Assembly: GCA_964608415.1 (NCBI GenBank)
Contig: CAZSOC010000001.1
Location: 174,083 to 238,082 of the forward strand
DNA from: an uncultured Flavobacterium sp.
Lineage (GTDB): Bacteria; Bacteroidota; Bacteroidia; Flavobacteriales; Flavobacteriaceae
DNA: 64,000 nucleotides
Direction of reading: 5' to 3'
A program made the position numbers and the translations under genes. Shown piece after piece: positions 1 through 64,000 of this stretch. The notes under the pieces were generated by a model. The model made no database searches. It was not told the origin of the DNA and saw nothing but the letters and a program-made list of their open reading frames with translations. Numbering within the stretch: position 1 is the stretch's first letter; each line of letters opens with the position of its first letter.

Positions 1-2
1 GT

Positions 3-1049
3 GGATATGTAAACAATGGCCACCTGAGTAATTTGATTGGTTATTGTTACCAGAAAGGAATGATCCCTATATTGGAAATTCATGATCCTAAGAGTTTTTT
101 GCATCCTGAATGGGAATATGTTACTTGTTCCAACGATTGGAATTATTTTAATACAACAGTAAAATCCTGGTGGCAGAGTCAGGTTATTTTAGACCTCATA
201 GAGGAACATAAAGAATATTTGATCATTAATCCTGCAAATGAATTTGGGATGGTAAGATGGACAGACAATCAGGCAGTTGCACTAACTCAATTTCAAACCA
301 ATTATAACCAGTTTATTTCAGAAATGAGAAACCTGGGTGTAACTGTTCCGATCATGATAGATGCTCCGGATTGCGGGCAATCTTCTACAGAATTATTATC
401 TGTTGCAGAAGCAATGGTTACTGCCGATTCTGAACATAATCTAATTTTTTCTGCACATGCATATTGGTATGGTTACGCATCCACTTTAACTCAGATCCAG
501 ACCAAGCTCGACGAAGCACAAAACAATAATGTTTGTTATATTTTAGGAGAAGTTGCCAGTACTCAGGAAGGTAATAGTTGTGGTGAATATTCTTTGGCAA
601 GCATTTATCCTTTGATTTTAGAGGAAGCCTGTAATAGAAATATCGGCTGGTTGGCATGGACGTATGATGAAGATTGCAGCGCTCCAAGAAAAATGACTTT
701 AGATGGAGAGTTTAATACTTTGACCACTTATGGGAACGATTTGGTATATAATTCGGTTTATGGTTTAAAATCTACGCAAGGATGTGGTGCACAGAGTTTG
801 AATATTTCCAAAAATAAATTGCCTTCCCAAATGGCTATTTATCCTAATCCTTCCAAGGAATATATTAAACTCTCTAATTCAGAAGAGGTTTCTAAAATTG
901 TGATTTATGATATGAGCGGAAGAATGATCGAGGAAATTTCTAATCAGTTTCAACATATTAATATAGCATATTTATTGCCGGGAACTTATTTGCTTGAAAT
1001 TCAAGTAACCAATTCAAATCCTATAAAAGAAAAGTTGATTAAGTTATAA
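3..1049 (+). CDS. GH5 glycoside hydrolase (beta-mannanase-like) with T9SS C-terminal sorting domain; 5' end cut by window edge
   Basis: Frame is open from position 3 (GYVNNGHLSNLIGY...), so the ORF-track start at 33 is not the real start. GH5 motifs IINPANEFG (acid/base), IMIDAPDCGQ, FSAHAYW, ILGE (nucleophile), GWLAW. C-terminal IYPNPSKEYIKL...LLPGTYLLEI...KEKLIKL is a T9SS CTD. Confidence 0.8.
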   Translation, partial: GYVNNGHLSNLIGYCYQKGMIPILEIHDPKSFLHPEWEYVTCSNDWNYFNTTVKSWWQSQVILDLIEEHKEYLIINPANEFGMVRWTDNQAVALTQFQTNYNQFISEMRNLGVTVPIMIDAPDCGQSSTELLSVAEAMVTADSEHNLIFSAHAYWYGYASTLTQIQTKLDEAQNNNVCYILGEVASTQEGNSCGEYSLASIYPLILEEACNRNIGWLAWTYDEDCSAPRKMTLDGEFNTLTTYGNDLVYNSVYGLKSTQGCGAQSLNISKNKLPSQMAIYPNPSKEYIKLSNSEEVSKIVIYDMSGRMIEEISNQFQHINIAYLLPGTYLLEIQVTNSNPIKEKLIKL

Positions 1050-1070
1050 AAAATTGTTTTGAGTTAGTTA

Positions 1071-1108
1071 TGCAGAAAATGGAAATGTAATTATTTTCAT
1101 TTTTTGCA
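1071..1108 (+). terminator. Stem-loop after the GH5 gene (probable terminator)
   Basis: TGCAGAAAATGGAAAT / ATTTTCATTTTTTGCA: 16-bp arms fully paired on the + strand RNA with two G-U wobbles; weak U tail. Confidence 0.45.
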
Positions 1109-1268
1109 TTCAATGAATTTGCAGGAAAATAAGAGTTTCTGAGATTCAATTGGTTATACCTCTTTATTATATTGATGAAATGTATTTTCATTTCAAATAC
1201 AAGCTTATTAGATGTTCTTAAATCGTATTAATTAGCTGTTTAATTCTGATTTTAGTAAGTTAAAACGA

Positions 1269-1276
1269 TATATTTG
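1269..1276 (+). promoter_or_regulatory. Bacteroidota sigma70 -7 box for the TPR-AraC operon
   Basis: TATATTTG (TAnnTTTG consensus) about 30 nt upstream of the ATG at 1308; no clear -33 TTG. Confidence 0.55.
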
Positions 1277-1307
1277 TTTAACTTTATTAGAATAAATTTA
1301 ATCAGGA

Positions 1308-2876
1308 ATGGTTTTTAGTCATCAAATAAACAAACAACAATATTCTCTTTTTTTAGGGATAATACTGTTGTTTTTTATTAATTCAACTGTTGCCCAAAAC
1401 CCAAAAGACAATGCATTGTTTATAAAGGCAAACGAATTGGTTTGCTGTAATCCTGATGAAGCAATAAAAATAGGAAAACACCTTCTTAAGAATGCGGTTA
1501 AGAAAAATGAGTCATCAGTTTTTAACTTATTACTGGCAGAGGCTTTCCAGACCAAAGGAGATTACGAGAATATGATAAATCATATTTTTCAGGCATACAC
1601 TTCAATAGATGAAATAGAGAATTATCAGGCAGCAAGGATATTGTTTTTTAAATCAGAAATTTTAAAAAAATTATATCTGGACAGTCAGTCAGAAAAATAC
1701 CGTTATCAGGCTCAGGTTCTGATCTCTAAATTTTCAGAACAAGAGCAGCAGCAGCTTATATTATCTAATAAGGTTAACAGGATTTTTATTTGTCTGGACC
1801 GATTCGAAACCCAATCGGCTTTAGAATTAATTAAAGACTTTAAAAATTACAGAGGATTGGATGCTAAAACGATTTATAGAATTGACCTGGCAAAAGCATT
1901 ATCCTATAATTCCTTAGAAATTACAGATTCTGCAACGTATTATTTCGGCAGAGTAAAACGGTATCTGGATGAAAATCATGAACCTAATAATTATGATCTG
2001 TCACTTTTTCAGCTCGAAACCAGTAAGATCTATTTTAATAAAAAAGAATATCAAAAATCGATCGAATTATTAAAAAGTTCTATGAAAATTGCAGATTTTC
2101 TGGAAAATAAATTATTATTGAAACAAATTCACAGACAATTATCGTTTAATTACCTGGCACTTAACGACAATGAAAATTATAAACTACATGATAATAGATT
2201 TATAAATTTAATTAACGAGATAAATAATCTGGAACAAAGTGCAGTAAATAATGCTTTTAATCTGATTAGCAAAGAGCAATTGGATAATTATGACATCCGG
2301 CAGGATAAATATATGTATTATATTAAAATAGGAGTAGGTTTGCTTATAATTATTATTGTAGTCAGTATTTTATTTTTTTATAAAAATAAATGGAAAGCAA
2401 AACGCTTCAGGGAAATCCTGAGTTATTTACAAATTAACGAGGAAATATTTTCTGAAAACGAAAGCAAGAACAAAGAAAACACAAAGAAGATTGTGATTAA
2501 TCATGAAACAGAGCAGGCGATTTTGACGAAGCTCAAAAAATTCGAATCTTCAACAAAATTTACAAACAAAGAAATGTCTTTGGCAGTATTGGCAGGTCAA
2601 TTTGATACCAACACAAAATATTTGTCTGAAATTATAAATAAACATTATGAGAAAAACTTTAATGCTTATATCAATAAATTGCGAATTGATTTTATTATAA
2701 AAAAATTAAAAACAGATCCCAATTATATGCATTACAAAATTAGTTATCTCGCAGAAAAATGTGGATTTTCTTCTCACAGTATTTTTGCAACTGTTTTTAA
2801 AGCCAATACAGGAATTTCACCAAACATTTTTATCGAATTGCTCAAAGAAGAAACAGAGTCTAAAAGTATAATATGA
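1308..2876 (+). CDS. Membrane-anchored TPR sensor with cytoplasmic AraC-type HTH domain
   Basis: Signal peptide ending ...STVAQ, helical TPR-like region, TM segment YIKIGVGLLIIIIVVSILFFY, AraC motifs LAGQFDTNTKYLSEIIN...YINKLRI and ISYLAEKCGFSSHSIFATVFKANTGISP. Confidence 0.85.
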   Translation: MVFSHQINKQQYSLFLGIILLFFINSTVAQNPKDNALFIKANELVCCNPDEAIKIGKHLLKNAVKKNESSVFNLLLAEAFQTKGDYENMINHIFQAYTSIDEIENYQAARILFFKSEILKKLYLDSQSEKYRYQAQVLISKFSEQEQQQLILSNKVNRIFICLDRFETQSALELIKDFKNYRGLDAKTIYRIDLAKALSYNSLEITDSATYYFGRVKRYLDENHEPNNYDLSLFQLETSKIYFNKKEYQKSIELLKSSMKIADFLENKLLLKQIHRQLSFNYLALNDNENYKLHDNRFINLINEINNLEQSAVNNAFNLISKEQLDNYDIRQDKYMYYIKIGVGLLIIIIVVSILFFYKNKWKAKRFREILSYLQINEEIFSENESKNKENTKKIVINHETEQAILTKLKKFESSTKFTNKEMSLAVLAGQFDTNTKYLSEIINKHYEKNFNAYINKLRIDFIIKKLKTDPNYMHYKISYLAEKCGFSSHSIFATVFKANTGISPNIFIELLKEETESKSII

Positions 2877-4024
2877 AGAGATCAATAAAAAAACTGCTGT
2901 TTATTTTTGTTTTGATTGTACTTTCCTACAAGAATTACAGTCAAAAGGATCCTCGTGTTGACAGTATTATAGATCAGGCTACATTAAAAATATACGAAAA
3001 TCCGGATGAATCTATCCAAATCGGAAAATCTATTTACGAAGATCATCAAAATAGTAACCGTTCAAAAGTAAAAGGATTGATTTTGATTTCGGATGGATAT
3101 TCTTCCAAAAGAAATTATCAAAAAGCACTGGAATATTTAATAAAAGCCAATCAATTAAGTACAGATTTGAGTGATAAATCTCTGGAAATCAATATTTATA
3201 TTAAAATAGCTTACCAATACCAACAATTACGGATTTTTGATAAAGCTTTGGACTATCTGGAATTATCAGAAAAAATGAGTATTAACCTTTCCGAAAAAGA
3301 CTCTACATATTTGTCTTTATTGGGCAATAATTATATGATAAGAGGTTTTATTTATAAAGAAAAACTTAATTGCGAAGCCGCCGTAGTATATTTTGACAAA
3401 GGAATAGATCAATATTTAAAAATTAAAAGTTCTTTTGTTGATGCAAATCTGAGTATAGCAAATTATAACAAAGGGAATTGCTTTATACAATTGAAAAATA
3501 TCGAAGCTGCAAAAAGTAGTTTTATTACATCTATACAGATTGCAGAAAAAATCCATGCCAATAGTCTTTTGGCATTTTCCAAGAAAGGCTTAGCCGAAGT
3601 TTTTACTTTAGAAAAAGACCATCACAAAGCAATTGCTGTTTTGACAGAAGCAGAATTATTATCTAAAGATGTAGGAGATCTGGTACTTAATAAAGCTATA
3701 TACTTTTATTTCTATCAAAACTATCATGCCTTGAACGATTGGGAAAAATATCAGAAATATCAAAGATTATTTTTGAAAACACAACTCGATATTAAAGCCT
3801 TGGAAAGAAAATCGATCAGTCAGACTTTAGATCAGAATTACTCGGAACTTGAATTAGAATTAGAAAAAAAAGAACCTAACTATTTGTTTGTAATTATAAC
3901 AATAAGCGTTTTAATATTTCTAATTGTTTTTTTTATTTTTTTGAACGAAAAAAAATCACAAAAAAGACTTCAAAAACTACAGATTGAGATAGAAAAGCTT
4001 CAAAAACGAAGAAAAAGCACTTAA
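2873..4024 (+). CDS. Membrane-anchored TPR protein without DNA-binding domain
   Basis: Signal peptide ending ...YSQ, several TPR-like repeats (YQKALEYLIKA, FDKALDYLELS, ANYNKGNCF), C-terminal TM and short coiled-coil tail; ATGA overlap with the upstream gene. Confidence 0.8.
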   Translation: MKRSIKKLLFIFVLIVLSYKNYSQKDPRVDSIIDQATLKIYENPDESIQIGKSIYEDHQNSNRSKVKGLILISDGYSSKRNYQKALEYLIKANQLSTDLSDKSLEINIYIKIAYQYQQLRIFDKALDYLELSEKMSINLSEKDSTYLSLLGNNYMIRGFIYKEKLNCEAAVVYFDKGIDQYLKIKSSFVDANLSIANYNKGNCFIQLKNIEAAKSSFITSIQIAEKIHANSLLAFSKKGLAEVFTLEKDHHKAIAVLTEAELLSKDVGDLVLNKAIYFYFYQNYHALNDWEKYQKYQRLFLKTQLDIKALERKSISQTLDQNYSELELELEKKEPNYLFVIITISVLIFLIVFFIFLNEKKSQKRLQKLQIEIEKLQKRRKST

Positions 4025-4253
4025 TTAAATAACTATTTTAGTTTTAACGATAACATTCTTTAAGTCAGAAAGTTATGTCTTATTTTTTTATATTTAAATT
4101 CGGTAAAACCGATAGAACTTTTTAGTTGTTGAGAAAATAATAGTAATACATTTAGAACGGAAAATAAAAATATGATCTAAAAAAGACGTCAATTTTAAGT
4201 CACATTTTCACTCTAAAACACACTATTAAATTATTAACCTAAGGAGTTTATTT

Positions 4254-7200
4254 ATGAAAAAAATTATTTTATTAATTACCTTTCTTTTTTCAATTGAAGG
4301 CTTTTCCCAATGTACCAGGATGTGGATGTTCCCGTATCAAACTGTGTATTCCAATAATTTAGGAGGAGTTCAAATTGTAACAGAAGGAGTAAGTACATTA
4401 GAGTATTCGGAAGTAGGAGGATTAATTGTAGGAAATGATTATGAGTTTACATTAAAATCTTCACAATCAAACCATAAGTACATTACAATTACAGATTGGT
4501 CTAATACGGTTTTAGGTCATGGTTTCTCTCCATTAACTATTGAGAACATCACCTCTTCTGAAATAAGAATGCATTATGCAGAAAATTCGGAGTGCGTCAG
4601 TTCTGAAGATATAGTAAATACCTCAACTATTCAAAATTTAATAGATTGCCCTGCGCCATCAGATATTGAAATTGCTGAGATCAATACAACTACTGCAGAG
4701 TTTATGTGGTCGGCAGTAGCCGAAGAAACGGCATGGGAAGTTTTGGTATTAGAAGCAAATGCAACACCACCAACCGATTTGACTTCAGGAATTCCGGTTG
4801 AAGATATTCCTGTGTATGTTGCAGAAAATTTAGATCCGGGATCTTATTATATCATTTATATCCGGGGAAATTGTGGGGACGAATTCAGTCCTTGGAATAA
4901 GATGTCTTTTTCAACAAATTGTAACTTACTCGACGGCTTAAATGAAAATTTTGATGTAATTCCTTCTTCATACGAATATGGAGATCTTCCGGTTTGCTGG
5001 TCAAAAATTATTTTCCCGGAAAATAGCGATAGTGCTACATTAGGAACTGTAAATTATAATTCAAATTCCGGAGAGTATGCTGTTTCTTTATATAATGGAA
5101 ACTTAGGAAACACAGGGAATATTATTTTAGTTTCTCCCGAATTATCCAATTTGTCTGATGGAACCCACAGATTAAAATTTTATACTAAAACCGCTTACGG
5201 AAACGCATTTTTAGAAATAGGAACAGTTGGATCTACTGCTAATAACGCGCCATTTTCTTTCCTTGAAGAGGTTTCTGTAAATGATGTTTATAGTCAAAAA
5301 GTAATAGATTTTAGTTTGTATGAAGGAGCAGATACTCATATTGCGATTCGTTTAAAAAGCGAACAAAACTGGACCGGGGTTTTTGTTGATGACATAATAT
5401 GGGAAGTGTCACCACTTTGTCCGGATGTTACAGATATAAGCGTATTAAATACGGATATTGATTCAGCATTAATTTCCTGGGATATCGATGGTCTTGAAAC
5501 AAACTGGGAAATTGCCTATGCAGAATTTACAGTAAATGACCCTTCGGGACTTACTCCGTTGGTAACAGAAGACAATTTAGTAAACGAAATGACCATTACG
5601 GGATTAGAATCTAACACTAAATATAAAGTTTGGATAAGATCTGTATGTGGTGAAAATCTAGGTGCCTGGATTGGTCCTGTTGTGTTTAATACTGCCTGCG
5701 AAGCAATGGATTTGTTTGTTGAAGATTTTGAATCTGCTCAAAACAATGAGCTTCCGGAATGCTGGTCGTCTATTATAAGAGGTGAGAGTGTATCGTCTAT
5801 GGCTTCGGTGTCTATTGTACAAAATAGCGCTAATTCAGGGAATCAATGTGTTGCGTTTGATAGCTGGAACTCGGGTCTGGATTCAGATATTATACTTGTT
5901 TCTCCAAATTTAAGCACATTGAATACTGCAACTCATCGATTAAAATTTTATGCAAGAAGTTATAATAATTCCAGTATTCAGGTAGGAACTTTGAACTCTT
6001 CAGCTGGTTCTGCTGTTTTTACCAATGTTAAAAATGTTAATGTAACGACCAATTATTTGGAGTATACAGTAGATTTTTCAGATTATTTGGGTACAGATAC
6101 CTACATAGGAATCAGACATAATGGAGGAGATTGGAGTACAATTCTTATTGATGATATTCGTTGGGAAAGTATTCCTGATTGCGCAGATGTACAAAATATA
6201 TCAGTTCCTTTTACAACCTTAAATACTGCAACGATAACCTGGAGTCCCGGAGATGCTGAGCAAGAGTGGGATTTGGTTTATACAAGCGGATCAGTATCCA
6301 ATCCAAATACATTAACTCCTATTAATTTGACAGTAGGAGCAGATACAGAATATATAATTAATGAACTTTCACCAAATACTTCGTATAAAGTTTGGGTAAG
6401 ATCTGTATGTGGTGAAGATCTGGGTGCCTGGATGGGACCGGTTTATTTTTCAACTCCGTGTTCTCCTACAGATTTTTTTATAGAAGATTTCGAACAAACT
6501 GCTATGGAAGAAATTCCTGCCTGCTGGAGCTCTATTCTTAGAGGGCCAAGTCTTTCTTCTTTTGCTGGAGTATATGTTTTGGATTTTCAACCAATTGGAG
6601 GTTTGAAATCTATGACATTATCAAACGGTGTTTCCGGTCCGGGAACAGATATAATTTTGGTAACTCCATATTTGGAAAATCTAACAGCAACTCCGCATCG
6701 TTTGAAATTTAAAGCTTCAGCCAATTCATCGTCTAAAGTTCAGGTGGGAACGATAAATGTTGCCAACTCAAGTGGTGTGTTTGATTTTATTGAAGAATTT
6801 CAAGTAAATTCAAGTAATCAGGAATTCACCATAGATTTTACAGATTATGAAGGAGTAGATCGATTTATCGCTTTCCGTCATAGTAACGATGATTCTTTTC
6901 AAACGATTATTTTAGATGATATAAGATGGGAAGAGGTTCCGTTATGTTCGGATGTAACACAAATTCAAGTTCCTCAAATTACTGAAAATACTGCAACTGT
7001 TACCTGGAATACATCAGGAACAGAAACACAATGGCAAGTTGCTTATGGATTAGCAACAATTACAAATCCAAATACAATAACTCCTGTACCTTCTTTTCAG
7101 ACAGAAATTAATATTGACGAACTTCAGGATAATACTCTTTATAAAGTTTGGGTAAGATCTGTTTGCGGAGATAATTTTGGAGCCTGGATCGGAGCTGTTA

Positions 7201-7949
7201 CTTTCAGAACATCTTGTTTGTCGGTTAGTGATTTAAATGAAGGTTTCGAAAATTATGCACAAGGAAGTTTGCCGGATTGCTGGTCAAAAATCATTAGAGG
7301 TGAAGATGTTTCCTTTTCGTATATTGAAGTTGCAGAATACAATGGATATAGTGGAGTAAACTCTGTAATATTGAGAAACAGCAGCTCAGACTTTGATGAT
7401 GAAGTAATTTTGGTTTCTCCAAATTTAGGAGCTACTCTTTCGGCTGCGACACATCAGCTTAGATTTCATGCCTATTCTTATAATTCGAGCTCTATTGCTG
7501 TTGGAACGTTAGATTATAACAATGATTTTGCGGTGTTTAATAACCAACAACAAGTGGCACTTTCGGATAACTATACAGAATATATTTTTGAATTCCCTAC
7601 TGCAACAATTGAAGATAAGTATATCGGAATAAGACATATTGCCCAACCGGGAAATTATACTGAAGTATATATTGATAATGTGGTTTGGGAGACAAATTTG
7701 AATTTGGATAATTTTAAAAATTCAAGCTTGAAATATTTCCCTAATCCGGTTAATGATATTCTCAATATAACAGACGAAAATATAATTTCTCAAATTGAGG
7801 TCTATAATTTATTAGGGCAAAAATTAATGCATACACAAACAGATTCAAATGCAGTACAAGTTAATATATCTAATTTGTCTTCTGGAACTTATCTTCTTAA
7901 GATTAAAGTTGGTGAAACATTAAAAAGCATTAAAATTATTAAAAAATAG
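4254..7949 (+). CDS. Large T9SS-secreted protein: 4x (fibronectin type III + cleaved-adhesin/choice-of-anchor-J-like domain) + CTD
   Basis: Signal peptide ...GFSQ; four Fn3 units (C-x-x-V/P...W...YKVWVRSVCG...W) alternating with four E-x-F-E/D...LP-x-CWS-x-I...ILVSP-x-L...HRL-x-F...DD-I-x-WE units; C-terminal YFPNPVNDIL...LSSGTYLLKI...IKIIKK T9SS CTD. Confidence 0.85.
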   Translation: MKKIILLITFLFSIEGFSQCTRMWMFPYQTVYSNNLGGVQIVTEGVSTLEYSEVGGLIVGNDYEFTLKSSQSNHKYITITDWSNTVLGHGFSPLTIENITSSEIRMHYAENSECVSSEDIVNTSTIQNLIDCPAPSDIEIAEINTTTAEFMWSAVAEETAWEVLVLEANATPPTDLTSGIPVEDIPVYVAENLDPGSYYIIYIRGNCGDEFSPWNKMSFSTNCNLLDGLNENFDVIPSSYEYGDLPVCWSKIIFPENSDSATLGTVNYNSNSGEYAVSLYNGNLGNTGNIILVSPELSNLSDGTHRLKFYTKTAYGNAFLEIGTVGSTANNAPFSFLEEVSVNDVYSQKVIDFSLYEGADTHIAIRLKSEQNWTGVFVDDIIWEVSPLCPDVTDISVLNTDIDSALISWDIDGLETNWEIAYAEFTVNDPSGLTPLVTEDNLVNEMTITGLESNTKYKVWIRSVCGENLGAWIGPVVFNTACEAMDLFVEDFESAQNNELPECWSSIIRGESVSSMASVSIVQNSANSGNQCVAFDSWNSGLDSDIILVSPNLSTLNTATHRLKFYARSYNNSSIQVGTLNSSAGSAVFTNVKNVNVTTNYLEYTVDFSDYLGTDTYIGIRHNGGDWSTILIDDIRWESIPDCADVQNISVPFTTLNTATITWSPGDAEQEWDLVYTSGSVSNPNTLTPINLTVGADTEYIINELSPNTSYKVWVRSVCGEDLGAWMGPVYFSTPCSPTDFFIEDFEQTAMEEIPACWSSILRGPSLSSFAGVYVLDFQPIGGLKSMTLSNGVSGPGTDIILVTPYLENLTATPHRLKFKASANSSSKVQVGTINVANSSGVFDFIEEFQVNSSNQEFTIDFTDYEGVDRFIAFRHSNDDSFQTIILDDIRWEEVPLCSDVTQIQVPQITENTATVTWNTSGTETQWQVAYGLATITNPNTITPVPSFQTEINIDELQDNTLYKVWVRSVCGDNFGAWIGAVTFRTSCLSVSDLNEGFENYAQGSLPDCWSKIIRGEDVSFSYIEVAEYNGYSGVNSVILRNSSSDFDDEVILVSPNLGATLSAATHQLRFHAYSYNSSSIAVGTLDYNNDFAVFNNQQQVALSDNYTEYIFEFPTATIEDKYIGIRHIAQPGNYTEVYIDNVVWETNLNLDNFKNSSLKYFPNPVNDILNITDENIISQIEVYNLLGQKLMHTQTDSNAVQVNISNLSSGTYLLKIKVGETLKSIKIIKK
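5622..7195 (+). repeat. Intragenic DNA repeats encoding the Fn3 YKVW(I/V)RSVCG-x-x-x-GAW motif
   Basis: TATAAAGTTTGG(A/G)TAAGATCTGT(A/T)TG... begins at 5622, 6384 and 7140 (spacing 762 and 756 bp). Confidence 0.8.
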
Positions 7950-7978
7950 TTGTTTTAATATAGTTAATATTTTTTTAG

Positions 7979-8009
7979 AACCTCCTATCTTTTTAGGAGG
8001 TTTTTTTTT
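7979..8009 (+). terminator. Rho-independent terminator
   Basis: AACCTCCTA-TCTTT-TAGGAGGTT followed by a T run. Confidence 0.85.
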
Positions 8010-8243
8010 GACTTTAAAAACCATATAATTTCAAGTATCTTCTGGTTTTATATTCAACATCCCATCACAGGAGAAAGAATAGAAATCCGAGACGGAAGAT
8101 TCTATACCTTAATTTATACAATAGAAAATTAATTCATTGACAATAAAGCAGTAATAGATGTTAACCATTTAAGTAGGGGAATCTATATTTTAAGAATAAA
8201 TATGAATGACCATATCGAAAGTCATGAGATAGGGGTTCAATAA
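8010..8243 (+). pseudogene. Relic of a T9SS C-terminal domain
   Basis: Manual translation: ...FWFYIQHPITGERIEIRDGRFYTLIYTIEN*FIDNKAVIDVNHLSRGIYILRINMNDHIESHEIGVQ*. In-frame TAA at 8130-8132; IDVNHLSRGIYILRI matches the CTD tail pattern; no start codon. Confidence 0.55.
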
Positions 8244-8280
8244 ATTCAACGAGTATAACAATTAATGTCAATTTTCTAAC

Positions 8281-8314
8281 AAAAAAACAATATCTGTAAG
8301 GATATTGTTTTTTT
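8281..8314. terminator. Hairpin with A/T tails downstream of the CTD relic
   Basis: AAAAAAACAATATC-TGTAAG-GATATTGTTTTTTT. Confidence 0.6.
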
Positions 8315-8501
8315 TGTTTTCAGAAATACGATAATAACATTTCTTTTACTAACTATTGACAATAAAAAATCTGCCTTATAAAATTATTGTTTCAGTAACT
8401 GTATTTAAAAAAAAGAAAAACTCTAATAAAAACATCTCTTTTTTATTTATGTAGGTTTTGTTACATTTACAAAATATTAACAAAACCAAAATACTAAATT
8501 T

Positions 8502-10907
8502 ATGGAATCAAATATGATTTATGTGCCGTTGGTAATGGCATTAATTGGATTGGCGTTTATGGCTATCAAACGGTCCTGGGTTTTAAAACAAGATGCCGGA
8601 GATGGTAAAATGAAAGAAATCTCAGACTATATTTACGAAGGAGCCCTTGCCTTTCTTAAAGCAGAATATCGATTACTTACCTTTTTTGTTATCGGAGCCA
8701 GTATAGCTCTTGCGGGGATTTCGTATATCGTTCCAACAACACATATATTAATAGTTGTGGCTTTTGTTTTCGGAGCAATATTTTCGGCTTATGCAGGAAA
8801 TATCGGGATGAAAATCGCTACAAAAACCAATGTTCGTACTACACAGGCAGCAAGAACAAGTTTGCCTCAGGCACTTAAAGTGTCTTTTGGAGGAGGAACG
8901 GTTATGGGGCTTGGTGTGGCTGGTCTTGCGGTTTTAGGACTTACGTCATTTTTTATTATTTTCTATCGTTTCTTTATGAATGGAGCCTGGACCTCAACAG
9001 AAGATATGACTATTGTTCTGGAAACACTGGCAGGATTTTCTCTCGGGGCAGAATCTATTGCGTTGTTTGCCAGAGTAGGAGGAGGAATATATACCAAAGC
9101 GGCCGATGTAGGTGCAGATTTGGTAGGAAAAGTTGAAGCAGGAATTCCCGAAGATGACCCGCGTAATCCGGCTACAATTGCCGATAACGTGGGAGATAAT
9201 GTAGGAGACGTTGCCGGTATGGGAGCCGATTTGTTTGGGTCTTATGTTGCCACAGTTTTAGCAGCAATGGTGTTAGGAAATTATCTGATCAAAGATATGG
9301 GAGGCAATATAGTTTCAGAAGGTTTTGAAGGAATCGGGCCAATATTGTTGCCAATGGCGATTGCAGGTTTCGGAATTCTTTTCTCAATCATAGGAACAAT
9401 GGTTGTAAAAATCAAAGACAATAATGCTAAAGAAAAACAAGTACAGGGAGCATTAAATTTCGGAAACTGGATCTCTATTATTCTTACGGCAATTTCTTGC
9501 TACTTTTTGGTAGATATGTTGCTTCCTGAAAAAATGAATATGACCTTTTTTGGAGAAGGACTAAAAGAAGTTGCTTCAATCAATGTATTTTATGCTTCAC
9601 TTGTAGGTCTGGCAGTAGGAGGATTAATCTCATCAGTAACAGAATATTATACAGGATTAGGAACTAAGCCGGTTTTGGCAATTGTTCAGAAATCTTCGAC
9701 CGGAGCAGGAACCAATGTAATTGCCGGTTTGGCAACAGGAATGATTTCTACTTTTCCAACTGTATTGCTTTTTGCAGCAGCGATTTGGGGCTCGTATGCT
9801 TTGGCAGGATTTTACGGAGTAGCACTGGCAGCTTCTGCTATGATGGCTACAACGGCTATGCAATTAGCAATCGATGCATTTGGACCTATTTCAGATAATG
9901 CAGGAGGTATTGCAGAAATGAGCGAATTACCAAAAGAAGTGCGTACCCGTACCGATATTTTGGACTCGGTTGGAAATACAACTGCAGCTACAGGAAAAGG
10001 ATTTGCTATTGCTTCTGCGGCATTAACTTCATTAGCATTGTTTGCAGCGTATGTAACTTTTACCGGAATTGATGGTATTAATATATTTAAAGCTCCGGTA
10101 TTGGCAATGTTGTTTGTAGGGGGAATGATTCCGGTGGTATTTTCTGCTTTGGCAATGAATTCTGTAGGAAAAGCAGCGATGGATATGGTGTACGAAGTAC
10201 GTCGTCAGTTTAAGGAAATTCCGGGAATCATGGAAGGAACCGGAAAACCGGAATATGGAAAATGTGTAGAAATTTCTACAAAAGCAGCATTGCGTGAAAT
10301 GATGCTGCCGGGAATTTTAACGATCGGTTTTCCAATTGCTATTGTCCTGGTTGGATTATTAGTATATCCGGATAATCATCAGTTAATAGCAGAAATGCTG
10401 GGGGGTTATATGGCTGGAGTTACCGTTTCGGGAGTACTTTGGGCAGTTTTTCAGAATAATGCCGGTGGAGCTTGGGACAATGCCAAGAAATCTTTTGAAG
10501 CAGGAGTAATGATTAACGGAGAGATGACCTACAAAGGATCTGATGCACATAAAGCTGCTGTAACCGGAGATACTGTTGGAGATCCGTTCAAAGATACTTC
10601 AGGTCCTTCAATGAATATATTGATCAAATTAACTTGTTTGATAGGATTGGTTATTGCTCCGATTTTAGGAGGACATGATGCGGTTACCGTTACAGAAGAA
10701 GTAGAAGCAATCGAGATGGTGGATGCAATTGTAAAATCTGAAAGTAAAGAAATTTCAATTGACAGATCAAAAACTACAGACGGAAAAGTAACAGCCAATG
10801 TAACTATCTCTACAATAGTCGATGGTGAAGCAAAATCAGAAACCCGGTCTTTTGAAGGAACAGAAGATGAAGTAAATGAAAAAATAGAAGAATTAAAAAA
10901 GAAATAA
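8502..10907 (+). CDS. hppA: Membrane-bound ion-translocating pyrophosphatase, K+-dependent type
   Basis: DVGADLVGKVE, DNVGDNVGD and GDTVGDPFKDTSGP motifs; many TM helices; GNTTAA (Ala, not Lys) marks K+ dependence. Confidence 0.95.
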   Translation: MESNMIYVPLVMALIGLAFMAIKRSWVLKQDAGDGKMKEISDYIYEGALAFLKAEYRLLTFFVIGASIALAGISYIVPTTHILIVVAFVFGAIFSAYAGNIGMKIATKTNVRTTQAARTSLPQALKVSFGGGTVMGLGVAGLAVLGLTSFFIIFYRFFMNGAWTSTEDMTIVLETLAGFSLGAESIALFARVGGGIYTKAADVGADLVGKVEAGIPEDDPRNPATIADNVGDNVGDVAGMGADLFGSYVATVLAAMVLGNYLIKDMGGNIVSEGFEGIGPILLPMAIAGFGILFSIIGTMVVKIKDNNAKEKQVQGALNFGNWISIILTAISCYFLVDMLLPEKMNMTFFGEGLKEVASINVFYASLVGLAVGGLISSVTEYYTGLGTKPVLAIVQKSSTGAGTNVIAGLATGMISTFPTVLLFAAAIWGSYALAGFYGVALAASAMMATTAMQLAIDAFGPISDNAGGIAEMSELPKEVRTRTDILDSVGNTTAATGKGFAIASAALTSLALFAAYVTFTGIDGINIFKAPVLAMLFVGGMIPVVFSALAMNSVGKAAMDMVYEVRRQFKEIPGIMEGTGKPEYGKCVEISTKAALREMMLPGILTIGFPIAIVLVGLLVYPDNHQLIAEMLGGYMAGVTVSGVLWAVFQNNAGGAWDNAKKSFEAGVMINGEMTYKGSDAHKAAVTGDTVGDPFKDTSGPSMNILIKLTCLIGLVIAPILGGHDAVTVTEEVEAIEMVDAIVKSESKEISIDRSKTTDGKVTANVTISTIVDGEAKSETRSFEGTEDEVNEKIEELKKK

Positions 10908-10924
10908 ATTATTCTTTCTTGTAT

Positions 10925-10956
10925 AAAAAATGCCTCTCTTATCGGAGGCATTTTTT
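10925..10956. terminator. Bidirectional terminator between hppA and the deoxynucleoside kinase gene
   Basis: AAAAAATGCCTC-loop-GAGGCATTTTTT between convergent genes. Confidence 0.85.
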
Positions 10957-10978
10957 ATTTTTTAATTGGATGTTTTGT

Positions 10979-11593
10979 CTAAAATAATCCGTTTATTTCG
11001 GCATCAATACGGTTAATAATGTTTCCTAAATCTTCCGGATTATCGACAAAGTTGATATTGTCCACATCGATAATTAATAATTTTCCTTTATCATAAGTTT
11101 GCACCCAGGCTTCATATCTTTCATTCAAACGGGATAAATAATCTATCGAAATAGAATTTTCATAATCTCTGCCGCGTTTGTGAATCTGCCCGACAAGATT
11201 CGGGATCGAACTTCTCAGATAGATCAAAAGATCCGGAGCTTTAACCAGAGACTCCATTAACTCAAAAAGAGAAGAATAATTGCTGAAATCACGATTGGTC
11301 ATTAGACCCATGGCGTGCAAGTTGGGAGCAAAAATATGTGCATCTTCATAAATGGTCCTATCCTGAATAATTTTTTTGCCGCTTTCCCGAATTTGTAAAA
11401 TTTGCCTGAAACGACTGTTTAAGAAATAGATTTGTAGGTTAAAAGACCAACGTTCCATCTGATGGTAAAAATCATCTAAATAGGGATTGTCTACTACATC
11501 TTCAAAATGAGGTTCCCACTTAAAATGTTTGGCTAATAAATTGGTTAAAGTAGTTTTTCCAGCGCCAATATTTCCTGCTACTGCTATGTGCAT
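10979..11593 (-). CDS. Deoxynucleoside kinase (dNK family)
   Basis: P-loop IAVAGNIGAGKTT; EDVVDNPYL, DRTIYED and lid IHKRGRDYE motifs. Confidence 0.92.
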   Translation of the reverse strand: MHIAVAGNIGAGKTTLTNLLAKHFKWEPHFEDVVDNPYLDDFYHQMERWSFNLQIYFLNSRFRQILQIRESGKKIIQDRTIYEDAHIFAPNLHAMGLMTNRDFSNYSSLFELMESLVKAPDLLIYLRSSIPNLVGQIHKRGRDYENSISIDYLSRLNERYEAWVQTYDKGKLLIIDVDNINFVDNPEDLGNIINRIDAEINGLF

Positions 11594-12378
11594 TATGGTA
11601 TTGTTATTTTATAATTGGTAATTACTTGATTGGTAAAAATAGTCAAAATTTGTTCTTTGTAAGAAAAACTTTCAATGCTTTTCTCATTTATTTTTACTTC
11701 TAAAATAGAGTTGCTTTTTAAATCTTTCCAATACAATTGATTTTCAATTTTATATAAAATCTGATGATTCTGAATAAATAAGATCTGATCGGAATTTTCC
11801 TGTATTCCAAGTTTTGAAATTTTTCCATACAAATCGCATTGATAAAATTGATTATTTTCATCAATCCAGAAAAAGTAATTAAAATTACTGCTGTAGGTTT
11901 TAACCGCGTTATCAAACGGGGTTCCGAGTGACTTCCATTGTAAACTATTCAGATCTAAAACACCTAACCGGCGTGTGTTTTCATCAAAAACCCATATTTT
12001 GTTTTGTGCCGCCTGGCCAATGGCATCGGCAAGTAAAGCAGGATTTAATTCAGAAAAATTAATACGCTGGATTTCATTCAACTGATTGTCAAGTAATACA
12101 GCAGTATTGAAATTTTTATAAAAAACCAAAATTTTCAATGGATTTTGAATATCTACTGTAGTGATTTTACCTAAAGAAAAATTGAAGTAATCCAATTTCT
12201 TATTTTGATCAACTTTAATCAATCTATTTTTGTCTATACAATAAATAGCGTTATATTGGTCTGTGCCAATATACCGGTTTACAGTTAGGTCAACCTGGGA
12301 TAGTTTAGAAACCTGTATTTCCTGACCATTGGTTCTGGTTACGATTAAGATATAAAATATAAAAAGTAAAAATCTCAT
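11593..12378 (-). CDS. Hypothetical exported beta-rich protein
   Basis: 261-aa ORF with signal peptide ...TNGQ; short beta-strand repeats; TAATG stop/start overlap with the dNK gene. Confidence 0.7.
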   Translation of the reverse strand: MRFLLFIFYILIVTRTNGQEIQVSKLSQVDLTVNRYIGTDQYNAIYCIDKNRLIKVDQNKKLDYFNFSLGKITTVDIQNPLKILVFYKNFNTAVLLDNQLNEIQRINFSELNPALLADAIGQAAQNKIWVFDENTRRLGVLDLNSLQWKSLGTPFDNAVKTYSSNFNYFFWIDENNQFYQCDLYGKISKLGIQENSDQILFIQNHQILYKIENQLYWKDLKSNSILEVKINEKSIESFSYKEQILTIFTNQVITNYKITIP

Positions 12379-12510
12379 AATTGGCTAATTTACGGAATTC
12401 TCAAATTAACTTAGGTATAATTTTCATTATTCAATTGTGAAATCTATTTGAAATTCTTTTGTAACATTATTTAAAAAATGAAGTCATATATAAAATTAAA
12501 AACTTCCATT

Positions 12511-13386
12511 ATGAAACAATATATATTTACATTCCTGGTATTATGTCTTTCTGCTTCGGTTTTTGCCCAAAGAGATTTTCAGGGAAGAGCAGTTTACGAA
12601 TCCAAAACTTCAATGGGAGATTTTTCTAAAATGATGCCTAAAAACAGAGAAATCACCCCCGAAATGCAAAAAATGATTGAAGATCGTGTGAAGAAGATGT
12701 TAGAAAAAACATTTGTTCTTGATTTTGACCGTTCCGCATCAACTTATAAAGAAGAAGAAAAACTAGATGCAACAGGCAATAACCAAATGAACAGAATGTT
12801 TAGCTCGATGTCCGGTCTGGGCGGAGTATATTATAAAAATGTAAAAGAAAAAACATTTACAGTCGATAAAGAGTTTATGGGAAAGGAATTTCTGGTAAAA
12901 GACTCACTCTCAAATTACGATTGGAAAATGGAATCCGAAACCAAGCAGATAGGAGGTTATACCTGCTATAAAGCAACTGCTGTAAAAAAACTGGAGGCAA
13001 CAGATTTTAAAAATATGGTTCCAAAAAAAGACGCAGATTTATCTCAGGAAAAAAAAGAGGAAAAACAAACCAATTTCTTTGATAACTTTGAAGTACCATC
13101 AGAAATAATCATTACAGCTTGGTATACACCCGAAATCCCGGTAAATCAAGGACCGGGAGAATTTTGGGGATTACCCGGATTGATATTGGAAGTGAATGAC
13201 GGAAAAACAGTAATCCTTTGTTCTAAAATCGTAATGAACCCTAAGGAAAAAACCAGAATAATTGCACCAAAAAATGGTAAGGTTGTAACCCAGTCTGAAT
13301 TTGACAAAATTATGATGGATAAGATGAAAGAACTACAGGAGTCCGGACCGGGAGGAAGAGGATTTCAGATGAGAATGGGAAGATAA
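12511..13386 (+). CDS. GLPGLI family protein
   Basis: FWGLPGLILEV motif, AWYTPEIPVNQGP, signal peptide MKQYIF...VFAQ. The ATG at 12511 is preferred over the ORF-track start at 12478. Confidence 0.9.
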   Translation: MKQYIFTFLVLCLSASVFAQRDFQGRAVYESKTSMGDFSKMMPKNREITPEMQKMIEDRVKKMLEKTFVLDFDRSASTYKEEEKLDATGNNQMNRMFSSMSGLGGVYYKNVKEKTFTVDKEFMGKEFLVKDSLSNYDWKMESETKQIGGYTCYKATAVKKLEATDFKNMVPKKDADLSQEKKEEKQTNFFDNFEVPSEIIITAWYTPEIPVNQGPGEFWGLPGLILEVNDGKTVILCSKIVMNPKEKTRIIAPKNGKVVTQSEFDKIMMDKMKELQESGPGGRGFQMRMGR

Positions 13387-13389
13387 AAC

Positions 13390-14070
13390 CTAGACCAATA
13401 ATTTATAGCCTTGGCCACGAACATTTATGATATGGATGTTTGGGTCAAGGCTTAATTTTTTTCGAAGTTTTGTAATAAAAACATCCATACTTCTACCGTT
13501 GAAAAAATCGTCGTCACCCCATATTTTTTTAAGGACTATCGATCGGTCCAGGATTTCATTTTTATTTTCGTTTAAAAAATAAAGCAGTTCGGCTTCTCGA
13601 TGAGTAAGAGAAATAAGGGTGTCTGCAAATTGTAAGGTTTGTTTTGTAAGGTTGAAAACGTAGGAACCGATGAAAATATTTTCTTCTGTTTTTTCGGTAC
13701 TAATCCTGCCCAAAAGAGAATGAATCCGGACAATCAGCTCTTCCATACTGAAAGGTTTTTTCAGGTAATCGTTTCCACCTAAATTAAATCCTTCAACAAC
13801 ATCCTGAGTTTGCGATTTGGCGGTCAGGAAAATAATAGGAATTTTTTTATCGAGTTTTCGGATGTCTTTTGCTAACGAAAAACCATCTTTTTTAGGCATC
13901 ATCACATCCAGAACCAAAAGATCAGGTTTTTGTTTTGTAAAAGCTTCAAAGGTTTTTTCGCCATCTTTACAATGTACAACCTCAAAGCCTCGTGTTTCCA
14001 GGCTTTCCTTGATGATTAACGCCAATGCCGGTTCGTCTTCGGCTAAAATAATTTTGATTTTATTGGACAT
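13390..14070 (-). CDS. OmpR/PhoB-family response regulator
   Basis: AEDE, LVLDVMMP (phospho-Asp), FLTAK, DYLKKPF; winged helix LTHREAELL...SMDVFITKLRKKL...NVRGQGY. Confidence 0.93.
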   Translation of the reverse strand: MSNKIKIILAEDEPALALIIKESLETRGFEVVHCKDGEKTFEAFTKQKPDLLVLDVMMPKKDGFSLAKDIRKLDKKIPIIFLTAKSQTQDVVEGFNLGGNDYLKKPFSMEELIVRIHSLLGRISTEKTEENIFIGSYVFNLTKQTLQFADTLISLTHREAELLYFLNENKNEILDRSIVLKKIWGDDDFFNGRSMDVFITKLRKKLSLDPNIHIINVRGQGYKLLV

Positions 14071-15664
14071 CCGGCAAACTTATTTTAAAGATTGTTGTTT
14101 TTGAATTTGGAACCAATTCTAATGTTCCGTAATGTTTTTCGATAATTTTTTTAGAATAGAACAGACCTATGCCGAAACCTTTCACATCGTGCACGTTGCC
14201 TTTTGGAATACGATAGAATTTATCGAAAATCTTTTCACGTTGCGTTTTATCAATTCCGGCTCCGTTGTCTTCGATTGTGATTATGGTTTGCTTCCCGGTT
14301 TTGGATAAGCTAACGTTTATGTTGTTTCCTCCATATTTTATAGCATTATCGATCAGGTTGGAAATTGCATTTTCGAAGTGAAATACATCAACTTTACAAT
14401 CCGGATTTTCCAGATGGGTATTGAAAGTGATTTTTTTATCGGAAACCATTTGATGTTTTTCGATATTGGATCGGATCAGTTCTGTAATATTTACATTTTC
14501 TTTATTAAGAACCAATTGGTTGGTGTCGAGTGATGCAGTTTCCAGTAACTTTTCGACCATAATTTCCAGTTTTTTTAGTTGTTGTCCGGAAATGTTGAGG
14601 TAACGATTGGTTTTTTCTTTGTCGTCAGCTTCATTAAAACTCCTGATTCCTTCAATTGCAGACGATATAGTTGTTATAGGAGTCTTGAATTCGTGTGTGA
14701 TATTACTGATCAGATCGTTTTTTATTTCATCGATTTTTTTCTGCCTGTTAATGGTTTTTAGCAGATATAACAAACAAAAAATGATGGAAAGTGAGAGCAA
14801 TAATGAAAGGATAATTTCGGTAAAACTTCTTTTTAAAATTAAAATGGTTGGGTCAGAAAAGGAGATCTGTAATTTTTGATTTGGTGGCAGATAGGTCGAA
14901 TTTGAAAAAGTAGATAAAGGTAATTCTGTTTTGTTGTTGTTTTGAAATTGATCAAAAATAGTATCTTCTTTAAAATGTTGCAGACTATAATCTATCGCAA
15001 TATTTTTTCTGATAAGTTCGTTATTTACAGCTTTGCTGAGTTTGTCAAACTTTATAGAATCCTGAACCATCGAAATTATGATCCTGTTGGCAAAATCTTT
15101 TAATTTTAATAAGCTATCGGTTGCCTTTCTGCCTTTTAAAACTTTAATAGAAGAAATTTCACTGCTTTTTCCGTGAACTTCTATTTTGGATCGAACTTTT
15201 ACATATTTATTTGTTGAATCAGAGAGTCGTGCTGTAACAGAATCTTTAATTTTTTGGGGAATATCGGTTTTATTGATACCATCTGAAATTTCCGAATAGT
15301 TTATAGATAAAGCATACTTTAGTGTAGTATCCTTTGTACCGGTAAAATTGTTTTTTTTTGACAGATGTGTTTTTTTATGATTTTTGGAATTGAATTTTTT
15401 AAGAACGGTATCCAGTTTTATCTTGTTAAAGAAATTCGTATTCGAAACAGAGTCATTCTCGTCTATAAAAGCGAGGAAATCATTTTTAGAATCTTCTACA
15501 TAATAATATTCGATGCTATTGTCAAATGCGGTTTGTACTTCCTTGATGAGTTGTGCTTTGTTTTCTTTATAATTTTTGAGGTTCCAGTAAATTTGTAAAC
15601 CTATGGTTGCCAGTATAGTTATGGTAATAAAAAGTAATATGTATTTGTATTTTCCCGATTTCAT
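14060..15664 (-). CDS. Sensor histidine kinase
   Basis: Two TM segments around a periplasmic domain; H box SNITHEFKTPI, N box NLIDNAIKYG, G boxes DNGAGI and GFGIGL; overlaps the regulator by 11 bp. Confidence 0.93.
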   Translation of the reverse strand: MKSGKYKYILLFITITILATIGLQIYWNLKNYKENKAQLIKEVQTAFDNSIEYYYVEDSKNDFLAFIDENDSVSNTNFFNKIKLDTVLKKFNSKNHKKTHLSKKNNFTGTKDTTLKYALSINYSEISDGINKTDIPQKIKDSVTARLSDSTNKYVKVRSKIEVHGKSSEISSIKVLKGRKATDSLLKLKDFANRIIISMVQDSIKFDKLSKAVNNELIRKNIAIDYSLQHFKEDTIFDQFQNNNKTELPLSTFSNSTYLPPNQKLQISFSDPTILILKRSFTEIILSLLLSLSIIFCLLYLLKTINRQKKIDEIKNDLISNITHEFKTPITTISSAIEGIRSFNEADDKEKTNRYLNISGQQLKKLEIMVEKLLETASLDTNQLVLNKENVNITELIRSNIEKHQMVSDKKITFNTHLENPDCKVDVFHFENAISNLIDNAIKYGGNNINVSLSKTGKQTIITIEDNGAGIDKTQREKIFDKFYRIPKGNVHDVKGFGIGLFYSKKIIEKHYGTLELVPNSKTTIFKISLPDVQ

Positions 15665-15703
15665 TTTTCAAAAGTAAGGACTAAATGTATAAAAAAACAC
15701 ACC

Positions 15704-15729
15704 GTTAACAATCGTTAACTTTGGTTAAC
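15704..15729. promoter_or_regulatory. Three phased GTTAAC repeats, candidate response-regulator binding site
   Basis: GTTAAC starts at 15704, 15714 and 15724 (10-bp period), just upstream of a near-consensus -7 box TTAATTTG at 15752-15759. Confidence 0.6.
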
Positions 15730-15893
15730 CGAAACTAAGAATTAGAGTAGCTTAATTTGCATTGAAGTTTCGAACCGATTTCTTTTTTGAGTTAGTTATA
15801 CGGTTTAGTTAAGATTCTTCCTTCCTGTTTCGAGGATAAAGGCGTTGACGAGGAAAGCTTCTTAAAAAAGAATATTAATTTAAAATTTAGAAT

Positions 15894-16736
15894 ATGAACA
15901 GATTAATTATTAGAATAACATTGATTGTAATGTTGGTATCGACAAGAATGTTTGCGCAGGATTTTTACGGAATGGCAGTTTATGAGTCAAAAACCAATCT
16001 TCGCAACATGAAAGTTGAAAGCAAGGATATGGATGATGAGATGACTAAAAGATTAACGGAAATGATGAAGAAACAATTTGAGAAAAAGTATTTACTGAAT
16101 TTTAATAAATATGAGTCGGTTTATGAAGAGGAGCAAAAACTGGAAACGCCTTCTGCAAACTCTGGCGGATTTTCAGTTAGAGTAGAAAGTAGCGGAAATG
16201 GTGGAAAAACATATAAAAATATAAAAGAAAAAGTACAAATTGTAGAAGAAGCGTTTTTTGGAAAAGAGTTTTTAATTACAGACTCTTTGAAGATTTGGAA
16301 ATGGGAATTGAAAAATGAAACCAAAAAGATAGGAAATTACACTTGCTATAAAGCAGTTGCTATAGATCCTGTAACAGAGGAAGACTTAAAAAGATATGAA
16401 GACTTTAAGAAGCAGCAGGAAACAGCAAAAACTGCATTTTTTATAATGGATGAACCTAAAGACAGAGTAACAACGGTTTGGTATACTCCGGAAATTCCGA
16501 TAGGTCAGGGACCGGGAGGATTTTGGGGATTGCCCGGGTTAATTTTGGAAGCCAATTTTGATGAAACCGTAATTTTATGCTCCAAAATAATTCTTAATCC
16601 TAAAGATAAAATCGAAATTAAGAAGCCTAAAAAAGGAAAAAAGGTAACAAAAAAGGAATATGATAGTCTAATTGAAAAGCAATTGGAAAAGATGAAAGAT
16701 GAAAAGGGAAATATTAAAATTGAAATTAACAGATAA
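15894..16736 (+). CDS. GLPGLI family protein
   Basis: FWGLPGLILEA motif, WYTPEIPIGQGP, signal peptide ...MFAQ; clear paralog of the 12511 gene. Confidence 0.9.
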   Translation: MNRLIIRITLIVMLVSTRMFAQDFYGMAVYESKTNLRNMKVESKDMDDEMTKRLTEMMKKQFEKKYLLNFNKYESVYEEEQKLETPSANSGGFSVRVESSGNGGKTYKNIKEKVQIVEEAFFGKEFLITDSLKIWKWELKNETKKIGNYTCYKAVAIDPVTEEDLKRYEDFKKQQETAKTAFFIMDEPKDRVTTVWYTPEIPIGQGPGGFWGLPGLILEANFDETVILCSKIILNPKDKIEIKKPKKGKKVTKKEYDSLIEKQLEKMKDEKGNIKIEINR

Positions 16737-16766
16737 TTCTTTATAATCAGTACTTATATATAAAAA

Positions 16767-19454
16767 ATGCAAAAAAATATCTTTATTGTCGTGTTCTTTT
16801 TATTCGGGATTTTAGCAAAAGCCCAAAGTGTGAAACTTGAAGGATTCGTAGTAGACGAATCGGCTTTACCTCTTGAAATGGCAAATGTTATGGTAATAAA
16901 CGAGTCTACCAAAGCTATGGACGGATATTCTATTACCAATGACAAAGGCCGTTATCTTCTGAATTTAAAAGCCAATACAACTTACCTGATCAAAGTGAGT
17001 TACATTGGGTTTGTCCCTTTTGAAGAAACTATAAATACGTCAACAGAGAATATTTCAAAGAACATTATTCTTAAAGAAGGTTTAGAACTGGAAGGAATTG
17101 AGATTGTGCATGAAATGCCCGTTTCTATAAAAGGAGATACGATAGTTTACAACGCAGATTCTTTTACTACAGGTACAGAAAGAAAACTCGAAGATGTGCT
17201 CAAAAAACTTCCGGGAGTTGAAGTTAATGCCGATGGAGAAGTAGAAGTAGAAGGGAAAGTAGTACACAAACTAATGGTTGAAGGAAAAGATTTCTTTGAT
17301 GGAGATACCAAATTGGGAGTAAAAAATATTCCGGCAGATGCAATTGATAAAGTTCAGATCCTGAGAAATTATAACGAGATAGATCAAATGAAAGGGTTAG
17401 GAAACGACCAGGATAATATCGCAATGAATATTAAGCTCAAAGAAGGTAAAAAGAATTTTTGGTTTGGAGATATTAGTGCAGGAATTGGTGTTGCTCATAA
17501 AGAAGAACGATATATTGTAAACCCGAAATTGTTCTATTACAATCCAACATACAGTATCAATCTGATCACTAATTTCAACAATATAGGAGAACTGCCTCTT
17601 ACGATTCAGGATTATTTTAAAATGACGGGAGGATTTAGAAACATGATGTCCAAAGGAGGTTCTAGAATTAATATTGCTTCGAACGATTTGGGGATTATGA
17701 TGATGAGGAACAATCGTGCAAAAGAAATAGAAACCCGTTTTGGTGCCGGAAATTTTTCTTATAATGTAAATAAATCATGGCGTTTGAGCGGTTTCGGAAT
17801 TCTCTCTTCTTCTACTACAGAAATGGAAACGATATCACAATCTAAAATTTTAGATCAGGATGTAGAACAAAAAAGTACTTCTTCGTCTGTTGTAAAATCT
17901 ACTTTGGCAATGTCAAAATTAAGTTCCAGTTATAAGCCAAACACTTCCGTTCAGCTGGATTATGATGTGATGTTTAAAACCTCAAAGCAAGACGAAATGA
18001 CCCATCTGGACAGAACGGTTATCAATGCAGGAAATGCGGATGAGGAAAATATTTTGACGCAGAAAAACCAAAAACCGGTAAGTGTAACCCAAAATGCGAG
18101 TTTGTATTATACGATCAATGATAAAAATATTGTAACAGCAGAGTTGCAGCATTTATACCAAAACGAGGATCCGTTCTATAATGCAGATATGAAAACCGCA
18201 CCGTTTGATCTTTCAGGATACAATTTTTTACAAGCCAGAAACAATATCAATCAGGAACGTTTTGTGCAAACCAACAAGATCGATACAAAAATTGATTATT
18301 ATTATGTATTGACCAACAAAAGCAATATTAATTTTACTTTAGGAAATACGTATTCTCATCAAGGATTTAATTCTAATATTTTTCAGGTTCTGGATAATGG
18401 AAATGTAAATAATCTTGACGATACAGAGAATCAAAACAATGTTCGTTACGATTTTACAGATACATTTTTAGGGGTTCATTATAAAATTTTAACCGGGAAA
18501 TTTACCATAACTCCGGGGCTTAATTTTCATCAGTTTTCTATGAAAAACGAGCAGTTAGGAACAGTGTCCAAAGAAAATTTCAATAGAATTCTGCCGGATT
18601 TGAATATCATTTATCAAATCAAAAAATCAGAATCACTCACTTACGATTTTGCTTATACGAATAATTTTACCGATATTAATCAATTGGCAGAAGGTTATCT
18701 GTTTTCCGGATACCACAGTTTGTTTAAAGGAAATCGTAATTTAGAAAACTCAACGGCAATTACACACTCCTTGAGGTATTTCAAATTTAATATGTTCAAT
18801 CAGGAAAATATTTTTGCATATATCAACTATTCAAAAACACAGGATGCAATAAAAACCAATGCAGTTTTTGACGGAATCAATCAATCGTCAACGCCGTTTA
18901 ATTCTAATTTTGAAGATCAGTCCTTTACAGCATCTGCAAATTACGGAAGATCTATTTTCAGAAAACTTAAAGGAAATGTGGGCGCATCGGTAAACTGGAT
19001 GAGATACAACAACATCAGAAATTCAGAATATATTGCAGTAGAATCGCTTTTACAAAATTATACCGGGAAATTATCTACCAATTTCAGGTCGTTTCCTAAT
19101 CTCGAATTCGGATATACTTTTTCTGTAAACGATTACGCAGACAATCAGTTTTATACTCACAAACCATTTGCAAGTCTGGATTATTATTTCTTAGACGGAT
19201 TTAGTTTTAAAACAGATTATGAATTTTATAATTATTCGAACAAAGAAAAAACAGTAAAGAACCAGTATGATTTTCTTTCTGCAAGTTTTGCATATCAAAA
19301 GAAAGGCGGAAAATGGGAATACAGAATCTCAGGGACCAATTTGCTTAACACCAGATCACTCAATAATGATAGTTTTACCCAGTTCGTTACTAATACTTCA
19401 CAATATCGTGTACAGCCGCGTTATGTAATTTTAAGTTTGAAGTATAATATTTAA
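16767..19454 (+). CDS. Outer-membrane beta-barrel protein with N-terminal carboxypeptidase-regulatory-like and plug-like domains
   Basis: Signal peptide ...AKAQ; GFVVD...ANVMV...GRY...YLIKVSYIGF N-domain; IKGDTIVYNADSF...LEDVLKKLPGVEV plug-like segment; amphipathic strands ending LSLKYNI. Confidence 0.8.
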   Translation: MQKNIFIVVFFLFGILAKAQSVKLEGFVVDESALPLEMANVMVINESTKAMDGYSITNDKGRYLLNLKANTTYLIKVSYIGFVPFEETINTSTENISKNIILKEGLELEGIEIVHEMPVSIKGDTIVYNADSFTTGTERKLEDVLKKLPGVEVNADGEVEVEGKVVHKLMVEGKDFFDGDTKLGVKNIPADAIDKVQILRNYNEIDQMKGLGNDQDNIAMNIKLKEGKKNFWFGDISAGIGVAHKEERYIVNPKLFYYNPTYSINLITNFNNIGELPLTIQDYFKMTGGFRNMMSKGGSRINIASNDLGIMMMRNNRAKEIETRFGAGNFSYNVNKSWRLSGFGILSSSTTEMETISQSKILDQDVEQKSTSSSVVKSTLAMSKLSSSYKPNTSVQLDYDVMFKTSKQDEMTHLDRTVINAGNADEENILTQKNQKPVSVTQNASLYYTINDKNIVTAELQHLYQNEDPFYNADMKTAPFDLSGYNFLQARNNINQERFVQTNKIDTKIDYYYVLTNKSNINFTLGNTYSHQGFNSNIFQVLDNGNVNNLDDTENQNNVRYDFTDTFLGVHYKILTGKFTITPGLNFHQFSMKNEQLGTVSKENFNRILPDLNIIYQIKKSESLTYDFAYTNNFTDINQLAEGYLFSGYHSLFKGNRNLENSTAITHSLRYFKFNMFNQENIFAYINYSKTQDAIKTNAVFDGINQSSTPFNSNFEDQSFTASANYGRSIFRKLKGNVGASVNWMRYNNIRNSEYIAVESLLQNYTGKLSTNFRSFPNLEFGYTFSVNDYADNQFYTHKPFASLDYYFLDGFSFKTDYEFYNYSNKEKTVKNQYDFLSASFAYQKKGGKWEYRISGTNLLNTRSLNNDSFTQFVTNTSQYRVQPRYVILSLKYNI

Positions 19455-19543
19455 GGAATAAAAAGGGACGTATAAATGAGTTGACTGCAAGTTTACATCA
19501 CAATTCTGCTAAAATGAAAATTAATCTCATAAAAAATAATCAA

Positions 19544-20038
19544 ATGGAAGCAAATTCGACAGACAAAAAAAAATTTCAACTTACCGAAAACGGACAACAA
19601 TTAGGAGAGCTGATTTACGAAAATGTATTTTTCCTTAAAGCAGAAATTAAACTGTCAAATTCAGAACTGTATGAACTTGCTCCAGTTGGTTTTTTTGGAA
19701 CAAGCATTGCAGTAACCAAAAACGGAGAAGAAATAGCAAGTTTAGTGATGAATTGGCGTGGACAAATTGTAATTACTTTTCAAGGCGGACAAGAAGTTGT
19801 TATAAAATTGATTGAATTATTCAACAATAAATTCATTATTGAAAATAAAGACCAAGAAAAGTTAATTCAACTTGAACTGAAATTTAATTGGAGAGAGTTC
19901 CATTATAATTACAATATTACATACGACATCACAAATGATAATATACCTAAGGATAATTTATTACTACTACTGGGTGTATATGCTGCCAACTATTTTGTAG
20001 CCACTATGGCAGGAGCTAACGCAGGAATGATGTATTAA
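19544..20038 (+). CDS. Hypothetical protein
   Basis: Open frame 19481-20038; ATG at 19544 (MEANSTDKK) preferred. Beta-rich with a C-terminal hydrophobic helix LLLLLGVYAANYF; family not recognised. Confidence 0.65.
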   Translation: MEANSTDKKKFQLTENGQQLGELIYENVFFLKAEIKLSNSELYELAPVGFFGTSIAVTKNGEEIASLVMNWRGQIVITFQGGQEVVIKLIELFNNKFIIENKDQEKLIQLELKFNWREFHYNYNITYDITNDNIPKDNLLLLLGVYAANYFVATMAGANAGMMY

Positions 20039-20040
20039 AC

Positions 20041-20241
20041 AACGAACCACCAATATCGGTTTTGTGATAGGCGGGTATGTACTTCTATGAAAAGTCATGA
20101 TTATTTAATAGTTATACCAACAGTAACACCAACTAAATCTATAGAAAGCGAATAATAAACAAACCCAATAAAAATGGGCAGCAGAAACTTTCAGCTTCGA
20201 TTTTCCGCCACTTCCCCCAAGTTATCAGAACATTAGACAAC
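20041..20241 (+). repeat. attC-like intergenic element E1
   Basis: Starts 2 nt after the stop: AACGAACCACCAAT-ATCGGTTTTGTGATAGGCGGG...TTCGATTTTCCGCCACTTCCCCCAAGTTATCAGAACATTAGACAAC; GGCGG/CCGCC arms are complementary. Confidence 0.5.
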
Positions 20242-20265
20242 AGTATTTTAGAAACTCAATAATGT

Positions 20266-20302
20266 AAAAAATGCGAGATTTTAATTAAATCTCGCATTTT
20301 TT
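20266..20302. promoter_or_regulatory. Perfect 16-bp inverted repeat upstream of the Fic gene
   Basis: AAAAAATGCGAGATTT-TAATT-AAATCTCGCATTTTTT, immediately before a -7 box TATTTTTG at 20305-20312. Could be an operator and/or a terminator. Confidence 0.6.
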
Positions 20303-20337
20303 TGTATTTTTGAATCAATAATTATAATAACTCTAAA

Positions 20338-21636
20338 ATGATTGAACAGGCTCCCAAACCCGAGGAAAACGAACAAACTATTCCATTGATGGTAAAATAT
20401 CAAATGGATGGTTCTTTAAAAAAAATACAAGATGAATATCTGTATTGGGACAAAATCAAATATAAAGCGGAAAACTGTACTCCTATAGAGCTTTGGAGTG
20501 CATTAAAACTATTCAGAAGGTTAAGAAGAAACGAAGTCGGATTTGGAACACATAAGTTTTATTATGTGATAACGGATTATATGCAAAGAGCATTACACCA
20601 ATTTGATATGCATATCGGAGGTACATTGGGAAGTAATATAGGTATTGCCGAAACAGATAAAACTAAATTCATCATCAGTTCTATTATGGAAGAAGCTATT
20701 TCGAGTAGTCAAATGGAAGGAGCAAGCACTACAAGAAAAAAAGCTAAAGAAATGATTCAGCAGGAAAAAAAACCGAAGAATAAATCTGAACAAATGATTA
20801 TGAATAACTTCATAACAATGAAGCATATTGTCCAGCATAAAAATGAAGATTTAACGGTTGAAAACCTATTATATATTCATAAACTTATTACCAACAAGAC
20901 CTTAGAAGATTCAGAAGATGAGGGGCAATTCAGAGAAAATGATGATGTACACGTAATTAATCATTCAAATAGCGAAATTGTCCATACGCCTCCATTGAAA
21001 GAAGATCTCAATAATCTTATTAAAGATTTATGTGCTTTTTTCAATACAGATGGTTCAGATTTTATTCATCCAATCATTAAAGGTTGCATAATTCATTTTA
21101 TGATGGGTTGGATACATCCATTTTCTGATGGAAATGGCCGCACAGCAAGAGCAGTATTTTATTGGTATATGCTTAAAAAAGGATATTGGCTAACCGAATA
21201 TTTATCAATTTCACGGATTATTAAGGATACAAAATCACAGTATGAAAAAGCCTATATGTATTCAGAAGCAGATGATAACGATTTAAGTTACTTTATAACT
21301 TACCACATTAAGACTATGGAAAAAGCATTTGATGCCTTAAAAGAATATATCAACCGTAAACAAAAAGAAGTATTTCAAGCTGCAAAATTTATGAAAATTC
21401 CCGGAGTGAATGATAGAATGGCTCAACTATTAAAAATAATCCACGATGATTCTGATAGAATATTCAATATTAAAGAAATTGAAGCAAGATTTAATGTTTC
21501 GAATTACACAGCGAGAACTGATTTAAAAACTTTAGTTGAATTAGGCTTTTTAGAAATTATTCAAGTGAATCAGAAAAAGCAAAATTTCATTAAATCTCAA
21601 AACTTCGAAAAAGTTTTAAAGAAATACTTGATGTAA
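20338..21636 (+). CDS. Fic family AMP-transferase with C-terminal winged HTH
   Basis: Canonical HPFSDGNGRTAR; upstream SSQMEG matches the (S/T)xxxE(G/N) inhibitory motif; C-terminal FNIKEIEARFNVSNYTARTDLKTLVELGFL. Confidence 0.92.
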   Translation: MIEQAPKPEENEQTIPLMVKYQMDGSLKKIQDEYLYWDKIKYKAENCTPIELWSALKLFRRLRRNEVGFGTHKFYYVITDYMQRALHQFDMHIGGTLGSNIGIAETDKTKFIISSIMEEAISSSQMEGASTTRKKAKEMIQQEKKPKNKSEQMIMNNFITMKHIVQHKNEDLTVENLLYIHKLITNKTLEDSEDEGQFRENDDVHVINHSNSEIVHTPPLKEDLNNLIKDLCAFFNTDGSDFIHPIIKGCIIHFMMGWIHPFSDGNGRTARAVFYWYMLKKGYWLTEYLSISRIIKDTKSQYEKAYMYSEADDNDLSYFITYHIKTMEKAFDALKEYINRKQKEVFQAAKFMKIPGVNDRMAQLLKIIHDDSDRIFNIKEIEARFNVSNYTARTDLKTLVELGFLEIIQVNQKKQNFIKSQNFEKVLKKYLM

Positions 21637-21712
21637 AAAACAACAAGGTTTGGATTAAACTGAACTTTTTTTCGATTTTCCACCCTCTCCAAGCTGCTGG
21701 GACGAATAGAGG
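21637..21712 (+). repeat. Degenerate attC-like element E2 after the Fic gene
   Basis: AAAACAAC-AAGGTTTGG...TTCGATTTTCCACCCTCTCCAAGCTGCTGGGACG; shares TTCGATTTTCC (21671-21681) with E1 (20196-20206); GGTTTGG/CCAAGCT arms are near-complementary. Confidence 0.45.
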
Positions 21713-21790
21713 AATAGCGGAAAAATTTATATTTTTATGTTCAAACTTTAAAATTAGCTATTAAAACAATAATTATTAATAATTTTTTGC

Positions 21791-21798
21791 TAAATTTG
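21791..21798 (+). promoter_or_regulatory. -7 promoter box
   Basis: TAAATTTG 26 nt before the ATG at 21824. Confidence 0.55.
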
Positions 21799-21823
21799 AG
21801 AATAATCAAAAATCCCAAATTTT

Positions 21824-22168
21824 ATGAATTTAATTATCAGAATTTTAATTACGGCAATATTAGTATTATTAATTTCTAATTTTTTGCCGGGCGTAACAGT
21901 TGAGAACTTTACAACTTCAATAATTATTGCTGTAGTTTTAGGGTTGCTCAATATATTTATAAAACCAATATTGGTCATTTTTACATTGCCCGTTACTATT
22001 ATTACTTTAGGATTATTTTTATTGGTAATCAACGCATTGATTATTATGTTGTGTGCAAAACTGGTCACCGGATTCGGAGTAGAAAGCTTCTGGACGGCTT
22101 TGTTTTTCAGTATAATTCTATCCGTATTACAATCACTTGCATATTCAATTACGGGCGGGACAAAATAA
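21824..22168 (+). CDS. Four-TM membrane protein, YvlD/holin-superfamily-IV-like
   Basis: 114 aa, four hydrophobic segments, LNIFIKPIL..TLP.TI.TLGLFLLVINA pattern. Confidence 0.8.
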   Translation: MNLIIRILITAILVLLISNFLPGVTVENFTTSIIIAVVLGLLNIFIKPILVIFTLPVTIITLGLFLLVINALIIMLCAKLVTGFGVESFWTALFFSIILSVLQSLAYSITGGTK

Positions 22169-22282
22169 GAACTACAAAAAGTTTACATTTCAATGTTAAT
22201 TGTTTGATAATACAATAATTTAAAACTTGTTTGGGTTGCAAAAAAATTATACTTTTGCAACCCAATTTTATGATGTAAACAA

Positions 22283-23608
22283 ATGAATATTACTAGAAAA
22301 AATATTGATGCTCTGAATGCAGTGTTGACTTTAAGTGTTGCAAAGGACGATTATGCTCCAAAAGTGGAAAAACTTTTGAAAAATTACCAAAAAAACGCAG
22401 TAATTCCAGGATTTAGAAAAGGAGCCGTTCCTTATAAAATGATCGAAAAACAATACGGTAAAGCAGTATTGCTGGAAGAAGTAAACAAAATTATTCAGGA
22501 AGAATTGAATAATTATTTAAAAGAAGAAAAAATCGATATTTTAGGAAATCCACTTCCCGTTGCACAAGATAATTTCAATTGGGATGCAGACGATTTTCAA
22601 TTTGAATTCGAATTGGGATTAACACCACAATTCGATATTAATATTGAGGAGATAAAAAATGTAACCCAATACAAAATTATTGCAGACGATAAACTATTGG
22701 AAGAACAAGTAGCCAGAATTCAAAAACAATACGGAAAGATGGCTTCCAAAGATGTTTTCGAAAAAGGGAACGATGTATCAGGAACGTTTGCCAACGAAGA
22801 AAAAGGAATTGATGCACCAGCTCAGTTCTCTTGCGATATATTCAAATCAAAAGACACAGAAAAATTATTTATCGGAAAAAAAGTTGGGGATGTAATTACC
22901 CTGAAGACAAAAGGATTATTTGACGATGATCACCAATTGATGGATTATCTGAAAATTGGACACGATGATGTTCACGGATTGGATATTGAAGTAAACTTTA
23001 CAATCAACGGAATCACAGAAACAGAACCTGCAGAACTTACTCAGGAATTGTTTGACAAATTATTTGGAGAAGGAAAAGTATCTTCTGTTGAAGAGATCAA
23101 ACAAAACATCAAAGAAGACGCAGAGAGACAATTTGAAGGTCAATCCAACCAAAAATTCCTGAATGATGTTGTAGATGAATTATTGAAAAATACCCAATTC
23201 GAATTGCCATCTACATTCTTAAAAAAATGGATTCAGACAGTCGGAGAAACTCCGCTTACTCCGGAACAGGCCGAAGAAGAATTTGAAAAATCAGAAAAAG
23301 GCTTAAGATATCAATTGATTGAAGGAAAAGTAATGAGTGAAAACAATTTGCAAATTACTTTTGATGAACTGAAAGAATTTACTGCCGAAATGATTAAAAA
23401 ACAAATGGCTCAATTCGGACAAATGAATCCTACAGATGAAGATGTTCAGGGAATTGTAGCTCGTGTAATATCTAATCAGGATGAAGTAAAAAGACTTTCT
23501 GATCAGGTAATGAGCGAAAAAATGTTAAACTTGTACAAAGAAAAAGTAAAATCTAAAGTGAAAGAAGTAACTTACCAGGAGTTTGTTAACGCTTCATACG
23601 GAGAATAA
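22283..23608 (+). CDS. tig: Trigger factor
   Basis: Ribosome-binding motif IPGFRKGAVP; 441 aa; upstream of clpP-clpX. Confidence 0.95.
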   Translation: MNITRKNIDALNAVLTLSVAKDDYAPKVEKLLKNYQKNAVIPGFRKGAVPYKMIEKQYGKAVLLEEVNKIIQEELNNYLKEEKIDILGNPLPVAQDNFNWDADDFQFEFELGLTPQFDINIEEIKNVTQYKIIADDKLLEEQVARIQKQYGKMASKDVFEKGNDVSGTFANEEKGIDAPAQFSCDIFKSKDTEKLFIGKKVGDVITLKTKGLFDDDHQLMDYLKIGHDDVHGLDIEVNFTINGITETEPAELTQELFDKLFGEGKVSSVEEIKQNIKEDAERQFEGQSNQKFLNDVVDELLKNTQFELPSTFLKKWIQTVGETPLTPEQAEEEFEKSEKGLRYQLIEGKVMSENNLQITFDELKEFTAEMIKKQMAQFGQMNPTDEDVQGIVARVISNQDEVKRLSDQVMSEKMLNLYKEKVKSKVKEVTYQEFVNASYGE

Positions 23609-23632
23609 TTTCAAAGAAAAATCATTATATTT

Positions 23633-23667
23633 GAGCGTCAAAATAAACTTTTGACGCTCTTTTATTT
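23633..23667 (+). terminator. tig terminator overlapping a clpP -7 box
   Basis: GAGCGTCAAAA-TAAAC-TTTTGACGCTC then TTTTATTT; TATATTTG at 23626-23633 abuts the stem. Confidence 0.7.
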
Positions 23668-23727
23668 CTGAAAAAAAAATCAATTTTTGTATAGAATTCA
23701 CTCTTTTAATTTTTAATAAATCAAAAA

Positions 23728-24399
23728 ATGAACTACGGTAAAGAATTTAAAAAGTTTGCCACCAAAAGCCAGGGGGTAAACGCATTATATTATGATAAAA
23801 TTGTTGGAGCAATGACTCCAACATCCATGACTCCCTATATCATCGAAGAAAGACAATTGAATGTCTCTCAGTTGGATGTATTTTCCCGTTTGATGATGGA
23901 TAGAATTATCTTTTTAGGAACCGGAATTGATGATCAAATTGCCAACATCGTACAAGCTCAATTATTATTTTTAGAAAGTGCAGATGCTTCCAAAGATATT
24001 CAGATCTATATCAATTCTCCCGGAGGAAGTGTTTATGCAGGTTTAGGGATTTACGATACAATGCAATATATTAAACCCGATGTAGCAACAATCTGTACGG
24101 GAATGGCTGCATCTATGGGGGCAGTTTTGTTATGTGCCGGAGCAGCAGGAAAACGTTCTGCATTGCCTCATTCCAGAGTTATGATCCATCAGCCCTCCGG
24201 AGGAGCCCAAGGAGTTGCAACAGATATGGAAATCAATCTTCGTGAAATGTTGAAGCTGAAAGATGAACTGTATAAAATCATTTCAACCCATTCCGGACAA
24301 TCTTTTGAAAGAGTTCATCAGGATAGCGAAAGAGATTATTGGATGATTGCAGATGAGGCAAAAGAATACGGAATGATTGATGAAGTATTGAGAAGATAA
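23728..24399 (+). CDS. clpP: ATP-dependent Clp protease proteolytic subunit
   Basis: YINSPGG, GMAASMG (catalytic Ser), MIHQP, ERDYW motifs. Confidence 0.97.
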   Translation: MNYGKEFKKFATKSQGVNALYYDKIVGAMTPTSMTPYIIEERQLNVSQLDVFSRLMMDRIIFLGTGIDDQIANIVQAQLLFLESADASKDIQIYINSPGGSVYAGLGIYDTMQYIKPDVATICTGMAASMGAVLLCAGAAGKRSALPHSRVMIHQPSGGAQGVATDMEINLREMLKLKDELYKIISTHSGQSFERVHQDSERDYWMIADEAKEYGMIDEVLRR

Positions 24400-24466
24400 A
24401 TCCGTCAGAAATCTTAAAGTTTAAGCCTTTGCTTACGTTATGATTTTATGACTTTAGACTAAAAAA

Positions 24467-25699
24467 ATGGCAAAAGAAGTATTAGAATGTTCGTTTTGTG
24501 GAAGAAGAAAGCCGGAAACCGATTTGTTGATTGCAGGAATTAATGCGCATATTTGTGACAATTGTATAGAACAAGCACATGGAATTGTTGTTGAAGAATT
24601 GAAAACGAATAAACTCAAAAAAAACAATTCAAAATTAGAATTAAAAAAGCCCAAAGATATCCGTGCTTTCCTGGATCAGTATGTTATTGGTCAGGATCAA
24701 ACTAAAAAAGTAATGGCAGTTGCTGTTTATAATCATTACAAAAGATTAATGCAGCAACAACTCGATGATGAGGTTGAAATCGAGAAAAGTAACATTATTA
24801 TGGTTGGACAAACAGGAACAGGGAAAACACTGGTCGCAAAATCTATAGCTAAAATGCTCGATGTGCCCTTAGCAATTGTAGATGCTACAGTTTTAACAGA
24901 AGCGGGTTACGTAGGAGAAGATGTAGAAAGTATTCTCACAAGATTATTACAAGCGGCAGATTATGATGTAGAAAAAGCAGAAAGAGGAATTGTTTTTATT
25001 GATGAAATAGACAAAATTGCCCGTAAGAGTGATAATCCGTCAATAACCAGAGATGTTTCAGGAGAAGGAGTACAGCAAGCACTTTTAAAATTATTGGAAG
25101 GAACTGTTGTAAATGTTCCGCCAAAGGGAGGAAGAAAACATCCGGACCAGAAATTTGTTGAAGTAAATACTCAGAATATTCTGTTTATTGCCGGAGGAGC
25201 TTTTGATGGTGTCGAAAAAATCATTTCAAAAAGATTGAACCGTCAGGCTGTAGGATACAGTACTTCTAAAAATGCAGACAATATAGACAAAGATAATTTA
25301 CTTCAGTATATTATTCCGAAGGACATTAAAGATTTTGGATTGATCCCTGAGATTATAGGTCGTCTGCCGGTGCTTACTTATATGGATCCATTAGACAAAA
25401 CTACTTTGAGAGCGATTCTTACAGAACCTAAAAATGCATTGATTAAACAGTATATGAAGTTATTTCAAATCGATGAAGTTGATTTTTCGATTTCAGATGA
25501 AGCACTTGATTTTATAGTGGATAAAGCATTGGAATATAAATTAGGAGCAAGAGGATTGAGGTCTTTATGCGAGGCTATTTTAACCGATGCAATGTATGAA
25601 TTACCAAGTACAGAAGAAAAAAATCTACATATAGATTTAGAATATGCACAAGAAACATTGAATAAAAATTTACTCAAACGTTTAGAGATTGCATCTTAA
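24467..25699 (+). CDS. clpX: ATP-dependent Clp protease ATP-binding subunit
   Basis: Zn finger CSFCG...ICDNC, Walker [36 protein letters not shown]. Confidence 0.97.
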
Positions 25700-25705
25700 A
25701 TTTTT

Positions 25706-25737
25706 AAAAATCCCGATAGATTTGTCGGGATTTTTTT
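25706..25737. terminator. Bidirectional terminator (AAATCCCG hairpin family)
   Basis: AAAAATCCCGATA-GATT-TGTCGGGATTTTTTT between convergent clpX and GH3 genes. Confidence 0.85.
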
Positions 25738-27247
25738 ATTGTAAAGATTTTAATTGATCTAAATAATCACGATGATTGGAAAGTCTCGGGATCTTATGTT
25801 GTCCGCCTAATTTATCCTGATTCTTGAGCCAGTCATAAAACAAATTGCTTCTGGCAATATTTATAAGCGGAGGATTAAGAGTCATATTGTTATGGCGTTT
25901 GGCTTCATAATCGGAGTTGAGACTTTGTAAAGTTTCATCCAAAACTTTTTCAAATAGCTGCATATTTTCCGGGTTTTTCCGAAACTCAATTATCCATTCA
26001 TGAGAACCTTTTTCTCTTCCTTCCATAAATATTGGAGCGACAGTATAATCTATAACTTCGGTTTGAGTTAATTTACAGGCTTTTGCAATGGCATTATCAG
26101 AATTTTCAACAATCAGTTCTTCACCAAAAACATTTATATAATGTTTAGTTCTTCCTGTAATTCTTATTCGATAAGGGTTTAAAGATGTAAATCTTACAGT
26201 ATCCCCGATTTGATAACGCCAAAGTCCCGAATTGGTGGTAATGACAATAGCATAATTTTTACCGATTTCAACTTCAGACAATCTTATTGTTCGTTGTTCG
26301 TTGTTTTCGTACTGATCCATCGGGATAAATTCATAGAAAATTCCATAATCAAGCATAAGAAGCAGATCATTGGAATCGTTTAGATCCTGAATGGCGAAAA
26401 ATCCTTCGGAAGCATTGTAAATTTCATAATACTGGAAAGAATTCGACGGAAATATTTTCTTGTATTGTTCCCGATAAGGATCAAAACTTACGCCTCCATG
26501 AAAGTAAACTTCGGCATTGGGCCAAATTTCCAATAAGTTGGTTTTTTTGGTGTCCTCCAAAATTTTATTTAATAAAACCAGCATCCATGATGGAACTCCG
26601 GCTAAACTGGTTACGTTTTCCAGTTTTGTTTCATTTACAATTGCATCCAATTTGATTTCCCAATCACTCATCAACGATACTTTATTGCTTGGGGTGCTGC
26701 TAAATTCTGCCCAAATGGGCATATTATCTATGAGAATTGCAGACAAATCTCCAAAGAAAGTATTGTTGTTCTCGTACAATTGTTTACTTCCTCCTAATCG
26801 CAGACTTTTTCCGGTAAATAATTGTGAATCTTCGTTATTGTTAAGATACAGTGAAAGCAGATCTTTTGCGGCTTTGTAATGACAATTTTCTAAGGCTTCG
26901 GGGCTTACGGGAATAAATTTACTTTTGGCATTAGTCGTTCCGCTGGATTTTGCATACCATTTGATAGTAGTTGGCCAAAAGACATTCTGCTCACCCTGGC
27001 GTGTTCTTTCTATCATTGGTTCTAAATCTTCATAAGAAGAAACAGGAACCCTTTCGGCAAAATCGCGATAACTTTTAATAGATTTGAAATCATGTTTAAT
27101 CCCCGTTAATGTATCTTCGGCGGTTTTAATAAGATTAAACAGTAATTCCTCCTGAACTTCATTGGGGTATTTTAAAAATAATTCTATCTGATGAATCCTT
27201 TTTTTGAGTATCCAGGAAGCAACAGAATTAATTATAGATAATGCCAT
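25736..27247 (-). CDS. GH3 (auxin-responsive promoter) family acyl-adenylate/amido synthetase-like protein
   Basis: AKSSGTTNAKSKFIP, YNASEGFF and WRYQIGDTVRF motifs typical of GH3/ANL enzymes. Confidence 0.88.
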   Translation of the reverse strand: MALSIINSVASWILKKRIHQIELFLKYPNEVQEELLFNLIKTAEDTLTGIKHDFKSIKSYRDFAERVPVSSYEDLEPMIERTRQGEQNVFWPTTIKWYAKSSGTTNAKSKFIPVSPEALENCHYKAAKDLLSLYLNNNEDSQLFTGKSLRLGGSKQLYENNNTFFGDLSAILIDNMPIWAEFSSTPSNKVSLMSDWEIKLDAIVNETKLENVTSLAGVPSWMLVLLNKILEDTKKTNLLEIWPNAEVYFHGGVSFDPYREQYKKIFPSNSFQYYEIYNASEGFFAIQDLNDSNDLLLMLDYGIFYEFIPMDQYENNEQRTIRLSEVEIGKNYAIVITTNSGLWRYQIGDTVRFTSLNPYRIRITGRTKHYINVFGEELIVENSDNAIAKACKLTQTEVIDYTVAPIFMEGREKGSHEWIIEFRKNPENMQLFEKVLDETLQSLNSDYEAKRHNNMTLNPPLINIARSNLFYDWLKNQDKLGGQHKIPRLSNHRDYLDQLKSLQ

Positions 27248-27351
27248 ATTTTGAAGTAGGATTTAGAGTTATTACATTTTGAATTTTCTAACTTTACCAA
27301 AAATAATAAAAAATTCAACTACAATTTTAAAATAGCAAATATTATTATACC

Positions 27352-28146
27352 ATGATTTATGAAGGGCCGCTCAATAAAATGGCGACAGAATATGGAACGC
27401 CAATCCAGTATTATTTGGTTTTCGAAAATAATTTCCTGAATGTAAATCAATTGCTGGAAAAGAAAATCAATATTAACATGAAAGGATATCAATGTTTGAA
27501 TTGTAAAAAACATAAGAAGATATTTCGTCAGGGTTTTTGCTATGATTGTTTTTACAACAGTCCGGAAGTAGGAGATTGGATCATGAGACCCGAATTAAGT
27601 ACTGCTCATTTGGGAATTGCAGATCGGGATCTTACTTATGAAACCAAGGTACAATTGCAGCCACATATTGTATATCTTGCTTTTTCTAGCGAAATTAAAG
27701 TAGGTGTGACAAGAAAAACTCAGGTGCCGACACGTTGGATCGATCAAGGTGCTTCTCAGGCGATTATTGTGGTTGAAGTTCCCAACAGGTACCTGGCAGG
27801 AATTACCGAAGTTGCTTTAAAAAATAATTTTACAGACAAAACCAATTGGAGAAAAATGCTTCAAAAGGAGTCGGTTATTTCCGATTTAATTTCAGAAAAA
27901 AATAAACTTAAATCATTTATCCCGGAAGAAGTACAAGCGTATTTTAATGAAAATTCAAATGAGATTTATCAATTAAATTATCCGGTACTTGATTATCCCG
28001 GAAAAGTTACCAGTTTGAATCTGGATAAAACACCTGATTATTCTGGAAAATTAATAGGGATTAAAGGACAGTATCTTATTTTTGAAGACGGAACGGTTTT
28101 CAATATCCGGACTTACGAAGGTTATATTGTAAATATTGAAGTATAA
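27352..28146 (+). CDS. DUF2797-like protein with Cys-rich putative Zn site
   Basis: CLNC...GFCYDC; PHIVYLA, KVGVTR...PTRWIDQGA; GKLIGIKGQYL. Confidence 0.8.
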   Translation: MIYEGPLNKMATEYGTPIQYYLVFENNFLNVNQLLEKKININMKGYQCLNCKKHKKIFRQGFCYDCFYNSPEVGDWIMRPELSTAHLGIADRDLTYETKVQLQPHIVYLAFSSEIKVGVTRKTQVPTRWIDQGASQAIIVVEVPNRYLAGITEVALKNNFTDKTNWRKMLQKESVISDLISEKNKLKSFIPEEVQAYFNENSNEIYQLNYPVLDYPGKVTSLNLDKTPDYSGKLIGIKGQYLIFEDGTVFNIRTYEGYIVNIEV

Positions 28147-28170
28147 AAAAAGCCGCAATTTGCGGCTTTT
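28147..28170. terminator. Bidirectional terminator
   Basis: AAAAAGCCGCA-ATT-TGCGGCTTTT between convergent genes. Confidence 0.8.
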
Positions 28171-28187
28171 GTGTTATATGATAAAGA

Positions 28188-30779
28188 TTATTTTCCGAAA
28201 ATACCTTTGATAGCATTGGTAACTTTATCTTTGGTTTCTTCTTTTTTAGTTGTTGTTGCAGAATCTTTTTTGGTGGAGTTTTCTGTTTCTTTATTAGAAT
28301 TCCCTCCTAATAAATTTCCTAATAGATCTTTTCCTTTTTCTACAGCTTTGTCTTTTTGCTGCTGAACCAGCTGATTGGTCAGGTTGGTAACCGCAGATTT
28401 CATATCTGTAGAAATTACCGGATTAGAAAAATTACCTGTAAGATTTGCAGTAATAGGAATATTTTGAAGTTTGTTGGTTTCTGCAGGAGATAATTTAGAA
28501 AGCAAATTAGCTACTTCGTTACCTAAATATTTGGCAGGAACATCAAAAGTAAGATTGTAATTCATCGATTGGTCAAAACCATGCTGACCTCCAACCTTAA
28601 ATTTCATATCCTGATATTTGATGTCGATAGGATTTACATTTACTTTTCCATCTTTGAAAGTAAGATGAGTGGTAACATCTTTAAGATTGATCTTTTTTAG
28701 ATCTATAAAACTCAGATTATTGTCAAGTTTGGTCAACATTGTTGAATTTTCAGAATTTAAAGCCGGAGATAAAAATTCTCCTAATAAATCTCCGGAAAGT
28801 GTGTTAAGATCCGGAGTCATTTCTTTAGCATCCAGATTTCCCGAGAGTTTTATTGTAGAATTGATCTTACCACTTATCACTCCTGCGATTGGAGCAATTT
28901 TTTTCAACATTTCCAATTGAGTAAAAGTTTGTGTAATATCTACGGCATTGAGTCCCAGATTCATATCGAATTTTGGTTTGGTTTCCTTAGTAGAAACCGT
29001 TCCTGTTGCTGTAATCAATCCGTTAAATATGGAAGTTTTAAGATTTTGTAATGCAATTGCTTCGTCTTTTATGATCAATTTTCCCGAAACATCTTTAAGA
29101 TTAAGATTGTCATACATCACACTTTTTGCATTGGCATTGAGTGTAATGTCCAGATTTTTAGGAATTTTTATTGCTTCGGTTGTTGTGGTTTTTTCGTTTA
29201 CCGTAGTTTCTGTTTTAGACATAAAATCTGAAACTAACAATTGATCGGAACTCATATTAAAAGTTCCTTTCAAATCCTGCTTTTTAAATAAATATCCATA
29301 GAAATTATCCAACACTCCGTTTATCTGAATGTCTGTTTTTCCTGTTGTGATATCTAATGTTTTCAGATCTATTTTCGATGGAGAAAATTGTGCCGTAGCT
29401 TGATTGATGTTGAAGGTTTTTTTATCCTCGTCAACATATTTGAATCCGGTTACAGAAATATTTCCTGAGTTCTGAATTCTTTCATATTGATTGTTTTCTA
29501 TCGCTTTCATATCAAAACTTGTGGTAAGATCTGCTTTTAAGATTCCGGATAATGGGGTATCCAGCTGGATCGGGTATGCTTTTGAAACATTTGCAAGATT
29601 AATTATTCCGTTTAATTTGGCATCGATTAAAGGATTTTCTGTGATGTTTTTGATTTTGGCATGTGCATTGAAAACGTCCTGATCGATTTTGAACGAAAGT
29701 TTGTCGATATCTACATAAATATCTTTCATTAGTCCCGTTTCGTTGATTATCTTGGTGTCTATTACAATGTTCTGAACTGATTTTGGCAGATCAGGATATT
29801 GAAACGAAGCGTTGTTGGATGCCAATTCTAATCTGAATTTAGGAATTGTAGTCTCGGTAAGCATTCCTTTGGCAAAACCGGAAACAGTAAAGTCGCCGGA
29901 AGTTTTTACACCATTTAGATTTCCGGCATAAGCTTCGGGAATTACACCTAAGAAGTTTTTGAAAGAAGAAGTTGGGGTTTTAAAAGTCAGGTCAAAATTT
30001 TGTCCGGCTTCTAAAAGTTCCAAAAATCCGTCAAATTCTAATTCCAATTGATTGATCTTTGCTTTATTTTCTTTGAAAGTATATTTTCCTTTTTCAAAAT
30101 CTATTCCCAATACTGCATCCAGATGTAAAGCTACATTTTTCATATAACTGGTTTGATCCATAACAAATGTAAGTTTGGCACTGGTTTCTGTATCAAGATC
30201 AAGCTGAGTTGCTGCCATATCACCTTTTCCGTGATGATTTAATTCATCGATGATCATTTTCATATTGGATTTTTCATCAAAATAGGTAAATTTCCAATTC
30301 TGGATTTCATAGTTTTGAATGCTTAAAGAAAATGGTTTGTTTTCTGAATTGTCTTTGTCATCTTCTTCGTCTTTTTTGATTGCAATATCAAAATTTCCGA
30401 TTCCGTCTTTGTTGAACAGAATATTTACTATACCATTTTTCGAATAAAATGATTCGATATTCATCGGTTCTTTTTCTCCTTTGAAAAGTTCTGTTACTGC
30501 CATTTTCAAGTTCAATTCTCCCGAATAGAACAAAGTATCACCTTCGAAAGGAGCTTTATTGATAATGCTTAATTCTTTGATGGTTACATTTGCGCGGGGG
30601 AAACTTTTTAATAAACTCAGATCTATATCTTCAAAAGCAACGGTCGCGTCTACGTTTTCGTTGATGGCGTTTACAACCATTTCTTTGATTTTGTCTTTAA
30701 AAAGATATGGAATACTTATTAGTGCAATGATCAATATCAATAAAAAGATACCAATCCCTTTTAAAATTTTCTTTGTCAT
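28188..30779 (-). CDS. AsmA-like superfamily protein
   Basis: N-terminal TM anchor (ILKGIGIFLLILIIALISIPYLF), long beta-strand-rich repeats, C-terminal GGQHGFDQSMNYNL...PITANLTGNFSNP. Confidence 0.8.
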   Translation of the reverse strand: MTKKILKGIGIFLLILIIALISIPYLFKDKIKEMVVNAINENVDATVAFEDIDLSLLKSFPRANVTIKELSIINKAPFEGDTLFYSGELNLKMAVTELFKGEKEPMNIESFYSKNGIVNILFNKDGIGNFDIAIKKDEEDDKDNSENKPFSLSIQNYEIQNWKFTYFDEKSNMKMIIDELNHHGKGDMAATQLDLDTETSAKLTFVMDQTSYMKNVALHLDAVLGIDFEKGKYTFKENKAKINQLELEFDGFLELLEAGQNFDLTFKTPTSSFKNFLGVIPEAYAGNLNGVKTSGDFTVSGFAKGMLTETTIPKFRLELASNNASFQYPDLPKSVQNIVIDTKIINETGLMKDIYVDIDKLSFKIDQDVFNAHAKIKNITENPLIDAKLNGIINLANVSKAYPIQLDTPLSGILKADLTTSFDMKAIENNQYERIQNSGNISVTGFKYVDEDKKTFNINQATAQFSPSKIDLKTLDITTGKTDIQINGVLDNFYGYLFKKQDLKGTFNMSSDQLLVSDFMSKTETTVNEKTTTTEAIKIPKNLDITLNANAKSVMYDNLNLKDVSGKLIIKDEAIALQNLKTSIFNGLITATGTVSTKETKPKFDMNLGLNAVDITQTFTQLEMLKKIAPIAGVISGKINSTIKLSGNLDAKEMTPDLNTLSGDLLGEFLSPALNSENSTMLTKLDNNLSFIDLKKINLKDVTTHLTFKDGKVNVNPIDIKYQDMKFKVGGQHGFDQSMNYNLTFDVPAKYLGNEVANLLSKLSPAETNKLQNIPITANLTGNFSNPVISTDMKSAVTNLTNQLVQQQKDKAVEKGKDLLGNLLGGNSNKETENSTKKDSATTTKKEETKDKVTNAIKGIFGK

Positions 30780-30818
30780 CGTAGTAAAATATTTTTAGGT
30801 AAAAATATCAAATAGTAA

Positions 30819-30851
30819 GCCAACTTACTTAATGTTGGTAAATAAGTTGGC
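30819..30851. terminator. Inverted repeat between sppA and the AsmA-like gene
   Basis: GCCAACTTA...TAAGTTGGC; only a weak U tail on the minus strand. Confidence 0.4.
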
Positions 30852-30865
30852 AGAAATTTAATATT

Positions 30866-32629
30866 TTAGTCAATTTTGATCGTATATGGCATCAACATCA
30901 ATGTGCCTTCTTTTTGACTGTATTGTTTTACTTGCTGTAAAGTTTTGTAGTTTTCTTTACCTATTTCAGATTCGATCTTACTGTCGATCATTGTAGAAAT
31001 TGCTGTGTTTCCAAAAAAATCTTCCAAAGATTGGTCGAAGTTAGGCAAATCCTGTGTTTTATAATCATTGATTCCTGCAAGTTTTGCAGCTTCCTGGAGT
31101 GCATCTTTTAATCCACCGATTTCATCTACTAATCCGATTTTTTTAGCATCGGTTCCGGACCAGATTCTACCCTGGCCAATTGCATCAACTGCTTCAAAGG
31201 TCATATTTCTGCCGGTTGCCACACGATTTACAAAAGTTGAATAGATATTCTCGATACTTTCCAAAGTAACTTTTTTGTAATTTTCTGATAGTGGCTGAAA
31301 AGGACTGTAACCTGCGGAGTTTTTGTGAGTGTTTACCTGTTCTGTAGAAATTCCAATATTTTTTGAAAACTCCGTAAGATTCGGTAACATTCCAAACACA
31401 CCGATAGAACCGGTTATTGTAGTAGGTTCGGCAAAGATTTTATCTGCATTACAAGCAATATAATATCCTCCGGAAGCGGCGAGATTTCCCATAGAAACTA
31501 CAACCGGTTTTATTTTTTTTGTGAGTTCGATTTCTCTCCAGATCAGATCAGAGGTCAAAGCACTTCCTCCCGGACTATCGATCCTCAGCACGACAGATTT
31601 GATGTTTTTGTTTTCTCTGGCTTCTTTCAGGGCTTTTCTCATGGATTCTTCTCCGATATATGTTGGATCTCCTTTGCCTTGCTTTATTTCACCCTGAGCG
31701 TAAATTACAGCAATTTTATCTGAGGTGGTTTTTCCTTTATGAATGGTATTTCCTACTTTTTGAGCATAATCTGTAATTGAAATTTTATTATAATCTTTAT
31801 CTGCCGGGATGTTCAGTGCGGTTTTAATTCCGTTATGAAATTCATCTTCATAAGCTATTTTATCAATAAGTCTTTGAGCTTTTGCCATTTCCGGAGTTCT
31901 GCCTAAAAGATCTGTTGCAATATTATTAATTTGTTCCACATCTATGTTTCTGCTTTTGGAAATATCGTTTGCAAATTCATCCCAAACAGAAAATAATAAT
32001 GTGGAGGTTTGTAATCTGTTGGCTTCGCTCATTTTATTATCCAAAAATGGTTCTACAGCACTTTTGAATTGTCCATGACGTAAAACTTCCATTTTTATAC
32101 CGGTTTTTTCCTGTATATTTTTGAAAAACATAATTTCGGTAGAAAGTCCCTTTAAGTCTAATTCTCCAATAGGATTCATATAGATTGTATCAGATAGAGA
32201 ACTTAAATAATATTCTTTCTGGGTGTAATAATCGGCATACGAAACAATAAACTTTCCTGATTTTTTAAATTCTAACAGAGAGTTTCTTAAAGCTTTGATT
32301 TGTGCTAATCCCAGTTGACTGTGATTGTTAAGTAAAATAATTCCTTTTATTTTGTCATCTGTTGAAGCATTTTCTATTGCGTTAAGAACGCTGATGAAAC
32401 CGGTAGATTTTCCGCCGTTAAGTAAAGCTACAATCGGATCGCTGAATTTTCCTGTATAATCGGCCGAGATTTTTTCCATATTTAATTCTATCACAGAATT
32501 GGTTTTTACAGAAACCTTGTCCGTACCACTTGAAAATATAACACCAATAATCATTATCCCGAAAAAGAGGATCATAAAAAATAAAAATAAACCAACAATG
32601 GTTGCTAAAACTCTTCCTAAAAACTTCAT
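30866..32629 (-). CDS. sppA: Signal peptide peptidase SppA (protease IV, 67K type)
   Basis: LRIDSPGGSA, SMGNLAASGGYY, TITGSIGV, IGQGRIWSG; N-terminal TM. Confidence 0.93.
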   Translation of the reverse strand: MKFLGRVLATIVGLFLFFMILFFGIMIIGVIFSSGTDKVSVKTNSVIELNMEKISADYTGKFSDPIVALLNGGKSTGFISVLNAIENASTDDKIKGIILLNNHSQLGLAQIKALRNSLLEFKKSGKFIVSYADYYTQKEYYLSSLSDTIYMNPIGELDLKGLSTEIMFFKNIQEKTGIKMEVLRHGQFKSAVEPFLDNKMSEANRLQTSTLLFSVWDEFANDISKSRNIDVEQINNIATDLLGRTPEMAKAQRLIDKIAYEDEFHNGIKTALNIPADKDYNKISITDYAQKVGNTIHKGKTTSDKIAVIYAQGEIKQGKGDPTYIGEESMRKALKEARENKNIKSVVLRIDSPGGSALTSDLIWREIELTKKIKPVVVSMGNLAASGGYYIACNADKIFAEPTTITGSIGVFGMLPNLTEFSKNIGISTEQVNTHKNSAGYSPFQPLSENYKKVTLESIENIYSTFVNRVATGRNMTFEAVDAIGQGRIWSGTDAKKIGLVDEIGGLKDALQEAAKLAGINDYKTQDLPNFDQSLEDFFGNTAISTMIDSKIESEIGKENYKTLQQVKQYSQKEGTLMLMPYTIKID

Positions 32630-32760
32630 AATTTAAATGCTTTATCCTATAAGTCTGTTTTTTTTGCTAAATGTTACACATAGTTTCAGAACAATATTTT
32701 TTATTAACAGATTTGATATTGATGCGGTTTTTGTAAATTTCTTTTCCTTAATTTGTATTT

Positions 32761-33897
32761 ATGAATTCGCAAAATCAGGTCTTTTTATCAATAGGGAGTA
32801 ATCAAGGGAATAGACTTGAGAACATTACAAATTGTATATCATTTATTCACAATAATATAGGTACTGTTATAAGTGTTTCCAAGCTGTACGAAACATCTTC
32901 ATGGGGTTTTGAGAGTGCCGATTTTTATAATTGTGCGGTCCTTTTACACACAAATTTTACGGCAGAAAAAATCTTGAATAAGATTTTGAAAATAGAAAAA
33001 AAGTTAGGAAGAATAAGAAATTCCAATGAGTACCAAGCGAGAATTATAGATATAGATATTATTGGATTTAACAATGAGGTTTTGCAGTCTGAAAACCTGA
33101 TCGTTCCACATCCTCAAATGCAGAACAGACTTTTTGTATTAATCCCCCTGACTGATTTGAGTGTGCAATATCAGCATCCCGGCTTAAATAAAAACCCAAA
33201 AGAATTAATCGCAATTTGTAGTGATAATAGTAAATGCAGAATGGTAGGAGATGTTGTAAACCCGATAGAAAAATACAATTTCCAGAAGCTTAATTATCTT
33301 GTAATAGAAGGGAATATCGGTACAGGAAAAACAACGTTTACAACAAAAATAGCAGAGGATTTTAATGCTAAAAAAGTATTGGAAAGGTTTGCAGATAATC
33401 CGTTTTTGCCGAAATTCTATAAAGATCAGTCAAGATATGCATTCCCTTTGGAGATGTCTTTTTTGGCAGATCGTTACCAGCAACTTTCGGATGATTTGGC
33501 TCAATTTGATTTGTTTAAAGATTTTATTGTAGCGGATTATCATATTTTTAAATCATCTATTTTTGCGAAAGTTACTTTAACAGAAGATGAATACAGACTA
33601 TATAGGAAACTTTTTGAAATTATTTACAAAGAGATGAAAAAACCGGATCTGTATGTTTATTTGTATCAAAATACAGAAAGGTTATTAAAGAATATTAAAA
33701 AAAGAGGAAGGAATTATGAGCAGAAAATTCCTAAAGAATATTTGGAAAATATCAGTAAAGGATATTTGGATTTTATAAAAACTCAAACAGGATTAAATAT
33801 CCTGGTAATTGATGTTTCTGAAAAAGATTTTGTAAAAAACCAAAAAGATTATATATTCATTTTAGATCAGATTCAAAGTGCTATAGATAATATGTAG
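32761..33897 (+). CDS. folK: HPPK (FolK) fused to a C-terminal deoxynucleoside-kinase domain
   Basis: LSIGSNQG, RIIDIDII, PHPQMQNRLFVL followed by IEGNIGTGKTT and IKKRGRNYE. Confidence 0.9.
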   Translation: MNSQNQVFLSIGSNQGNRLENITNCISFIHNNIGTVISVSKLYETSSWGFESADFYNCAVLLHTNFTAEKILNKILKIEKKLGRIRNSNEYQARIIDIDIIGFNNEVLQSENLIVPHPQMQNRLFVLIPLTDLSVQYQHPGLNKNPKELIAICSDNSKCRMVGDVVNPIEKYNFQKLNYLVIEGNIGTGKTTFTTKIAEDFNAKKVLERFADNPFLPKFYKDQSRYAFPLEMSFLADRYQQLSDDLAQFDLFKDFIVADYHIFKSSIFAKVTLTEDEYRLYRKLFEIIYKEMKKPDLYVYLYQNTERLLKNIKKRGRNYEQKIPKEYLENISKGYLDFIKTQTGLNILVIDVSEKDFVKNQKDYIFILDQIQSAIDNM

Positions 33898-33901
33898 TTC
33901 T

Positions 33902-34432
33902 TTATTTCTGAAATTGTTTGAATAAATCCCACACAACAATTCCTGCACTTACAGCAATATTCAAAGAGTGTTTTGTTCCTAATTGAGGAATTTCTATACT
34001 TCCGTTACATAATGTAATGGCTTGTTGAGAAACGCCAAAGACTTCATTTCCAAAAATAATTGCATATTTTTCCTGAGGGTCGATTGCGAATTTGTCAAGG
34101 GAATGTGCATTTTCTACCTGCTCGATTGCATAAACTTGATAATGGTCTTGTTTGAGATTTTCGATTACTTCCAAAATATTTTTGTGGTGTTCCCAATCTA
34201 CGGTTTCGGTAGCTCCGAGTGCGGTTTTATGAATTTCTTTATTGGGTGGAGTTGCTGTAATCCCACAAAGTATAATTTTTTCAATTAAAAAGGCATCAGC
34301 GGTTCTAAACACAGAACCGATATTATTGAGACTTCGAATGTCGTCTAATATAATTGTGATAGGTGTTTTTTGTGCATTTTTGAAATCCTCAACAGATTTT
34401 CTGCTCAATTCTGCATTTTCTAATTTTCGCAT
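33902..34432 (-). CDS. TrmH/SpoU family RNA methyltransferase
   Basis: LDDIRSLNNIGSVFRT, IFGNEVFG, IPQLGTKHSLNIAV. Confidence 0.9.
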   Translation of the reverse strand: MRKLENAELSRKSVEDFKNAQKTPITIILDDIRSLNNIGSVFRTADAFLIEKIILCGITATPPNKEIHKTALGATETVDWEHHKNILEVIENLKQDHYQVYAIEQVENAHSLDKFAIDPQEKYAIIFGNEVFGVSQQAITLCNGSIEIPQLGTKHSLNIAVSAGIVVWDLFKQFQK

Positions 34433-34449
34433 TTTTAAAATTTAATTAT

Positions 34450-34478
34450 AAAAAAAGCCTCCGATACCGGAAGCTTTT
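34450..34478 (-). terminator. Terminator after the DUF1573 gene
   Basis: Minus strand GCTTCCG-GTAT-CGGAGGC-TTTTTTT; the G-U wobble pairs only on the minus strand. Confidence 0.75.
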
Positions 34479-34500
34479 GTTTTTTTTCATTTGTAATGAA

Positions 34501-34977
34501 TTAGCTTTTTGTGTTGGCACCACTAGCATCATTCAATACATTACCTTTTATAGTTAACACTTTTTTATTATCATCAATATTTGTAGTGATGGTAACTGTT
34601 TTTGTAAAAGCACCGGTTCTGTTTGTATCATAACCTACTCCAATAACAGCTTTTTGCCCTGGAGCAATTGGTTCTTTTGGCCAAGTTGGTACGGTACAAC
34701 CGCAAGATCCTGAAGCACTTTTAATGATTAGTGGTTCAGTTCCGTTGTTTATAAAAACAAATTCTCTGTTACCATTAGATTTGTGGGCAATTGTTCCATA
34801 ATCAATAGTTTCAGATTCAAATAACATACCCGGACCTTGAGTCTTAGGGGTTTGAACTACGGCCTCTTTTACTGTAGGAGTTGTGGCTTTTGTAATTCTT
34901 TTTGAAGATTCCTGAGCTTGAATTCCACTAATTGCAAATAATGCTAATGCAGAAAACATTAATATATTTTTTTTCAT
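34501..34977 (-). CDS. DUF1573 Ig-like domain exported protein
   Basis: Signal peptide ...IQAQ; DYGTI...FVFINNGTEPLII..ASGSCGCT.P.WPKEPIAPG. Confidence 0.85.
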   Translation of the reverse strand: MKKNILMFSALALFAISGIQAQESSKRITKATTPTVKEAVVQTPKTQGPGMLFESETIDYGTIAHKSNGNREFVFINNGTEPLIIKSASGSCGCTVPTWPKEPIAPGQKAVIGVGYDTNRTGAFTKTVTITTNIDDNKKVLTIKGNVLNDASGANTKS

Positions 34978-35006
34978 TTTAAAGAAAATTTAAATTTGAC
35001 AAAAAA

Positions 35007-35014
35007 CAAATTTA
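35007..35014 (-). promoter_or_regulatory. -7 promoter box for the DUF1573 gene
   Basis: Minus-strand TAAATTTG about 30 nt upstream of the start. Confidence 0.5.
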
Positions 35015-35143
35015 GTTAATAAATTTTATATAGAGTACTTAAGTTAAGATATTTTAATTTTAAAAATATGTTAAACAATTTTTTAAGATTAAAATCATAA
35101 ATTAGCTGTTCAAATATTGTACCAATTTTTAAATCATATTCCA

Positions 35144-37750
35144 TTGACTTCGAAATCAAAAGAAACAAAAGAAACTCCTTTAATGAAACAATATAATGAG
35201 ATCAAGGCAAAATATCCGGATGCCTGTTTGTTGTTTAGAGTTGGAGATTTTTATGAAACTTTTGGAGAAGACGCTGTTCGGTCTTCAAAAATATTAGGTA
35301 TTGTTTTAACCAAAAGAGGAGCAGGCTCTGTAAATGAAACCGCTTTGGCCGGATTTCCTCATCATTCTTTGAATACTTATTTGCCGAAATTGGTAAAAGC
35401 TGGTTTGAGAGTTGCTATTTGCGACCAGCTTGAAGATCCCAAAATGACCAAAACCATAGTAAAGAGAGGCGTGACAGAATTGGTAACTCCTGGTGTTTCT
35501 ATGAATGACGAAGTCCTGCAATCTAAGTCTAATAATTTTTTGGCCTCAGTTTATTTTGCAAAAAAGGGATTAGGCATTTCGTTACTTGATGTTTCTACAG
35601 GAGAATTTTTGACAGCCCAAGGAAATGAGGAATATATAGATAAGTTACTACAAAATTTTAGTCCCAGTGAAGTTTTGGTTCCCAAACATAATAAAAGCGA
35701 TTTTAAAAATGTTTTCGGAGAAGATTTTCATGTATTTTATTTGGAAGATTGGATTTATAAAAGTGATTATGCAAATGAAGTACTTACTAATCACTTCAAA
35801 ACTAATTCGCTAAAAGGTTTTGGAATAGATGAGCTGCAAGATGGAATTATTGCATCAGGAGCAATCCTGTATTATTTATCCGAAACACAACACAATAAAG
35901 TTCAGCATATTACTTCAATTCAAAGAATAGCAGAAGATTCTTATGTTTGGATGGATCGTTTTACCATTAGAAATTTAGAATTATATAACAGTTATAATCC
36001 AAATGCTACAACTTTATTGGATGTTATAGACAAAACTTTAACCCCGATGGGAGGAAGACTGCTCAAAAGATGGCTGGCACTTCCGCTAATGGATATCAAA
36101 AAAATAAACGAAAGATTGCAAGTTGTAGGATTTCTGAAAGAACATGGAAAGGTACTTTCGACCATACAATATCAAATTAAACAAATTTCAGATTTAGAAA
36201 GACTTATTTCAAAAATTGCAACCGGAAAAGTGAGTCCCAGAGAAGTAATTTATCTTAAAGATTCCTTGGATGCGATTATTCCTATTAAGAAAATTGCTTT
36301 AGAAAGTTCGAATGAAGCTTTAAAAATAATCGGGGATAGTCTTAACAGTTGCGAATTGTTGAGAGAAAAAATAAAAAACACACTTAATCCCGAAGCTCCG
36401 GTGGCTATTTCTAAAGGAAATGCGATTGCCAAAGGTATAAATGAAGAACTTGATGAATTGAGAAATATTTCCAGTATGGGAAAAGAATTTCTTGAAGCCA
36501 TTGAAAAAAGAGAGTCCGAAACGACAGGTATTACCTCACTGAAAATTTCTTTTAATAATGTTTTTGGTTACTATATTGAAGTAAGAAATACACACAAAGA
36601 CAAAGTCCCTGAAAATTGGATCAGAAAACAAACCTTAGTTAATGCCGAAAGATACATTACTGAAGAACTCAAAGAATATGAGACTAAAATTTTAGGAGCA
36701 GAAGAAAAAATATACAAATTGGAAGTTACTATTTTTGAAGAATTGATCAATTGGATTACTAATTATATTAAATCAGTTCAGCTTAATGCACAACTTATAG
36801 CTCAATTGGATTGTTTGAACTCTTTTACTCAATTAGCAATCGATCACAATTATATTTGTCCCGTTTTGAACGATTCTTTCGAACTGGATATTAAGAACGG
36901 CAGACATCCTGTAATTGAAAGACAATTGCCGGTTGGAGTTCCTTATATAGCCAACGATGTTTATCTCAACAGGGAAACCCAGCAAATAATAATGATCACA
37001 GGCCCAAATATGTCGGGTAAATCGGCAATTCTCAGACAAACAGCATTGATTGTTTTATTGGCCCAAATGGGAAGTTTTGTCCCTGCAGAAAACGCAAAAA
37101 TGGGTATTGTGGATAAGATTTTTACCAGAGTTGGTGCTTCGGATAATATCTCTATGGGAGAATCTACATTTATGGTAGAAATGAATGAAACAGCTTCTAT
37201 TTTGAATAATATATCAGACAGAAGTTTGGTTTTACTCGATGAGATTGGTCGGGGAACAAGTACTTATGATGGTGTTTCAATAGCTTGGGCAATAGCAGAA
37301 TATCTGCACGAGCATCCAACGAAACCCAAAACATTATTCGCCACACATTATCATGAGTTAAACGAAATGACAGAAATACTGCCTCGTATTCAGAATTATA
37401 ATGTTTCGGTAAAAGAGCTTAAGGATACTGTTTTGTTTTTAAGAAAACTGGTTGTAGGAGGAAGTGCACATAGTTTTGGGATTCATGTTGCAAAAATGGC
37501 GGGCATGCCACAAACGGTTATTGAAAAAGCAAAAAAAATATTGGTTAGATTAGAAAAAGACAAATCCTTAGACAAATCTGAGGTTTTGAAACAACAGAAA
37601 GAAGAGATACAGATGAGTTTCTTTAACCTGGACGATCCGTTATTGGAAGAAATAAAAGATGAAATTCTTAATCTGGATATTAATACACTTACTCCTGTAG
37701 AAGCATTAATGAAGCTTAATGAGATAAAAAGGATGCTGACAAGAAAATAA
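35144..37750 (+). CDS. mutS: DNA mismatch repair protein MutS
   Basis: TPLMKQY, FRVGDFYETF, Walker A ITGPNMSGKS, STFMVEM, LDEIGRGTST, FATHYHEL. TTG at 35144 is the likelier start (frame open from 35117). Confidence 0.97.
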   Translation: MTSKSKETKETPLMKQYNEIKAKYPDACLLFRVGDFYETFGEDAVRSSKILGIVLTKRGAGSVNETALAGFPHHSLNTYLPKLVKAGLRVAICDQLEDPKMTKTIVKRGVTELVTPGVSMNDEVLQSKSNNFLASVYFAKKGLGISLLDVSTGEFLTAQGNEEYIDKLLQNFSPSEVLVPKHNKSDFKNVFGEDFHVFYLEDWIYKSDYANEVLTNHFKTNSLKGFGIDELQDGIIASGAILYYLSETQHNKVQHITSIQRIAEDSYVWMDRFTIRNLELYNSYNPNATTLLDVIDKTLTPMGGRLLKRWLALPLMDIKKINERLQVVGFLKEHGKVLSTIQYQIKQISDLERLISKIATGKVSPREVIYLKDSLDAIIPIKKIALESSNEALKIIGDSLNSCELLREKIKNTLNPEAPVAISKGNAIAKGINEELDELRNISSMGKEFLEAIEKRESETTGITSLKISFNNVFGYYIEVRNTHKDKVPENWIRKQTLVNAERYITEELKEYETKILGAEEKIYKLEVTIFEELINWITNYIKSVQLNAQLIAQLDCLNSFTQLAIDHNYICPVLNDSFELDIKNGRHPVIERQLPVGVPYIANDVYLNRETQQIIMITGPNMSGKSAILRQTALIVLLAQMGSFVPAENAKMGIVDKIFTRVGASDNISMGESTFMVEMNETASILNNISDRSLVLLDEIGRGTSTYDGVSIAWAIAEYLHEHPTKPKTLFATHYHELNEMTEILPRIQNYNVSVKELKDTVLFLRKLVVGGSAHSFGIHVAKMAGMPQTVIEKAKKILVRLEKDKSLDKSEVLKQQKEEIQMSFFNLDDPLLEEIKDEILNLDINTLTPVEALMKLNEIKRMLTRK

Positions 37751-37814
37751 TTTTTTTGGCAGACACTTGAATTCAGAAACTTAGCTCTTTTGTCTGATTT
37801 TTTTTAAAAAAAGG

Positions 37815-37844
37815 TTTGGAAAAATAAATAAAAGTGCTACATTT
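37815..37844 (+). promoter_or_regulatory. tRNA operon promoter
   Basis: -33 TTTG (37815-37818) and -7 TACATTTG (37837-37844). Confidence 0.8.
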
Positions 37845-37890
37845 GCATCCGCAATACAGAACAAGTATTTAGTTCTTAAATATAATTTCT

Positions 37891-37963
37891 GCGAAAATAG
37901 CTCAGTTGGTAGAGCGCGACCTTGCCAAGGTCGAGGTCGCGGGTTCGAGCCCCGTTTTTCGCT
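37891..37963 (+). tRNA. tRNA-Gly (GCC)
   Basis: Acceptor GCGAAAA/TTTTCGC; D arm GCTCAGTTGGTAGAGC; anticodon stem CGACC-TTGCCAA-GGTCG; T loop GGTTCGAG; CCA not encoded. Confidence 0.97.
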
Positions 37964-37977
37964 CAAAACCATATAAT

Positions 37978-38063
37978 GCTCGGATGGTGAAATTGGTAGA
38001 CACGCTGGACTTAAAATCCAGTGAACAGCAATGTTCGTGCGGGTTCAAGTCCCGCTCTGAGTA
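37978..38063 (+). tRNA. tRNA-Leu (TAA)
   Basis: Acceptor GCTCGGA/TCTGAGT; anticodon stem CTGGA-CTTAAAA-TCCAG; long variable arm; GGTTCAAG T loop. Confidence 0.95.
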
Positions 38064-38065
38064 CT

Positions 38066-38096
38066 AAAGCCCGTAATGAAAATTACGGGCTTTTTT
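38066..38096 (+). terminator. tRNA operon terminator
   Basis: AAAGCCCGTAAT-GAAA-ATTACGGGCTTT followed by Ts. Confidence 0.9.
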
Positions 38097-38123
38097 ATTT
38101 TCATATTTTATTTATAAAAAATA

Positions 38124-38477
38124 ATGGGCACATTTGTAATTTCTAAAAAACATAATGACGAGTATAAATTTGTTTACACTTCTAGGAAGGGTAAAATTGT
38201 TTTTTCGAGTTTTGGTTATGAATTAAAGATGTATGCGGAGGAAGATATCGATTTTATAAAGGAAAATATAGAGTATGTGGAATGCCTGAAATTTAAATCT
38301 TCTAACGGGAAGTATTTTTATAAATTGGTTATTAATGAGAAAGTGTATGCAACAAGTAGAAAATTTTCTACCGAATTGAGATTTGCAAAAGGAATAGAAG
38401 AAGTTTATAAGTATGTGGCTCAGTCTGAAATATTAGATTTTTCCGGAGTTTCGATCTTTGATGAAGAAAATATATAA
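38124..38477 (+). CDS. YegP/DUF1508 family protein
   Basis: Two tandem ~50-aa units: F-x-I-x-K...YKF...GKIVFSS-x-GY and KSSNGKYFY...YATS-x-x-F. Confidence 0.75.
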   Translation: MGTFVISKKHNDEYKFVYTSRKGKIVFSSFGYELKMYAEEDIDFIKENIEYVECLKFKSSNGKYFYKLVINEKVYATSRKFSTELRFAKGIEEVYKYVAQSEILDFSGVSIFDEENI

Positions 38478-38506
38478 AAAAAAATCCCGCAATTGCGGGA
38501 TTAAAT
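38478..38506. terminator. Bidirectional hairpin (AAATCCCG family)
   Basis: AAAATCCCGCAATTGCGGGATT between convergent genes. Confidence 0.7.
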
Positions 38507-38524
38507 TTTTTCTTCTAGCTGTAA

Positions 38525-38722
38525 TTATTCAGCTGGAGTCTCAACAGGAGCTTCAACATTTAAAGAATCAGCGTCAACTTCAACAGGAGCTTCAACTTCA
38601 ACAGGAGCCTCAACTTCAGTTGCTTCAACTTCAGCCTCAGCTTCTTTAGCAGTGTCTTTACAAGAAACAACACCAACGCTTAAGAAAGCTACTAATGCTA
38701 AGCTTAAAAATACTTTTTTCAT
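38525..38722 (-). CDS. Small acidic low-complexity lipoprotein
   Basis: Lipobox VGVVSC after MKKVFLSLALVAF; mature part is VEAPVE-type repeats; -7 box TATCTTTG on the minus strand at 38760-38767. Confidence 0.8.
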   Translation of the reverse strand: MKKVFLSLALVAFLSVGVVSCKDTAKEAEAEVEATEVEAPVEVEAPVEVDADSLNVEAPVETPAE

Positions 38723-38877
38723 CTTAATTTAATATAAAAGGTTAATTATTAATTCGAGGCAAAGATATAAATTTTTTAATATCTTAATTTTTTTTCAAAA
38801 AAATATTTTTCAAAAAAATCTATTAATTTGCAACATTTTTCATTTAGCAATTATTATGCCAAAAAAATCAATTAAAA

Positions 38878-41025
38878 TTATTTTTTCTTCTTTTTAGGAT
38901 GAACTAATTTCATTTCTTTGATCAAGTGATGGGCATTGGCGTATTTATCAATTATAAAAAGTATGTATCTTGCATCAACCATAATGTTCCTGCAGATGGC
39001 GGGGTCATAATAAACATCACTCATTGTTCCTTCCCAAACCCGGTCAAAATTTAATCCGATCAAATTTCCGTGTGCATCTATTGCAGGGCTTCCGGAATTT
39101 CCTCCTGTAGTGTGGTTTGTACCAATGAAGTTTACCGGTAATTTTCCGTTTTCTGCATATTGACCATAGTCTTTTTTGTTGTACAGATCGATTAATTTTT
39201 CCGGAACATCAAATTCGTAATCACCGGGAATATATTTTTCCATAACTCCGTCAAGGTAAGTAACAGGGGTGTAAATGGTAGCATCTTTTGGTTCGTATCC
39301 TTTTACTTTTCCGTAAGTTACACGAAGTGTACTGTTGGCATCCGGGAAAATCCTGGAGTTTTTGTTCAGTTCTAATTGTGCTTTCATGTAGGTTCTTTGT
39401 AAAGCACTGATTTGAGTATTGATTTCTTCGTATTTTGGATTGACATCATTGAGAAATTTTTCTCCTATGGTTTTAGTCAATTGAAAAGCTTTATCGTTAT
39501 TTAATTTTTCCATAACGGTTTTCCCTTCGCCGGCTAATAGTTCTTTTAGATCACCATAAGTAAGTGTTTTGGAAGTACTATAAATTTCTTTTGTGAGTTT
39601 TTGTATATCGGCATTTACTAAAGTTGCCGGTACAAATTGTTGCGGAGATTTTTTGGCGTACATTTCTATTAGCTGTTCAAAAACTTTTTCGTCTACATTT
39701 GCGTTAAAGTCTTTGTAAAAACTTTCTAAACTTGTAATAAGATTATTTCTTCGGTCATTAAAGGATTGTTCTCCTCTGGCATTGAAGACCTGTTCCAGTT
39801 GAAATAATTTATAATTTAAAGTAAGTAATTCTGTATTTCGGAGAACGACTTCCATAAAATATTCTCTGCTTATTGCATACGGCTTGATTTCGGTATATAA
39901 TTTTTCGAATTCCGGCAATAAATTCCCATACTCATTTTGTTTGTTTGCTTTGTTTACTTTTTGTCTGAAGTCTTGTTCTTCTTGCTGTTTTATAGCAATT
40001 GCGTTAGATTTTTTTAATCCCTGACTTTCTCCGATCCATTTTTTCCAGTAATTGGCAATTCTTGCGAATTTTGAAGCATATTGAATTTTTATTGTTTGGT
40101 CTTCTCTCATAAACCCATCGGTTACTTTGAGTGCTTTGTCCCGAATTTCGATTCGTGCAGGATTCAAATCATATACAATTTGTTCGATTGCAGCTGCCGG
40201 CAAATACTCTGTGGTTTTTCCGGGATAACCAAAAACCAGAGTAAAATCGTCTTCTGAAACACCATCTAATGAAATTGGTAAAAAGTGTTTCGGCGTATAA
40301 GGAATATTGTCTTTTGAATATTCTGCAGGGCGATTGTTTTTATCTGCATAAATTCTGAAAAGTGCAAAATCTCCGGTATGTCTTGGCCAGACCCAATTGT
40401 CTGTGTCAGATCCGAATTTCCCTACAGATGAAGGCGGAGCGCCTACTAATCTTATGTCTTTATACGTTTCTGTTACATATAACATATATTGATTTCCTTC
40501 AAAAAAAGTTCGGATCATTACATCCTGCCAGGCTTCTTTTGAGTAATTATTACTCACTTTGGAAATGTTTTGCTGAATTTTCTTTTGCTTTTCATTTTCT
40601 GAGACAATTAGATCTACTCCTTCTAAAACCTGCTTGGTAACATCCTCTATTAGTACAATAAAAGTTACGTCCAAATCTTTATTAGGAAGTTCTTCTTCTA
40701 GTGACATTGCCCAAAATCCATTGGTAATATAATCGTTCTCTACCGAAGAATGGGACTGGATTTCTCCATAACCACAATGGTGGTTAGTAAGTAACAGACC
40801 TTTTGGAGAAATAACTTCAGAAGTACAGCCTCCGTTAAAATGTGGTACAGCATCTTTTAAGCTCGATTTATTTACATTGTAAATATCGGTAACGGACATT
40901 TTCATACCGAGACTTTTCATCTCTTTTTCATTCATTCCTTCAAGTAAGGAAGGAATCCACATTCCGCCTTGTTGTGCTTGTGTTTGAAAAGCGATGAATA
41001 CGAATAGTAGTTTTAAAAATTTCAT
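38878..41025 (-). CDS. S46 family dipeptidyl peptidase (DPP11-like)
   Basis: GGMWIP, TNHHCG, FGSDTDNWVWPRHTGDF, HTTGGNSGSP, LNFDRVWE. Start MKFLKLL (41025) preferred over 41085. Confidence 0.92.
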   Translation of the reverse strand: MKFLKLLFVFIAFQTQAQQGGMWIPSLLEGMNEKEMKSLGMKMSVTDIYNVNKSSLKDAVPHFNGGCTSEVISPKGLLLTNHHCGYGEIQSHSSVENDYITNGFWAMSLEEELPNKDLDVTFIVLIEDVTKQVLEGVDLIVSENEKQKKIQQNISKVSNNYSKEAWQDVMIRTFFEGNQYMLYVTETYKDIRLVGAPPSSVGKFGSDTDNWVWPRHTGDFALFRIYADKNNRPAEYSKDNIPYTPKHFLPISLDGVSEDDFTLVFGYPGKTTEYLPAAAIEQIVYDLNPARIEIRDKALKVTDGFMREDQTIKIQYASKFARIANYWKKWIGESQGLKKSNAIAIKQQEEQDFRQKVNKANKQNEYGNLLPEFEKLYTEIKPYAISREYFMEVVLRNTELLTLNYKLFQLEQVFNARGEQSFNDRRNNLITSLESFYKDFNANVDEKVFEQLIEMYAKKSPQQFVPATLVNADIQKLTKEIYSTSKTLTYGDLKELLAGEGKTVMEKLNNDKAFQLTKTIGEKFLNDVNPKYEEINTQISALQRTYMKAQLELNKNSRIFPDANSTLRVTYGKVKGYEPKDATIYTPVTYLDGVMEKYIPGDYEFDVPEKLIDLYNKKDYGQYAENGKLPVNFIGTNHTTGGNSGSPAIDAHGNLIGLNFDRVWEGTMSDVYYDPAICRNIMVDARYILFIIDKYANAHHLIKEMKLVHPKKKKK

Positions 41026-41151
41026 GGATAATGTATTTGGTAAATATCGTTTTGAATTAAATCCCCGGCAATATAATATTTTCAATTATAAAAAAGGGTC
41101 GGATTAACATTTTCATAGTTTTTTAATCCAAAATTTTAATGAAAATACGGA

Positions 41152-41589
41152 TTATTTTTGCATAATCAACCTGTCATGAATGATAAATTGATGTTTTTTG
41201 TAGATATTTTGAGCGATAATGTTGTGTGGTTCGACTTCGAGATAATAGAGGTTGATGTTGAGTTTTTCTTTTTGAGTGTCAATAAATCTCATCGTTTCCT
41301 GGGCAATTCCGGATCCTCTAAAATGAGATTTTATAAAGAGTTCATCCAAAAATGCAATTCTCCCACCATATTCAAAGCTGAAAATAAAGGTCAAAATTAG
41401 ATAACCGGCTGTTTTTTTGTGATAATTTATAACCCATCCATTTCCCAAATGAGGATTAGATATAAATTCGCCCATGAGTAAGTTTGCTTTTTCGGTATCA
41501 AAAGGATAATTGTCTATTTTATAGAAATCTTCCATCATCGATATGACTTCTGTTTTGTTTGAAATTGAAAAAGGAATAAATTCGATCAT
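41152..41589 (-). CDS. GNAT family N-acetyltransferase
   Basis: FSFEYGG.IAFLDELFIK..FRGSGIA acetyl-CoA binding motif. Confidence 0.85.
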   Translation of the reverse strand: MIEFIPFSISNKTEVISMMEDFYKIDNYPFDTEKANLLMGEFISNPHLGNGWVINYHKKTAGYLILTFIFSFEYGGRIAFLDELFIKSHFRGSGIAQETMRFIDTQKEKLNINLYYLEVEPHNIIAQNIYKKHQFIIHDRLIMQK

Positions 41590-41593
41590 TGAC

Positions 41594-42832
41594 TTAAGAA
41601 TTAGAGTTGATATAATTCATAATAATACGAGTTGCCTGATTATTCATCTGAACAAAAGTTTCGCAAATATGACCTTGTTCTAATCTTGTTTCTTCATTTT
41701 GAAGAAGGTTTTCTATTGTGCTAATAAATGATTCCGAATTTGAAATACTGATACATCCTCCAATTTTTACAAGTGCTTTGGCTTCTTCAAAATGATTATA
41801 ATTGGGACCAATTATTATTGGAATCCCAAAAGTTGCAGGTTCTAAAATATTGTGAACTCCTGGATTTCCAAAACCTCCGCCAACGTATGCAATATCTGCG
41901 TAGCTATAAATTTTTGTGAGTAAACCAATAGTATCTATAATCATTACATCATTTTCTGCCAGATTTTTGCCTTCTTTTTCAGAGAACAGGACTGTTTTTT
42001 TATTGATTTTATTTTTTAATTGAAGAATTTGGCTGGGTTTGATGTTGTGAGGAGCAATAATGATTTTTGTATCAAAAATAGTTTGATTGATAAAAGTGAT
42101 CAGAATTTCTTCATCTTTCGGCCATGAGCTACCTATAACCAAAGTGATTTTTTTTTGAATAAAGTTTTCAATAAATTCAAGCTGATTATTTTGATTTAAA
42201 ATAGCCGAAACTCTATCAAATCTTGTATCGCCTGATATGGTTACATTATTCTTGCCTAATTTATTTAGTAACTCTTTTGAACTGCTGTTTTGTACGAAAA
42301 AATGAGTAAATGCGTTGAGAGATTTTCTGTAAAAACCTCCATACCATTTGAAAAATGCCTGATTTTTCCTAAGAATTCCGGAAATGAGGTAAGTATCAAT
42401 ATTGTTTTTATGAAGCTCATTAAGGAAATTAGGCCAATATTCATATTTGATAAAAAAGACCTTTTCAGGGTGAACAATTTCGATAAATTTTTTTGCATTA
42501 GAAATAGAATCTAAAGGGAGATATACGATTATATCTGCGGTATTTACATTTTTTCGTACTTCAAAACCGGAAGGAGAAAAAAAGGTAAGCAGGATTTTAT
42601 GTTGAGGAAATTTTTCCCGGATTTTTTCCATAACAGGAAGACCTTGTTCATATTCTCCCAAGGAAGCTGCGTGAAACCATATTATCTTGTCGTTTTTATG
42701 AATTTTATTCTCTAGAATCGTAAAAGTTTTTTTTCGTCCGCTAACAAACAAATTTATTTTAGGACTGAACAAAGCGATAATTTTTAAGAGTTGCTGTGCT
42801 ATGAGAATGATGAAATTATACAGTAAAAACAT
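41594..42832 (-). CDS. waaA: 3-deoxy-D-manno-octulosonic acid (Kdo) transferase
   Basis: IWFHAASLGEYEQ, YLPLD, FIKYEYWPN, YVGGGF...HNILEPA. Confidence 0.93.
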   Translation of the reverse strand: MFLLYNFIILIAQQLLKIIALFSPKINLFVSGRKKTFTILENKIHKNDKIIWFHAASLGEYEQGLPVMEKIREKFPQHKILLTFFSPSGFEVRKNVNTADIIVYLPLDSISNAKKFIEIVHPEKVFFIKYEYWPNFLNELHKNNIDTYLISGILRKNQAFFKWYGGFYRKSLNAFTHFFVQNSSSKELLNKLGKNNVTISGDTRFDRVSAILNQNNQLEFIENFIQKKITLVIGSSWPKDEEILITFINQTIFDTKIIIAPHNIKPSQILQLKNKINKKTVLFSEKEGKNLAENDVMIIDTIGLLTKIYSYADIAYVGGGFGNPGVHNILEPATFGIPIIIGPNYNHFEEAKALVKIGGCISISNSESFISTIENLLQNEETRLEQGHICETFVQMNNQATRIIMNYINSNS

Positions 42833-42930
42833 TGTTGGAATTTAGAGGTGCTAATTTACATTACTTTCACTTAATTCCATTGCTGCTCGTAATTTAATTA
42901 TTATTTTTGCTTGATTTTAATCCTTATTCG

Positions 42931-44061
42931 ATGAAAAAAATTCAAATGGTTGATCTTAAAGGTCAGTATGAAAAAATAAAATCTACAGTCAATAGTTCTA
43001 TTCAGGAAGTATTGGAGACCAACACATATATTAATGGACCTTTAGTTCATCAATTTCAGAAAAATTTAGAAAACTATTTAGGAGTAAAACACGTAATTCC
43101 TTGTGCGAACGGTACAGATGGTTTGCAAATTGCCATGATGGGATTGGATCTTAAGCCGGGAGATGAAGTTATTACCGCAGATTTTACTTTTGCAGCAACG
43201 GTTGAAGTAATTGCGTTATTGCAATTAACTCCGGTTTTGGTAGATGTAGAAATAGATACTTTTAATATTTCTGTTGAAGCAATAAAAAAAGCAATTACTC
43301 CAAAAACCAAAGCAATAGTTCCGGTACATTTATTCGGTCAGGCGGCTAATATGGATGAAATTATGCAATTGGCAAAAGAACATAATTTATATGTAATTGA
43401 AGATAATGCTCAGGCAATAGGAGCCAATTATACTTCAAAGGCAGGAAATAAAACTAAAGTCGGAACAATAGGTCACGTGGCATCAACATCTTTTTTTCCT
43501 TCAAAAAATTTAGGATGTTATGGTGACGGAGGGGCAATTTTTACCAACGATGACGAATTGGCTCATAGATTAAGAGGAATTGTAAATCACGGAATGTATG
43601 TGCGTTATCACCATGATGTAGTTGGGGTAAACTCACGATTGGACAGTATGCAGGCAGGAGTTTTAAATGCAAAACTACCATTTCTTGATGATTACAATCA
43701 GGCTCGTAGAAAAGCTGCTTCTAAATATAATATGATATTAAAAAATCATAAAAATATAATTGTCCCGAAGTTTGATGAATCCGGGGATGACCATGTTTTT
43801 CATCAATATACTTTAAGGATAATCGATGCAGACAGAGATGGTTTAATGGATCATTTGTTAGGTAAAGAAATACCATGCGCCATTTATTATCCGATTCCAT
43901 TACATAGTCAAAAAGCATATTTAGACCCAAGGTATAAAGAAGAAGATTTTCCGGTAACCAATCAACTGGTTAAGCAAGTTTTATCATTACCAATGCATAC
44001 AGAATTGGATGATGAACAAATTACTTATATTACATCCAGTATTCTTGAGTTTTTAAAATAA
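42931..44061 (+). CDS. DegT/DnrJ/EryC1/StrS PLP-dependent sugar aminotransferase
   Basis: ANGTDGLQIA, PVHLFGQ, IEDNAQA, SFFPSKNLG (PLP Lys), NSRLD. Start MKKIQMVD preferred. Confidence 0.93.
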   Translation: MKKIQMVDLKGQYEKIKSTVNSSIQEVLETNTYINGPLVHQFQKNLENYLGVKHVIPCANGTDGLQIAMMGLDLKPGDEVITADFTFAATVEVIALLQLTPVLVDVEIDTFNISVEAIKKAITPKTKAIVPVHLFGQAANMDEIMQLAKEHNLYVIEDNAQAIGANYTSKAGNKTKVGTIGHVASTSFFPSKNLGCYGDGGAIFTNDDELAHRLRGIVNHGMYVRYHHDVVGVNSRLDSMQAGVLNAKLPFLDDYNQARRKAASKYNMILKNHKNIIVPKFDESGDDHVFHQYTLRIIDADRDGLMDHLLGKEIPCAIYYPIPLHSQKAYLDPRYKEEDFPVTNQLVKQVLSLPMHTELDDEQITYITSSILEFLK

Positions 44062-44070
44062 CAGATAAAA

Positions 44071-45096
44071 ATGAAAATACTTGTTACCGGTGGTTTAGGT
44101 TATATTGGTTCGCATACGGTAGTAGAGCTTCAAAACGAGGGATATGAAGTTGTGATCATTGATAATCTTACTAATTCAAGTATAGATATTTTAGATGGAA
44201 TCCAAAAGATTACAGGTATAACACCGGTTTTCGAAAAACTGGATCTAAAAGATAAATTTCAGATCATTTCGTTTTTCGAAAAACATAACGATATCGAAGG
44301 AGTAATTCATTTTGCAGCTTCAAAAGCTGTTGGAGAAAGTGTAGAAAACCCGTTGATGTATTATGAAAATAACATCAGTACATTGGTTTACTTGCTACAA
44401 CAGGTATGCCGCAAACTCGATCCAAAATTTATTTTCAGTTCCTCTTGTACGGTATATGGTCAATCAGAAATAATGCCTATTACAGAAAATGCAACTATTC
44501 AGCCGGCAATATCTCCTTATGGAAATACCAAGAGAATAGGAGAGGAAATTATTCTGGATGTTGCAAAAACATCCAACCTCAATGCTGTTCTTTTGAGATA
44601 TTTTAACCCGATTGGAGCCCATTCGAGTGCCAACATCGGAGAATTACCAACAGGAGTTCCGCAAAATTTGGTTCCGTTTGTTACACAAACAGCTATTGGT
44701 TTACGTAAAGAGTTATCGGTTTACGGAAATGATTACCCCACTCCGGACGGCACCTGTATCCGGGATTATATTCATGTGGTAGATGTGGCAAAAGCTCATG
44801 TAATTGCATTGCAAAGATTATTGAATGGTGAAAATTTAGAAAAAGTTGAAGTTTTTAACCTTGGAACCGGTTCCGGAAGTTCTGTACTTGAAGTAATTGA
44901 AACTTTCGAAAAAATAACTGAATCAAAATTATCATATAAAATAGTAGAAAGAAGAGAAGGAGATGTGGTAAGAGCGTATGCAGATACAAAAAAAGCAAAC
45001 GACGTTTTAGGATGGAAAGCAGTTTCAAGTCTGGAACAAGCCTTAGAATCTGCATGGAAATGGGAACAAAAGATCAGAAGATCAAATAACTTATAA
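44071..45096 (+). CDS. galE: UDP-glucose 4-epimerase
   Basis: ILVTGGLGYIGSHT, HFAASKAVGES, FSSSCTVYG, YGNTK, LRYFNPIGAH. Confidence 0.95.
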   Translation: MKILVTGGLGYIGSHTVVELQNEGYEVVIIDNLTNSSIDILDGIQKITGITPVFEKLDLKDKFQIISFFEKHNDIEGVIHFAASKAVGESVENPLMYYENNISTLVYLLQQVCRKLDPKFIFSSSCTVYGQSEIMPITENATIQPAISPYGNTKRIGEEIILDVAKTSNLNAVLLRYFNPIGAHSSANIGELPTGVPQNLVPFVTQTAIGLRKELSVYGNDYPTPDGTCIRDYIHVVDVAKAHVIALQRLLNGENLEKVEVFNLGTGSGSSVLEVIETFEKITESKLSYKIVERREGDVVRAYADTKKANDVLGWKAVSSLEQALESAWKWEQKIRRSNNL

Positions 45097-45103
45097 GTAA
45101 GAT

Positions 45104-46087
45104 ATGACAGGAATTGTATATAAATCTACCGGAAGTTGGTACACAGTAAAGAACCAAACAGGTGAATTTATTGAATGTCGTATCAAAGGAAAATTTAGAC
45201 TAAAAGAAATCAAAAGTACTAATCCTATAGCGGTAGGCGATGTTGTAGATTATGAAACAGAGAAATCGACTGAGGCAGAATTCGGGGTAATACATCACAT
45301 TCATCCCAGAAAAAATTATATTGTCAGAAAATCCGTTAATCTTTCTAAACAATTACACATAATAGCCTCCAATATTGATTGCGTTTTTTTACTAATTACT
45401 ATTAATAACCCACCTACAACAACTAGTTTTATAGATCGTTTCCTGGTTACTGCAGAAGCTTATGCTATCAAAACTGTTTTGGTTTTTAATAAAATAGATA
45501 CACTCGACGAAAAGACATTAGACGAACAACTTTATTTACAGCATATTTATCAGGAAATAGGTTATCAATGCCTGAGAGTTTCTGCTACAGAAAATAAAGG
45601 GATTGATGAGCTAAAATCACTAATGAAAGACAAAGTAAGTATGTTCTCCGGACATTCTGGTGTAGGAAAATCTACATTGGTAAATGCTTTAGAGCCTACT
45701 TTGCATCTTAAAACTACCGAAATTTCCGATCAAAGTAAGCAAGGTCAGCATACAACTACTTTTGCAGAAATGTATGATCTGTCTTTTGATGCCAGAATTA
45801 TAGACACACCGGGAATCAAAGGTTTTGGTATTGTTGATATGGAAAAAGAAGAACTAAGTGGATATTTTCCGGAGTTTTTTAAGCTGAAAGACCAATGTAA
45901 GTTCAATAATTGTCTTCACAAAGAAGAACCGCATTGTGCGGTAAAAGAAGCATTGGAGGAAGATAAGATCTCATGGTCCAGATACAAAAGTTATTTACAG
46001 ATCCTGGAAGGAGATGATGAGCATTATCGTACAGATACTTATAATGAAGACAGGATTGCAAGCGACAAAACCAGAACTTCAGAATAA
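45104..46087 (+). CDS. rsgA: Ribosome small subunit-dependent GTPase A
   Basis: FNKID, GHSGVGKSTLVN, GQHTTT, IDTPGIKGF, CKFNNCLHKEEPHCAV Zn finger. Confidence 0.96.
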   Translation: MTGIVYKSTGSWYTVKNQTGEFIECRIKGKFRLKEIKSTNPIAVGDVVDYETEKSTEAEFGVIHHIHPRKNYIVRKSVNLSKQLHIIASNIDCVFLLITINNPPTTTSFIDRFLVTAEAYAIKTVLVFNKIDTLDEKTLDEQLYLQHIYQEIGYQCLRVSATENKGIDELKSLMKDKVSMFSGHSGVGKSTLVNALEPTLHLKTTEISDQSKQGQHTTTFAEMYDLSFDARIIDTPGIKGFGIVDMEKEELSGYFPEFFKLKDQCKFNNCLHKEEPHCAVKEALEEDKISWSRYKSYLQILEGDDEHYRTDTYNEDRIASDKTRTSE

Positions 46088-46089
46088 TT

Positions 46090-46542
46090 ATGAAAGTAGT
46101 ACTGCAAAGAGTTACAAAAGCAAGTGTAACAATAAACTCTGATGTTTGTGCATCTATTGGTACCGGTTTGCTTATTTTAGCCGGTATAGAAGATCAGGAC
46201 AATATTGAAGATATTAAATGGCTATCGGCAAAAATCGTAAATCTTAGAATTTTTGGAGACCAAAACGGTGTTATGAATTATTCTGTAAAAGATGTTCAAG
46301 GTGAAATTCTCGTTGTAAGTCAGTTCACGTTACACGCATCAACCAAAAAAGGCAACCGACCATCTTATATAAAGTCTTCAAAACCGGATGTCGCTATACC
46401 ACTTTACGAAAATTTCAAAAAACAATTAGCTTTTGACCTGGAAAGACCAATACAGTCTGGAATTTTCGGAGCAGATATGAAAGTAGAATTGCTCAATGAT
46501 GGTCCGGTAACGATTTTGATAGATTCAAAAAATAAGGAGTGA
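46090..46542 (+). CDS. dtd: D-aminoacyl-tRNA deacylase
   Basis: MKVVLQRV, VSQFTL, FGADMKVELLNDGPVT. Confidence 0.96.
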   Translation: MKVVLQRVTKASVTINSDVCASIGTGLLILAGIEDQDNIEDIKWLSAKIVNLRIFGDQNGVMNYSVKDVQGEILVVSQFTLHASTKKGNRPSYIKSSKPDVAIPLYENFKKQLAFDLERPIQSGIFGADMKVELLNDGPVTILIDSKNKE

Positions 46543-46588
46543 TTTGTTAATGTTATCTAAAAATTATTTATATTTTTGAAAAAAAACC

Positions 46589-48490
46589 ATGAAATTCTTT
46601 TTGCTTTTACTTTTTTTTGGAGTGAATTTGGTGAATTCACAAAGTAATTTATTAATTACACAATCAATTCCTGATAATTTAAAAAACAATTCAAATGCTG
46701 TTGTAAGAGAAATTGAACATCAAATTGTAATCAATTCTCAATCTGCTATGACAATAAAGGAGAGAAGAGTCATTACAATTTTAAATGAACAAGGAAATAC
46801 TGTCGCAGGAACCTATGAATATTTTGATAAAAGAAGAAAAATAAAAAAAATTGAAGCCAAAATTTATAATAAACACGGTAAAGAAATAAAATCTGTAAAA
46901 CGCAAAGATTTTAAAGACGTAAGTGTTGGCGATGGCTTTTCTATTTTTAATGACAACAGGATGCTGGATTACGATTATATCCCTGTAGATTACCCTTATA
47001 CATTGGTATATGAATCAGAAATAGAAACATCAAATACTGCTTTTATTCCGAGTTGGAATCCGATACCGGAATATTTTGTGAGTGTCGAAAAATCAACTTA
47101 TAGCGTAACTTGTCCAAAAGAACTTGGGTTTTATCAAAAAGAAATGAATTTTTCCGAAAAATATAATATCCAAAAAAACGAAGAAGGAAATAGAATTACT
47201 TACACTATAACAAATCAGCCATCATTAAAATATGAAGAAAACAGTCCGGATTATTTGAATTTTATACCTAATGTTTTTAGCAGAGTAGAAAAATTTAATC
47301 TTGAAGGAGAAAATGGAACAGCAAAAACATGGGAAGAATTTGGTAAATGGTATTATGATGTATTATTAGCCGGAACAGATGAAATTTCTTCCGGGACAAT
47401 GTCCAAAATTACCCAATTGGTTTCCGGAATAACAGATCCCATAGAAAAAGCGAAAATTATTTACAAATACGTACAGGATAATACGCGATACGTAAGTATT
47501 CAGGTCGGGATCGGAGGTTTTAAACCCATGTTGGCGAAAGATGTCGATCGGCTGGGATATGGAGATTGTAAAGCTTTGACAAATTATACCCGAACTTTAT
47601 TAAAAAATGTCGGAGTAGAATCTTACTATACAATAGTTTATGCAGGAAACAACAGGAGAAGCCTGTTACAGGATTTTCCTTCTGTTCAGGGAAATCATAT
47701 TATCCTTGCAATTCCAGACAACAATGAGATAATTTGGTTAGAATGCACAAGTCAGACTCAGCCTTTTGGGTTTGCAGGAAGTTTTACAGATCACAGAAAC
47801 GTATTGATGGTAAAACCCGATGGAGGACAAATTATTAGGACAACATCTTATCTCAACGAGCAAAATTCGCAAAAATATATCGGAAATTGTAAGTTAGATC
47901 ATGAAGGAAATATACAAGGAAACGTATCGATAATTTCAAAAGGAAAAATGTATGATGAAAATTTTCATGTACAAAAATTTTCTCAGGAGAAAATAAACAA
48001 ACACTATAAAACTATTTTTAGAAACATTAATAATTTAAAAATAGCAAATTACAAACACAAAGACAATCCTGAAAACATTGAGTTTGTTGAAAATATAGAA
48101 ATAACAGCAACAAAATACGCCAACGTATCCGGGAATCAGATGATATTTGTAGTAAATGTTTTCAATCCGGTTTTTTATAGCCCCAAAAAATATAGAAACA
48201 GAGAAAATCCTTTTATAATAGACAGAGGTTATATCAATGAAGATGAATATGAAATTATGCTTCCGGAAGGATATAAAACAGATGCGATTCCGGGAATAGT
48301 AAAATATGATTCTAAATTTGGATCATATGAGATGGAAATTAAATTATTGGACCAAAATAAAATCGTTTATAAACGAAAAATCACTATAAATGACGGACAG
48401 TTTAATAGTTTTGAATATGATGAATATCGCTTGTTCAGAGAGCAAATCGCAAGACATGAAAATTCAAAAATTGTCCTGACTAAAATTTAA
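46589..48490 (+). CDS. DUF3857 + transglutaminase-like domain exported protein, catalytic Cys retained
   Basis: Signal peptide; YGDCKAL (Cys), GNHIIL (His), WLECTS; C-terminal Ig-like domain. Confidence 0.85.
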   Translation: MKFFLLLLFFGVNLVNSQSNLLITQSIPDNLKNNSNAVVREIEHQIVINSQSAMTIKERRVITILNEQGNTVAGTYEYFDKRRKIKKIEAKIYNKHGKEIKSVKRKDFKDVSVGDGFSIFNDNRMLDYDYIPVDYPYTLVYESEIETSNTAFIPSWNPIPEYFVSVEKSTYSVTCPKELGFYQKEMNFSEKYNIQKNEEGNRITYTITNQPSLKYEENSPDYLNFIPNVFSRVEKFNLEGENGTAKTWEEFGKWYYDVLLAGTDEISSGTMSKITQLVSGITDPIEKAKIIYKYVQDNTRYVSIQVGIGGFKPMLAKDVDRLGYGDCKALTNYTRTLLKNVGVESYYTIVYAGNNRRSLLQDFPSVQGNHIILAIPDNNEIIWLECTSQTQPFGFAGSFTDHRNVLMVKPDGGQIIRTTSYLNEQNSQKYIGNCKLDHEGNIQGNVSIISKGKMYDENFHVQKFSQEKINKHYKTIFRNINNLKIANYKHKDNPENIEFVENIEITATKYANVSGNQMIFVVNVFNPVFYSPKKYRNRENPFIIDRGYINEDEYEIMLPEGYKTDAIPGIVKYDSKFGSYEMEIKLLDQNKIVYKRKITINDGQFNSFEYDEYRLFREQIARHENSKIVLTKI

Positions 48491-48495
48491 TATTT

Positions 48496-50469
48496 ATGAA
48501 ATTAATTATTGCGTTACTACTCTTCTCTAATGTTTTATTCTCTCAAAAATACGAACTTGGAAAAGTATCCGTAAAAGAACTGGAAGAAAAACAACATCCT
48601 TTGGATACTGCTGCAGTGGCGGCTATTTTGTATAATAAAGTAGAAACGAGCTTTACATATAGCGAAAGCAGAGGTTTCATGGCAAAACATGAATTCGAGA
48701 TAAGAATTAAAATTTATAAAAAAGAAGGATTAAAATACGCGAACTATGAAATTCCTTATAGAATTAATTATACCAATCTCAATTCGGATGCTTTAGATAT
48801 TTCAAGTGCAAACACTTATAACCTGAAAAACGGTAAGATTGAGAGAACAAAACTTACTAAAGAAGGAGATTTGTTAGACAAAGTAAATGACTATTATAAA
48901 ATAAGAACTTTGTCTTTTCCTGAGGTTAGCGTTGGATCGGTAATAGAATTTAAGTACGTCCTGAAATCAGAAAATCTACTCACTTTTCCCGATTTTATCA
49001 TACAAAGAGAAATCCCTGTAAATTACTCGGAATACGTTACAAAAATACCGGTTACTTACGTTTATAAACCAATTGTTAAAGGTTTTTTGAATATTAAAAA
49101 TGATTCCAAACTAAATAATACCTCAATATCATTTACAAATAGCCAAACCAAAAGAACTGATAATTTAACGTTTCAGGAATTGATTTCGACACATTCAGCA
49201 CATAATGTTCCGGCAATGAACGAAGAATCTTTTGTAGACAATCTCAATAATTATAAGTCTTCTATAAAGTACGAATTGGAAATGATTCAATACAAAAACA
49301 GCCCCAATAAGAGTTTCTCTCAAACCTGGGAAGACCTGACAAAAACTTTGTATGAAGATGAAGACTTCGGAAAACAACTATTAGAACATAAACATCTGGA
49401 AGGAGATCTAAAAACTGTAACGTCCCATAAGAACGACGAAGAAAGGATGTTAGCAGTATTTAATCACATTAAAAATAAATTTACCTGGAATAAAAAAAAT
49501 GGAATTTATACCAATGACGGAGTAAAAAACGCATACCATAATAATACAGGTAATGTTGCCGAAATAAATTTCAACTTAATCTCGATGCTTAACATCTCAG
49601 GAATAAGAGCCACTCCTGTTATCCTGAGTACAATAGGTAACGGAATTGTAAGTTATCCTAATAGAACAGCTTTCAATTATGTTATTGCAATGGCAGAAAT
49701 CGGCAACAAAAAATATTTATTGGATGCTACAAACAAATATAGTCTGCCGGATATTCTTCCTCTAAATGTACTAAATTGGACCGGAAGAAAAATTTCAAAA
49801 TATGGAGATTATGAAGAAATAGATTTAAAACCTACAATTATTTCAAGGAATAATGTTGTCCTTTTTGCAAAATTAGACAAAGAAGGAACTATAACAGGTA
49901 AGGCAAGATTTCAAAAAACAGATTACCATGCTTTTGAGTTTAGAAATAAATTTTCAAATATAAACGAAGATCAATATCTCGAATATTTAGAAAACAGTTT
50001 AAATAAAATTTCAATAGAGAACTATAAAGTAGATAATTTAAATCAATTATCCAGTCCTGTCGTTGAAAGTTTTGATTTTGCTACAGAAAATCAGGTAGAC
50101 ATTATAGGAGATAAAATATACATAAATCCGTTACTTTTCTTTACAAAATATAAAAATCCTTTTAATACCGAAACCAGAGATCTCCCTATATATTTTGGTT
50201 ATCCGGATTCTAAAAAATACAATATTACCATAGAGATCCCGGAAGAATATGAAGTAGAATATTTACCTCAAAGTGTAAATCTTTCTACCGGAGAAAATGT
50301 AGCCTTTTTCAAATTTAATATAGGACAAAATGCCAATCAAATTCAGATTAATGCTAATTTTGATGTAAATTCAATGCTGGTTTCTCAGAATTTCTATTCT
50401 AATATTAAAGAATTTTATAACCAGGTGATTACTAAACAAACCGATAAAATAATTTTGAAGAAAAAATAA
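48496..50469 (+). CDS. DUF3857 + transglutaminase-like domain exported protein, catalytic residues apparently lost
   Basis: Paralog of the upstream gene; TGNVAEIN replaces GDCK, FNYVIA replaces NHII, LLDAT retained. Confidence 0.8.
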   Translation: MKLIIALLLFSNVLFSQKYELGKVSVKELEEKQHPLDTAAVAAILYNKVETSFTYSESRGFMAKHEFEIRIKIYKKEGLKYANYEIPYRINYTNLNSDALDISSANTYNLKNGKIERTKLTKEGDLLDKVNDYYKIRTLSFPEVSVGSVIEFKYVLKSENLLTFPDFIIQREIPVNYSEYVTKIPVTYVYKPIVKGFLNIKNDSKLNNTSISFTNSQTKRTDNLTFQELISTHSAHNVPAMNEESFVDNLNNYKSSIKYELEMIQYKNSPNKSFSQTWEDLTKTLYEDEDFGKQLLEHKHLEGDLKTVTSHKNDEERMLAVFNHIKNKFTWNKKNGIYTNDGVKNAYHNNTGNVAEINFNLISMLNISGIRATPVILSTIGNGIVSYPNRTAFNYVIAMAEIGNKKYLLDATNKYSLPDILPLNVLNWTGRKISKYGDYEEIDLKPTIISRNNVVLFAKLDKEGTITGKARFQKTDYHAFEFRNKFSNINEDQYLEYLENSLNKISIENYKVDNLNQLSSPVVESFDFATENQVDIIGDKIYINPLLFFTKYKNPFNTETRDLPIYFGYPDSKKYNITIEIPEEYEVEYLPQSVNLSTGENVAFFKFNIGQNANQIQINANFDVNSMLVSQNFYSNIKEFYNQVITKQTDKIILKKK

Positions 50470-50473
50470 AATC

Positions 50474-50800
50474 ATGCATCTCAAAAACGCACAACTCGAC
50501 GTAGACAACTGGATCAAAGAACACGGAGTACGCTATTTCAACGAATTGACAAATATGGCACAACTTACCGAAGAAGTAGGTGAAGTTGCACGAATTATTG
50601 CCAGACGTTATGGCGAACAATCCGAAAAAGAAAGTGATAAAGACAAAGATCTAGGAGAAGAATTGGCCGATGTGGTTTTTGTAGTTTTGTGTTTAGCCAA
50701 TCAAACAGGGATCGATCTGCAGGAAGCTTTCGATAAAAAAATGCAATTGAAATCCAATAGAGATAAAGACCGGCATAAGAATAATGAGAAACTCAAATAG
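50474..50800 (+). CDS. MazG-like nucleotide pyrophosphohydrolase
   Basis: QLTEEVGEVAR...LGEELADV acidic helix motifs. Confidence 0.88.
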   Translation: MHLKNAQLDVDNWIKEHGVRYFNELTNMAQLTEEVGEVARIIARRYGEQSEKESDKDKDLGEELADVVFVVLCLANQTGIDLQEAFDKKMQLKSNRDKDRHKNNEKLK

Positions 50801-50802
50801 CT

Positions 50803-52035
50803 GTGAAATTACATCTGGAACCATCAGTCATTCACAAAGAATCATCCGTTACAATTTCCGGAAGTAAATCCGAGACCAACCGATTGCTGTTACTTCAGGC
50901 GTTATATCCGGAAATTATTTTGGAAAATAGATCCAATTCAGACGATTCCGAAGTAATGGCAAAATCACTGCGAAGTAATTCCTCAGAAATAAATATTCAT
51001 CACGCCGGAACAGCCATGCGTTTCCTTACCGCTTTTTTTGCCATTCAGGAAGGAAAAGAAGTCATATTAACCGGTTCATCCCGAATGAAAGAAAGACCGA
51101 TAAAAATTTTGGTGGAAGCTTTAAATTGTTTGGGAGCCGAAATCAGTTATGAAGAAAATCAAGGTTTTCCACCCATCAGAATTAAAGGAAAAAAAATAAC
51201 CCGAAATAAAGTTTCGCTTCCGGCAAATGTAAGTAGTCAGTATATTTCCGCTTTACTATTAATTGCTCCGAAACTGGAAAATGGATTAGAATTAACACTT
51301 GAAGGGGAAATCACATCTATTCCATACATCAAAATGACGTTGGCTTTACTCAACGAAATAGGTATTGAAACCTCATTTGAAAATAACACAATTGTTGTCA
51401 CATCAAGCGCAATCGAGATGCCACATCAACTTGTAACAATCGAAAGTGACTGGTCATCAGCTTCCTATTGGTATTCCATCGTAGCTTTATCGGGAATAGG
51501 AGCACAAATTACACTTTCAAGTTACAAACAAAATAGTTTACAAGGCGATGCTGTTTTAGTTGAAATTTATAAAAAGTTTGGAGTCGAAACCGTTTTCAAT
51601 AACAATTCCATTACTTTACAGAAATCAAACAACTTGAAACCTGAAACGTTAACCCTGAAACTAAATAATTCACCGGACATCGCCCAAACCATCGCTGTAA
51701 CTTGTCTCGGAGTGGGAATTGGGTGTCACTTAACCGGATTACATACCTTAAAAATTAAAGAAACCGACCGATTGGAAGCGTTGAAAAATGAATTGACAAA
51801 ACTTGGAGCCAATGTTTCAGTAACTAATGATAGTCTGACATTGAAACCGTCAGGAATAATCAACGAAAACATTTCCATCAATACCTATCAGGATCACCGA
51901 ATGGCAATGGCTTTTGCTCCTTTGGCAATAAAAATTCCGATTATTATTAACGATGCAGAAGTTGTGTCTAAATCGTATCCTGATTTTTGGAATGATCTAA
52001 AAAAAATAGGATTTGATATTCTCGAAGAAGAATAA
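50803..52035 (+). CDS. aroA: 3-phosphoshikimate 1-carboxyvinyltransferase (EPSP synthase)
   Basis: SGSKSETNR, HAGTAMRF, SSQYISALL, IKETDRL, YQDHRMAM, KSYPDFW; GTG start. Confidence 0.96.
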   Translation: MKLHLEPSVIHKESSVTISGSKSETNRLLLLQALYPEIILENRSNSDDSEVMAKSLRSNSSEINIHHAGTAMRFLTAFFAIQEGKEVILTGSSRMKERPIKILVEALNCLGAEISYEENQGFPPIRIKGKKITRNKVSLPANVSSQYISALLLIAPKLENGLELTLEGEITSIPYIKMTLALLNEIGIETSFENNTIVVTSSAIEMPHQLVTIESDWSSASYWYSIVALSGIGAQITLSSYKQNSLQGDAVLVEIYKKFGVETVFNNNSITLQKSNNLKPETLTLKLNNSPDIAQTIAVTCLGVGIGCHLTGLHTLKIKETDRLEALKNELTKLGANVSVTNDSLTLKPSGIINENISINTYQDHRMAMAFAPLAIKIPIIINDAEVVSKSYPDFWNDLKKIGFDILEEE

Positions 52036-52218
52036 TCTACCACAGTTCTCTTATATCTTCTGTAATAATCAATTGTCGTTTTTTATCATTGACTGTTAAG
52101 AACATATGTGTTTATAATTCACGCTGTTTTTTTAAGCTATAAATACCAAAGTACCAAAACAAGCAAATGCAAAAATGTACTGGTTTTCGCGTTTAATCTC
52201 CATTTTTCCAATGGGGGT

Positions 52219-52231
52219 GTTATGTACAGGT
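52219..52231 (-). repeat. attC R''-like motif after the serine hydrolase stop
   Basis: Minus strand TAA-AAAT-ACCTGTACATAAC. Confidence 0.5.
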
Positions 52232-52236
52232 ATTTT

Positions 52237-53310
52237 TTAGTCAATTTGTTGAATAAAGTGAAAGACTATTTCGTTCAATAAATCATCTAATCTAAAATTT
52301 CCGCTCTTATTTGTCAAAACAGTAATAGCAAGGGATTCTTTAGGATATATTCTATATTCTGTTGTAGTTCCTTGATAACCTCCATTATGTCCAAAATAAT
52401 AGTTTCCGTAGAAATCTTTTATAGATGTGAAACCAAAACCATATCCTGTTTTTTTTCCGTCAAGCGTTTCTTGTGATTTTATAAGTTTCTTTATTGTCTC
52501 TTCTTTGAGTAATCGGTCTTTGTAAATTATTCCGTTGGCAAATTTTACAATATCTTCCGAAGTGGCAATATAACAACCTTGAGCATGTTTGAAAGTACAA
52601 TCTAAACAAGGAGCAAGAACATTTTTCCCTTTTTCTTCAATATAAAAATTGTTATTTAGAGCATCATTATCTTTGAAATCAGGCGTTATATTATCAAGAT
52701 TTAATTTATCCAAAATTAATTTTCTGTGGCAGTTGGTTATGTTATCTCCACACTGTTGCTCGATTATTAATCCAAGCAATTTATACCCGTAATTACTGTA
52801 ACTTAATTGTTTTTTCGGAATAAAAAGTAATTTATCTCTTTTGAAAGATTCATAAAAATCAGATTGTGAATATGTGTTTTTACAATCATATCTTTCTCCG
52901 GTTGGAACTCTAATTATTCCTGCTAAATGTCCTCCAACATCTTTAATTGTAAAGTCATATTCTTTTTTTGGTAAATTTTTTAAATATGAATAAACACTTT
53001 TATTTATATCAATGGAGTCCATCTCCATTAATTTTCCAATAGTTAAAGCGGTTAGACTTTTGGTCATACTTGCTATTCTAAATTTTGTTTTTGAAGGATT
53101 TATCGGTTCTTTCGTTTCTATATTTGAAACACCGAATCCTTTAGAATAAATAAGTTTGTCTTTATATGATATAGAAACAGATAATCCAGGTATTTTATTT
53201 TTTGTCTGAAAATTCTCAACTAATTTATCAGTTTTTTGAGTTGGTTTTTCAAAATTTTGACCATACGAATTTAATGTAATGGTAAGTAAGAATAATAAGC
53301 AATACTTCAT
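52237..53310 (-). CDS. Serine hydrolase (beta-lactamase class C / PBP-like family)
   Basis: SxxK (ASMTKS), YSN, GHNGG; signal peptide MKYCLL...SYGQ. ATG at 53310 preferred over GTG at 53334. Confidence 0.88.
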   Translation of the reverse strand: MKYCLLFLLTITLNSYGQNFEKPTQKTDKLVENFQTKNKIPGLSVSISYKDKLIYSKGFGVSNIETKEPINPSKTKFRIASMTKSLTALTIGKLMEMDSIDINKSVYSYLKNLPKKEYDFTIKDVGGHLAGIIRVPTGERYDCKNTYSQSDFYESFKRDKLLFIPKKQLSYSNYGYKLLGLIIEQQCGDNITNCHRKLILDKLNLDNITPDFKDNDALNNNFYIEEKGKNVLAPCLDCTFKHAQGCYIATSEDIVKFANGIIYKDRLLKEETIKKLIKSQETLDGKKTGYGFGFTSIKDFYGNYYFGHNGGYQGTTTEYRIYPKESLAITVLTNKSGNFRLDDLLNEIVFHFIQQID

Positions 53311-53333
53311 TTTTAAGGGTGATTTTTGATACA

Positions 53334-53419
53334 CTTGCCGACAACACAGGTAGTGCTTATTTCTTTTCGAATTTGCTAATTCTAAGGTTATAAGTTTTTT
53401 TCGCCCATTTATGGGCAGT
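53334..53419 (-). repeat. Compact attC-like element between amidohydrolase and serine hydrolase
   Basis: Minus strand ACTGCCCATAAA (53419-53408)...GTTGTCGGCAAG (53345-53334); 86 bp. Confidence 0.55.
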
Positions 53420-53423
53420 TTCG

Positions 53424-54764
53424 TTATTTGGCTAATGTGTTTTTATAGATTACACCGTTTTTCATTATAACCTTAAAATTGTTTTCGGGGTCTTCTACCA
53501 ATTTTAAATTTTCTAATGGATTTCCGTCTATGATAATCAGGTCGGCATAAGCTCCTTGTGAGATTTCACCTAATTTTCCTGCCGGATAAGGACTTCTTTT
53601 GCCACATAAAGCAAGTAATTCGGCATTGCTGGAAGTTGCCATTTTTAATGTTTCAAAAGGGGTAAACCATCGGGTCATTTTGGAAAGCTGTTTACCCTGT
53701 TTATCGGCTAATGTTGCGTCAAATAGACAATCGGTTCCCCACGCGAGCTTTACGTTATATTTTTTTGCTAATTTGTAAGCATTGTCTGTGCCATTGGTCA
53801 TTTCTAATTGTTTTGTCCTGTTAGCAGAGCCTTGCGGATATGGATTAGCTTCCTCATCATCTAAAAAGGGTTGCAGGCTCCACCAGATGTCTTTTTCTGC
53901 CATTAATTTTACAGTAGCTTCATCCGCTAGTTGTCCGTGTTCTATACATTTTATCCCTGCCGAAATAGCTGTTTTTATTGCTAATGGCGTATAGGCGTGA
54001 ACGGTTACGTAAGTTCCCCAATTTTCGGCAGCACTTACGGCAGCTTTGAATTCGGTTTCTGTATATTGCATAACATCCAAAGGGTCGTAATTAGAAGCCA
54101 CACCGCCACCAGCCATTAACTTGAGCTGTGTAGCTCCCTGTCGTAATTGTTCACGGGAACGAAGCAATACCTGGTCTGCACCATCTGCAATGGCAACCAT
54201 CCCATTTTTTTCGGCATAGGACATTTCACCAATTTTTCTGGGCACGTCGGTTGGCAGGCCAAAATCCCCGTGTCCGCCTGTTTGTGAAATAAATGCTCCA
54301 CTGGAAAAAACCCGGGGACCGGCAATCAGACCCATATCAATGGCTTTGGCTAATGTGAGTGAACCACCTCCCAGATCTCTTACGGTCGTAAAGCCTCTTA
54401 ACAATTGTTTTTCGGCAGCTTTTGCAGCAAATAAATTAAGGAAAGCGTAATCATACATCATCGCCTGCGTTTGGGAGATACTTTCAAACAACAAATGAGA
54501 GTGCGCATCTATTAATCCCGGTATTACATATTTTCCTTTGCCGTCAATAATTCTTGTGAGTCCACTTCTATCCGTTGCTATCGCTTCTGTAGAAATGGTT
54601 TTTATTAAATTGCCTTCGATTAAGATGTTTCCTTTTACAATTTTATTATCTTTTCCATTAAAGATATTGACATTATTGATCAATATTTTGTTGGGTTTTG
54701 TCTGCGAAAACACATTAGTAATAGATACTAACATGAAAAACATAATTACTATTTGTTTTGTCAT
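53424..54764 (-). CDS. Exported metal-dependent amidohydrolase (Xaa-Pro dipeptidase-like subfamily)
   Basis: PGLIDAHSH, GFTTVRDLGG, QLKLMAGGG, VTVHAY, IEHG, WGTD, ADLIIIDGNPL; signal peptide ...VFSQ. Confidence 0.88.
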   Translation of the reverse strand: MTKQIVIMFFMLVSITNVFSQTKPNKILINNVNIFNGKDNKIVKGNILIEGNLIKTISTEAIATDRSGLTRIIDGKGKYVIPGLIDAHSHLLFESISQTQAMMYDYAFLNLFAAKAAEKQLLRGFTTVRDLGGGSLTLAKAIDMGLIAGPRVFSSGAFISQTGGHGDFGLPTDVPRKIGEMSYAEKNGMVAIADGADQVLLRSREQLRQGATQLKLMAGGGVASNYDPLDVMQYTETEFKAAVSAAENWGTYVTVHAYTPLAIKTAISAGIKCIEHGQLADEATVKLMAEKDIWWSLQPFLDDEEANPYPQGSANRTKQLEMTNGTDNAYKLAKKYNVKLAWGTDCLFDATLADKQGKQLSKMTRWFTPFETLKMATSSNAELLALCGKRSPYPAGKLGEISQGAYADLIIIDGNPLENLKLVEDPENNFKVIMKNGVIYKNTLAK

Positions 54765-54850
54765 TTTCTTTTAATTTATTGTTTTGTTACAAGTACTCTG
54801 GACTTTTGTAAAATTGATCATATAGGGAATAGTATTGGCTAAGTTAAGAA

Positions 54851-54875
54851 AAAAGCCAATGCAAAAAGCATTGGC
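54851..54875 (-). terminator. Terminator of the ArsR-SRPBCC operon
   Basis: Minus strand GCCAATGC-TTTTT-GCATTGGC-TTTTTT. Confidence 0.75.
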
Positions 54876-54932
54876 AGCATACGAAGACGAAATGTTTGAT
54901 TTAGCGTAACTCTGCTATTTGGAAAAATAATT

Positions 54933-54944
54933 GTTATGGGCAGT
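54933..54944 (-). repeat. attC R''-like motif after the DUF1801 stop
   Basis: Minus strand TAA-AGAA-ACTGCCCATAAC; identical over 11 bp to 53409-53419. Confidence 0.55.
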
Positions 54945-54948
54945 TTCT

Positions 54949-55350
54949 TTATTTCAATCGTTCCAGAACTCCTTTTCGTTTTACGATGTTTTTATAGTCC
55001 CATTGTATGTCTCTCGATTTTTCGAGCCAGCGTTTTAAATCTTCGATATTAATTTCGGAAACCGAATGATAAAAAACAGAAGCGTCTTTAAATTTTTCTC
55101 CCTTTACTTTCAATGTTTCTTCGTCAAAATCTGCACCGCTCCAAAACATTAACCTTAATCCGCTTTTTTGTTTGCTGTAACCTGCTATCGGATTTCCGTC
55201 TAAAAACCAAACGGGATGTCTGTGCCAGATTTTGTTTTCGGCATCGGGCAGATGTTTTGTTATTTCTGTAGCCAGCAAATCGCAAATGGCTTTGTCTTCT
55301 GCCGTTTGTGATTTGTTGTAATCGAGTATGTCTTTTGAAATTGTTGCCAT
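54949..55350 (-). CDS. DUF1801 (YdhG-like) protein
   Basis: KIWHRHPVWF...IAGYSKQKSGLRLMFWSGADF pattern. Confidence 0.8.
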   Translation of the reverse strand: MATISKDILDYNKSQTAEDKAICDLLATEITKHLPDAENKIWHRHPVWFLDGNPIAGYSKQKSGLRLMFWSGADFDEETLKVKGEKFKDASVFYHSVSEINIEDLKRWLEKSRDIQWDYKNIVKRKGVLERLK

Positions 55351-55356
55351 AATTTT

Positions 55357-55860
55357 TTATTTTTTCAGTGTTAACAACAACTCGTCCAACTGATTCAAGC
55401 CCATTGTAAAGCCTTCTTTAAAGCCCATTGCTATGGTCGTTTCAAGGTCGGAAAGCGTATCGAATGTGAGCAATATATCAACTTGTACCTTATCCTCTTT
55501 TGTACTAAAACTATTTTCTACTAAATTTTGAGGTAATGATGGATTCATCGTCCCGTTTTCGTCGCAAAACCCATCTTTTTGACTAAAGGATTTTTCTTTT
55601 TCAATAGAAATGAAATTGGCTTTTGCCCAATGTTTTTCTCCTTCGGGACTTACCATTGCGTAGTGCCAAAATCCGCCTTCCCGAAAATCCATTGTTTTGG
55701 TTTCGGCTCTCCAAGGCTTGGGTCCCCACCATTGATCGAGCAATTCGGCTGTTGTCCACGCTTTCCAAACCAGTTCAATATTGGCGTTAAATTCACGAAT
55801 TACGTGAATAGTATTATTCTCCTTGTTTACGGAAAAATCAAATAAAAGATTACTGTTCAT
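55357..55860 (-). CDS. SRPBCC/AHSA1 (START-like) domain protein
   Basis: IREFNANIELVWKAWT..ELLDQWWGP...MDFREGGFW. Confidence 0.88.
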   Translation of the reverse strand: MNSNLLFDFSVNKENNTIHVIREFNANIELVWKAWTTAELLDQWWGPKPWRAETKTMDFREGGFWHYAMVSPEGEKHWAKANFISIEKEKSFSQKDGFCDENGTMNPSLPQNLVENSFSTKEDKVQVDILLTFDTLSDLETTIAMGFKEGFTMGLNQLDELLLTLKK

Positions 55861-55872
55861 TTTTTCTTGTTT

Positions 55873-56307
55873 TTAATGGTTATCTTTTTCTAAAAAGCCT
55901 TTCAATGAAACATTAATAATGTGGTTCCAGCCTGCTTCAAAATTGTGAATGGCAAAATCAGGAATTGCAGGGAATGTTTCAAATCCTGTGTGTGTTAGCT
56001 TTAAACGAGTATTTCCATTTTCATCAAACAATTCAAACGTAACGTAAGTAATGCCTTCGTAACCTTCATACCGCCAACTATACGTTAGTTTTTTTTCGGG
56101 AATAACTTCGGTCACTTCACATAGATGTTTGTATTGAGTTCCATCTTCAGATCCACCCATAAATTCAAACTGAAATCCTGTTTCGGGTTTAAATTCTTTT
56201 AAATCGAAATACCATTGTTTCATCATTTCTTTTTCGGTAATGGCTTGCCAAACCAGTTGTCTGTTGGCATTAAAGACACGTTCTACAATTACGAATTGCT
56301 CTTTCAT
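55873..56307 (-). CDS. SRPBCC/AHSA1 domain protein
   Basis: VERVFNA...VWQAIT...KQWYF...EVIPEKKLTYSW...TRLKLTHTGF...GWNH. Confidence 0.88.
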   Translation of the reverse strand: MKEQFVIVERVFNANRQLVWQAITEKEMMKQWYFDLKEFKPETGFQFEFMGGSEDGTQYKHLCEVTEVIPEKKLTYSWRYEGYEGITYVTFELFDENGNTRLKLTHTGFETFPAIPDFAIHNFEAGWNHIINVSLKGFLEKDNH

Positions 56308-56308
56308 C

Positions 56309-56764
56309 TTATTTTGATGTTAGTTGATTAAGATATTTTTCAAGTCGTTCAAAGTTTTGCGTTTGTTCTTCTTTGGCATTGAATGTATTGATAACCGCTT
56401 CGAGTATTTCTTTGGTATCAAACACCGAACTCCACTCTATTTGAGTTTCTTCGCCTTTGGCTTCAAAAAGAATAATGTCAATAAAATGCGGACTGAAATG
56501 CTCAAAAACGATTTTCTTTAGTGGGATAATTTCTTTAAAAATACTTCTCTTGGTATAGTCATATTCGGTAATGAGATTATAGAATGTCAGTTTCCATTCT
56601 CCTCCCTCTGTGAAATCCATTTTGTGAATGGTAGTGGTATGGTTATTTGGTCCCCACCATTGAGCTATGTAATCGGGTTCTGACCAAATTTTCCAAACGA
56701 GATCAATAGGTGCTTTTACCGTTCTCGTCATTTTTAGTTCTCTGTTGTTTGTGTTTTCCATCAT
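56309..56764 (-). CDS. SRPBCC/AHSA1 domain protein
   Basis: TRTVKAPIDLVWKIWSEPDYIAQWWGP...MDFTEGGEW. Confidence 0.88.
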   Translation of the reverse strand: MMENTNNRELKMTRTVKAPIDLVWKIWSEPDYIAQWWGPNNHTTTIHKMDFTEGGEWKLTFYNLITEYDYTKRSIFKEIIPLKKIVFEHFSPHFIDIILFEAKGEETQIEWSSVFDTKEILEAVINTFNAKEEQTQNFERLEKYLNQLTSK

Positions 56765-56770
56765 TTTTTT

Positions 56771-57148
56771 TTATAAATTAATTTTTCTTTGAGTAGGTCT
56801 GAAATACCAAGACACAACTGTCAGGATTAGAAGTAATGTCGGTCCAAATAGTTCAATAGTGTTATCTCCAACTGCCAGATGCGAAAAAATGGCTCCTGAC
56901 ATAAGGAAGAAGAATCCTGCATAAGCCCACTCTTTCAGTAAAGGAAATTTAGGAATAAGTACTGCTGTTGTACCCAATAATTTCCAAATACCGATAATGG
57001 TGAGAAAGTAGGTTGGATAGCCCAAAGCCAATGAAGTTTTATCAACTTCTTCTTTCATTTTTATGAGTTGGACAATGCCTGTTGAAAACATTCCCAGTGA
57101 CAACCAGATAGTTGCAACCCAATAGATAATTTTATTTCGTTTTGTCAT
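56771..57148 (-). CDS. DoxX-like family membrane protein
   Basis: LGYPTYFLTIIGIWKLLG...LKEWAYAGFFF; four TM segments. Confidence 0.85.
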   Translation of the reverse strand: MTKRNKIIYWVATIWLSLGMFSTGIVQLIKMKEEVDKTSLALGYPTYFLTIIGIWKLLGTTAVLIPKFPLLKEWAYAGFFFLMSGAIFSHLAVGDNTIELFGPTLLLILTVVSWYFRPTQRKINL

Positions 57149-57154
57149 ATTTTG

Positions 57155-57619
57155 TTATTTTAGTTTGTTTATAATTTCTTGTAGCCTGTTATGTGCCATA
57201 TTGATACCTTGTGTAAATGGCATTTGAAGTAATTGGTTTCTGAATTCAACGGACTTAAACACGATGTGCATAGTAAGTTTGCTGGTATCGTTTGTTAGTT
57301 TTTCAAATTCCAGATATTCAAGCTGAACGGGAAAAGGCGTATTTTCCATTTCAAAGGTTCGTATGATTTTTTGATTCGGAATAAACTCGTGTATTGTTCC
57401 GTTTGCCTGAAAAACCACATTTCCGTTGTGTGATGTTTCAAATGCATAGAAACCATGTTTTTTGTTTTCCATTTTCAACACTTTCGCTCCCATCCATTGT
57501 TCAAAAAGTTCGGGCTCTTCATAAGCTTTAAAAAGTAATTCCAGAGGCAGATCAAACTCCCTTGTGATTACGATTTCCTGTTTACCATTTTGGGCACTTA
57601 CTTTTGTTTTTTGTTCCAT
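57155..57619 (-). CDS. SRPBCC/AHSA1 domain protein
   Basis: ITREFDLPLELLFKAYEEPELFEQWMG...IIRTFEMEN. Confidence 0.85.
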   Translation of the reverse strand: MEQKTKVSAQNGKQEIVITREFDLPLELLFKAYEEPELFEQWMGAKVLKMENKKHGFYAFETSHNGNVVFQANGTIHEFIPNQKIIRTFEMENTPFPVQLEYLEFEKLTNDTSKLTMHIVFKSVEFRNQLLQMPFTQGINMAHNRLQEIINKLK

Positions 57620-57627
57620 ATTACGTA

Positions 57628-57954
57628 TTATTTTTCTTCTTCTTGTATTTTTTTAAGTACCGCTTCCAATTTGTTAAATCTGTCGTCCCACATTTTGCGG
57701 AATGGCTCAATAAAGTCGGCTACTTCTTTCATTTTTATTGCGTTAATGTGATAGTAAATTTCCCTGCCGCTTTGCTCTTTGGTTAGTAATTCGCATTCCG
57801 TAAGAATTTGCAAATGCTTTGAAACAGTTGGTCGTGCTGTATCAAAATTTGAAGCAATTGCTCCTGCTGTCATAGATTGCGAAGTAACCAAAAGAAGTAT
57901 AGTTCTTCTTGTCGGGTCGGAAATAGCTTGAAAAACGTCTCGTCTTAAACTCAT
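57628..57954 (-). CDS. ArsR/SmtB family transcriptional regulator
   Basis: [15 protein letters not shown]...[21 protein letters not shown]...QSGREIYY. Confidence 0.92.
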
Positions 57955-57972
57955 TATGAAGTCATTTGACTA

Positions 57973-58003
57973 CAAATATATGTGTAGTTAATTAACTACG
58001 CAA
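57973..58003 (-). promoter_or_regulatory. ArsR operon promoter with embedded perfect palindromic operator
   Basis: Minus strand TTG (58003-58001), 20-nt spacer, TATATTTG (57980-57973); GTAGTTAATTAACTAC palindrome at 57984-57999 lies in the spacer. Confidence 0.8.
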
Positions 58004-58065
58004 TTTTTTTCTTAAAAAATTTCTGATTTTTTATTCTATCGGCTGCAGGCGTGAGTTGGCATAGT

Positions 58066-58102
58066 CTTGTTGCTAATGGTTAGCGGTTTTTCCAAGCTGT
58101 GG
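58066..58102 (-). repeat. attC R'-like half element upstream of the ArsR unit
   Basis: Minus strand CCCACAGCTTGGAAAACCGCTAAC-CATTAGCAACAAG; its end resembles CATTAGACAAC at 20231-20241. Confidence 0.45.
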
Positions 58103-58363
58103 GTTTTTATGATAGCATGATTTAATTTCGTGGCTTTCTTTTAGGCGATACTTTGTGGTATATTATACATCTTAAAAGACTTTTATATTTGTTAACCGAA
58201 AAGAGCTTCTCGTTAACCGGGCTTATTTATTATAATGGTAAAAATTCAGGATAGTAATAACCATGTTTTAATTTAAAAAATAATTAAAAATCAAAAACAA
58301 AGGTTTTATTCACCCCGAATTGTTGAGTAAATGCATGGGTTTTTAAAATAAATCGGCTTTTAC

Positions 58364-58395
58364 TTGACAACCCCTGTTTTACAATCGTATATTTG
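58364..58395 (+). promoter_or_regulatory. queA promoter
   Basis: TTG at 58364-58366, 21-nt spacer, TATATTTG at 58388-58395. Confidence 0.75.
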
Positions 58396-58459
58396 CAACC
58401 GATTTGAAAAACAGTAACACAGTACGTTACTTTTAGGATCCCATCTTTTTTATTATACT

Positions 58460-59509
58460 ATGAAATTATCAAATTTTAATTTTAATTTACCAAAAGAACT
58501 TCTTGCGGAATATCCTGCAGAAAACAGAGATGAATCTCGACTTATGGTAATCAACAGAGCTGAGAAAACTATCGAGCATAAAATGTTCAAAGATTTGATC
58601 GAATATTTCGATGAAGGCGATGTGTTAATTCTTAACAATACCAAAGTTTTTCCTGCAAGATTATATGGAAATAAAGAAAAAACAGGAGCAAGAATTGAAG
58701 TTTTTTTACTTAGAGAACTCAACTCAGAACAAAGACTTTGGGATGTTTTGGTAGATCCTGCAAGAAAAATCAGGATAGGTAATAAATTGTACTTTGGTGA
58801 TGACGATTCATTAGTAGCAGAGGTTATAGATAATACAACATCTCGCGGGAGAACTTTGCGTTTTCTTTACGATGGTTCTTATGATGAATTTAGAAATAAG
58901 CTTACAGAATTAGGAGAAACTCCAATTCCAAAGTATATTTCCAGAGAAGTAAACGAAGAAGATGCAGAGCGTTATCAAACGATTTATGCAAAAGAAGAAG
59001 GAGCAGTGGCAGCTCCAACAGCAGGGTTACATTTTTCAAAACACTTACTTAAAAGATTGGAAATAAAAGGAGTAAATTTTGCAGAAGTAACACTTCATGT
59101 AGGTTTGGGAACGTTTAATCCGGTTGAGGTTGAGGATCTTTCTAAACACAAAATGGATTCTGAAGAGCTTAAAATTTCTCAGGAATCCTGTGATGTTGTA
59201 AATCAGGCAAAAGTGAATAAAAAAAGAATTTGTGCAGTAGGAACAACTTCAATGAGAGCAATAGAAAGTTCTGTGTCGTCAGCAAGAACATTAAATTCTT
59301 ATGATGGATGGACCAATAAATTTATTTTTCCACCTTATGATTTTAGTATCGCAGATTGTATGATTACCAATTTTCATACGCCAAAATCTACGTTGTTGAT
59401 GATGGTTTCTGCATTTTGCGGACATGACTTGATGAGAAAAGCATATGATGAGGCAATAAAAGAAAAATATAAATTCTATTCTTACGGAGATGCAATGCTT
59501 ATCCTGTAA
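58460..59509 (+). CDS. queA: S-adenosylmethionine:tRNA ribosyltransferase-isomerase
   Basis: [59 protein letters not shown]. Confidence 0.97.
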
Positions 59510-59524
59510 ATAAAAAGAAATGAG

Positions 59525-59554
59525 AAATCCCATCTATTTGATGGGATTTTTTTT
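59525..59554 (+). terminator. queA terminator (AAATCCC hairpin family)
   Basis: AAATCCCATC-TATTT-GATGGGATTT followed by Ts. Confidence 0.85.
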
Positions 59555-59760
59555 AGAGGCAAATTATGGAGATCATTTTACCTGATCGGTTTGCTTCATT
59601 CGTATTTTGATTTTTTGTCTGTTTCTTGCAAGGATTATCACTTCAATCGAGTCTAAGAATAATTTTTTTGAAAATATTCATAATTAACTGAAATTTCATT
59701 CCTAATAAGAAAACAGGTAATTGCTCAATTTTGTAAGTTTACACTAAATTATAATTCATT

Positions 59761-60480
59761 ATGTTTCGGCACAAAGGCAAAAGCAGAACGTATATTCATA
59801 ATTTAAGATTAGCATCGATTCTATCTTTTGTTGCAGGAATTGTAAATGTTACAGGAGTTTTGTCTGTAAAAACACTTACAACAAACGTAACAGGTCATTT
59901 TGCGTATTTTTCAGAAGAGATATCTTTCAAAAATTATAAAATGGCTATACTATATTTAGTATTTATTGCGTCATTTTTAATTGGGGCATTTGTATCAAAT
60001 TTATCTATAGAAATAATTTCACGGATAAAACCTCAAATATCTTATATAGTTCCAATGATAATGGAGATAATCATTTTAATTCTTATCGGAATTTTCGGAA
60101 TGTCTGATTTGGATGTGCAAATAATCGCTTGTGGGTTATTGTTTTCAATGGGTCTGCAAAATTCATTGGTTACAAAAGTTTCACAATCTGTGGTTAGAAC
60201 TACTCATTTAACGGGTTTGTTTACCGACTTAGGGATTGAACTTTCTCAATTATTCTTTTATCGGAAATCTACAGTATTTCAACAGTTATCAAAAAGTATT
60301 GTACTTAAACTGGCAATTATCCTTTGCTTTTTCCTCGGATGTCTTACCGGAGGTTTTGTTTTCAAAATTATAGCATTAAAAACACTGTTAGTGGCAGCAG
60401 TTTTTTTAGCCGGGGCTTTGTTTTACGATAGTGCATTACTGTATTATTATCATTTTAAACGAAAAATGAAATCCAGGTAA
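59761..60480 (+). CDS. YoaK/DUF1275 family membrane protein
   Basis: LSFVAGIVN, TTNVTGH, FSMGLQNS...VRTTHLTGLFTDLG. Confidence 0.88.
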   Translation: MFRHKGKSRTYIHNLRLASILSFVAGIVNVTGVLSVKTLTTNVTGHFAYFSEEISFKNYKMAILYLVFIASFLIGAFVSNLSIEIISRIKPQISYIVPMIMEIIILILIGIFGMSDLDVQIIACGLLFSMGLQNSLVTKVSQSVVRTTHLTGLFTDLGIELSQLFFYRKSTVFQQLSKSIVLKLAIILCFFLGCLTGGFVFKIIALKTLLVAAVFLAGALFYDSALLYYYHFKRKMKSR

Positions 60481-60591
60481 TATTGAAGCCGATTGTACGC
60501 CGGATACAATTTTTTATTATTTGGAAGCTCTTTTAAATTATTTTACCAATCAATCTTTTTTTCTATTTTTACCCCTATAAACAAACAACAA

Positions 60592-61872
60592 ATGGTTTTT
60601 CAAAATACACAAGAATTTGCACAGCAGCTTGATTCTCAAGATCAGCTTCATCATTATCGTAACGAATTTCATTTTCCGCAGGTAAATGGTAAAAAAGTAA
60701 TCTATTTTACAGGAAATTCATTAGGATTACAACCTAAACGTACCAAAAAATATGTAGATGAAATTATGAATGATTGGGCAAATCTTGCAGTAGAAGGGCA
60801 TTTTTATGCAGAAAAACCATGGTGGGATTATCACGAAAGATTTGCAGGACCATTAAGCGAGATTGTTGGTGCGCTTCCATCAGAAGTCACCGTTATGAAT
60901 ACGCTTACCGTAAATTTACATTTAATGATGGTTTCCTTTTATCGTCCGACAACCAAAAGATATAAAATTCTTTGCGAGGCAAAAGCATTCCCAAGTGATC
61001 AATATATGATTCAGAGTCAGGTGCATTTTCATGGATTGGATCCTAAAGATGCAATTGTGGAAATTCATCGCAGAGAAGGAGAACACAACATTAGGATAGA
61101 AGATATCTTGTCAAAAATAGAAGAAATTGGAGATGAACTCGCATTGGTCCTGATAGGAGGGGTAAATTATTATACCGGTCAGGTATTTGATATTAAAACG
61201 ATTACCGAAGCAGGGCACAGAGCAGGAGCTTATGTGGGGTGGGATTTGGCACATGCTGCAGGAAATATTAAATTAGAATTACATAACTGGAATGTCGATT
61301 TTGCTGCATGGTGTAGCTATAAATATATGAATTCTGGTCCGGGAAATGCTTCCGGATGTTTTGTACACCAAATGCATCATACGGATCCGGATTTGCCGAG
61401 ATTCGCCGGATGGTGGGGACATAATAAAGAACGCCGGTTTAAAATGGAACCTGCTTTCGATCCGGTTGAAGGAGCTAATGGCTGGCAAATTAGTAACCTT
61501 CCGATATTAACATTGGCACCTTATTTGGTTTCCGTAGAAATGTTTGCTGAAATAGGAATGGATAAATTAATCAAAAAAAGAGATCATATTACAGCCTATT
61601 TAGAATTTATTCTTCAGGAAATAGACAAGGAAGTCGATAGCACTTTTGAGATTATTACACCTTCAAATTCGGATGAAAGAGCCTCACAACTGTCTGTATT
61701 TCTACACGGTGAAGGCCGTCCTTTATTTGATTATCTCATGAAAAATGGTGTGATTACAGACTGGAGAGAACCTAATGTAATAAGATTAGCACCAGTGCCT
61801 TTGTATTGTTCTTATGAAGATATGTATGAATTCGGACAAATTTTAAAAGCAGGTATTCAATCATTACATTAA
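60592..61872 (+). CDS. kynU: Kynureninase
   Basis: YFTGNSLGLQPK, AFPSDQY, WDLAHAAGN, AAWCSYKYMNSGPG, GWWGH, IRLAPVPLY. ATG at 60592 (MVFQ) preferred over 60493. Confidence 0.95.
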   Translation: MVFQNTQEFAQQLDSQDQLHHYRNEFHFPQVNGKKVIYFTGNSLGLQPKRTKKYVDEIMNDWANLAVEGHFYAEKPWWDYHERFAGPLSEIVGALPSEVTVMNTLTVNLHLMMVSFYRPTTKRYKILCEAKAFPSDQYMIQSQVHFHGLDPKDAIVEIHRREGEHNIRIEDILSKIEEIGDELALVLIGGVNYYTGQVFDIKTITEAGHRAGAYVGWDLAHAAGNIKLELHNWNVDFAAWCSYKYMNSGPGNASGCFVHQMHHTDPDLPRFAGWWGHNKERRFKMEPAFDPVEGANGWQISNLPILTLAPYLVSVEMFAEIGMDKLIKKRDHITAYLEFILQEIDKEVDSTFEIITPSNSDERASQLSVFLHGEGRPLFDYLMKNGVITDWREPNVIRLAPVPLYCSYEDMYEFGQILKAGIQSLH

Positions 61873-61889
61873 TATTTTAAAAAACTCCT

Positions 61890-62981
61890 ATGAATAACAA
61901 AATCGAAAAAATAAAAAACTTCGATCCTTCTCAACCAGGATTGGCAGATGCCAATATTTTTGGATTACCATTTACAGCTGAAGAAAGCGAAATTATAATT
62001 ATACCTGTTCCATGGGAAGTAACCGTAAGCTATGGATCCGGTGCTTCCAAAGGTCCCGATGCTGTTTTTGAAGCCTCATTTCAAGTCGATTTATCTCATC
62101 AGGAGTTTCCGGAATTATGGAAATTAGGAATGTTTGTAGATCAGAATGAAATTATACAAAAATGGGCTGCATTAAGTTCAAAATATAAAGCCATGGCTCA
62201 GCCAATTATTGAAGCACAGGAAAATGGCGAAGAGGTAGGTCAAAATCCTCAGCTTGCAGCAGATCTGGAAATAATCAATAAAGCCTGTGCAGATCTCAAA
62301 AACGAACTGAAAGAAATAGTTCTGTCGTGGATAGAAAAAGGGAAAAAAGTAGTGCTTCTCGGAGGAGATCACTCCACACCATTAGGTTATTATGAAGCAA
62401 TGGCTTCTCAACATTCAAATTTTGGAATTTTACACCTTGATGCTCATATGGATTTGAGAATTGCTTACGAAGGGTTTACCTATTCACACGCATCAATTAT
62501 GTATAATGCTTTACAAATTCCTCAGATTTCAAAAATTGTTCAGGTAGGAATTCGGGATTTTTGCGAACAGGAAGTCGATGTTGCTAATAATAATAGAGTA
62601 ATAGTTCATACAGATGCAGATCTTAAAACAGAGGCTTTTTTGGGTCATACCTGGGAAATGCAATGTGAGAGGATCATTCAGGCATTGCCACAGAAAGTTT
62701 TGGTAAGTTTTGACATAGATGGTATGTATCCTTGGTATTGTCCAAATACAGGAACACCGGTTCCGGGAGGTTTTTCTTTTGAACAAGCTACGTATTTATT
62801 AAATAAATTAGCAGTAAGTGATAAAGAAATTATCGGTTTTGATTTGGTTGAAGTTGCTCCGGGAGAAAAAGATGATTGGGATGGAAACGTTGGGGCGAGA
62901 ATGTTGTTTCATATGTGCGGAGCTCTTGCAAAGAACAACAAGATGGAAATAGGAGAACGTATTCAATTTAATAGAGATTAA
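61890..62981 (+). CDS. Agmatinase/ureohydrolase family protein
   Basis: LGGDHS, HLDAHMD, SFDIDG, TGTPVPGG, FDLVEVAP Mn-binding motifs. Confidence 0.9.
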   Translation: MNNKIEKIKNFDPSQPGLADANIFGLPFTAEESEIIIIPVPWEVTVSYGSGASKGPDAVFEASFQVDLSHQEFPELWKLGMFVDQNEIIQKWAALSSKYKAMAQPIIEAQENGEEVGQNPQLAADLEIINKACADLKNELKEIVLSWIEKGKKVVLLGGDHSTPLGYYEAMASQHSNFGILHLDAHMDLRIAYEGFTYSHASIMYNALQIPQISKIVQVGIRDFCEQEVDVANNNRVIVHTDADLKTEAFLGHTWEMQCERIIQALPQKVLVSFDIDGMYPWYCPNTGTPVPGGFSFEQATYLLNKLAVSDKEIIGFDLVEVAPGEKDDWDGNVGARMLFHMCGALAKNNKMEIGERIQFNRD

Positions 62982-63007
62982 TTCAATTCAAAAATATATT
63001 TTTTTTG

Positions 63008-63032
63008 AAATCCCGATCGTTCGGGATTTTTT
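63008..63032 (+). terminator. Terminator (AAATCCCG hairpin family)
   Basis: AAATCCCGA-TCGT-TCGGGATTT followed by Ts. Confidence 0.85.
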
Positions 63033-63096
63033 ATTTTATAAATAACAAGAGTTTATTGAGAGATAATCATTAGATTTGAGTAAACATAGAAAAATT

Positions 63097-63483
63097 ATGA
63101 AAAAATATTGTGTGTTAGTGATTGCAATGGTCTTTTTTTCCTGTTCAGAAAATTTTGAAGTAAAGGATATTTCAGGTTTTAATGCCTTGATAGCAAGTGA
63201 TACAAGTATAGAAAAACCAGAAGATTTAATTCGGAAGTATTACAACTACCCTGAAGATGAAGAGACTCCTAATTTGGAGATCAAATCGGTTAGAAAAGGA
63301 TCTGGTCAATATGAAATCACAATGATCCATGAAAATCTCCCGGATGATTCTCAGGTAGCTTTAAAAATTGTGATGCAAGCCAAAAAAGACGGGAAACTTT
63401 GGAAAGTAAAAGAAGTAAAACAAAACTGGAAATGTCGTGAGGGGAGAGGGCATACCAATTGGGATACAGAATTATGTCAATAA
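63097..63483 (+). CDS. Hypothetical lipoprotein
   Basis: MKKYCVLVIAMVFFSC lipobox; C-terminal WKC...GHTNW...LC Cys pair. ATG at 63097 preferred. Confidence 0.75.
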   Translation: MKKYCVLVIAMVFFSCSENFEVKDISGFNALIASDTSIEKPEDLIRKYYNYPEDEETPNLEIKSVRKGSGQYEITMIHENLPDDSQVALKIVMQAKKDGKLWKVKEVKQNWKCREGRGHTNWDTELCQ

Positions 63484-63521
63484 ATCATTCTCATCCGAAA
63501 GCGTGTAAATATCGGGTTTGA

Positions 63522-63911
63522 TTACGTTTTAATTATAGCAATAGGACGTTTGTGTTCATCAATAGCTACAAATGTAAATTCGCCTGTGATTGCTTTTTCC
63601 CGATGCTCGGAATACATTTGTTCGATATAAATTTCTACTCTCACTTTCAGACTTGTATTACCAACGTGGTTAACAATGCCAACAAGTTCTACAATGGTTC
63701 CCGCCGGAATAGGTTTTTTGAAATCAATTTTATCACTACTTACTGTTACCATTTTTTGCCGGCTGAACCGGGTTGCGGTAATAAAAGCCGCTTCGTCCAT
63801 TAAGTGCATGGCCGTACCACCAAAAAGCGTGTCATAATGGTTGGTTGTGTTAGGGAAAACAGCTTTGAAAATTCTTGTTTCTGATTGTTTTATTTTTTCT
63901 TCTGTTGTCAT
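63522..63911 (-). CDS. Acyl-CoA thioesterase (hotdog fold)
   Basis: VFPNTTNHYDTLFGG.AM.LMDEAA, VTVSSDKIDFKKPI, VGNTSL, TFVAID. Confidence 0.92.
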   Translation of the reverse strand: MTTEEKIKQSETRIFKAVFPNTTNHYDTLFGGTAMHLMDEAAFITATRFSRQKMVTVSSDKIDFKKPIPAGTIVELVGIVNHVGNTSLKVRVEIYIEQMYSEHREKAITGEFTFVAIDEHKRPIAIIKT

Positions 63912-64000
63912 TATTTTTATTTAGGATTTTATATTACAGCTAATTTGCGGATAGCTAAAATTATGTGTTTACTTTTTAAATGATAAATAATCATTATAAA

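Follow-up and report, generated by a model that had tools for sequence, protein, structure and literature searches.

Gene content of the locus

What is the role of two exported GLPGLI proteins that are encoded beside a two-component system and a gene for a large outer-membrane barrel? GLPGLI proteins form a large family without an assigned function. A profile search recovered 10,434 clusters at 50% identity, members were present in 32 of the 151 Bacteroidota genomes that were sampled, and there are reports of the family from the animal pathogen Riemerella and from the oral pathogens Porphyromonas and Tannerella. In the searchable literature the family appears in five papers, only as table entries or gene annotations, and the combination of GLPGLI, barrel and two-component genes is not described. 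Here, we analysed such a locus in a window of Flavobacterium DNA, i.e., the whole stretch of 64,000 nucleotides under study.

The first gene, GLPGLI-1 (positions 12511–13386, plus strand), encodes 291 amino acids when read from its second ATG, and an alternative upstream ATG lies at 12478. It is followed on the minus strand by the genes of a response regulator with Response_reg and Trans_reg_C domains (13390–14070) and of a histidine kinase with HisKA and HATPase_c domains (14060–15664), which overlap by 11 bp. The plus strand then carries GLPGLI-2 (15894–16736, 280 amino acids), the first gene of an operon with the barrel gene (16767–19454, 895 amino acids). The gap between the latter two is exactly 30 bp, so that the coordinates bear out the original prediction of a GLPGLI gene 30 bp upstream of an 895-amino-acid barrel. 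That prediction also described two GLPGLI paralogs flanking a divergent kinase–regulator pair. All of these genes are where it had placed them, but the pair is divergent from GLPGLI-2 only. With GLPGLI-1 it is convergent, the stop codons lying 3 bp apart.

The GLPGLI proteins

GLPGLI-1 and GLPGLI-2 are both members of the GLPGLI family. They score 188.8 and 172.1 bits, respectively, against TIGR01200 (cut-off 50), and both match PF09697 (Porph_ging) over its full 81 positions (E = 8e-31 and 1.2e-26); a Pfam match to PF22252 was weak (25.2 bits, under the cut-off of 27.6). The two proteins are 45% identical and share the motif FWGLPGLILE. Among 49 GLPGLI sequences, W211, G212, L213, G215, L216 and I217 of this motif are invariant and P214 is nearly so. 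The alignment also contains an invariant Cys229 and a nearly invariant Cys151. The N-terminal signal peptides of both proteins end in ...VFA↓Q or ...MFA↓Q (...SVFA↓QRDF in GLPGLI-1). As the sequences have a signal peptidase I site and contain neither a lipobox nor a type IX secretion domain, the GLPGLI proteins are probably located in the periplasm. GLPGLI proteins have also been reported in outer-membrane-vesicle proteomes.

A sequence search of the PDB with GLPGLI gave zero matches. The AlphaFold model of GLPGLI-2 (pLDDT 76) shows a bowl-shaped beta fold, whose best structural matches in Foldseek were the N-terminal domain of PNGase F-II (PDB 4r4x and 7zgn, E = 5e-7 to 1e-5, TM 0.46–0.48), ependymin-related proteins (E = 3e-4) and, weakly, LolB (E = 0.26) and the LolA–LolB complex (E = 0.5). 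All of these proteins form a bowl from a curved beta sheet, and hydrophobic ligands are bound by ependymin and LolA. Unlike the PNGase F-II domain, which is fused to an enzyme, GLPGLI stands alone and has extra helices. We did not class GLPGLI with the LolA/LolB lipoprotein carriers, as this Foldseek match is not significant and the resemblance consists only of the bowl-shaped sheet.

The barrel protein

The barrel protein starts with a signal peptide (amino acids 1–20) and an N-terminal CarboxypepD_reg extension (21–105; Pfam match 24–105, E = 6e-10), followed by a flexible linker, a plug-like domain (119–224) and a barrel that runs to the C-terminus. A candidate TonB box, GIEIVHE (109–115), lies in the linker between extension and plug (residues 107–116, pLDDT < 50), and L108, I113, E116 and P118 are conserved around it. 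Of the two N-terminal domains that had been predicted, the carboxypeptidase-regulatory-like one is matched. The plug-like one matches Pfam Plug only at E = 0.53, with weak Plug matches in 7 of 22 relatives, but it is seen in the AlphaFold model (pLDDT 79), where an alpha/beta domain precedes a long run of beta strands.

In a Foldseek comparison of this model with the PDB, 220 matches reached E ≤ 1e-3, and the alignments with transporters span more than 800 columns. The best 50 of these matches were all TonB-dependent transporters or their complexes, such as Cir (1.2e-17), PhuR, FoxA, FhuA and BtuB; TM-scores on the target were 0.36–0.49. The barrel protein is thus modelled as a TonB-dependent-transporter fold with a large beta-barrel. 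The window barrel had no match to PF14905 (OMP_b-brl_3) even at E ≤ 10. This family was matched by 4 of 22 aligned relatives (best E = 5.5e-16), and at 1e-41 by the operator-bearing barrels of loci L028 and L029 (see below), which were recovered both by tblastn with the window barrel and by the barrel profile.

Conservation of the GLPGLI–barrel linkage

Linkage was scored in a phylum sample of 150 Bacteroidota genomes, in which a neighbour was defined as a barrel of the family within 6 kb of a GLPGLI gene. In this sample, 49 of the 64 GLPGLI genes (77%) adjoin a family barrel, compared to ~2% by chance, a figure that is a rough estimate and not a tool result. The adjacency holds in 30 of the 31 GLPGLI-bearing genomes. 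The gaps between the two genes are 200–400 bp, and 30 bp at the window locus. All four GLPGLI loci in the genome of the window end in a barrel paralog, and in nine of ten orthologous barrel loci the gene just before the barrel is a GLPGLI gene. There are also exceptions: genome G027 has ten GLPGLI genes, none of which is next to a barrel, and a family barrel is missing next to three of the two-component-linked GLPGLI genes. Judging from these genomes, the linkage of GLPGLI and barrel is strongly conserved, but not obligatory.

The regulator–kinase pair is divergent from GLPGLI in 14 loci of several families (the window, L012–L014 and L021–L030). The co-occurrence of GLPGLI, barrel and two-component genes, which the original prediction had put forward as a check, was thus found in both respects. 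When 19 loci were compared, the genes shared by different taxonomic families were those for GLPGLI, barrel, regulator and kinase alone. The conserved unit is a regulator–kinase pair divergent from GLPGLI, which may be followed by the barrel, rather than a pair with GLPGLI genes on both sides. Protein identities between the compared loci are 24–60%, which argues against a recent horizontal spread of a single element as their origin. In the 19 loci, genes for an inner-membrane transporter, TonB or an ABC system are not a conserved part of the module, and this weakens simple nutrient import as an explanation.

The two-component system and its presumed operator

The regulator and kinase form a two-component system of the OmpR/PhoB family. 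The best NCBIfam match of the regulator is RprY (NF051850, an equivalog), at 285.6 bits. It is not a true RprY, since the equivalog cut-off of 370 bits is missed; within its own genome it scores highest against RprY, ahead of three paralogs at 220–276 bits. We therefore refer to it as RprY-like. Its orthologs in L012–L014 are 80% identical. The kinase consists of a transmembrane segment, an extracytoplasmic domain of ~255 amino acids, a second transmembrane segment, HisKA and HATPase_c. Its core matches solved kinases (E = 2.6e-53), which align only from residue ~257 on, and the extracytoplasmic domain had no family match.

The region between the kinase and GLPGLI-2 genes contains three GTTAAC boxes at 15704, 15714 and 15724, which together form a candidate operator (15704–15729) with a 10-bp period. 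The last TTAAC ends exactly 26 nt before the TTTG of the −7 box of the GLPGLI-2/barrel operon (TTAATTTG, 15752–15759, plus strand). This three-box operator occurs once in the 2.9-Mb genome, and by chance the window would contain 0.01 copies of the exact site. The operator is kept in 14 intergenic regions between kinase and GLPGLI, with box offsets of 0/+10/+20 or 0/+10/+31, and in 2 separate barrel promoters, and the last box lies 25–26 nt before the −7 TTTG in all 16 sites. The 2 barrel promoters are those of L028 and L029, where the barrel is transcribed separately and has its own copy of the operator, which points to co-regulation without co-transcription.

The operator is presumably the docking site of the adjacent response regulator, and we infer that the pair switches on, rather than represses, the adjacent GLPGLI-2/barrel operon. 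The GTTAAC boxes are palindromic. Read on the minus strand, they lie 30–31 nt before the kinase-side box in the window, L012 and L013; in the window, this candidate −7 box of the kinase–regulator operon (TACTTTTG, 15669–15676, minus strand) lies 4 nt before the kinase ATG. The operator boxes may thus also serve the kinase–regulator promoter. The linkage and the fixed position of the operator in the promoter support the core of what had been predicted for this locus, namely an envelope system under regulatory control, with a dedicated barrel and exported GLPGLI proteins as its partners.

The three-box operator is absent before GLPGLI-1, where the operator scan of the genome gave no match. The GLPGLI-1 promoter region (12406–12450, plus strand) has a single TTAAC (12406–12410), 36 nt before the TTTG (12447–12450) of a −7-like box. 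A single TTAAC at 36–37 nt is also found in L012, L013, L014, L016 and L018, including loci that have no two-component system. In the GLPGLI tree, the two-component-linked genes, including GLPGLI-2, form a clade with a support of 100/99. GLPGLI-1 groups with the genes found immediately before the barrel in those Flavobacterium loci that lack a two-component system, a lineage that we refer to as GLP1-type. GLPGLI-1, which represents a distinct paralog lineage and has a promoter of its own, is therefore probably outside the regulon. It may be the older paralog, able to serve the same barrel.

Comparison with known systems

Another OmpR-family regulator in the Flavobacteriales, PhoP of the PhoP/PhoR system of Riemerella anatipestifer, has five GLPGLI genes among its direct targets, along with genes for an outer-membrane beta-barrel and a TonB-dependent receptor, as seen by DAP-seq, EMSA and RNA-seq (PMC9603813). 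The most conserved core of its DAP-seq motif is TTTAACA (PMC9603813), which fits the (g)TTAAC(a/c) boxes of the window. PhoP autoregulates and is a global regulator with 583 peaks and dispersed GLPGLI targets (PMC9603813), whereas the window system looks dedicated to one adjacent operon.

The window system also resembles EnvZ/OmpR in having a membrane kinase with an OmpR-family regulator, three phased sites and an outer-membrane barrel as target. In E. coli, EnvZ and OmpR control the porin genes ompF and ompC via three tandem sites that are helically phased and lie just before the core promoter. In contrast, the target in the window is a TonB-transporter-like barrel with a probable periplasmic partner instead of a porin, the promoter belongs to the Bacteroidota −33/−7 type, and the 255-amino-acid kinase domain lacks a family match.

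A partner gene that is tightly coupled to a TonB-type barrel with a CarboxypepD_reg extension is also found in SusC/SusD, BtuB/BtuG and HmuR/HmuY, and hmuY–hmuR shares the order of partner gene first and barrel second. The partner in each of those systems is a lipoprotein on the cell surface, which caps the barrel or feeds it from the outside. GLPGLI differs from SusD, BtuG and HmuY in its unrelated fold and in having a signal peptidase I site instead of a lipobox. A SusC/SusD-type pair was rejected on these grounds, and because the locus contains no SusD-family gene.

A proposed mechanism and its alternatives

We somewhat favour the reading that sensor, regulator, GLPGLI-2 and barrel together form a four-component envelope module. 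The kinase would sense a signal through its large extracytoplasmic domain and phosphorylate the RprY-like, OmpR-family regulator. This would bind the three helically phased TTAAC boxes, which take the place of a −33 promoter element, and turn on the GLPGLI-2/barrel operon, and probably also its own divergent operon. The barrel protein would be a TonB-dependent-transporter-like outer-membrane channel made up of N-terminal extension, plug and barrel. GLPGLI-2, exported by Sec, cut by signal peptidase I and most likely periplasmic, would be a bowl of the type seen in LolA, ependymin and the PNGase F-II N-terminal domain. It may contact the barrel and bind its hydrophobic or peptidic cargo in the periplasm, most likely receiving imported substrate.

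Transport could also run outwards, with GLPGLI as a periplasmic adaptor through which Sec-exported cargo would reach the barrel, to be released or displayed on the surface; we consider this unlikely. Small secreted, cysteine-containing ORFs lie just upstream of GLPGLI in three other modules of the same genome (C35, C45 and C8), and the nearest structural relative of GLPGLI is the N-terminal domain fused to PNGase F-II, a secreted enzyme. The lack of a conserved inner-membrane uptake component in the module fits export as well. CarboxypepD_reg and a TonB-type barrel are also combined in Oar, a TonB-dependent-transporter-like protein that is reportedly needed for PopC secretion in Myxococcus xanthus and for which outward transport is said to have been proposed. 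However, Oar is the single precedent for a TonB-type barrel working in this direction, and it belongs to another phylum and has no GLPGLI partner. Moreover, the window locus contains no cargo gene, and the top solved structures matched by the barrel model are TonB-dependent transporters, all of which we take to be importers.

It is very unlikely that GLPGLI functions in envelope stress or lipid handling, as a LolA/RseB-like protein that binds lipids, lipopolysaccharide or the acyl chains of lipoproteins and that is induced by an envelope-stress two-component system together with the barrel, but without the barrel as a physical partner. The resemblance to lipid-binding ependymin and, weakly, to LolA/LolB would fit such a role, as would the ten orphan GLPGLI genes of G027. 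The PhoP regulon of R. anatipestifer is likewise rich in envelope genes, including LptD (PMC9603813). These points are opposed by the tight adjacency to the barrel in all but one of the GLPGLI-bearing genomes, by the apparent co-divergence of GLPGLI and barrel paralogs within the genome of the window, and by the duplicate of the operator that barrel promoters bear in loci with a separate barrel gene. Finally, although the linkage is not universal, the notion that the genes are chance or hitch-hiking neighbours and the TTAAC boxes a chance repeat can practically be dismissed, as it is already contradicted by the comparative data: the rarity of the three-box site in window and genome, its constant spacing to the −7 box across 16 promoters of several families, and an adjacency far above the roughly estimated chance level.

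Implications for the GLPGLI family

Since GLPGLI is a large family without an assigned function, the four-component module offers both a testable partner and a switch. With one sensor, one regulator, a unique 26-bp operator and one operon of GLPGLI and barrel, it is the simplest experimental handle on these proteins. The module would extend the known kinds of partners of TonB-dependent transporters by one that is periplasmic and bowl-shaped, and it gives a concrete hypothesis for the role of the N-terminal domain of PNGase F-II. A bolder generalisation, which we regard as quite unlikely, is that GLPGLI proteins act in the periplasm as cargo adaptors for a transport route peculiar to Bacteroidota, which runs through TonB-type barrels with a CarboxypepD_reg extension. 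The bowl would dock on the extension and pass on hydrophobic molecules or small secreted proteins, possibly outwards, and dedicated sensors would switch the channels. If this adaptor reading is true, it would provide a function for a family that comprises over 10,000 protein clusters as well as for the unexplained N-terminal extension of the transporters.

Genes of the Locus

Gene calling and domain profiles placed five genes where the original prediction had them: GLPGLI-1 (12511–13386, plus strand; a further ATG at 12478 could also serve as its start), an OmpR-family response regulator assigned by domain profiles (13390–14070, minus strand), a histidine kinase (14060–15664, minus strand) whose gene overlaps that of the regulator by 11 bp, GLPGLI-2 (15894–16736, plus strand; TIGR01200) and an 895-aa barrel with a signal peptide and a CarboxypepD_reg domain (16767–19454, plus strand). 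The coordinates also bear out the 30-bp gap between GLPGLI-2 and the barrel. The kinase–regulator pair had been called divergent, which is correct relative to GLPGLI-2 but not to GLPGLI-1, with which it is convergent. The two GLPGLI proteins are 45% identical, pass the TIGR01200 cut-off of 50 bits (189 bits for GLPGLI-1 and 172 for GLPGLI-2), share the motif FWGLPGLILE and each carry a signal-peptidase-I-type signal peptide that ends in ...FA, followed by Q. The regulator is RprY-like in sequence, scoring 286 bits against the RprY profile, under the equivalog cut-off of 370, and it has three close paralogs in the same genome. No Pfam family matched the extracytoplasmic domain of the kinase (~255 aa), and a 12-sequence profile found no PDB match before residue 257.

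Two ORFs adjoin these genes. ORF261 (11593–12378, minus strand) is an exported 261-aa ORF without a family match that is divergent from GLPGLI-1. Its position is kept in seven Flavobacterium loci, with and without the two-component system, and it may be either part of the module or a mere syntenic neighbour. Directly after the barrel lies a 185-aa ORF (19481–20038, plus strand) whose C-terminus is hydrophobic and which matches the lantibiotic immunity domain Spa1_C below threshold (E = 0.047); a homolog (26% identical) is found near the barrel in only one compared locus, L017. A small cysteine-rich cargo ORF was absent from the list of all ORFs of at least 25 aa between 12300 and 20400.

Linkage of GLPGLI Genes and Barrels

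The genome assembly that carries the window (2.9 Mb, 132 contigs; window at C1:174083–238082) contains four GLPGLI loci, in the window and on contigs C8, C35 and C45, each of which ends in a barrel paralog. On C8 (274–8739), six tandem GLPGLI genes are followed by one barrel with 31% full-length identity to that of the window, with small ORFs among the GLPGLI genes at 3947–4189 (80 aa) and 4993–5226 (77 aa). The loci on C35 (8194–12441) and C45 (4989–9059) each have a single GLPGLI gene, a single barrel and two small secreted ORFs that contain cysteines; on all three contigs, such ORFs precede GLPGLI genes. Orthologous barrels (49–62% identical) occur in ten loci from other Flavobacteriaceae, and a GLPGLI gene lies directly upstream of the barrel in nine of them. 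The exception is Flavobacterium macacae (L020), where two inserted genes separate the GLPGLI genes from the barrel: one for a 2002-aa type IX secretion substrate with a CHU_C domain (2590–8598), the other for a CarboxypepD_reg-only protein.

We then compared the coordinates of GLPGLI, barrel-profile and kinase matches in 150 evenly drawn Bacteroidota genomes. PF09697 was present in 32 of 151 genomes, counting the genome under study. Outside that genome, 47 of 64 GLPGLI matches lay within 6 kb of a listed barrel match, 31 with the GLPGLI gene first and gaps of ~200–400 bp, and 14 with the barrel first. Two further matches, in genome G007, are followed by a diverged 894-aa barrel. The co-occurrence check put forward in the original prediction thus shows a conserved linkage, in 49 of 64 GLPGLI genes and 30 of 31 genomes. 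The scoring covered up to six barrel candidates in each genome (roughly 4 Mb), and chance adjacency would be ~2% by a rough estimate. The linkage is not obligatory, because in genome G027 ten GLPGLI genes are dispersed among unrelated genes. In one locus of that genome (L033, 5252–9454), two tandem GLPGLI genes lie downstream of a gene for a 616-aa membrane protein of the BlaR1 type (Peptidase_M56) and of a 125-aa ORF, which might encode a BlaI-like repressor; here GLPGLI genes may be coupled to signal transduction of a second kind. Across 19 loci, no other conserved neighbour (inner-membrane transporter, TonB or ABC) was found.

A Three-Box Operator

In 9 of the 31 GLPGLI-bearing genomes of the sample, which belong to three other families, a kinase homolog and a GLPGLI gene are divergent, and tblastn recovered the regulator–kinase pair facing a GLPGLI gene in all nine regions. 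Together with the window, L012–L014 and an Aquimarina locus (L021), this gives 14 such loci, and every one of their kinase–GLPGLI intergenic regions contains three TTAAC boxes. These start at 0/+10/+20 in six loci (five from Flavobacteriaceae and L022) and at 0/+10/+31 in the other eight; in the window they occupy 15704–15729, starting at 15704, 15714 and 15724. In every case the TTTG of a TAnnTTTG-like −7 box follows 25–26 nt after the promoter-proximal box, so that the boxes stand in place of the Bacteroidota −33 element. In L028 and L029, the barrel gene lies outside the GLPGLI operon and has its own three-box site at the same distance, so that GLPGLI and barrel genes share their predicted regulation even without sharing a transcript.

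The exact three-box site occurs once in the genome under study (0.01 occurrences expected in the window), and a scan that allowed two mismatches at the right distance to TTTG found the GLPGLI-2 promoter as its sole match there. The two-component system of the window thus appears to serve a single operon. The boxes of the window, L012 and L013 are palindromes (GTTAAC), and their minus-strand reading lies 30–31 nt before a TACTTTTG box at the kinase start, which suggests that the regulator–kinase operon is autoregulated. Within 15662–15676, a candidate −7 box of the kinase operon lies only 4 nt upstream of the kinase start codon, which raises the possibility of a leaderless kinase transcript. 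The GLPGLI-2 leader, from the −7 box to the start codon, is ~134 nt long (15760–15893); it is ~25 nt in L012–L014. It had no Rfam match, and a structured RNA was rejected as its fold was nothing unusual (z-score 0.55). A sigma-70 promoter and terminator scan was uninformative for the locus, because Bacteroidota promoters are of the −33/−7 type.

Membership of GLPGLI-1 in the same regulon was rejected for the strict operator, as it has one TTAAC only and the genome scan finds just the GLPGLI-2 promoter. This single TTAAC lies 36–37 nt before the −7 TTTG, both in the window (12406–12450) and in the promoters of the GLPGLI-1 lineage in L012, L013, L014, L016 and L018. It corresponds in position to operator box 2 and is kept even without the two-component system. 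A paralogous RprY-like two-component system on contig C47 (4812–8018; kinase 5944–7326, regulator 7323–8018) has three TTAACC boxes with 11-bp spacing at ~5888–5914 on the minus strand, in the divergent region shared by the kinase and an exported alpha/beta-hydrolase-like ORF (4812–5870). The box type is that of the window operator, whereas spacing and target differ.

Evolution of the Locus

In a maximum-likelihood tree of 34 GLPGLI proteins, GLPGLI-2 fell within a clade of two-component-linked copies (support 100/99), with two-component-linked copies from other families forming deeper branches. GLPGLI-1 grouped, with weaker support (85/77), with copies that directly precede the barrel in those Flavobacterium species that lack the two-component system (L016–L019). 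In Flavobacterium, the module occupies a fixed chromosomal place, adjoining ORF261 and a deoxynucleoside kinase gene, and takes two forms: ORF261 divergent from a GLPGLI gene that precedes the barrel, or ORF261 divergent from GLPGLI-1, followed by the regulator–kinase pair divergent from GLPGLI-2 and the barrel. An orthologous barrel can therefore have a GLPGLI gene of either type as its sole neighbour. In the phylum sample, seven genomes are of the same genus, and in all seven the module lacks an adjacent kinase. The simplest reading we infer is that the two-component-linked form was ancestral, that GLPGLI-1 arose as a Flavobacterium duplicate, and that the regulator–kinase–GLPGLI-2 block was then lost in most species.

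Structure of the GLPGLI and Barrel Proteins

AlphaFold models GLPGLI-2 (pLDDT 76, pTM 0.70) as a curved antiparallel sheet accompanied by helices, for which the best Foldseek match was the N-terminal domain of PNGase F-II (E = 5e-7 to 1e-5, TM 0.46–0.48), followed by ependymin-related proteins (E = 3e-4) and weak matches to LolB and LolA (E 0.3–0.5); the GLPGLI-2 sequence had no match in the PDB. The PNGase F-II literature searched does not treat that enzyme's N-terminal domain. GLPGLI proteins are probably extracytoplasmic, and most likely periplasmic, as they have signal peptides with neither a lipobox nor a type IX secretion domain, Cys229 is invariant and Cys151 nearly invariant in their alignment, and proteomics has detected family members in outer-membrane vesicles from P. 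gingivalis and T. forsythia.

The barrel had been predicted to have carboxypeptidase-regulatory-like and plug-like N-terminal domains. The former is present as CarboxypepD_reg; the latter is suggested by the AlphaFold model, the Pfam Plug match being weak (E = 0.53). The model (pLDDT 79, pTM 0.69) has four parts: an N-terminal beta-sandwich (residues 21–102), a low-confidence linker (107–116) whose candidate TonB box, GIEIVHE, is a conserved hydrophobic strand motif, then a plug-like domain (119–224) and, over the rest of the chain to the C-terminus, beta strands. The barrel sequence had no match in the PDB. Foldseek with the model returned 220 PDB structures at E ≤ 1e-3. TonB-dependent transporters account for all of the best ones, with Cir first (1e-17) and PhuR, FoxA, FhuA and BtuB after it. 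Among 22 relatives, 7 matched Plug (weakly) and 4 matched OMP_b-brl_3. Separately, the distant operator-bearing barrels matched OMP_b-brl_3 at 1e-41, and close homologs are annotated 'TonB-dependent receptor' or 'carboxypeptidase-like regulatory domain-containing protein'.

Some neighbours fall short of full barrels, namely 309-aa proteins in L013 and L020 and a DUF5686 protein in L027. CarboxypepD_reg was matched by Pfam in the L020 and L027 neighbours and by sequence reading only in the L013 protein, a possible clue to the surface that GLPGLI would contact. In L013 (3930–5679) and L020 (681–2016), the ~309-aa secreted protein is followed at once by an extra GLPGLI gene (truncated in L020); in the L020 protein, CarboxypepD_reg is the only Pfam domain.

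A Proposed Sensor-Switched Transport Module

Import is the favoured direction of transport, as the top solved structures that match the barrel model are TonB-dependent transporters. These top matches are all known as importers. A Flavobacterium outer-membrane transporter with the same Pfam make-up is induced by phosphate starvation (PMC8115612), which likewise favours import. The barrel may instead serve export, given the small secreted proteins encoded in the paralogous modules on C8, C35 and C45 and the lack of a conserved inner-membrane uptake gene across 19 loci. The nearest structural relative of GLPGLI, moreover, is a domain of PNGase F-II, a secreted enzyme.

Two-component systems, TonB-type barrels and LolA-like bowls, the parts of the module, are each familiar. 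Their combination, with a presumably periplasmic GLPGLI partner and a dedicated operator, is absent from the literature searched, where Porph_ging, PF09697 and TIGR01200 yielded no papers. Published support for the proposed regulation comes from the OmpR-family PhoP of Riemerella anatipestifer, which autoregulates and recognizes a motif with TTTAACA as its most conserved core; its direct targets include five GLPGLI genes as well as genes for an outer-membrane beta-barrel and for a TonB-dependent receptor (PMC9603813). The best-supported reading of the locus, with import as the favoured direction, is a sensor-switched outer-membrane transport module: the kinase would sense a signal, the regulator would bind the three boxes and the GLPGLI-2/barrel operon would be switched on, with the barrel acting as a TonB-type channel and GLPGLI as its periplasmic cargo-binding partner.

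Follow-up and report, generated by a model that had tools for sequence, protein, structure and literature searches.

How did two accessory genes come to lie between a barrel gene and a holin-like gene in a Flavobacterium genome? Within the window, the whole 64,000-nucleotide stretch that we analysed, these neighbours enclose a 2.3-kb islet made up of gene 1, the stub of a deleted gene and a Fic gene, with relics of recombination sites. An earlier note on this DNA had taken the two islet spacers (here called E1 and E2) for members of a dispersed family rather than of one integron, and the islet for an independent insertion by the same system as a block at 52-58 kb. That the system is the same was borne out, in that E1, E2 and the spacer at 54.8 kb all match one genome-wide family of attC-like sites. 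The family is indeed dispersed; an integron-like platform is nevertheless present in the genome, and the situation is therefore 'platform plus dispersed relics' and not 'no integron'. The independence of the insertion is something that we infer. The islet is in all likelihood a fossil mini-array of gene cassettes produced by the genome's own integron-like system and a decayed, off-platform member of it; the earlier reading is thus essentially right.

The site family comprises about 20 sites with attC anatomy in the 2.9-Mb genome, each with a core ending in AAC, an imperfect stem, a loop, the returning stem and a core beginning with GTT. They lie directly 3' of stop codons. Most are on small contigs, at whose ends the assembly is interrupted within a site. 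A broken-up main array lies beside the recombinase gene (C18/C120 and about 15 small contigs), and relics are found inside the large contigs C1 (the islet), C2 (97.7-101.6 kb), C9 and C25; homologues of the islet elements do stand beside unrelated genes elsewhere, a point on which the earlier note had staked its reading. The stem of the family is 17 bp long, with 86.8% of alignment cells paired as against 70.3% in shuffles (0/500) and only 37-46% when the arms were slid, and 10 of its pairs show compensatory changes. Intact sites fold, with bottom-strand z-scores of -2.1 and -2.8 and centroid energies of -17.5 and -20.6 kcal/mol for the bottom strand and -8.2 and -17.5 kcal/mol for the top. 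The consensus has no bulges, and two conserved symmetric mismatch positions read A·C on the top strand and G·T on the bottom; the bottom strand is the more stable because the A·C mismatches of the top become G·T pairs. The core sites are inverted, with R'' (ending in AAC) after the open reading frame and R' (beginning with GTT) at the 3' end, an arrangement that is only partial in the islet. R'' is complementary to the start of its own cassette on C132 and C114 of this genome and in arrays of the genomes G013, G011 and G009. Some family sites carry a GC-rich insert, a 176-nt unit with no open reading frame and with an attC-like arm of its own at the end; its identification as a group IIC-attC intron, which would have domain V/VI RNA structure, was rejected, there being no Rfam match at E<=0.01.

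The candidate enzyme is encoded on another contig than the islet (C18:160-1200), and no recombinase gene was found in the islet or its flanks. It is a 346-aa Xer-like tyrosine recombinase that scores 227 bits against NF040815 (cut-off 220, passed) and 205 against TIGR02249, under the cut-off of 265, with positions 180-234 of the latter comparison unmatched. Where the integron integrase VchIntIA (2a3v) has 58 residues it has 16, and the predicted protein lacks the IntI-specific domain. Behind the gene come an attI-like site and the start of a cassette, a start that was also found behind an attC on C120. Transcription runs toward this attI and the array, which lies downstream and is co-oriented. 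Of 24 congeners, 14 have an orthologue, frequently close to the edge of a contig, and those of G011, G013, G006 and G009 likewise head co-oriented arrays; the locus of the platform is not conserved among congeners. By analogy with integrons, the putative recombinase would recognise the folded single strand of the site behind each captured gene, and strand exchange would take place in the GTT core, with attI or another such site as the partner. Genes would therefore be added singly and in one orientation.

The left edge of the islet (19470-19497, plus strand) is a junction of attI type. Fifteen nucleotides 3' of the barrel-gene stop (19452-19454), an attI-type core, GTATAAATGA, runs into the crossover core G/TT, after which comes a cassette-type start (GTTGACTGCAAGTTTACA). 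This junction of GTATAAATGA with GTTGACTGCAAG is a copy of the attI junction; only about 13 nt of attI-type sequence are kept. The string GTTGACTGCAAG, which the earlier note had placed at 19479, is present at 19480-19491, one nucleotide further on; GGGACG, noted near both outer edges, was likewise found at 19465 (given as 19464) and at 21699. The 13-mer GTATAAANGAGTT has only four copies in the genome, namely the attI behind the recombinase gene (C18:65), attI-like copies at C74:5198 and C104:1906, and the islet edge. About 1.4 occurrences are expected by chance, and the weight of the islet copy comes from its position directly 5' of a cassette-type start. In a position weight matrix built from 15 cassette starts, 19480 on the plus strand ranks sixth among about 128,000 window positions. 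The orphan attI-like copies on C74 and C104 stand before defence-like genes.

Gene 1 (19544-20038, plus strand) encodes 164 aa judged by its homologues, and its open frame extends back to a TTG at 19481. It matched no family in Pfam or NCBIfam. Its 243 homologues, at 60-93% identity, are spread across Flavobacteriia, Chitinophagia and Cytophagia. AlphaFold2 predicts a 12-stranded beta-barrel surrounding a C-terminal hydrophobic helix (pLDDT 84.9), for which the best natural PDB match is 1zxu (TM 0.58). Only one of 40 relatives has a homologue, and there it lies within a true cassette array (G013); in F. enshiense DK69 the homologue is in a cassette relic, where the string after the stop, ACAACGAACCACCAA, is the same as that after gene 1.

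The spacer that follows, E1, had been described as an element of about 200 bp with complementary GGCGG and CCGCC arms. Both motifs are there, at 20070 and 20205, but their 5-bp pairing is not significant, and E1 is a composite in which half a site, the tail of a deleted gene and a second site, short and decayed, follow one another. Its first part (20039-20076, plus strand) is the 5' half of gene 1's own site, with an R''-like ACAAC, a spacer and an L''-like GGTTTTGTGATAGGCGGG, the 3' half having been deleted; the 5'-arm profile of the family matches 20048-20075 in the correct order and strand (E=0.79 genome-wide). Next comes the gene stub (20066-20158, plus strand), the final 20-29 codons of a deleted cassette gene with two stops in succession. 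Its homologue is the C-terminal end of a 392-aa protein whose gene lies in a cassette relic of contig C24: 20097-20148 is 90% identical to C24:1811-1760 over 52 nt (blastn-short, E=4.8e-11), and in tblastn the end MKSHDYLIVIPTVTPTKSIESE with its two stops aligns with IKGYDYLIVIPTVTPAKYIESK and its single stop (positives 21/29). The last part (20157-20228, plus strand) is the short decayed site of the deleted cassette, consisting of an L''-like AATAAAAATGGGCAG, a 3' arm CTTCGATTTTCCGCCACTTCCCCCAAG and an R' core GTTATCAG at 20221, so that ACAAC and GTTATCAG are both present as core sites of E1. When aligned with family members the 3' arm misses about 8 nt of spacer. The 3'-arm profile of the family, searched with nhmmer against the 2.9-Mb genome, matches 20184-20221 with E=5.7e-7, and 20184-20214 is 97% identical to an intact site at C6:87684-87714 (blastn-short). 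The strings of the end motif proposed earlier do occur, CATTAGACAAC at 20231-20241 and CATTAGCAAC, as its reverse complement, at 58069-58078, but members of the family do not share this motif (CATTAG…CAAC) as a conserved end.

The Fic gene (20338-21636, plus strand) encodes a 432-aa SoFic-type (class II) AMP-transferase with a C-terminal winged helix-turn-helix (wHTH). Class II is defined by the active-site motif HxFx(D/E)GNGRxxR and an N-terminal inhibitory (S/T)xxxE(G/N) in one chain, and both are found here, as H260-PFSDGNGRTAR-271 and S123-SQM-E127-G128. The protein matches Pfam PF02661 (3.5e-19), HTH_DeoR/HTH_11 and the NCBIfam SoFic family, and residues 118-414 align to the SoFic structures 3eqx/9tc4 with E=1e-14. 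It shares with SoFic (PDB 3eqx, 3zcn, 9tc4) the domain order, the S-x3-E-G motif, the HPFxDGNGRxxR loop and the C-terminal wHTH. It differs in being distant (57 bits; 74 bits against a family cut-off of 550), in an N-terminal extension of about 60 aa and in a conserved upstream palindrome. Judged by these comparisons, the protein is a self-inhibited SoFic-type enzyme with a wHTH and not the toxin of a toxin-antitoxin pair. The earlier note had counted hypothetical genes and Fic toxins as typical cassette cargo; both cargo genes here are accessory, patchy in their distribution, and stand as true cassettes elsewhere. Neither is conserved across the genus, Fic orthologues being found in 3 of 24 congeners. 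Among 44 metagenomic loci with Fic homologues four are exact cassettes, as against 0.1 expected, most homologues being non-cassette; in one of the four (L073), which starts with GTTAGGCAA and ends with TTGCCTAAC, R'' matches its own start at 9/9 positions.

The perfect 16-bp palindrome upstream (20266-20302, AAAAAATGCGAGATTT / AAATCTCGCATTTTTT) is terminator-like in appearance. It is part of the Fic gene module and no component of the cassette system, and probably serves as an operator for the wHTH of the Fic protein itself. Of the 44 metagenomic homologues, 39 have a perfect palindrome upstream, 10 bp or longer and with CGAGAT…ATCTCG as its core, and eight have one downstream as well; G005, G013 and G019 likewise have it upstream. 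An Rfam scan of the islet gave only noise, on this palindrome, and a sigma-70 promoter scan did no better than shuffles (19 vs 16.2). The sequence TGATGTA(T/A)(T/A)AAACAAC is repeated at the ends of gene 1 and Fic; this repeat is probably in part due to chance, because its Fic half comes from the flank of a Fic palindrome.

The element after the Fic stop, E2 (21637-21712, plus strand), was compared by eye with the C90 site and aligned with family members. It is a decayed site in which the R''/L'' start AACAACAAGGTTTGG is kept and about 55 nt, the remainder of L'' and some of the loop, have been deleted; the rest of the loop and the 3' arm, AAACTGAAC…TTCGATTTTCCACCCTCTCCAAGCTGC, are retained. 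Its R' core is mutated to GAATAG, with GGGACGAATAG in place of the expected GGGACGTTAG, and ACAAC is kept. The 3'-arm profile matches 21656-21697 with E=0.08 genome-wide, which is weak taken alone. As had been noticed before, E1 and E2 share TTCGATTTTCC, found exactly twice in the 64 kb (20196 and 21671), and CCAAG (20217 and 21689).

Hairpins of the attC kind, for which the earlier note had suggested a search, did not materialise. The whole of E1, its 3' part and E2 folded no better than shuffles on either strand (z -1.4 to +0.8); no hairpin was formed by the short decayed site in E1 on either strand or by E2 (z +0.8 and +0.3). The R'' boxes, TTAAACAAC and AAAAACAAC, agree with their own cassette starts at only 5/9 and 4/9 positions, and E2 has no GTT core. 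Since the arms do not pair, the islet sites are relics and not functional members of the family, and since neither E1 nor E2 folds the islet is a fossil, its cassettes immobile for want of a hairpin at any of the three relics. A home-made covariance model of the whole site found no intact or otherwise significant site in the window, with E1 appearing only at E=4.4 and in the wrong register; loop sequence weighs most heavily in this model, and the sites of the islet are no longer whole.

Taken together, these features suggest a history. The barrel gene and the holin-like gene would formerly have had at least three cassettes between them, which carried gene 1, a gene of the 392-aa type and a Fic module, the last comprising the Fic gene with its own palindrome and promoter. 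They would have been placed behind an attI-type junction (GTATAAATGA followed by GTT). Through later deletions, what was left of the second gene would have come to adjoin the first site, which produced E1; the last site would have lost its 5' stem arm and its GTT core, which produced E2. Gene 1 and Fic would now be ordinary fixed accessory genes, with the module of Fic itself providing for its expression.

The flanks bear on the question of an origin in place or as an imported fragment. The earlier suggestion that relatives might join the barrel gene directly to the holin-like gene did not hold in any relative examined, because the flanks come from two different ancestral neighbourhoods, which meet exactly at the islet; the islet thus stands at a lineage-specific synteny breakpoint. 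Behind the barrel gene, 11 of 19 relatives have a 416-aa gene that is now 73 kb away; before the holin-like gene, 6 of 11 relatives have a 254-aa gene that is now 48 kb away. The cassettes may accordingly not have been inserted here at all. The islet would then be the proximal end (attI core and first cassettes) of a former array or platform, moved beside the barrel gene by a breakpoint rearrangement that cost it the recombinase gene and the greater part of attI, a course of events to which we give a real but minority chance. It would account for the meeting of neighbourhoods and for the shortness of the attI-type remnant, and G013 has a recombinase-less array directly upstream of tig. The other two rearrangement junctions (C1:148.2 kb and 266-268 kb), however, hold no site relics, and there is thus no evidence of site-by-site recombination as the cause of the rearrangement. 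Furthermore, the variable location of the platform among congeners leaves an ancestral platform at this locus without support, and the orphan attI-like copies on C74 and C104 indicate that such cores can stand alone. When the non-coding flanks were aligned with relatives, the insertion boundaries were not definable, the relatives being too distant.

A narrower alternative would leave only gene 1 and the deleted gene as cassettes, the Fic module (palindrome, promoter and Fic-wHTH) being a unit of its own, selfish or horizontally mobile, that would have entered between two older relics without the cassette recombinase. The contexts of Fic homologues do vary between genomes, their palindromes are so widely kept, in eight cases on both sides, and in G005 the right palindrome is an inverted copy of the left. 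In the genome studied here the expected downstream palindrome stops after GTAAAAAA, where E2 starts, and the R'' of E2 does not match the start of the Fic unit (a rule-conforming R'' would match GTTATCAGA). Yet palindrome-bearing Fic modules are exact cassettes in L073, L096 and L097, an 83%-identical homologue in L067 is followed by the 5' arm of the same site family, ACGGGGTTCGCGTCAGGCGAG, and the module here is bounded exactly by an R' core on one side and an R''/L'' start on the other; we regard independent landing as unlikely. Highly improbable, in our judgement, is a chance resemblance or a generic intergenic repeat (REP- or MITE-like terminator elements) unrelated to site-specific recombination. 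The region is AT-rich with many short chance repeats, and neither the folding nor the covariance model singled out E1 or E2. Against this stand the genome-wide E-value of the E1 3' arm, the correct order and strand of arms directly after stop codons, and the stub of a gene from another cassette locus inside E1; moreover, the family obeys the rule that R'' matches its own start, which repeats and terminators do not.

The preferred reading, a fossil mini-array made by the genome's own system, admits a wider and more tentative proposal, which we think somewhat doubtful as it stands. Flavobacterium and its relatives may possess an integron lineage of their own, with an Xer-type recombinase from which the IntI domain was lost or was absent from the outset, and with short attI-type cores (GTATAAAyGA directly before GTT, in the islet and on C74 and C104) serving as secondary landing pads. 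Such a 'distributed integron' would not confine its cargo to a single array but would seed single accessory genes, among them regulators such as Fic-wHTH, beside core genes, where they would then fossilise. Integron surveys have recorded almost none in Bacteroidota, and a full-text literature search found no paper on a Flavobacterium cassette system. Should the system be real and active, folded-site cassette capture would be possible without the IntI-specific domain, to which recognition of the hairpin is ascribed, accessory genes would have a route to core chromosomal loci in a large environmental genus that includes fish pathogens, and standard tools would overlook the system. Taken alone the islet is a dead relic; it presents off-platform cassettes behind an attI-type junction, illustrates how cassettes decay, with deletions between sites leaving gene stubs, and carries a Fic regulator-enzyme module of a kind that travels as a cassette.

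Several known systems offer comparison. Xer/dif and the pdif modules of Acinetobacter plasmids share with the present system an Xer-family tyrosine recombinase, whose closest solved relatives are XerA 5hxy and 4a8e, and short sites that bracket accessory-gene modules. The recombinase here has an extra N-terminal domain of about 70 aa. Sites of the dif type are double-stranded and about 28 bp long, and we know of no dif-type system with a long covarying hairpin, the rule that R'' matches its own start or a unidirectional array headed by attI. In 'inverted-integrase' integrons of the Treponema denticola type, integrase and cassettes are transcribed the same way, as here; their integrases retain the IntI additional domain, which the recombinase here lacks. 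Anatomically the islet would count as a decayed CALIN in which three sites survive as relics, a CALIN being defined in IntegronFinder as at least two attC sites with no integrase nearby. A survey with that program in 2022 recorded in Bacteroidetes proper only one complete integron, in Salinibacter ruber, earlier work having found only In0 (PMC9024848). Sedentary chromosomal integrons and CALINs (PMC9024848) differ from the Flavobacterium system, in which the recombinase is without the IntI-specific domain, no bulged extrahelical bases were seen but two conserved A·C mismatches on the top strand that become G·T pairs on the bottom, and the array is placed behind the recombinase gene and oriented like it. 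The likenesses are a unit of one gene and one folded site in co-oriented arrays, cores of the AAC and GTT type with a crossover core common to neighbours, an R'' complementary to the cassette's own start, sites that are homogeneous within a species, assemblies that break within the array, and decayed, integrase-less relics elsewhere in the chromosome.

The window covers C1:174083-238082 of a Flavobacterium genome of 2.9 Mb, 132 contigs (C-numbered here) and roughly 32% G+C. The islet lies behind a CarboxypepD_reg-type outer-membrane barrel gene (16767-19454, +). It holds gene 1 (open from 19481, ending at 20038, +; ATG 19544 is the probable start), the 299-nt spacer E1 (+), the Fic gene (20338-21636, +) and a 187-nt spacer (+) that begins with the 76 nt of E2 (21637-21712); a PF04020 holin-like gene (21824-22168, +) follows, and then tig, clpP and clpX. 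The earlier note had raised the possibility that relatives join the barrel gene directly to the holin-like gene; no relative examined has the two side by side. A convergent 416-aa gene follows the barrel gene in 11 of 19 relatives (orthologue here at C1:266389-267636), and a 254-aa gene precedes the holin-like gene in 6 of 11 (orthologue at C1:147418-148182). Since the partners of both genes differ in relatives, the islet fills a lineage-specific synteny breakpoint.

When the spacers were searched against the whole genome, E1 20184-20214 matched an intergenic element at C6:87684-87714 with 97% identity, and E1 20097-20148 matched C24:1811-1760 with 90%. The same C6 element is matched by spacer 54836-54889 of the 52-58 kb block, the other cassette-like array in the window. 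It starts directly after a stop codon with CGGCATATAAC, contains a 19-bp imperfect stem and ends with CGTTATGGGCAAC just 5' of the next gene. Arm profiles (3' and 5') detected about 20 family sites genome-wide, most of them no more than a few hundred bases from the ends of small contigs, the pattern expected when a repetitive array meets short-read assembly. The few inside large contigs are at C2:97.7-101.6 kb, on C9 and C25, and in the islet. The elements have homologues beside unrelated genes.

The family sites are ordered as an R'' core (…AAC), a spacer, the stem arm L'' (GGTTTTGCAAAATGGCGGG), a loop of 40-150 nt, and a 3' half made of the arm L' (CCGCCACTTCGCCAAGC), a spacer (CGAAAACC) and the R' core (GTTA/G…), which is the anatomy of an attC site. 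Across nine full sites, 86.8% of the 17-bp stem was paired; shuffles gave 70.3% (0/500) and sliding gave 37-46%. Compensatory changes occur at ten stem pairs. No bulged bases were seen in the family sites. The bottom strand folds better than the top because A·C mismatches at two conserved stem positions of the top strand become G·T pairs there. Moreover, cassettes, for example on C132 (GTTATAGGGC… / …GCCCTATAAC) and C114 (GTTATGCGT… / …ACGCATAAC), carry an R'' that is the reverse complement of their own first bases, which is the decisive integron signature.

E1 and E2 contain the only two occurrences of TTCGATTTTCC in the 64 kb. E1 opens with the half of gene 1's site that carries R'' and L'' (20039-20076, +; 5'-arm profile), and the post-stop ACAACGAACCACCAA is common to gene 1 and its F. 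enshiense homologue. Next comes, by homology to C24, a gene stub comprising the last 20-29 codons and a double stop (20066/20087-20158, +), the intact homologue of which encodes 392 aa in a cassette relic on C24. A short decayed site (20157-20228, +; 3' arm E=5.7e-7 genome-wide) then ends in GTTATCAG. E1, taken in the earlier note for a single element of about 200 bp, is instead a composite deletion scar with a gene stub. E2 (21637-21712, +) is a decayed site that retains AACAACAAGGTTTGG, representing R'' and the start of L'', as well as AAACTGAAC…TTCGATTTTCCACCCTCTCCAAGCTGC; about 55 nt of the site are missing, and GGGACGAATAG stands in place of the expected GGGACGTTAG. Neither strand of the E1 and E2 pieces folded, which leaves the sites dead and the suggested attC-like hairpins absent, a full covariance model returned no intact site in the window, and the islet R'' boxes no longer match their own cassette starts. 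Together these results argue that the islet is a fossil of what were formerly at least three cassettes; as an object, it represents its kind in a decayed form. The strings on which the earlier reading was built are all present, two shifted by one base, and its view that E1 and E2 belong to a dispersed family, the product of a single cassette-capture system, is borne out by the whole-genome matches, the arm profiles and the C6 match common with the 52-58 kb block.

At the left edge of the islet, 15 nt after the barrel gene stop, GTATAAATGA abuts GTTGACTGCAAGTTTACA. When window positions are scored with a weight matrix derived from 15 cassette starts, this GTT site ranks 6 of about 128,000. The three best window matches are 53334-53351 (-), 9171-9188 (-) and 33473-33490 (+); rank 2 is the R'-like core 53345(-) of the 52-58 kb block (GTTGTCGGCAAGTGTATC), which lies just upstream of a serine-hydrolase gene and fits a cassette start. 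The genome has four copies of GTATAAANGAGTT, namely the recombinase-adjacent attI on C18, one copy each on C74 and C104, and the islet left edge; about 1.4 copies per genome are expected by chance, and the probability that a given GTT is immediately preceded by the 9 specified bases is about 1e-5. The near-identical attI-like copies of about 110 nt at C74:5090-5210(+) and C104:1906-2010(-) have no recombinase gene alongside, read …TATGGCACAAAGCCAACC…GTGAGAGGTATAAATGA directly followed by GTTA…, and both precede defence-like genes. One is followed by a DUF262-like gene of 580 aa, the other by an AAA-ATPase and 245-aa gene pair resembling an anti-phage system.

Two origins can be considered for the islet, at roughly even odds. 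The cassettes may have been inserted in situ behind a pseudo-attI, which is slightly favoured because orphan attI-like cores occur elsewhere in the genome, or they may be the head of an array that the rearrangement brought in, which is slightly less favoured. Both of the other rearrangement junctions were searched and lacked site relics, and the recombinase platform has no conserved locus.

Profile searches assigned gene 1 to no family. Its 243 homologues, spread across three Bacteroidota classes, are 60-93% identical, whereas tig identity among congeners is only 50-70%; such similarity across classes, far above that of housekeeping proteins within the genus, points to spread by horizontal transfer. 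Among 40 relatives, only the congener G013 has a homologue (32% identical). There it is a true cassette, and the array that contains it lacks a recombinase and lies immediately upstream of tig. This array runs on the minus strand (4450-5990 of locus L043, from G013 contig C1), occupies the place that the holin-like gene has in other species, and is adjoined at 5990-6160 by an unexplained G+C-rich stretch (…GGCCCGCGTGAAGGATGGCAGTGAAAATCC…). The F. enshiense homologue lies inside a cassette relic. At that species' locus L060 (strain DK69), the genes of a decayed cassette array are separated by a repeated element of about 200 nt (3543-4003, 4490-4808 and 6343-6634), which has a terminator hairpin (AAAAAACTACAAC…GTTGTAGTTTTTT) and conserved downstream boxes and differs from the attC-like sites. 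On metagenomic contigs there is a singleton copy of gene 1, 93% identical, behind …ACGA abutting GTTAGCGG. The gene 1 model (pLDDT 84.9) is a predicted 12-stranded barrel enclosing a C-terminal helix, and among natural structures 1zxu, of the tubby/LURP-one fold, comes closest (TM 0.58).

Family, domain and structure matches identify the Fic protein as a SoFic-type self-inhibited enzyme with a wHTH, hence a regulator-enzyme module rather than the toxin first supposed. Of 24 congeners, 3 have an orthologue of at least 50% identity, no two of them in the same context. The perfect 20266-20302 palindrome is part of the Fic gene module: 39 of 44 metagenomic homologues have such a palindrome upstream (core CGAGAT-N-ATCTCG), and 8 of the 44 have one downstream too. 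G005, G013 and loci L106-L124 have it on either side of the gene, the G005 copies forming an inverted pair. The palindrome is probably the operator of Fic's own wHTH and also a terminator; alternatively, it may mark the ends of a small mobile unit. Just past it, 26 nt upstream of the Fic start, TATTTTTG (20305-20312) fits the Bacteroidetes -7 promoter motif TAnnTTTG. At 4 of the 44 loci (0.1 expected), a post-stop 9-mer ending in AAC is exactly complementary to a GTT… 9-mer that lies 75-126 nt upstream; the L073 cassette ends, for instance, are GTTAGGCAA / TTGCCTAAC. In L067, an 83%-identical homologue is followed by the 5' arm of the islet's own site family. These ends show that the Fic module does travel as a cassette.

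Two further repeats are tied to the sites. A 176-nt unit without an ORF, about 65% G+C against 32% for the genome, occurs in at least five places (C98:1147-1322(-), C69:1136(-) and 2260(-), C30:34190(-) and C6:86222); a 77-nt query from it is 100% identical at all five, and the three full copies compared are identical. The unit sits exactly between the attC 3' spacer and a GTTAGC core, contains a perfect 12-bp hairpin (GATGTGGCGAAA/TTTCGCCACATC), ends in an attC-like arm of its own and has no Rfam match, and it is a candidate structured RNA or empty cassette. The second, probably an insertion sequence, has an end (GTAACTGTTGCACAACTCTTCCAAAAAACTAAC…) that recurs at C6:88440-88500 and at the ends of C53, C56, C69, C74, C98, C109, C114 and C124. 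On C6 it begins right after a cassette-site R'' (GGCATATAACACGG), which suggests that it inserts into family sites.

The dispersal proposed in the earlier note holds, but where the note set a dispersed family against one integron, the genome does have a platform, on C18. The genome's best match to the integron-integrase model is encoded there (160-1200(-), 346 aa), and its stop is followed by about 110 nt rich in inverted repeats that end …GGGGTATAAACGA abutting GTTAGTGGCAAGC. From GTT on, this sequence is identical to the cassette 3' of an attC on C120, and the contig ends overlap. The cassette GTTAGTGGCAAGCTTAACCGAACAG… thus stands after both the recombinase attI (C18:1-160) and an attC (C120:1-100). 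Either the cassette is duplicated or two arrangements coexist in the sequenced culture, and coexistence would be a sign of current recombinase activity.

Of 24 congeners, 14 have an orthologue of the recombinase, many of these at contig edges with the 3' end pointing outwards; 16 genomes of other families have none. In G011, G013, G006 and G009 a co-oriented row of small ORFs follows, and the spacers of these arrays keep the rule that R'' matches the cassette's own start, cassette after cassette. The C18 recombinase passes NF040815 ('tyrosine recombinase/integron integrase'; 227 bits vs a cut-off of 220) and falls below the cut-off of TIGR02249 (205 vs 265). Where the integron integrase VchIntIA (2a3v) counts 58 residues, the C18 protein counts 16, and it therefore lacks the IntI-specific domain; its nearest solved relatives are XerA-type enzymes. 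An IntegronFinder 2.0 survey reported one complete integron in Bacteroidetes proper (PMC9024848), and no published description of a Flavobacterium cassette system was found in the literature. Judged by these features, the genus Flavobacterium has an integron-like system with a Xer-type recombinase, one that appears to be undescribed so far.

Follow-up and report, generated by a model that had tools for sequence, protein, structure and literature searches.

The window, the whole stretch of DNA that was analysed (64,000 nt from an uncultured Flavobacterium sp.), contains an insert of ~6.4 kb between aroA (50803-52035, plus strand) and queA (58460-59509, plus strand). The insert (52036..58362, minus strand) extends from the aroA stop to a conserved queA promoter block (...ACTTGACAAC.CCT....ACAATCGTATATTTGCA, ~58362-58430) and carries 9 minus-strand genes in three units. 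Unit 1 (54949..57954) consists of seven genes, in the order ArsR, AHSA1, DoxX, three further AHSA1 and DUF1801. The ArsR gene is at 57628-57954, the four AHSA1/SRPBCC genes together with DoxX and DUF1801 occupy 54949-57619, and an operator-like palindrome, GTAGTTAATTAACTAC, is found upstream of the unit at 57999-57984. The ArsR-AHSA1-DoxX core also occurs in relatives, at other loci. Unit 2 contains an Amidohydro_1 amidohydrolase gene (53424-54764) and unit 3 a Beta-lactamase-family serine hydrolase gene (52237-53334, with an ATG at 53310). These open reading frames and Pfam families agree with the gene layout given in the original prediction, which was made from the letters of the DNA alone. 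No recombinase was noted among the listed open reading frames around the insert (49000-61000). In ~14 genomes of the same genus the insert is absent and aroA and queA are adjacent, 100-430 bp apart. One further genome, G022, has a different insert of 5.8 kb at the same aroA-queA spot. On the queA side of the insert lie ~300 nt of non-coding DNA (58023..58319), for which a homologue search was negative; within the queA-side region, matches are found only beside queA and beside ArsR.

Related motifs follow the last stop codon of each unit, as originally claimed: ACTGCCCATAAC (54944-54933) after unit 1, ACTGCCCATAAA (53419-53408) after the amidohydrolase gene and ACCTGTACATAAC (52231-52219) after the serine hydrolase gene. 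All three begin 3-5 nt past the stop codons. A 14-mer, GAAACTGCCCATAA, is present in exactly 2 copies in the 2.9-Mb assembly, both of them in this insert and at an equal offset from the stop codon. Each of these motifs forms the 5' (R'') end of a member of an attC-like repeat family, copies of which are 140-225 nt long and separate co-oriented genes in the genome G010 and on other contigs of the present genome. In a cassette, one gene or a small operon precedes R'' (AAC-N6-YAAC), L'', a variable centre, L' and R' (CGTT), in that order, and family alignments give the site consensus AAC-N6-YAAC ... GTT-R-N6-ATT with AAC and GTT invariant. Elsewhere in this genome, 14 of 17 family copies have the 13-nt box at -12 to +15 nt of an ORF stop codon. 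Therefore a lack of post-stop enrichment genome-wide, which the original prediction had named as a ground for its own rejection, is not what is seen.

The family sites share a consensus fold of 19 pairs, and compensatory changes are seen in 14 of these. An A.C mismatch on the top strand is invariant (33/33 sites) and reads G.T on the bottom strand, thus the bottom strand folds better; it is the more stable strand in 29 of the 33 sites, by a mean of -1.85 kcal/mol. The reverse complement of the R' N6 matches the R'' of the next site at 5 or more of 6 positions in 16/17 consecutive pairs and that of its own site in 0/17. This cassette rule is also obeyed on G000:C90, a contig of this genome, and in L071. 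What follows GTT is already part of the next cassette, consistent with a G|TT crossover as in integrons. A duplicated cassette in G010 (99.4% over 861 bp) starts with ACGTTAGTGGCT and ends with CCGTTAT, and the duplicated unit consists of the gene plus one site. End complementarity with the next site, and not with the own site, is the signature of an integron cassette. A covariance model of the family gives 25 matches in this genome, many at the ends of small contigs, and has matches in 21 of 25 genomes of the genus, this one included. Outside the genus it has matches in only 6 of 16 genomes, with 1-2 each. Rfam shows no family matching these repeats.

Unit 2 as delimited by homology (53409..54795, minus strand) is 87% identical over 1384 nt to its closest relative, L067, a contig of GCA_964454645.1. 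The homology starts at ~54789-54795 and stops exactly at the final base of GAAACTGCCCATAA. L067 has a complete attC-like site directly 3' of the amidohydrolase gene (7340-7495; 60.6 bits, E = 1.7e-11), the R'' of which, AGAACATACCCATAAC, is orthologous to the R'' after the window amidohydrolase. The 5' boundary of unit 2 (ACTTGTAACAA) breaks the cassette rule both here and in L067. Unit 3 (52219..53345, minus strand; gene 52237-53310/53334) is bounded by the G of GTTGTCGGCAAG and the TAAC of ACCTGTACATAAC and shows 82% identity over 1128 nt with L071:4561-5687. This homology starts exactly at the GTT and ends just past the TAAC. In L071 the serine hydrolase homologue (85% aa) is situated between two complete attC-like sites, 4420-4584 and 5669-5829, and its ends, GTTATCTGCA and TGCAGATAAC, follow the cassette rule; in the window only 3/6 positions at the ends of unit 3 are still complementary, the result of decay. 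Because the closest homologues have complete sites at the same boundaries, comparative sequence evidence identifies units 2 and 3 as bona fide cassettes. The motifs proposed to precede the units are upheld in one case: GTTGTCGGCAAG (53345-53334) is a real cassette start by orthology with L071, CTTGTAACAA (54793-54784) lies at a homology boundary without conforming to the family rule, and CATTAGCAACAAG (58078-58066), located in the non-coding DNA on the queA side, has no support as a recombination core.

The sites that follow the three units are relics, all on the minus strand. Of a long-form site, attC_A (54833..54947), after DUF1801, retains 116 nt from the 5' end: the R'' box AACTGCCCATAAC, a degraded L'' arm, the first internal module and, ahead of a T-run, a terminator-like hairpin (GCCAATGC-TTTTT-GCATTGGC). 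Nothing is left of the 3' half, to which L' and R' belong. This relic matches the long-form profile at positions 2-116 with E = 8.7e-16 (nhmmer) and aligns by BLAST to copies on G000:C6 and in G010. Its covariance-model score of 19.3 bits (E = 0.035) is the best in the window, and the L'' half-profile gives 6.8 bits. attC_B (53334..53422, 89 nt), after the amidohydrolase gene, has kept both end boxes: at the 5' end an R'' box (AACTGCCCATAA-A), with a 14-mer identical to that of attC_A, and at the 3' end the R' core with the opening bases of the next cassette (GTTGTCGGCAAGT, from 53345), where R' is confirmed by L071 orthology. In its interior the L''/L' stem is gone, the sole remnant in the fold being a 6-bp palindrome, GCCCAT-AA-ATGGGC, and family similarity of the interior is undetectable (alignment score 17 vs a shuffle median of 20). 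attC_C (52165..52238, ~74 nt), after the serine hydrolase gene, preserves three parts of the long-form site, its R'' box (ACCTGTACATAAC), its L'' arm (CATTGGAAAAATGGAG) and its first internal module, with no recognisable L' or R' before the aroA stop. Against the full site G010:1092184 the 74 nt score 58 with the R'' box and 39 without it, the maximum of 200 shuffles being 31. The R'' box equals that of G000:C90:1781, ACCTGTACACAAC, at 12/13 positions, and the covariance model gives 13.1 bits (E = 0.86).

Unit 1 may plausibly be a single cassette with several genes, or a product of cassette fusion, but this is unproven. Multi-gene cassettes with their own regulator are found in L071, ArsR/AHSA1 modules occur as cassettes on the array contig G000:C91, and the R'' box begins 3 nt past the DUF1801 stop, as in true cassettes. 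A real possibility, on the other hand, is that only units 2 and 3 are cassettes and that unit 1 is an ordinary accessory operon joined illegitimately, at AAATAA, to a second amidohydrolase-attC 5' end. The closest DUF1801 homologues (83-88%) are found in operons of this kind that have no attC behind them. DUF1801 is followed by the same R'' 14-mer as the amidohydrolase gene, where the 14-mer is orthologous and native. Upstream of ArsR there is no matching cassette 5' end, and GTTATGGGCA, the 5' end expected from the R'' of attC_A and attC_B, is absent from the window. The identical 14-mer would most likely stem from a second copy of the amidohydrolase attC 5' end that became joined behind DUF1801 through AAATAA microhomology, a speculative step.

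Continued activity of the window array, with three junctions that function as unusual sites, is very unlikely. attC_B does have R'' and R' boxes within 89 nt, in the classical attC size range, but the L''/L' stems are lost, attC_A and attC_C are without R', and the ends of unit 3 have lost half of their complementarity. Covariance-model scores of the window sites are 13-19 bits vs 45-150 for working copies. The array is considered a fossil, since none of the three window sites is significant with the family covariance model (E < 0.01), all three being identifiable by homology. The cassettes in the window are presumably no longer mobilisable.

There is scarcely a case for the repeats being MITE- or REP-type elements, or mere post-gene terminators, unrelated to cassette recombination. 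In favour of such a reading, the repeats are intergenic and imperfectly palindromic, the terminator-like hairpin with a T-run is part of the long form, and reverse-strand matches exist. However, a MITE or REP-BIME is a mobile unit in its own right whose ends are inverted copies of each other, whereas here the end boxes fit the neighbouring element (16/17) and never their own partner (0/17), and what has been duplicated is a gene plus one site; membership in these classes is rejected on both counts. In addition, many genomes have their arrays tied to a tyrosine recombinase, and the repeats lack a match in Rfam. A chance relation of the three post-stop motifs is refuted, for although the motifs are short and 11 of 100 window shuffles give two or more matches at 2 or fewer mismatches, the only two exact copies in 2.9 Mb share their stop-codon offset, the flanking DNA is significantly similar to the repeat family (as in the attC_A profile match), and the homologous cassettes of L067 and L071 have complete sites.

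The aroA-queA insert is thus very probably a fossil gene-cassette cluster from an integron-like system native to this Flavobacterium lineage, in which a recombinase would excise and insert cassettes through a folded single strand. The proposal that the motifs are junctions of a site-specific gene-cassette system is borne out, since they are the R'' termini of attC-like sites that follow the integron boundary rule.

The original prediction also placed the recombinase elsewhere, and a candidate is found on contig C18 with an attI-like site. This tyrosine recombinase of 346 aa (C18:160-1200) is the sole array-type copy in the genome and lies off the window contig. VchIntIA residues 185-242, the IntI-specific domain, correspond to only 16 residues here. 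The enzyme scores 205 bits with TIGR02249, below the cut-off of 265 and with model positions 180-234 unmatched, and is thus not an IntI-type integrase. It passes NF040815 ('site-specific tyrosine recombinase/integron integrase') with 227 bits (cut-off 220), aligns end to end with XerA (PDB 5HXY, 4A8E) with no IntI gap, and displays an N-terminal extension of roughly 75 aa. In relatives such recombinases head arrays. In G021 the recombinase gene is followed directly by 20 sites on its own strand, the arrangement in G013, G009 and G006 is as in G021, and G010 and G007 are divergent. Among 49 recombinase loci of other Bacteroidota, 12 have matches, and all 15 covariance-model matches are downstream and on the recombinase strand. 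A conserved attI-like motif, GTATATA-MA-RAGTT-R-N6-ATT, is found 100-160 nt past the recombinase stop in 7 genomes and marks the array start. This adjacency suggests that the candidate Xer-type recombinase acts on the family sites. Seven genomes of the genus have at least 2 sites yet are without a recombinase of the array class.

The closest described systems are chromosomal integrons with their CALINs, and the rAID-1 clusters of Bacteroidales. Sedentary chromosomal integrons include the array of Vibrio cholerae, in which the VCR sites are homogeneous, and 'inverted-integrase' integrons, e.g. in Treponema denticola; a CALIN consists of at least 2 attC sites with no integrase within ~4 kb. The integron integrase IntI is a tyrosine recombinase with an IntI-specific additional domain, a criterion that both IntegronFinder and TIGR02249 apply. 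In classical integrons the first cassette enters at an attI site beside the integrase gene, the attC sites are imperfect inverted repeats that keep their structure while their sequence varies, and recombination uses the folded bottom strand of attC. The more stable bottom strand and the A.C/G.T position of the family sites lend indirect support to a similar route in the Flavobacterium system. Integrons and CALINs have been surveyed (PMC9024848; PMC8618304), and in surveys with IntegronFinder the Flavobacteriia are reported to have no complete integron (PMC9024848). The Flavobacterium system resembles both in its co-oriented, mostly single-gene cassettes, in imperfect palindromic sites that run from the stop codon, ..AAC to GTT, in a covarying stem with strand asymmetry and in sites homogeneous within the lineage. 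The family sites show the R''-L''...L'-R' order with AAC/GTT ends, of which the window holds relics only, and the G|TT crossover signature is present (16/17 next-site vs 0/17 own-site). A tyrosine recombinase and a putative attI-like site at one array end are integron-like features as well, and scattered integrase-less clusters such as the window locus may be compared with CALINs. Unlike integrons, the Flavobacterium system has a recombinase with no IntI-specific domain and with the N-terminal extension of ~75 aa, R boxes of 13 nt (AAC-N6-YAAC / GTT-R-N6-ATT), and a strand asymmetry that comes from the invariant A.C/G.T position and not from bulged bases. Its sites are 140-225 nt, with a terminator-like hairpin in the long form, and the array usually follows the 3' end of the recombinase gene, on its strand. 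The suggestion that this may be a variant specific to Bacteroidota, and not a classical integron, fits a recombinase of this type and sites with a consensus of their own.

In the available part of Ross et al. 2019 (bioRxiv 10.1101/471110), rAID-1 denotes recombinase-associated acquired interbacterial defence clusters of Bacteroidales, with a XerD-like tyrosine recombinase 5', co-directional genes, repetitive intergenic sequences 'reminiscent of integrons' and, shortly past the 3' end of the recombinase gene, a conserved motif. As defined there, the cargo is dominated by orphan T6SS immunity genes and the recombinase has at least 44% identity to BF9343_RS08045 (10.1101/471110). The similarity is in the phylum, Bacteroidota, and in the layout of a 5' XerD-like recombinase with a conserved motif close behind it, at least 2 co-directional genes and repeats, which is found in the G021, G013, G009 and G006 arrays, the defining identity and cargo criteria aside. 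The window locus has no recombinase and this layout does not apply to it. A folded-site model and a cassette-end rule do not appear in that part of the rAID-1 description (10.1101/471110). The cargo differs as well from the one described there, being metabolic/regulatory in the window (ArsR/SRPBCC, amidohydrolase, serine hydrolase).

XerA resolves chromosome dimers at dif. The Flavobacterium recombinase is like the XerA-type recombinases of archaea and bacteria in its end-to-end alignment without the IntI gap and in passing the NF040815 cut-off. Unlike XerA, it heads cassette arrays and has an extra N-terminal domain.

The genes aroA (50803-52035, plus strand) and queA (58460-59509, plus strand) adjoin in about 14 same-genus genomes, with a gap of 100-430 bp that closes with a conserved queA promoter block. 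The 6.4 kb found between them in the window is therefore an insert. It carries nine minus-strand genes, namely ArsR, four AHSA1/SRPBCC genes, DoxX, DUF1801, Amidohydro_1 and a beta-lactamase-family serine hydrolase, which make up three units: an ArsR-SRPBCC-DoxX-DUF1801 operon (unit 1), the amidohydrolase (unit 2) and the serine hydrolase (unit 3). The original prediction placed a related motif behind every unit, and the three motifs are indeed present, 3-5 nt past the last stop codon of each. The aroA-queA spacer is a general insertion hotspot. The spacer of a relative, G022 (L021, G022:C4:204500-213000), holds an unrelated 5.8-kb insert without an attC-like site, which encodes a two-component system (LytTR response regulator, 952-aa sensor kinase) and a 591-aa secreted repeat protein. 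The spacers of three large-genome relatives (G008, G001 and G012; L031, L032 and L033) show a palindrome of about 110 nt with perfect arms (TTTGTCATTTCGACGAAGGAGAAATCT..CGCAAG ...), a different repeat element that has no relation to the attC-like family. No homologues were found for the 300 nt on the queA side of the insert (58023-58319). About 30 nt separate the ArsR start codon from a perfect 16-bp palindrome upstream of it, GTAGTTAATTAACTAC (57999-57984). This probable ArsR operator falls in a 68-nt stretch that is conserved in relatives' ArsR operons.

The 2.9-Mb assembly contains just two copies of the 14-mer GAAACTGCCCATAA, both in the aroA-queA insert, so the 14-mer itself is no genomic repeat. 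The link from the motif to a repeat family was obtained only by BLAST of the whole junction behind DUF1801; genome searches with the 14-mer or shorter cores gave none. In the genome under study, G000, the window spans C1:174083-238082; the junction matches contig C6 of G000 and several places in a relative, G010. These copies are 140-225-nt elements that separate co-oriented genes, open with ..YAAC at the stop codon and finish with CGTT. Against a profile of the copies, the junction behind unit 1 gives an E-value of 8.7e-16, over profile positions 2-116 only. Rfam shows no relevant family, either in the insert region (E <= 10) or at the array loci (gathering thresholds). The sites have the layout R''-L''-centre-L'-R', with the R'' box by the stop codon and the GTT core (R') at the far end. 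Across the G000 genome the 13-nt R'' box is situated -12 to +15 nt from the stop codon of an open reading frame in 14 of 17 copies, and the post-stop placement thus extends beyond the window. The box, AAC-N6-YAAC after stop codons, is a usable annotation marker for cassette relics.

The repeats behave as cassette junctions. In G010 an 861-bp segment is duplicated with 99.4% identity. It runs precisely from ACGTTAGTGGCT to CCGTTAT, and the site inside it opens with AGCCACTAAC, the reverse complement of the segment's start. The same end rule is seen in arrays. In 16 of 17 consecutive pairs, the hexamer after GTT-R is reverse-complementary, at 5 or more of its 6 positions, to the hexamer that precedes YAAC in the following site; the lone exception is a parsing error. 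Compared with the box of its own site, the hexamer after GTT-R gives no match in the 17 pairs. The rule is also obeyed on contig C90 of G000 and on a metagenomic contig, L071. A MITE or REP reading of the repeats is ruled out because the end boxes complement the neighbouring element rather than the ends of the same element. The site arms form a 19-pair stem with compensatory changes in 14 of the 19 pairs. An invariant A opposite C in the top-strand stem becomes a G.T pair on the bottom strand, which folds more stably than the top in 29 of the 33 sites. The reading of the motifs as gene-cassette junctions is thus borne out by the end rule (16/17 versus 0/17) and by the covarying 19-pair stem.

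Some sites carry a built-in terminator-like element. The long form (215-225 nt; alignment A1; window 54878-54846, minus strand) displays an inner G+C hairpin, a T-run on the coding strand and, behind it, TAATTTAG, a sequence similar to the -7 box of Bacteroidota. Transcription of one cassette may end at a long-form site, which perhaps also helps that of the next to start. Two otherwise complete sites, solo or in an array, show a mutated crossover triplet, TTT (L067:7340-7495) and CTT (L071:5669-5829) instead of GTT. Point mutations of this kind may "lock" a cassette in place.

The three sites in the window are relics. The site after unit 1, attC_A (54947-54833, minus strand), keeps the R'' box AACTGCCCATAAC, a decayed L'' arm, the first internal module and the long-form terminator-like hairpin, and stops there with no L' or R' beyond. 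The site after unit 2, attC_B (53422-53334, minus strand), keeps the R'' box of the 14-mer behind unit 2 and, at its other end, GTTGTCGGCAAGT; its interior shows no similarity to the family and no stem. The site after unit 3, attC_C (52238-52165, minus strand), gives a 74-nt alignment to a long-form site that scores above every shuffle, and has no recognisable 3' half. The junction C tail, GCGAAAACC, was considered as an L'-R' remnant and rejected, as the alignment places it in the first internal module. A covariance model run over the whole window with filters off gives nothing significant, and half-site profiles built from G010 (R''+L'' and L'+R') barely detect junction A and leave B and C undetected.

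Unit 2 matches L067, a contig of GCA_964454645.1, at 87% identity over 1384 nt, and the match stops exactly on the final base of the 14-mer. In L067 the amidohydrolase gene has rny/Mpo1-like genes on one side and a TonB receptor gene on the other. A complete site (60.6 bits) comes after the gene, and its R'' box, AGAACATACCCATAAC, is orthologous to that of the window. attC_A is unsupported as a specific orthologue of this L067 site; its best matches are generic long-form sites. Unit 3 and L071 share a 1128-nt stretch with 82% identity, which opens with the G of GTT (53345) and closes at 52218, just past TAAC. The L071 homologue is flanked by two complete sites with complementary ends (GTTATCTGCA / TGCAGATAAC); in the window this complementarity has drifted to 3 of 6 positions. 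On sequence orthology, units 2 and 3 are taken as proven cassettes. Of the motifs predicted upstream of the units, GTTGTCGGCAAGT is retained at the far end of attC_B with the GTT that starts the unit 3 homology, but the unit 2 5' boundary, ACTTGTAACAA, common to the window and L067, breaks the end rule. What remains at the locus is a fossil cluster with three eroded sites and no integrase; the predicted cassette array holds by orthology for two units and is uncertain for one.

The amidohydrolase (53424-54764, minus strand) shows aa identities of 82% in Chitinophaga, 76-77% in Acinetobacter and 76% in Echinicola. It is unusually conserved across phyla, which points to a recent wide horizontal spread of the gene. 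A second decayed cassette is found at 19516-20245 (plus strand), with an open reading frame at 19516-20038 and a degraded site of about 200 nt starting 2 nt past its stop codon. The site retains GGTTTTGTGATAGGCGGG ... CCGCCACTTCC with ATT replacing GTT, and gives weak profile matches only (5' half-profile 11.4 bits, E = 0.92; long form 21.7 bits, E = 1.3e-4).

Whether the ArsR operon, unit 1, is also a cassette is uncertain. L071 contains three- and six-gene cassettes with regulators, and on contig C91 of G000 ArsR/AHSA1 modules are located between sites; however, the closest DUF1801 homologues (83-88%) are found in ArsR operons without any site, and no matching cassette start was found upstream of ArsR. 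A crossover at R' does not explain the identical 14-mer after units 1 and 2. Speculatively, a second copy of the amidohydrolase attC could have been joined behind DUF1801 by microhomology, which is suggested because the unit 1 and unit 2 genes both end with AAATAA.

The recombinase was predicted to be encoded elsewhere or lost, and a candidate is in fact found on contig C18 of G000 (C18:160-1200), of a class linked to arrays in relatives. Members of this tyrosine recombinase class are roughly 350-400 aa long. Against TIGR02249 they reach about 205 bits (cut-off 265), with model positions 180-234 unmatched, and they pass NF040815 (XerA/"integron integrase"). Residues 185-242 of VchIntIA (PDB 2A3V), the IntI-specific domain, correspond to 16 residues in the recombinase, and the alignment with XerA (5HXY) is continuous. 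In G021 the recombinase gene is followed by 20 sites within 14.5 kb on the same strand; G013, G009 and G006 have the same layout, and G010 and G007 are divergent. A motif about 100-160 nt past the recombinase stop codon, GTATATA-MA-RAGTT-R-N6-ATT, is conserved at all array-linked recombinases compared and is a putative attI-like site ending in a cassette start.

The array-type recombinase family is found across Bacteroidota. With a covariance model built solely from eight G010 sites, sites are detected at 12 of 49 Bacteroidota recombinase loci, and all 15 matches lie downstream on the recombinase strand. Covariance-model matches are present in 21 of 25 same-genus genomes (G000 included) and in 6 of 16 genomes outside the genus, with 1-2 each. 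Seven same-genus genomes have at least two sites without the recombinase class. Four genomes of 5.3-5.7 Mb lack the recombinase class, and also the sites apart from one borderline match in G001 (E = 6.4e-4). G000 itself has 25 matches, many at the ends of small contigs, which suggests that the array is fragmented. One cassette start, GTTAGTGGCAAGC, stands at three contig ends (L060, L165, L166): behind the attI-like site of C18 (C18:1-162), behind an attC-like site on C120 and behind a different one on C109. Either this cassette is present in three copies or cassette order varies within the sampled population.

The sites are also interrupted by insertion elements. A divergent open reading frame beside a G010 cassette was considered as an integrase and rejected, being an IS transposase (DDE_Tnp_1_6/DUF772). 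An IS with a 514-aa DDE transposase of these families occupies the identical position in at least six sites of G010:C1 (L041/L057/L058/L043), e.g. at 896111, 915098, 1070697, 1085638, 1088892 and 1094791, with insertion right at the R' core (..ACG / TCAGGCTGTGAA..). It is a site-specific IS whose target is the recombination core, comparable in this to the IS1111-attC elements. Three sites of G000 (C30, C69, C98) are likewise interrupted, there by a different end, CGATGTGGCGAAAT.

The cassette grammar is complete, with a folded covarying site, an attI-like site, the G/TT signature of crossover and arrays that can reach dozens of cassettes, and it is tied to a recombinase without the IntI-specific domain. 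We give an even chance to the reading that Flavobacterium, and Bacteroidota more widely, have their own integron lineage, in which a Xer-type recombinase captures cassettes via folded single-stranded sites. This recombinase may never have had the IntI insertion, or may have lost it, and strand choice would be set by the invariant A.C/G.T asymmetry in place of extrahelical bases. Integron surveys would miss the lineage, since standard tools fail to recognise its integrase by their criterion and probably its sites by their attC model. The aroA-queA block would show cassettes that escaped an array and became fixed as ordinary chromosomal genes. The window is a concrete case of cassette fate outside an array: cassettes land between housekeeping genes, the genes stay and the sites erode from the 3' side. 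If the C18-type recombinase is responsible, folded-DNA cassette capture is independent of the IntI domain, and a large mobile-gene reservoir has been overlooked in environmental and fish-associated Flavobacteriia.

By the usual definition an integron has IntI, an integrase with an additional domain that recognises the extrahelical bases of attC, and surveys describe integrons as nearly absent from Bacteroidota. IntegronFinder 2.0 reported only In0 elements and one Salinibacter integron in Bacteroidetes, and none in Flavobacteriia (PMC9024848). Reviews name Bacteroidota as integron hosts at phylum level only, and full-text literature searches gave no description of Flavobacterium integrons. Among described systems, rAID-1 of Bacteroidales is the nearest; under the even-chance reading of a Bacteroidota integron lineage, it would be a cargo-specialised branch. 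The recombinase of the Flavobacterium system falls outside the IntI membership that defines a classical integron, but the system works as integrons do, and its array layout resembles the inverted-integrase type.
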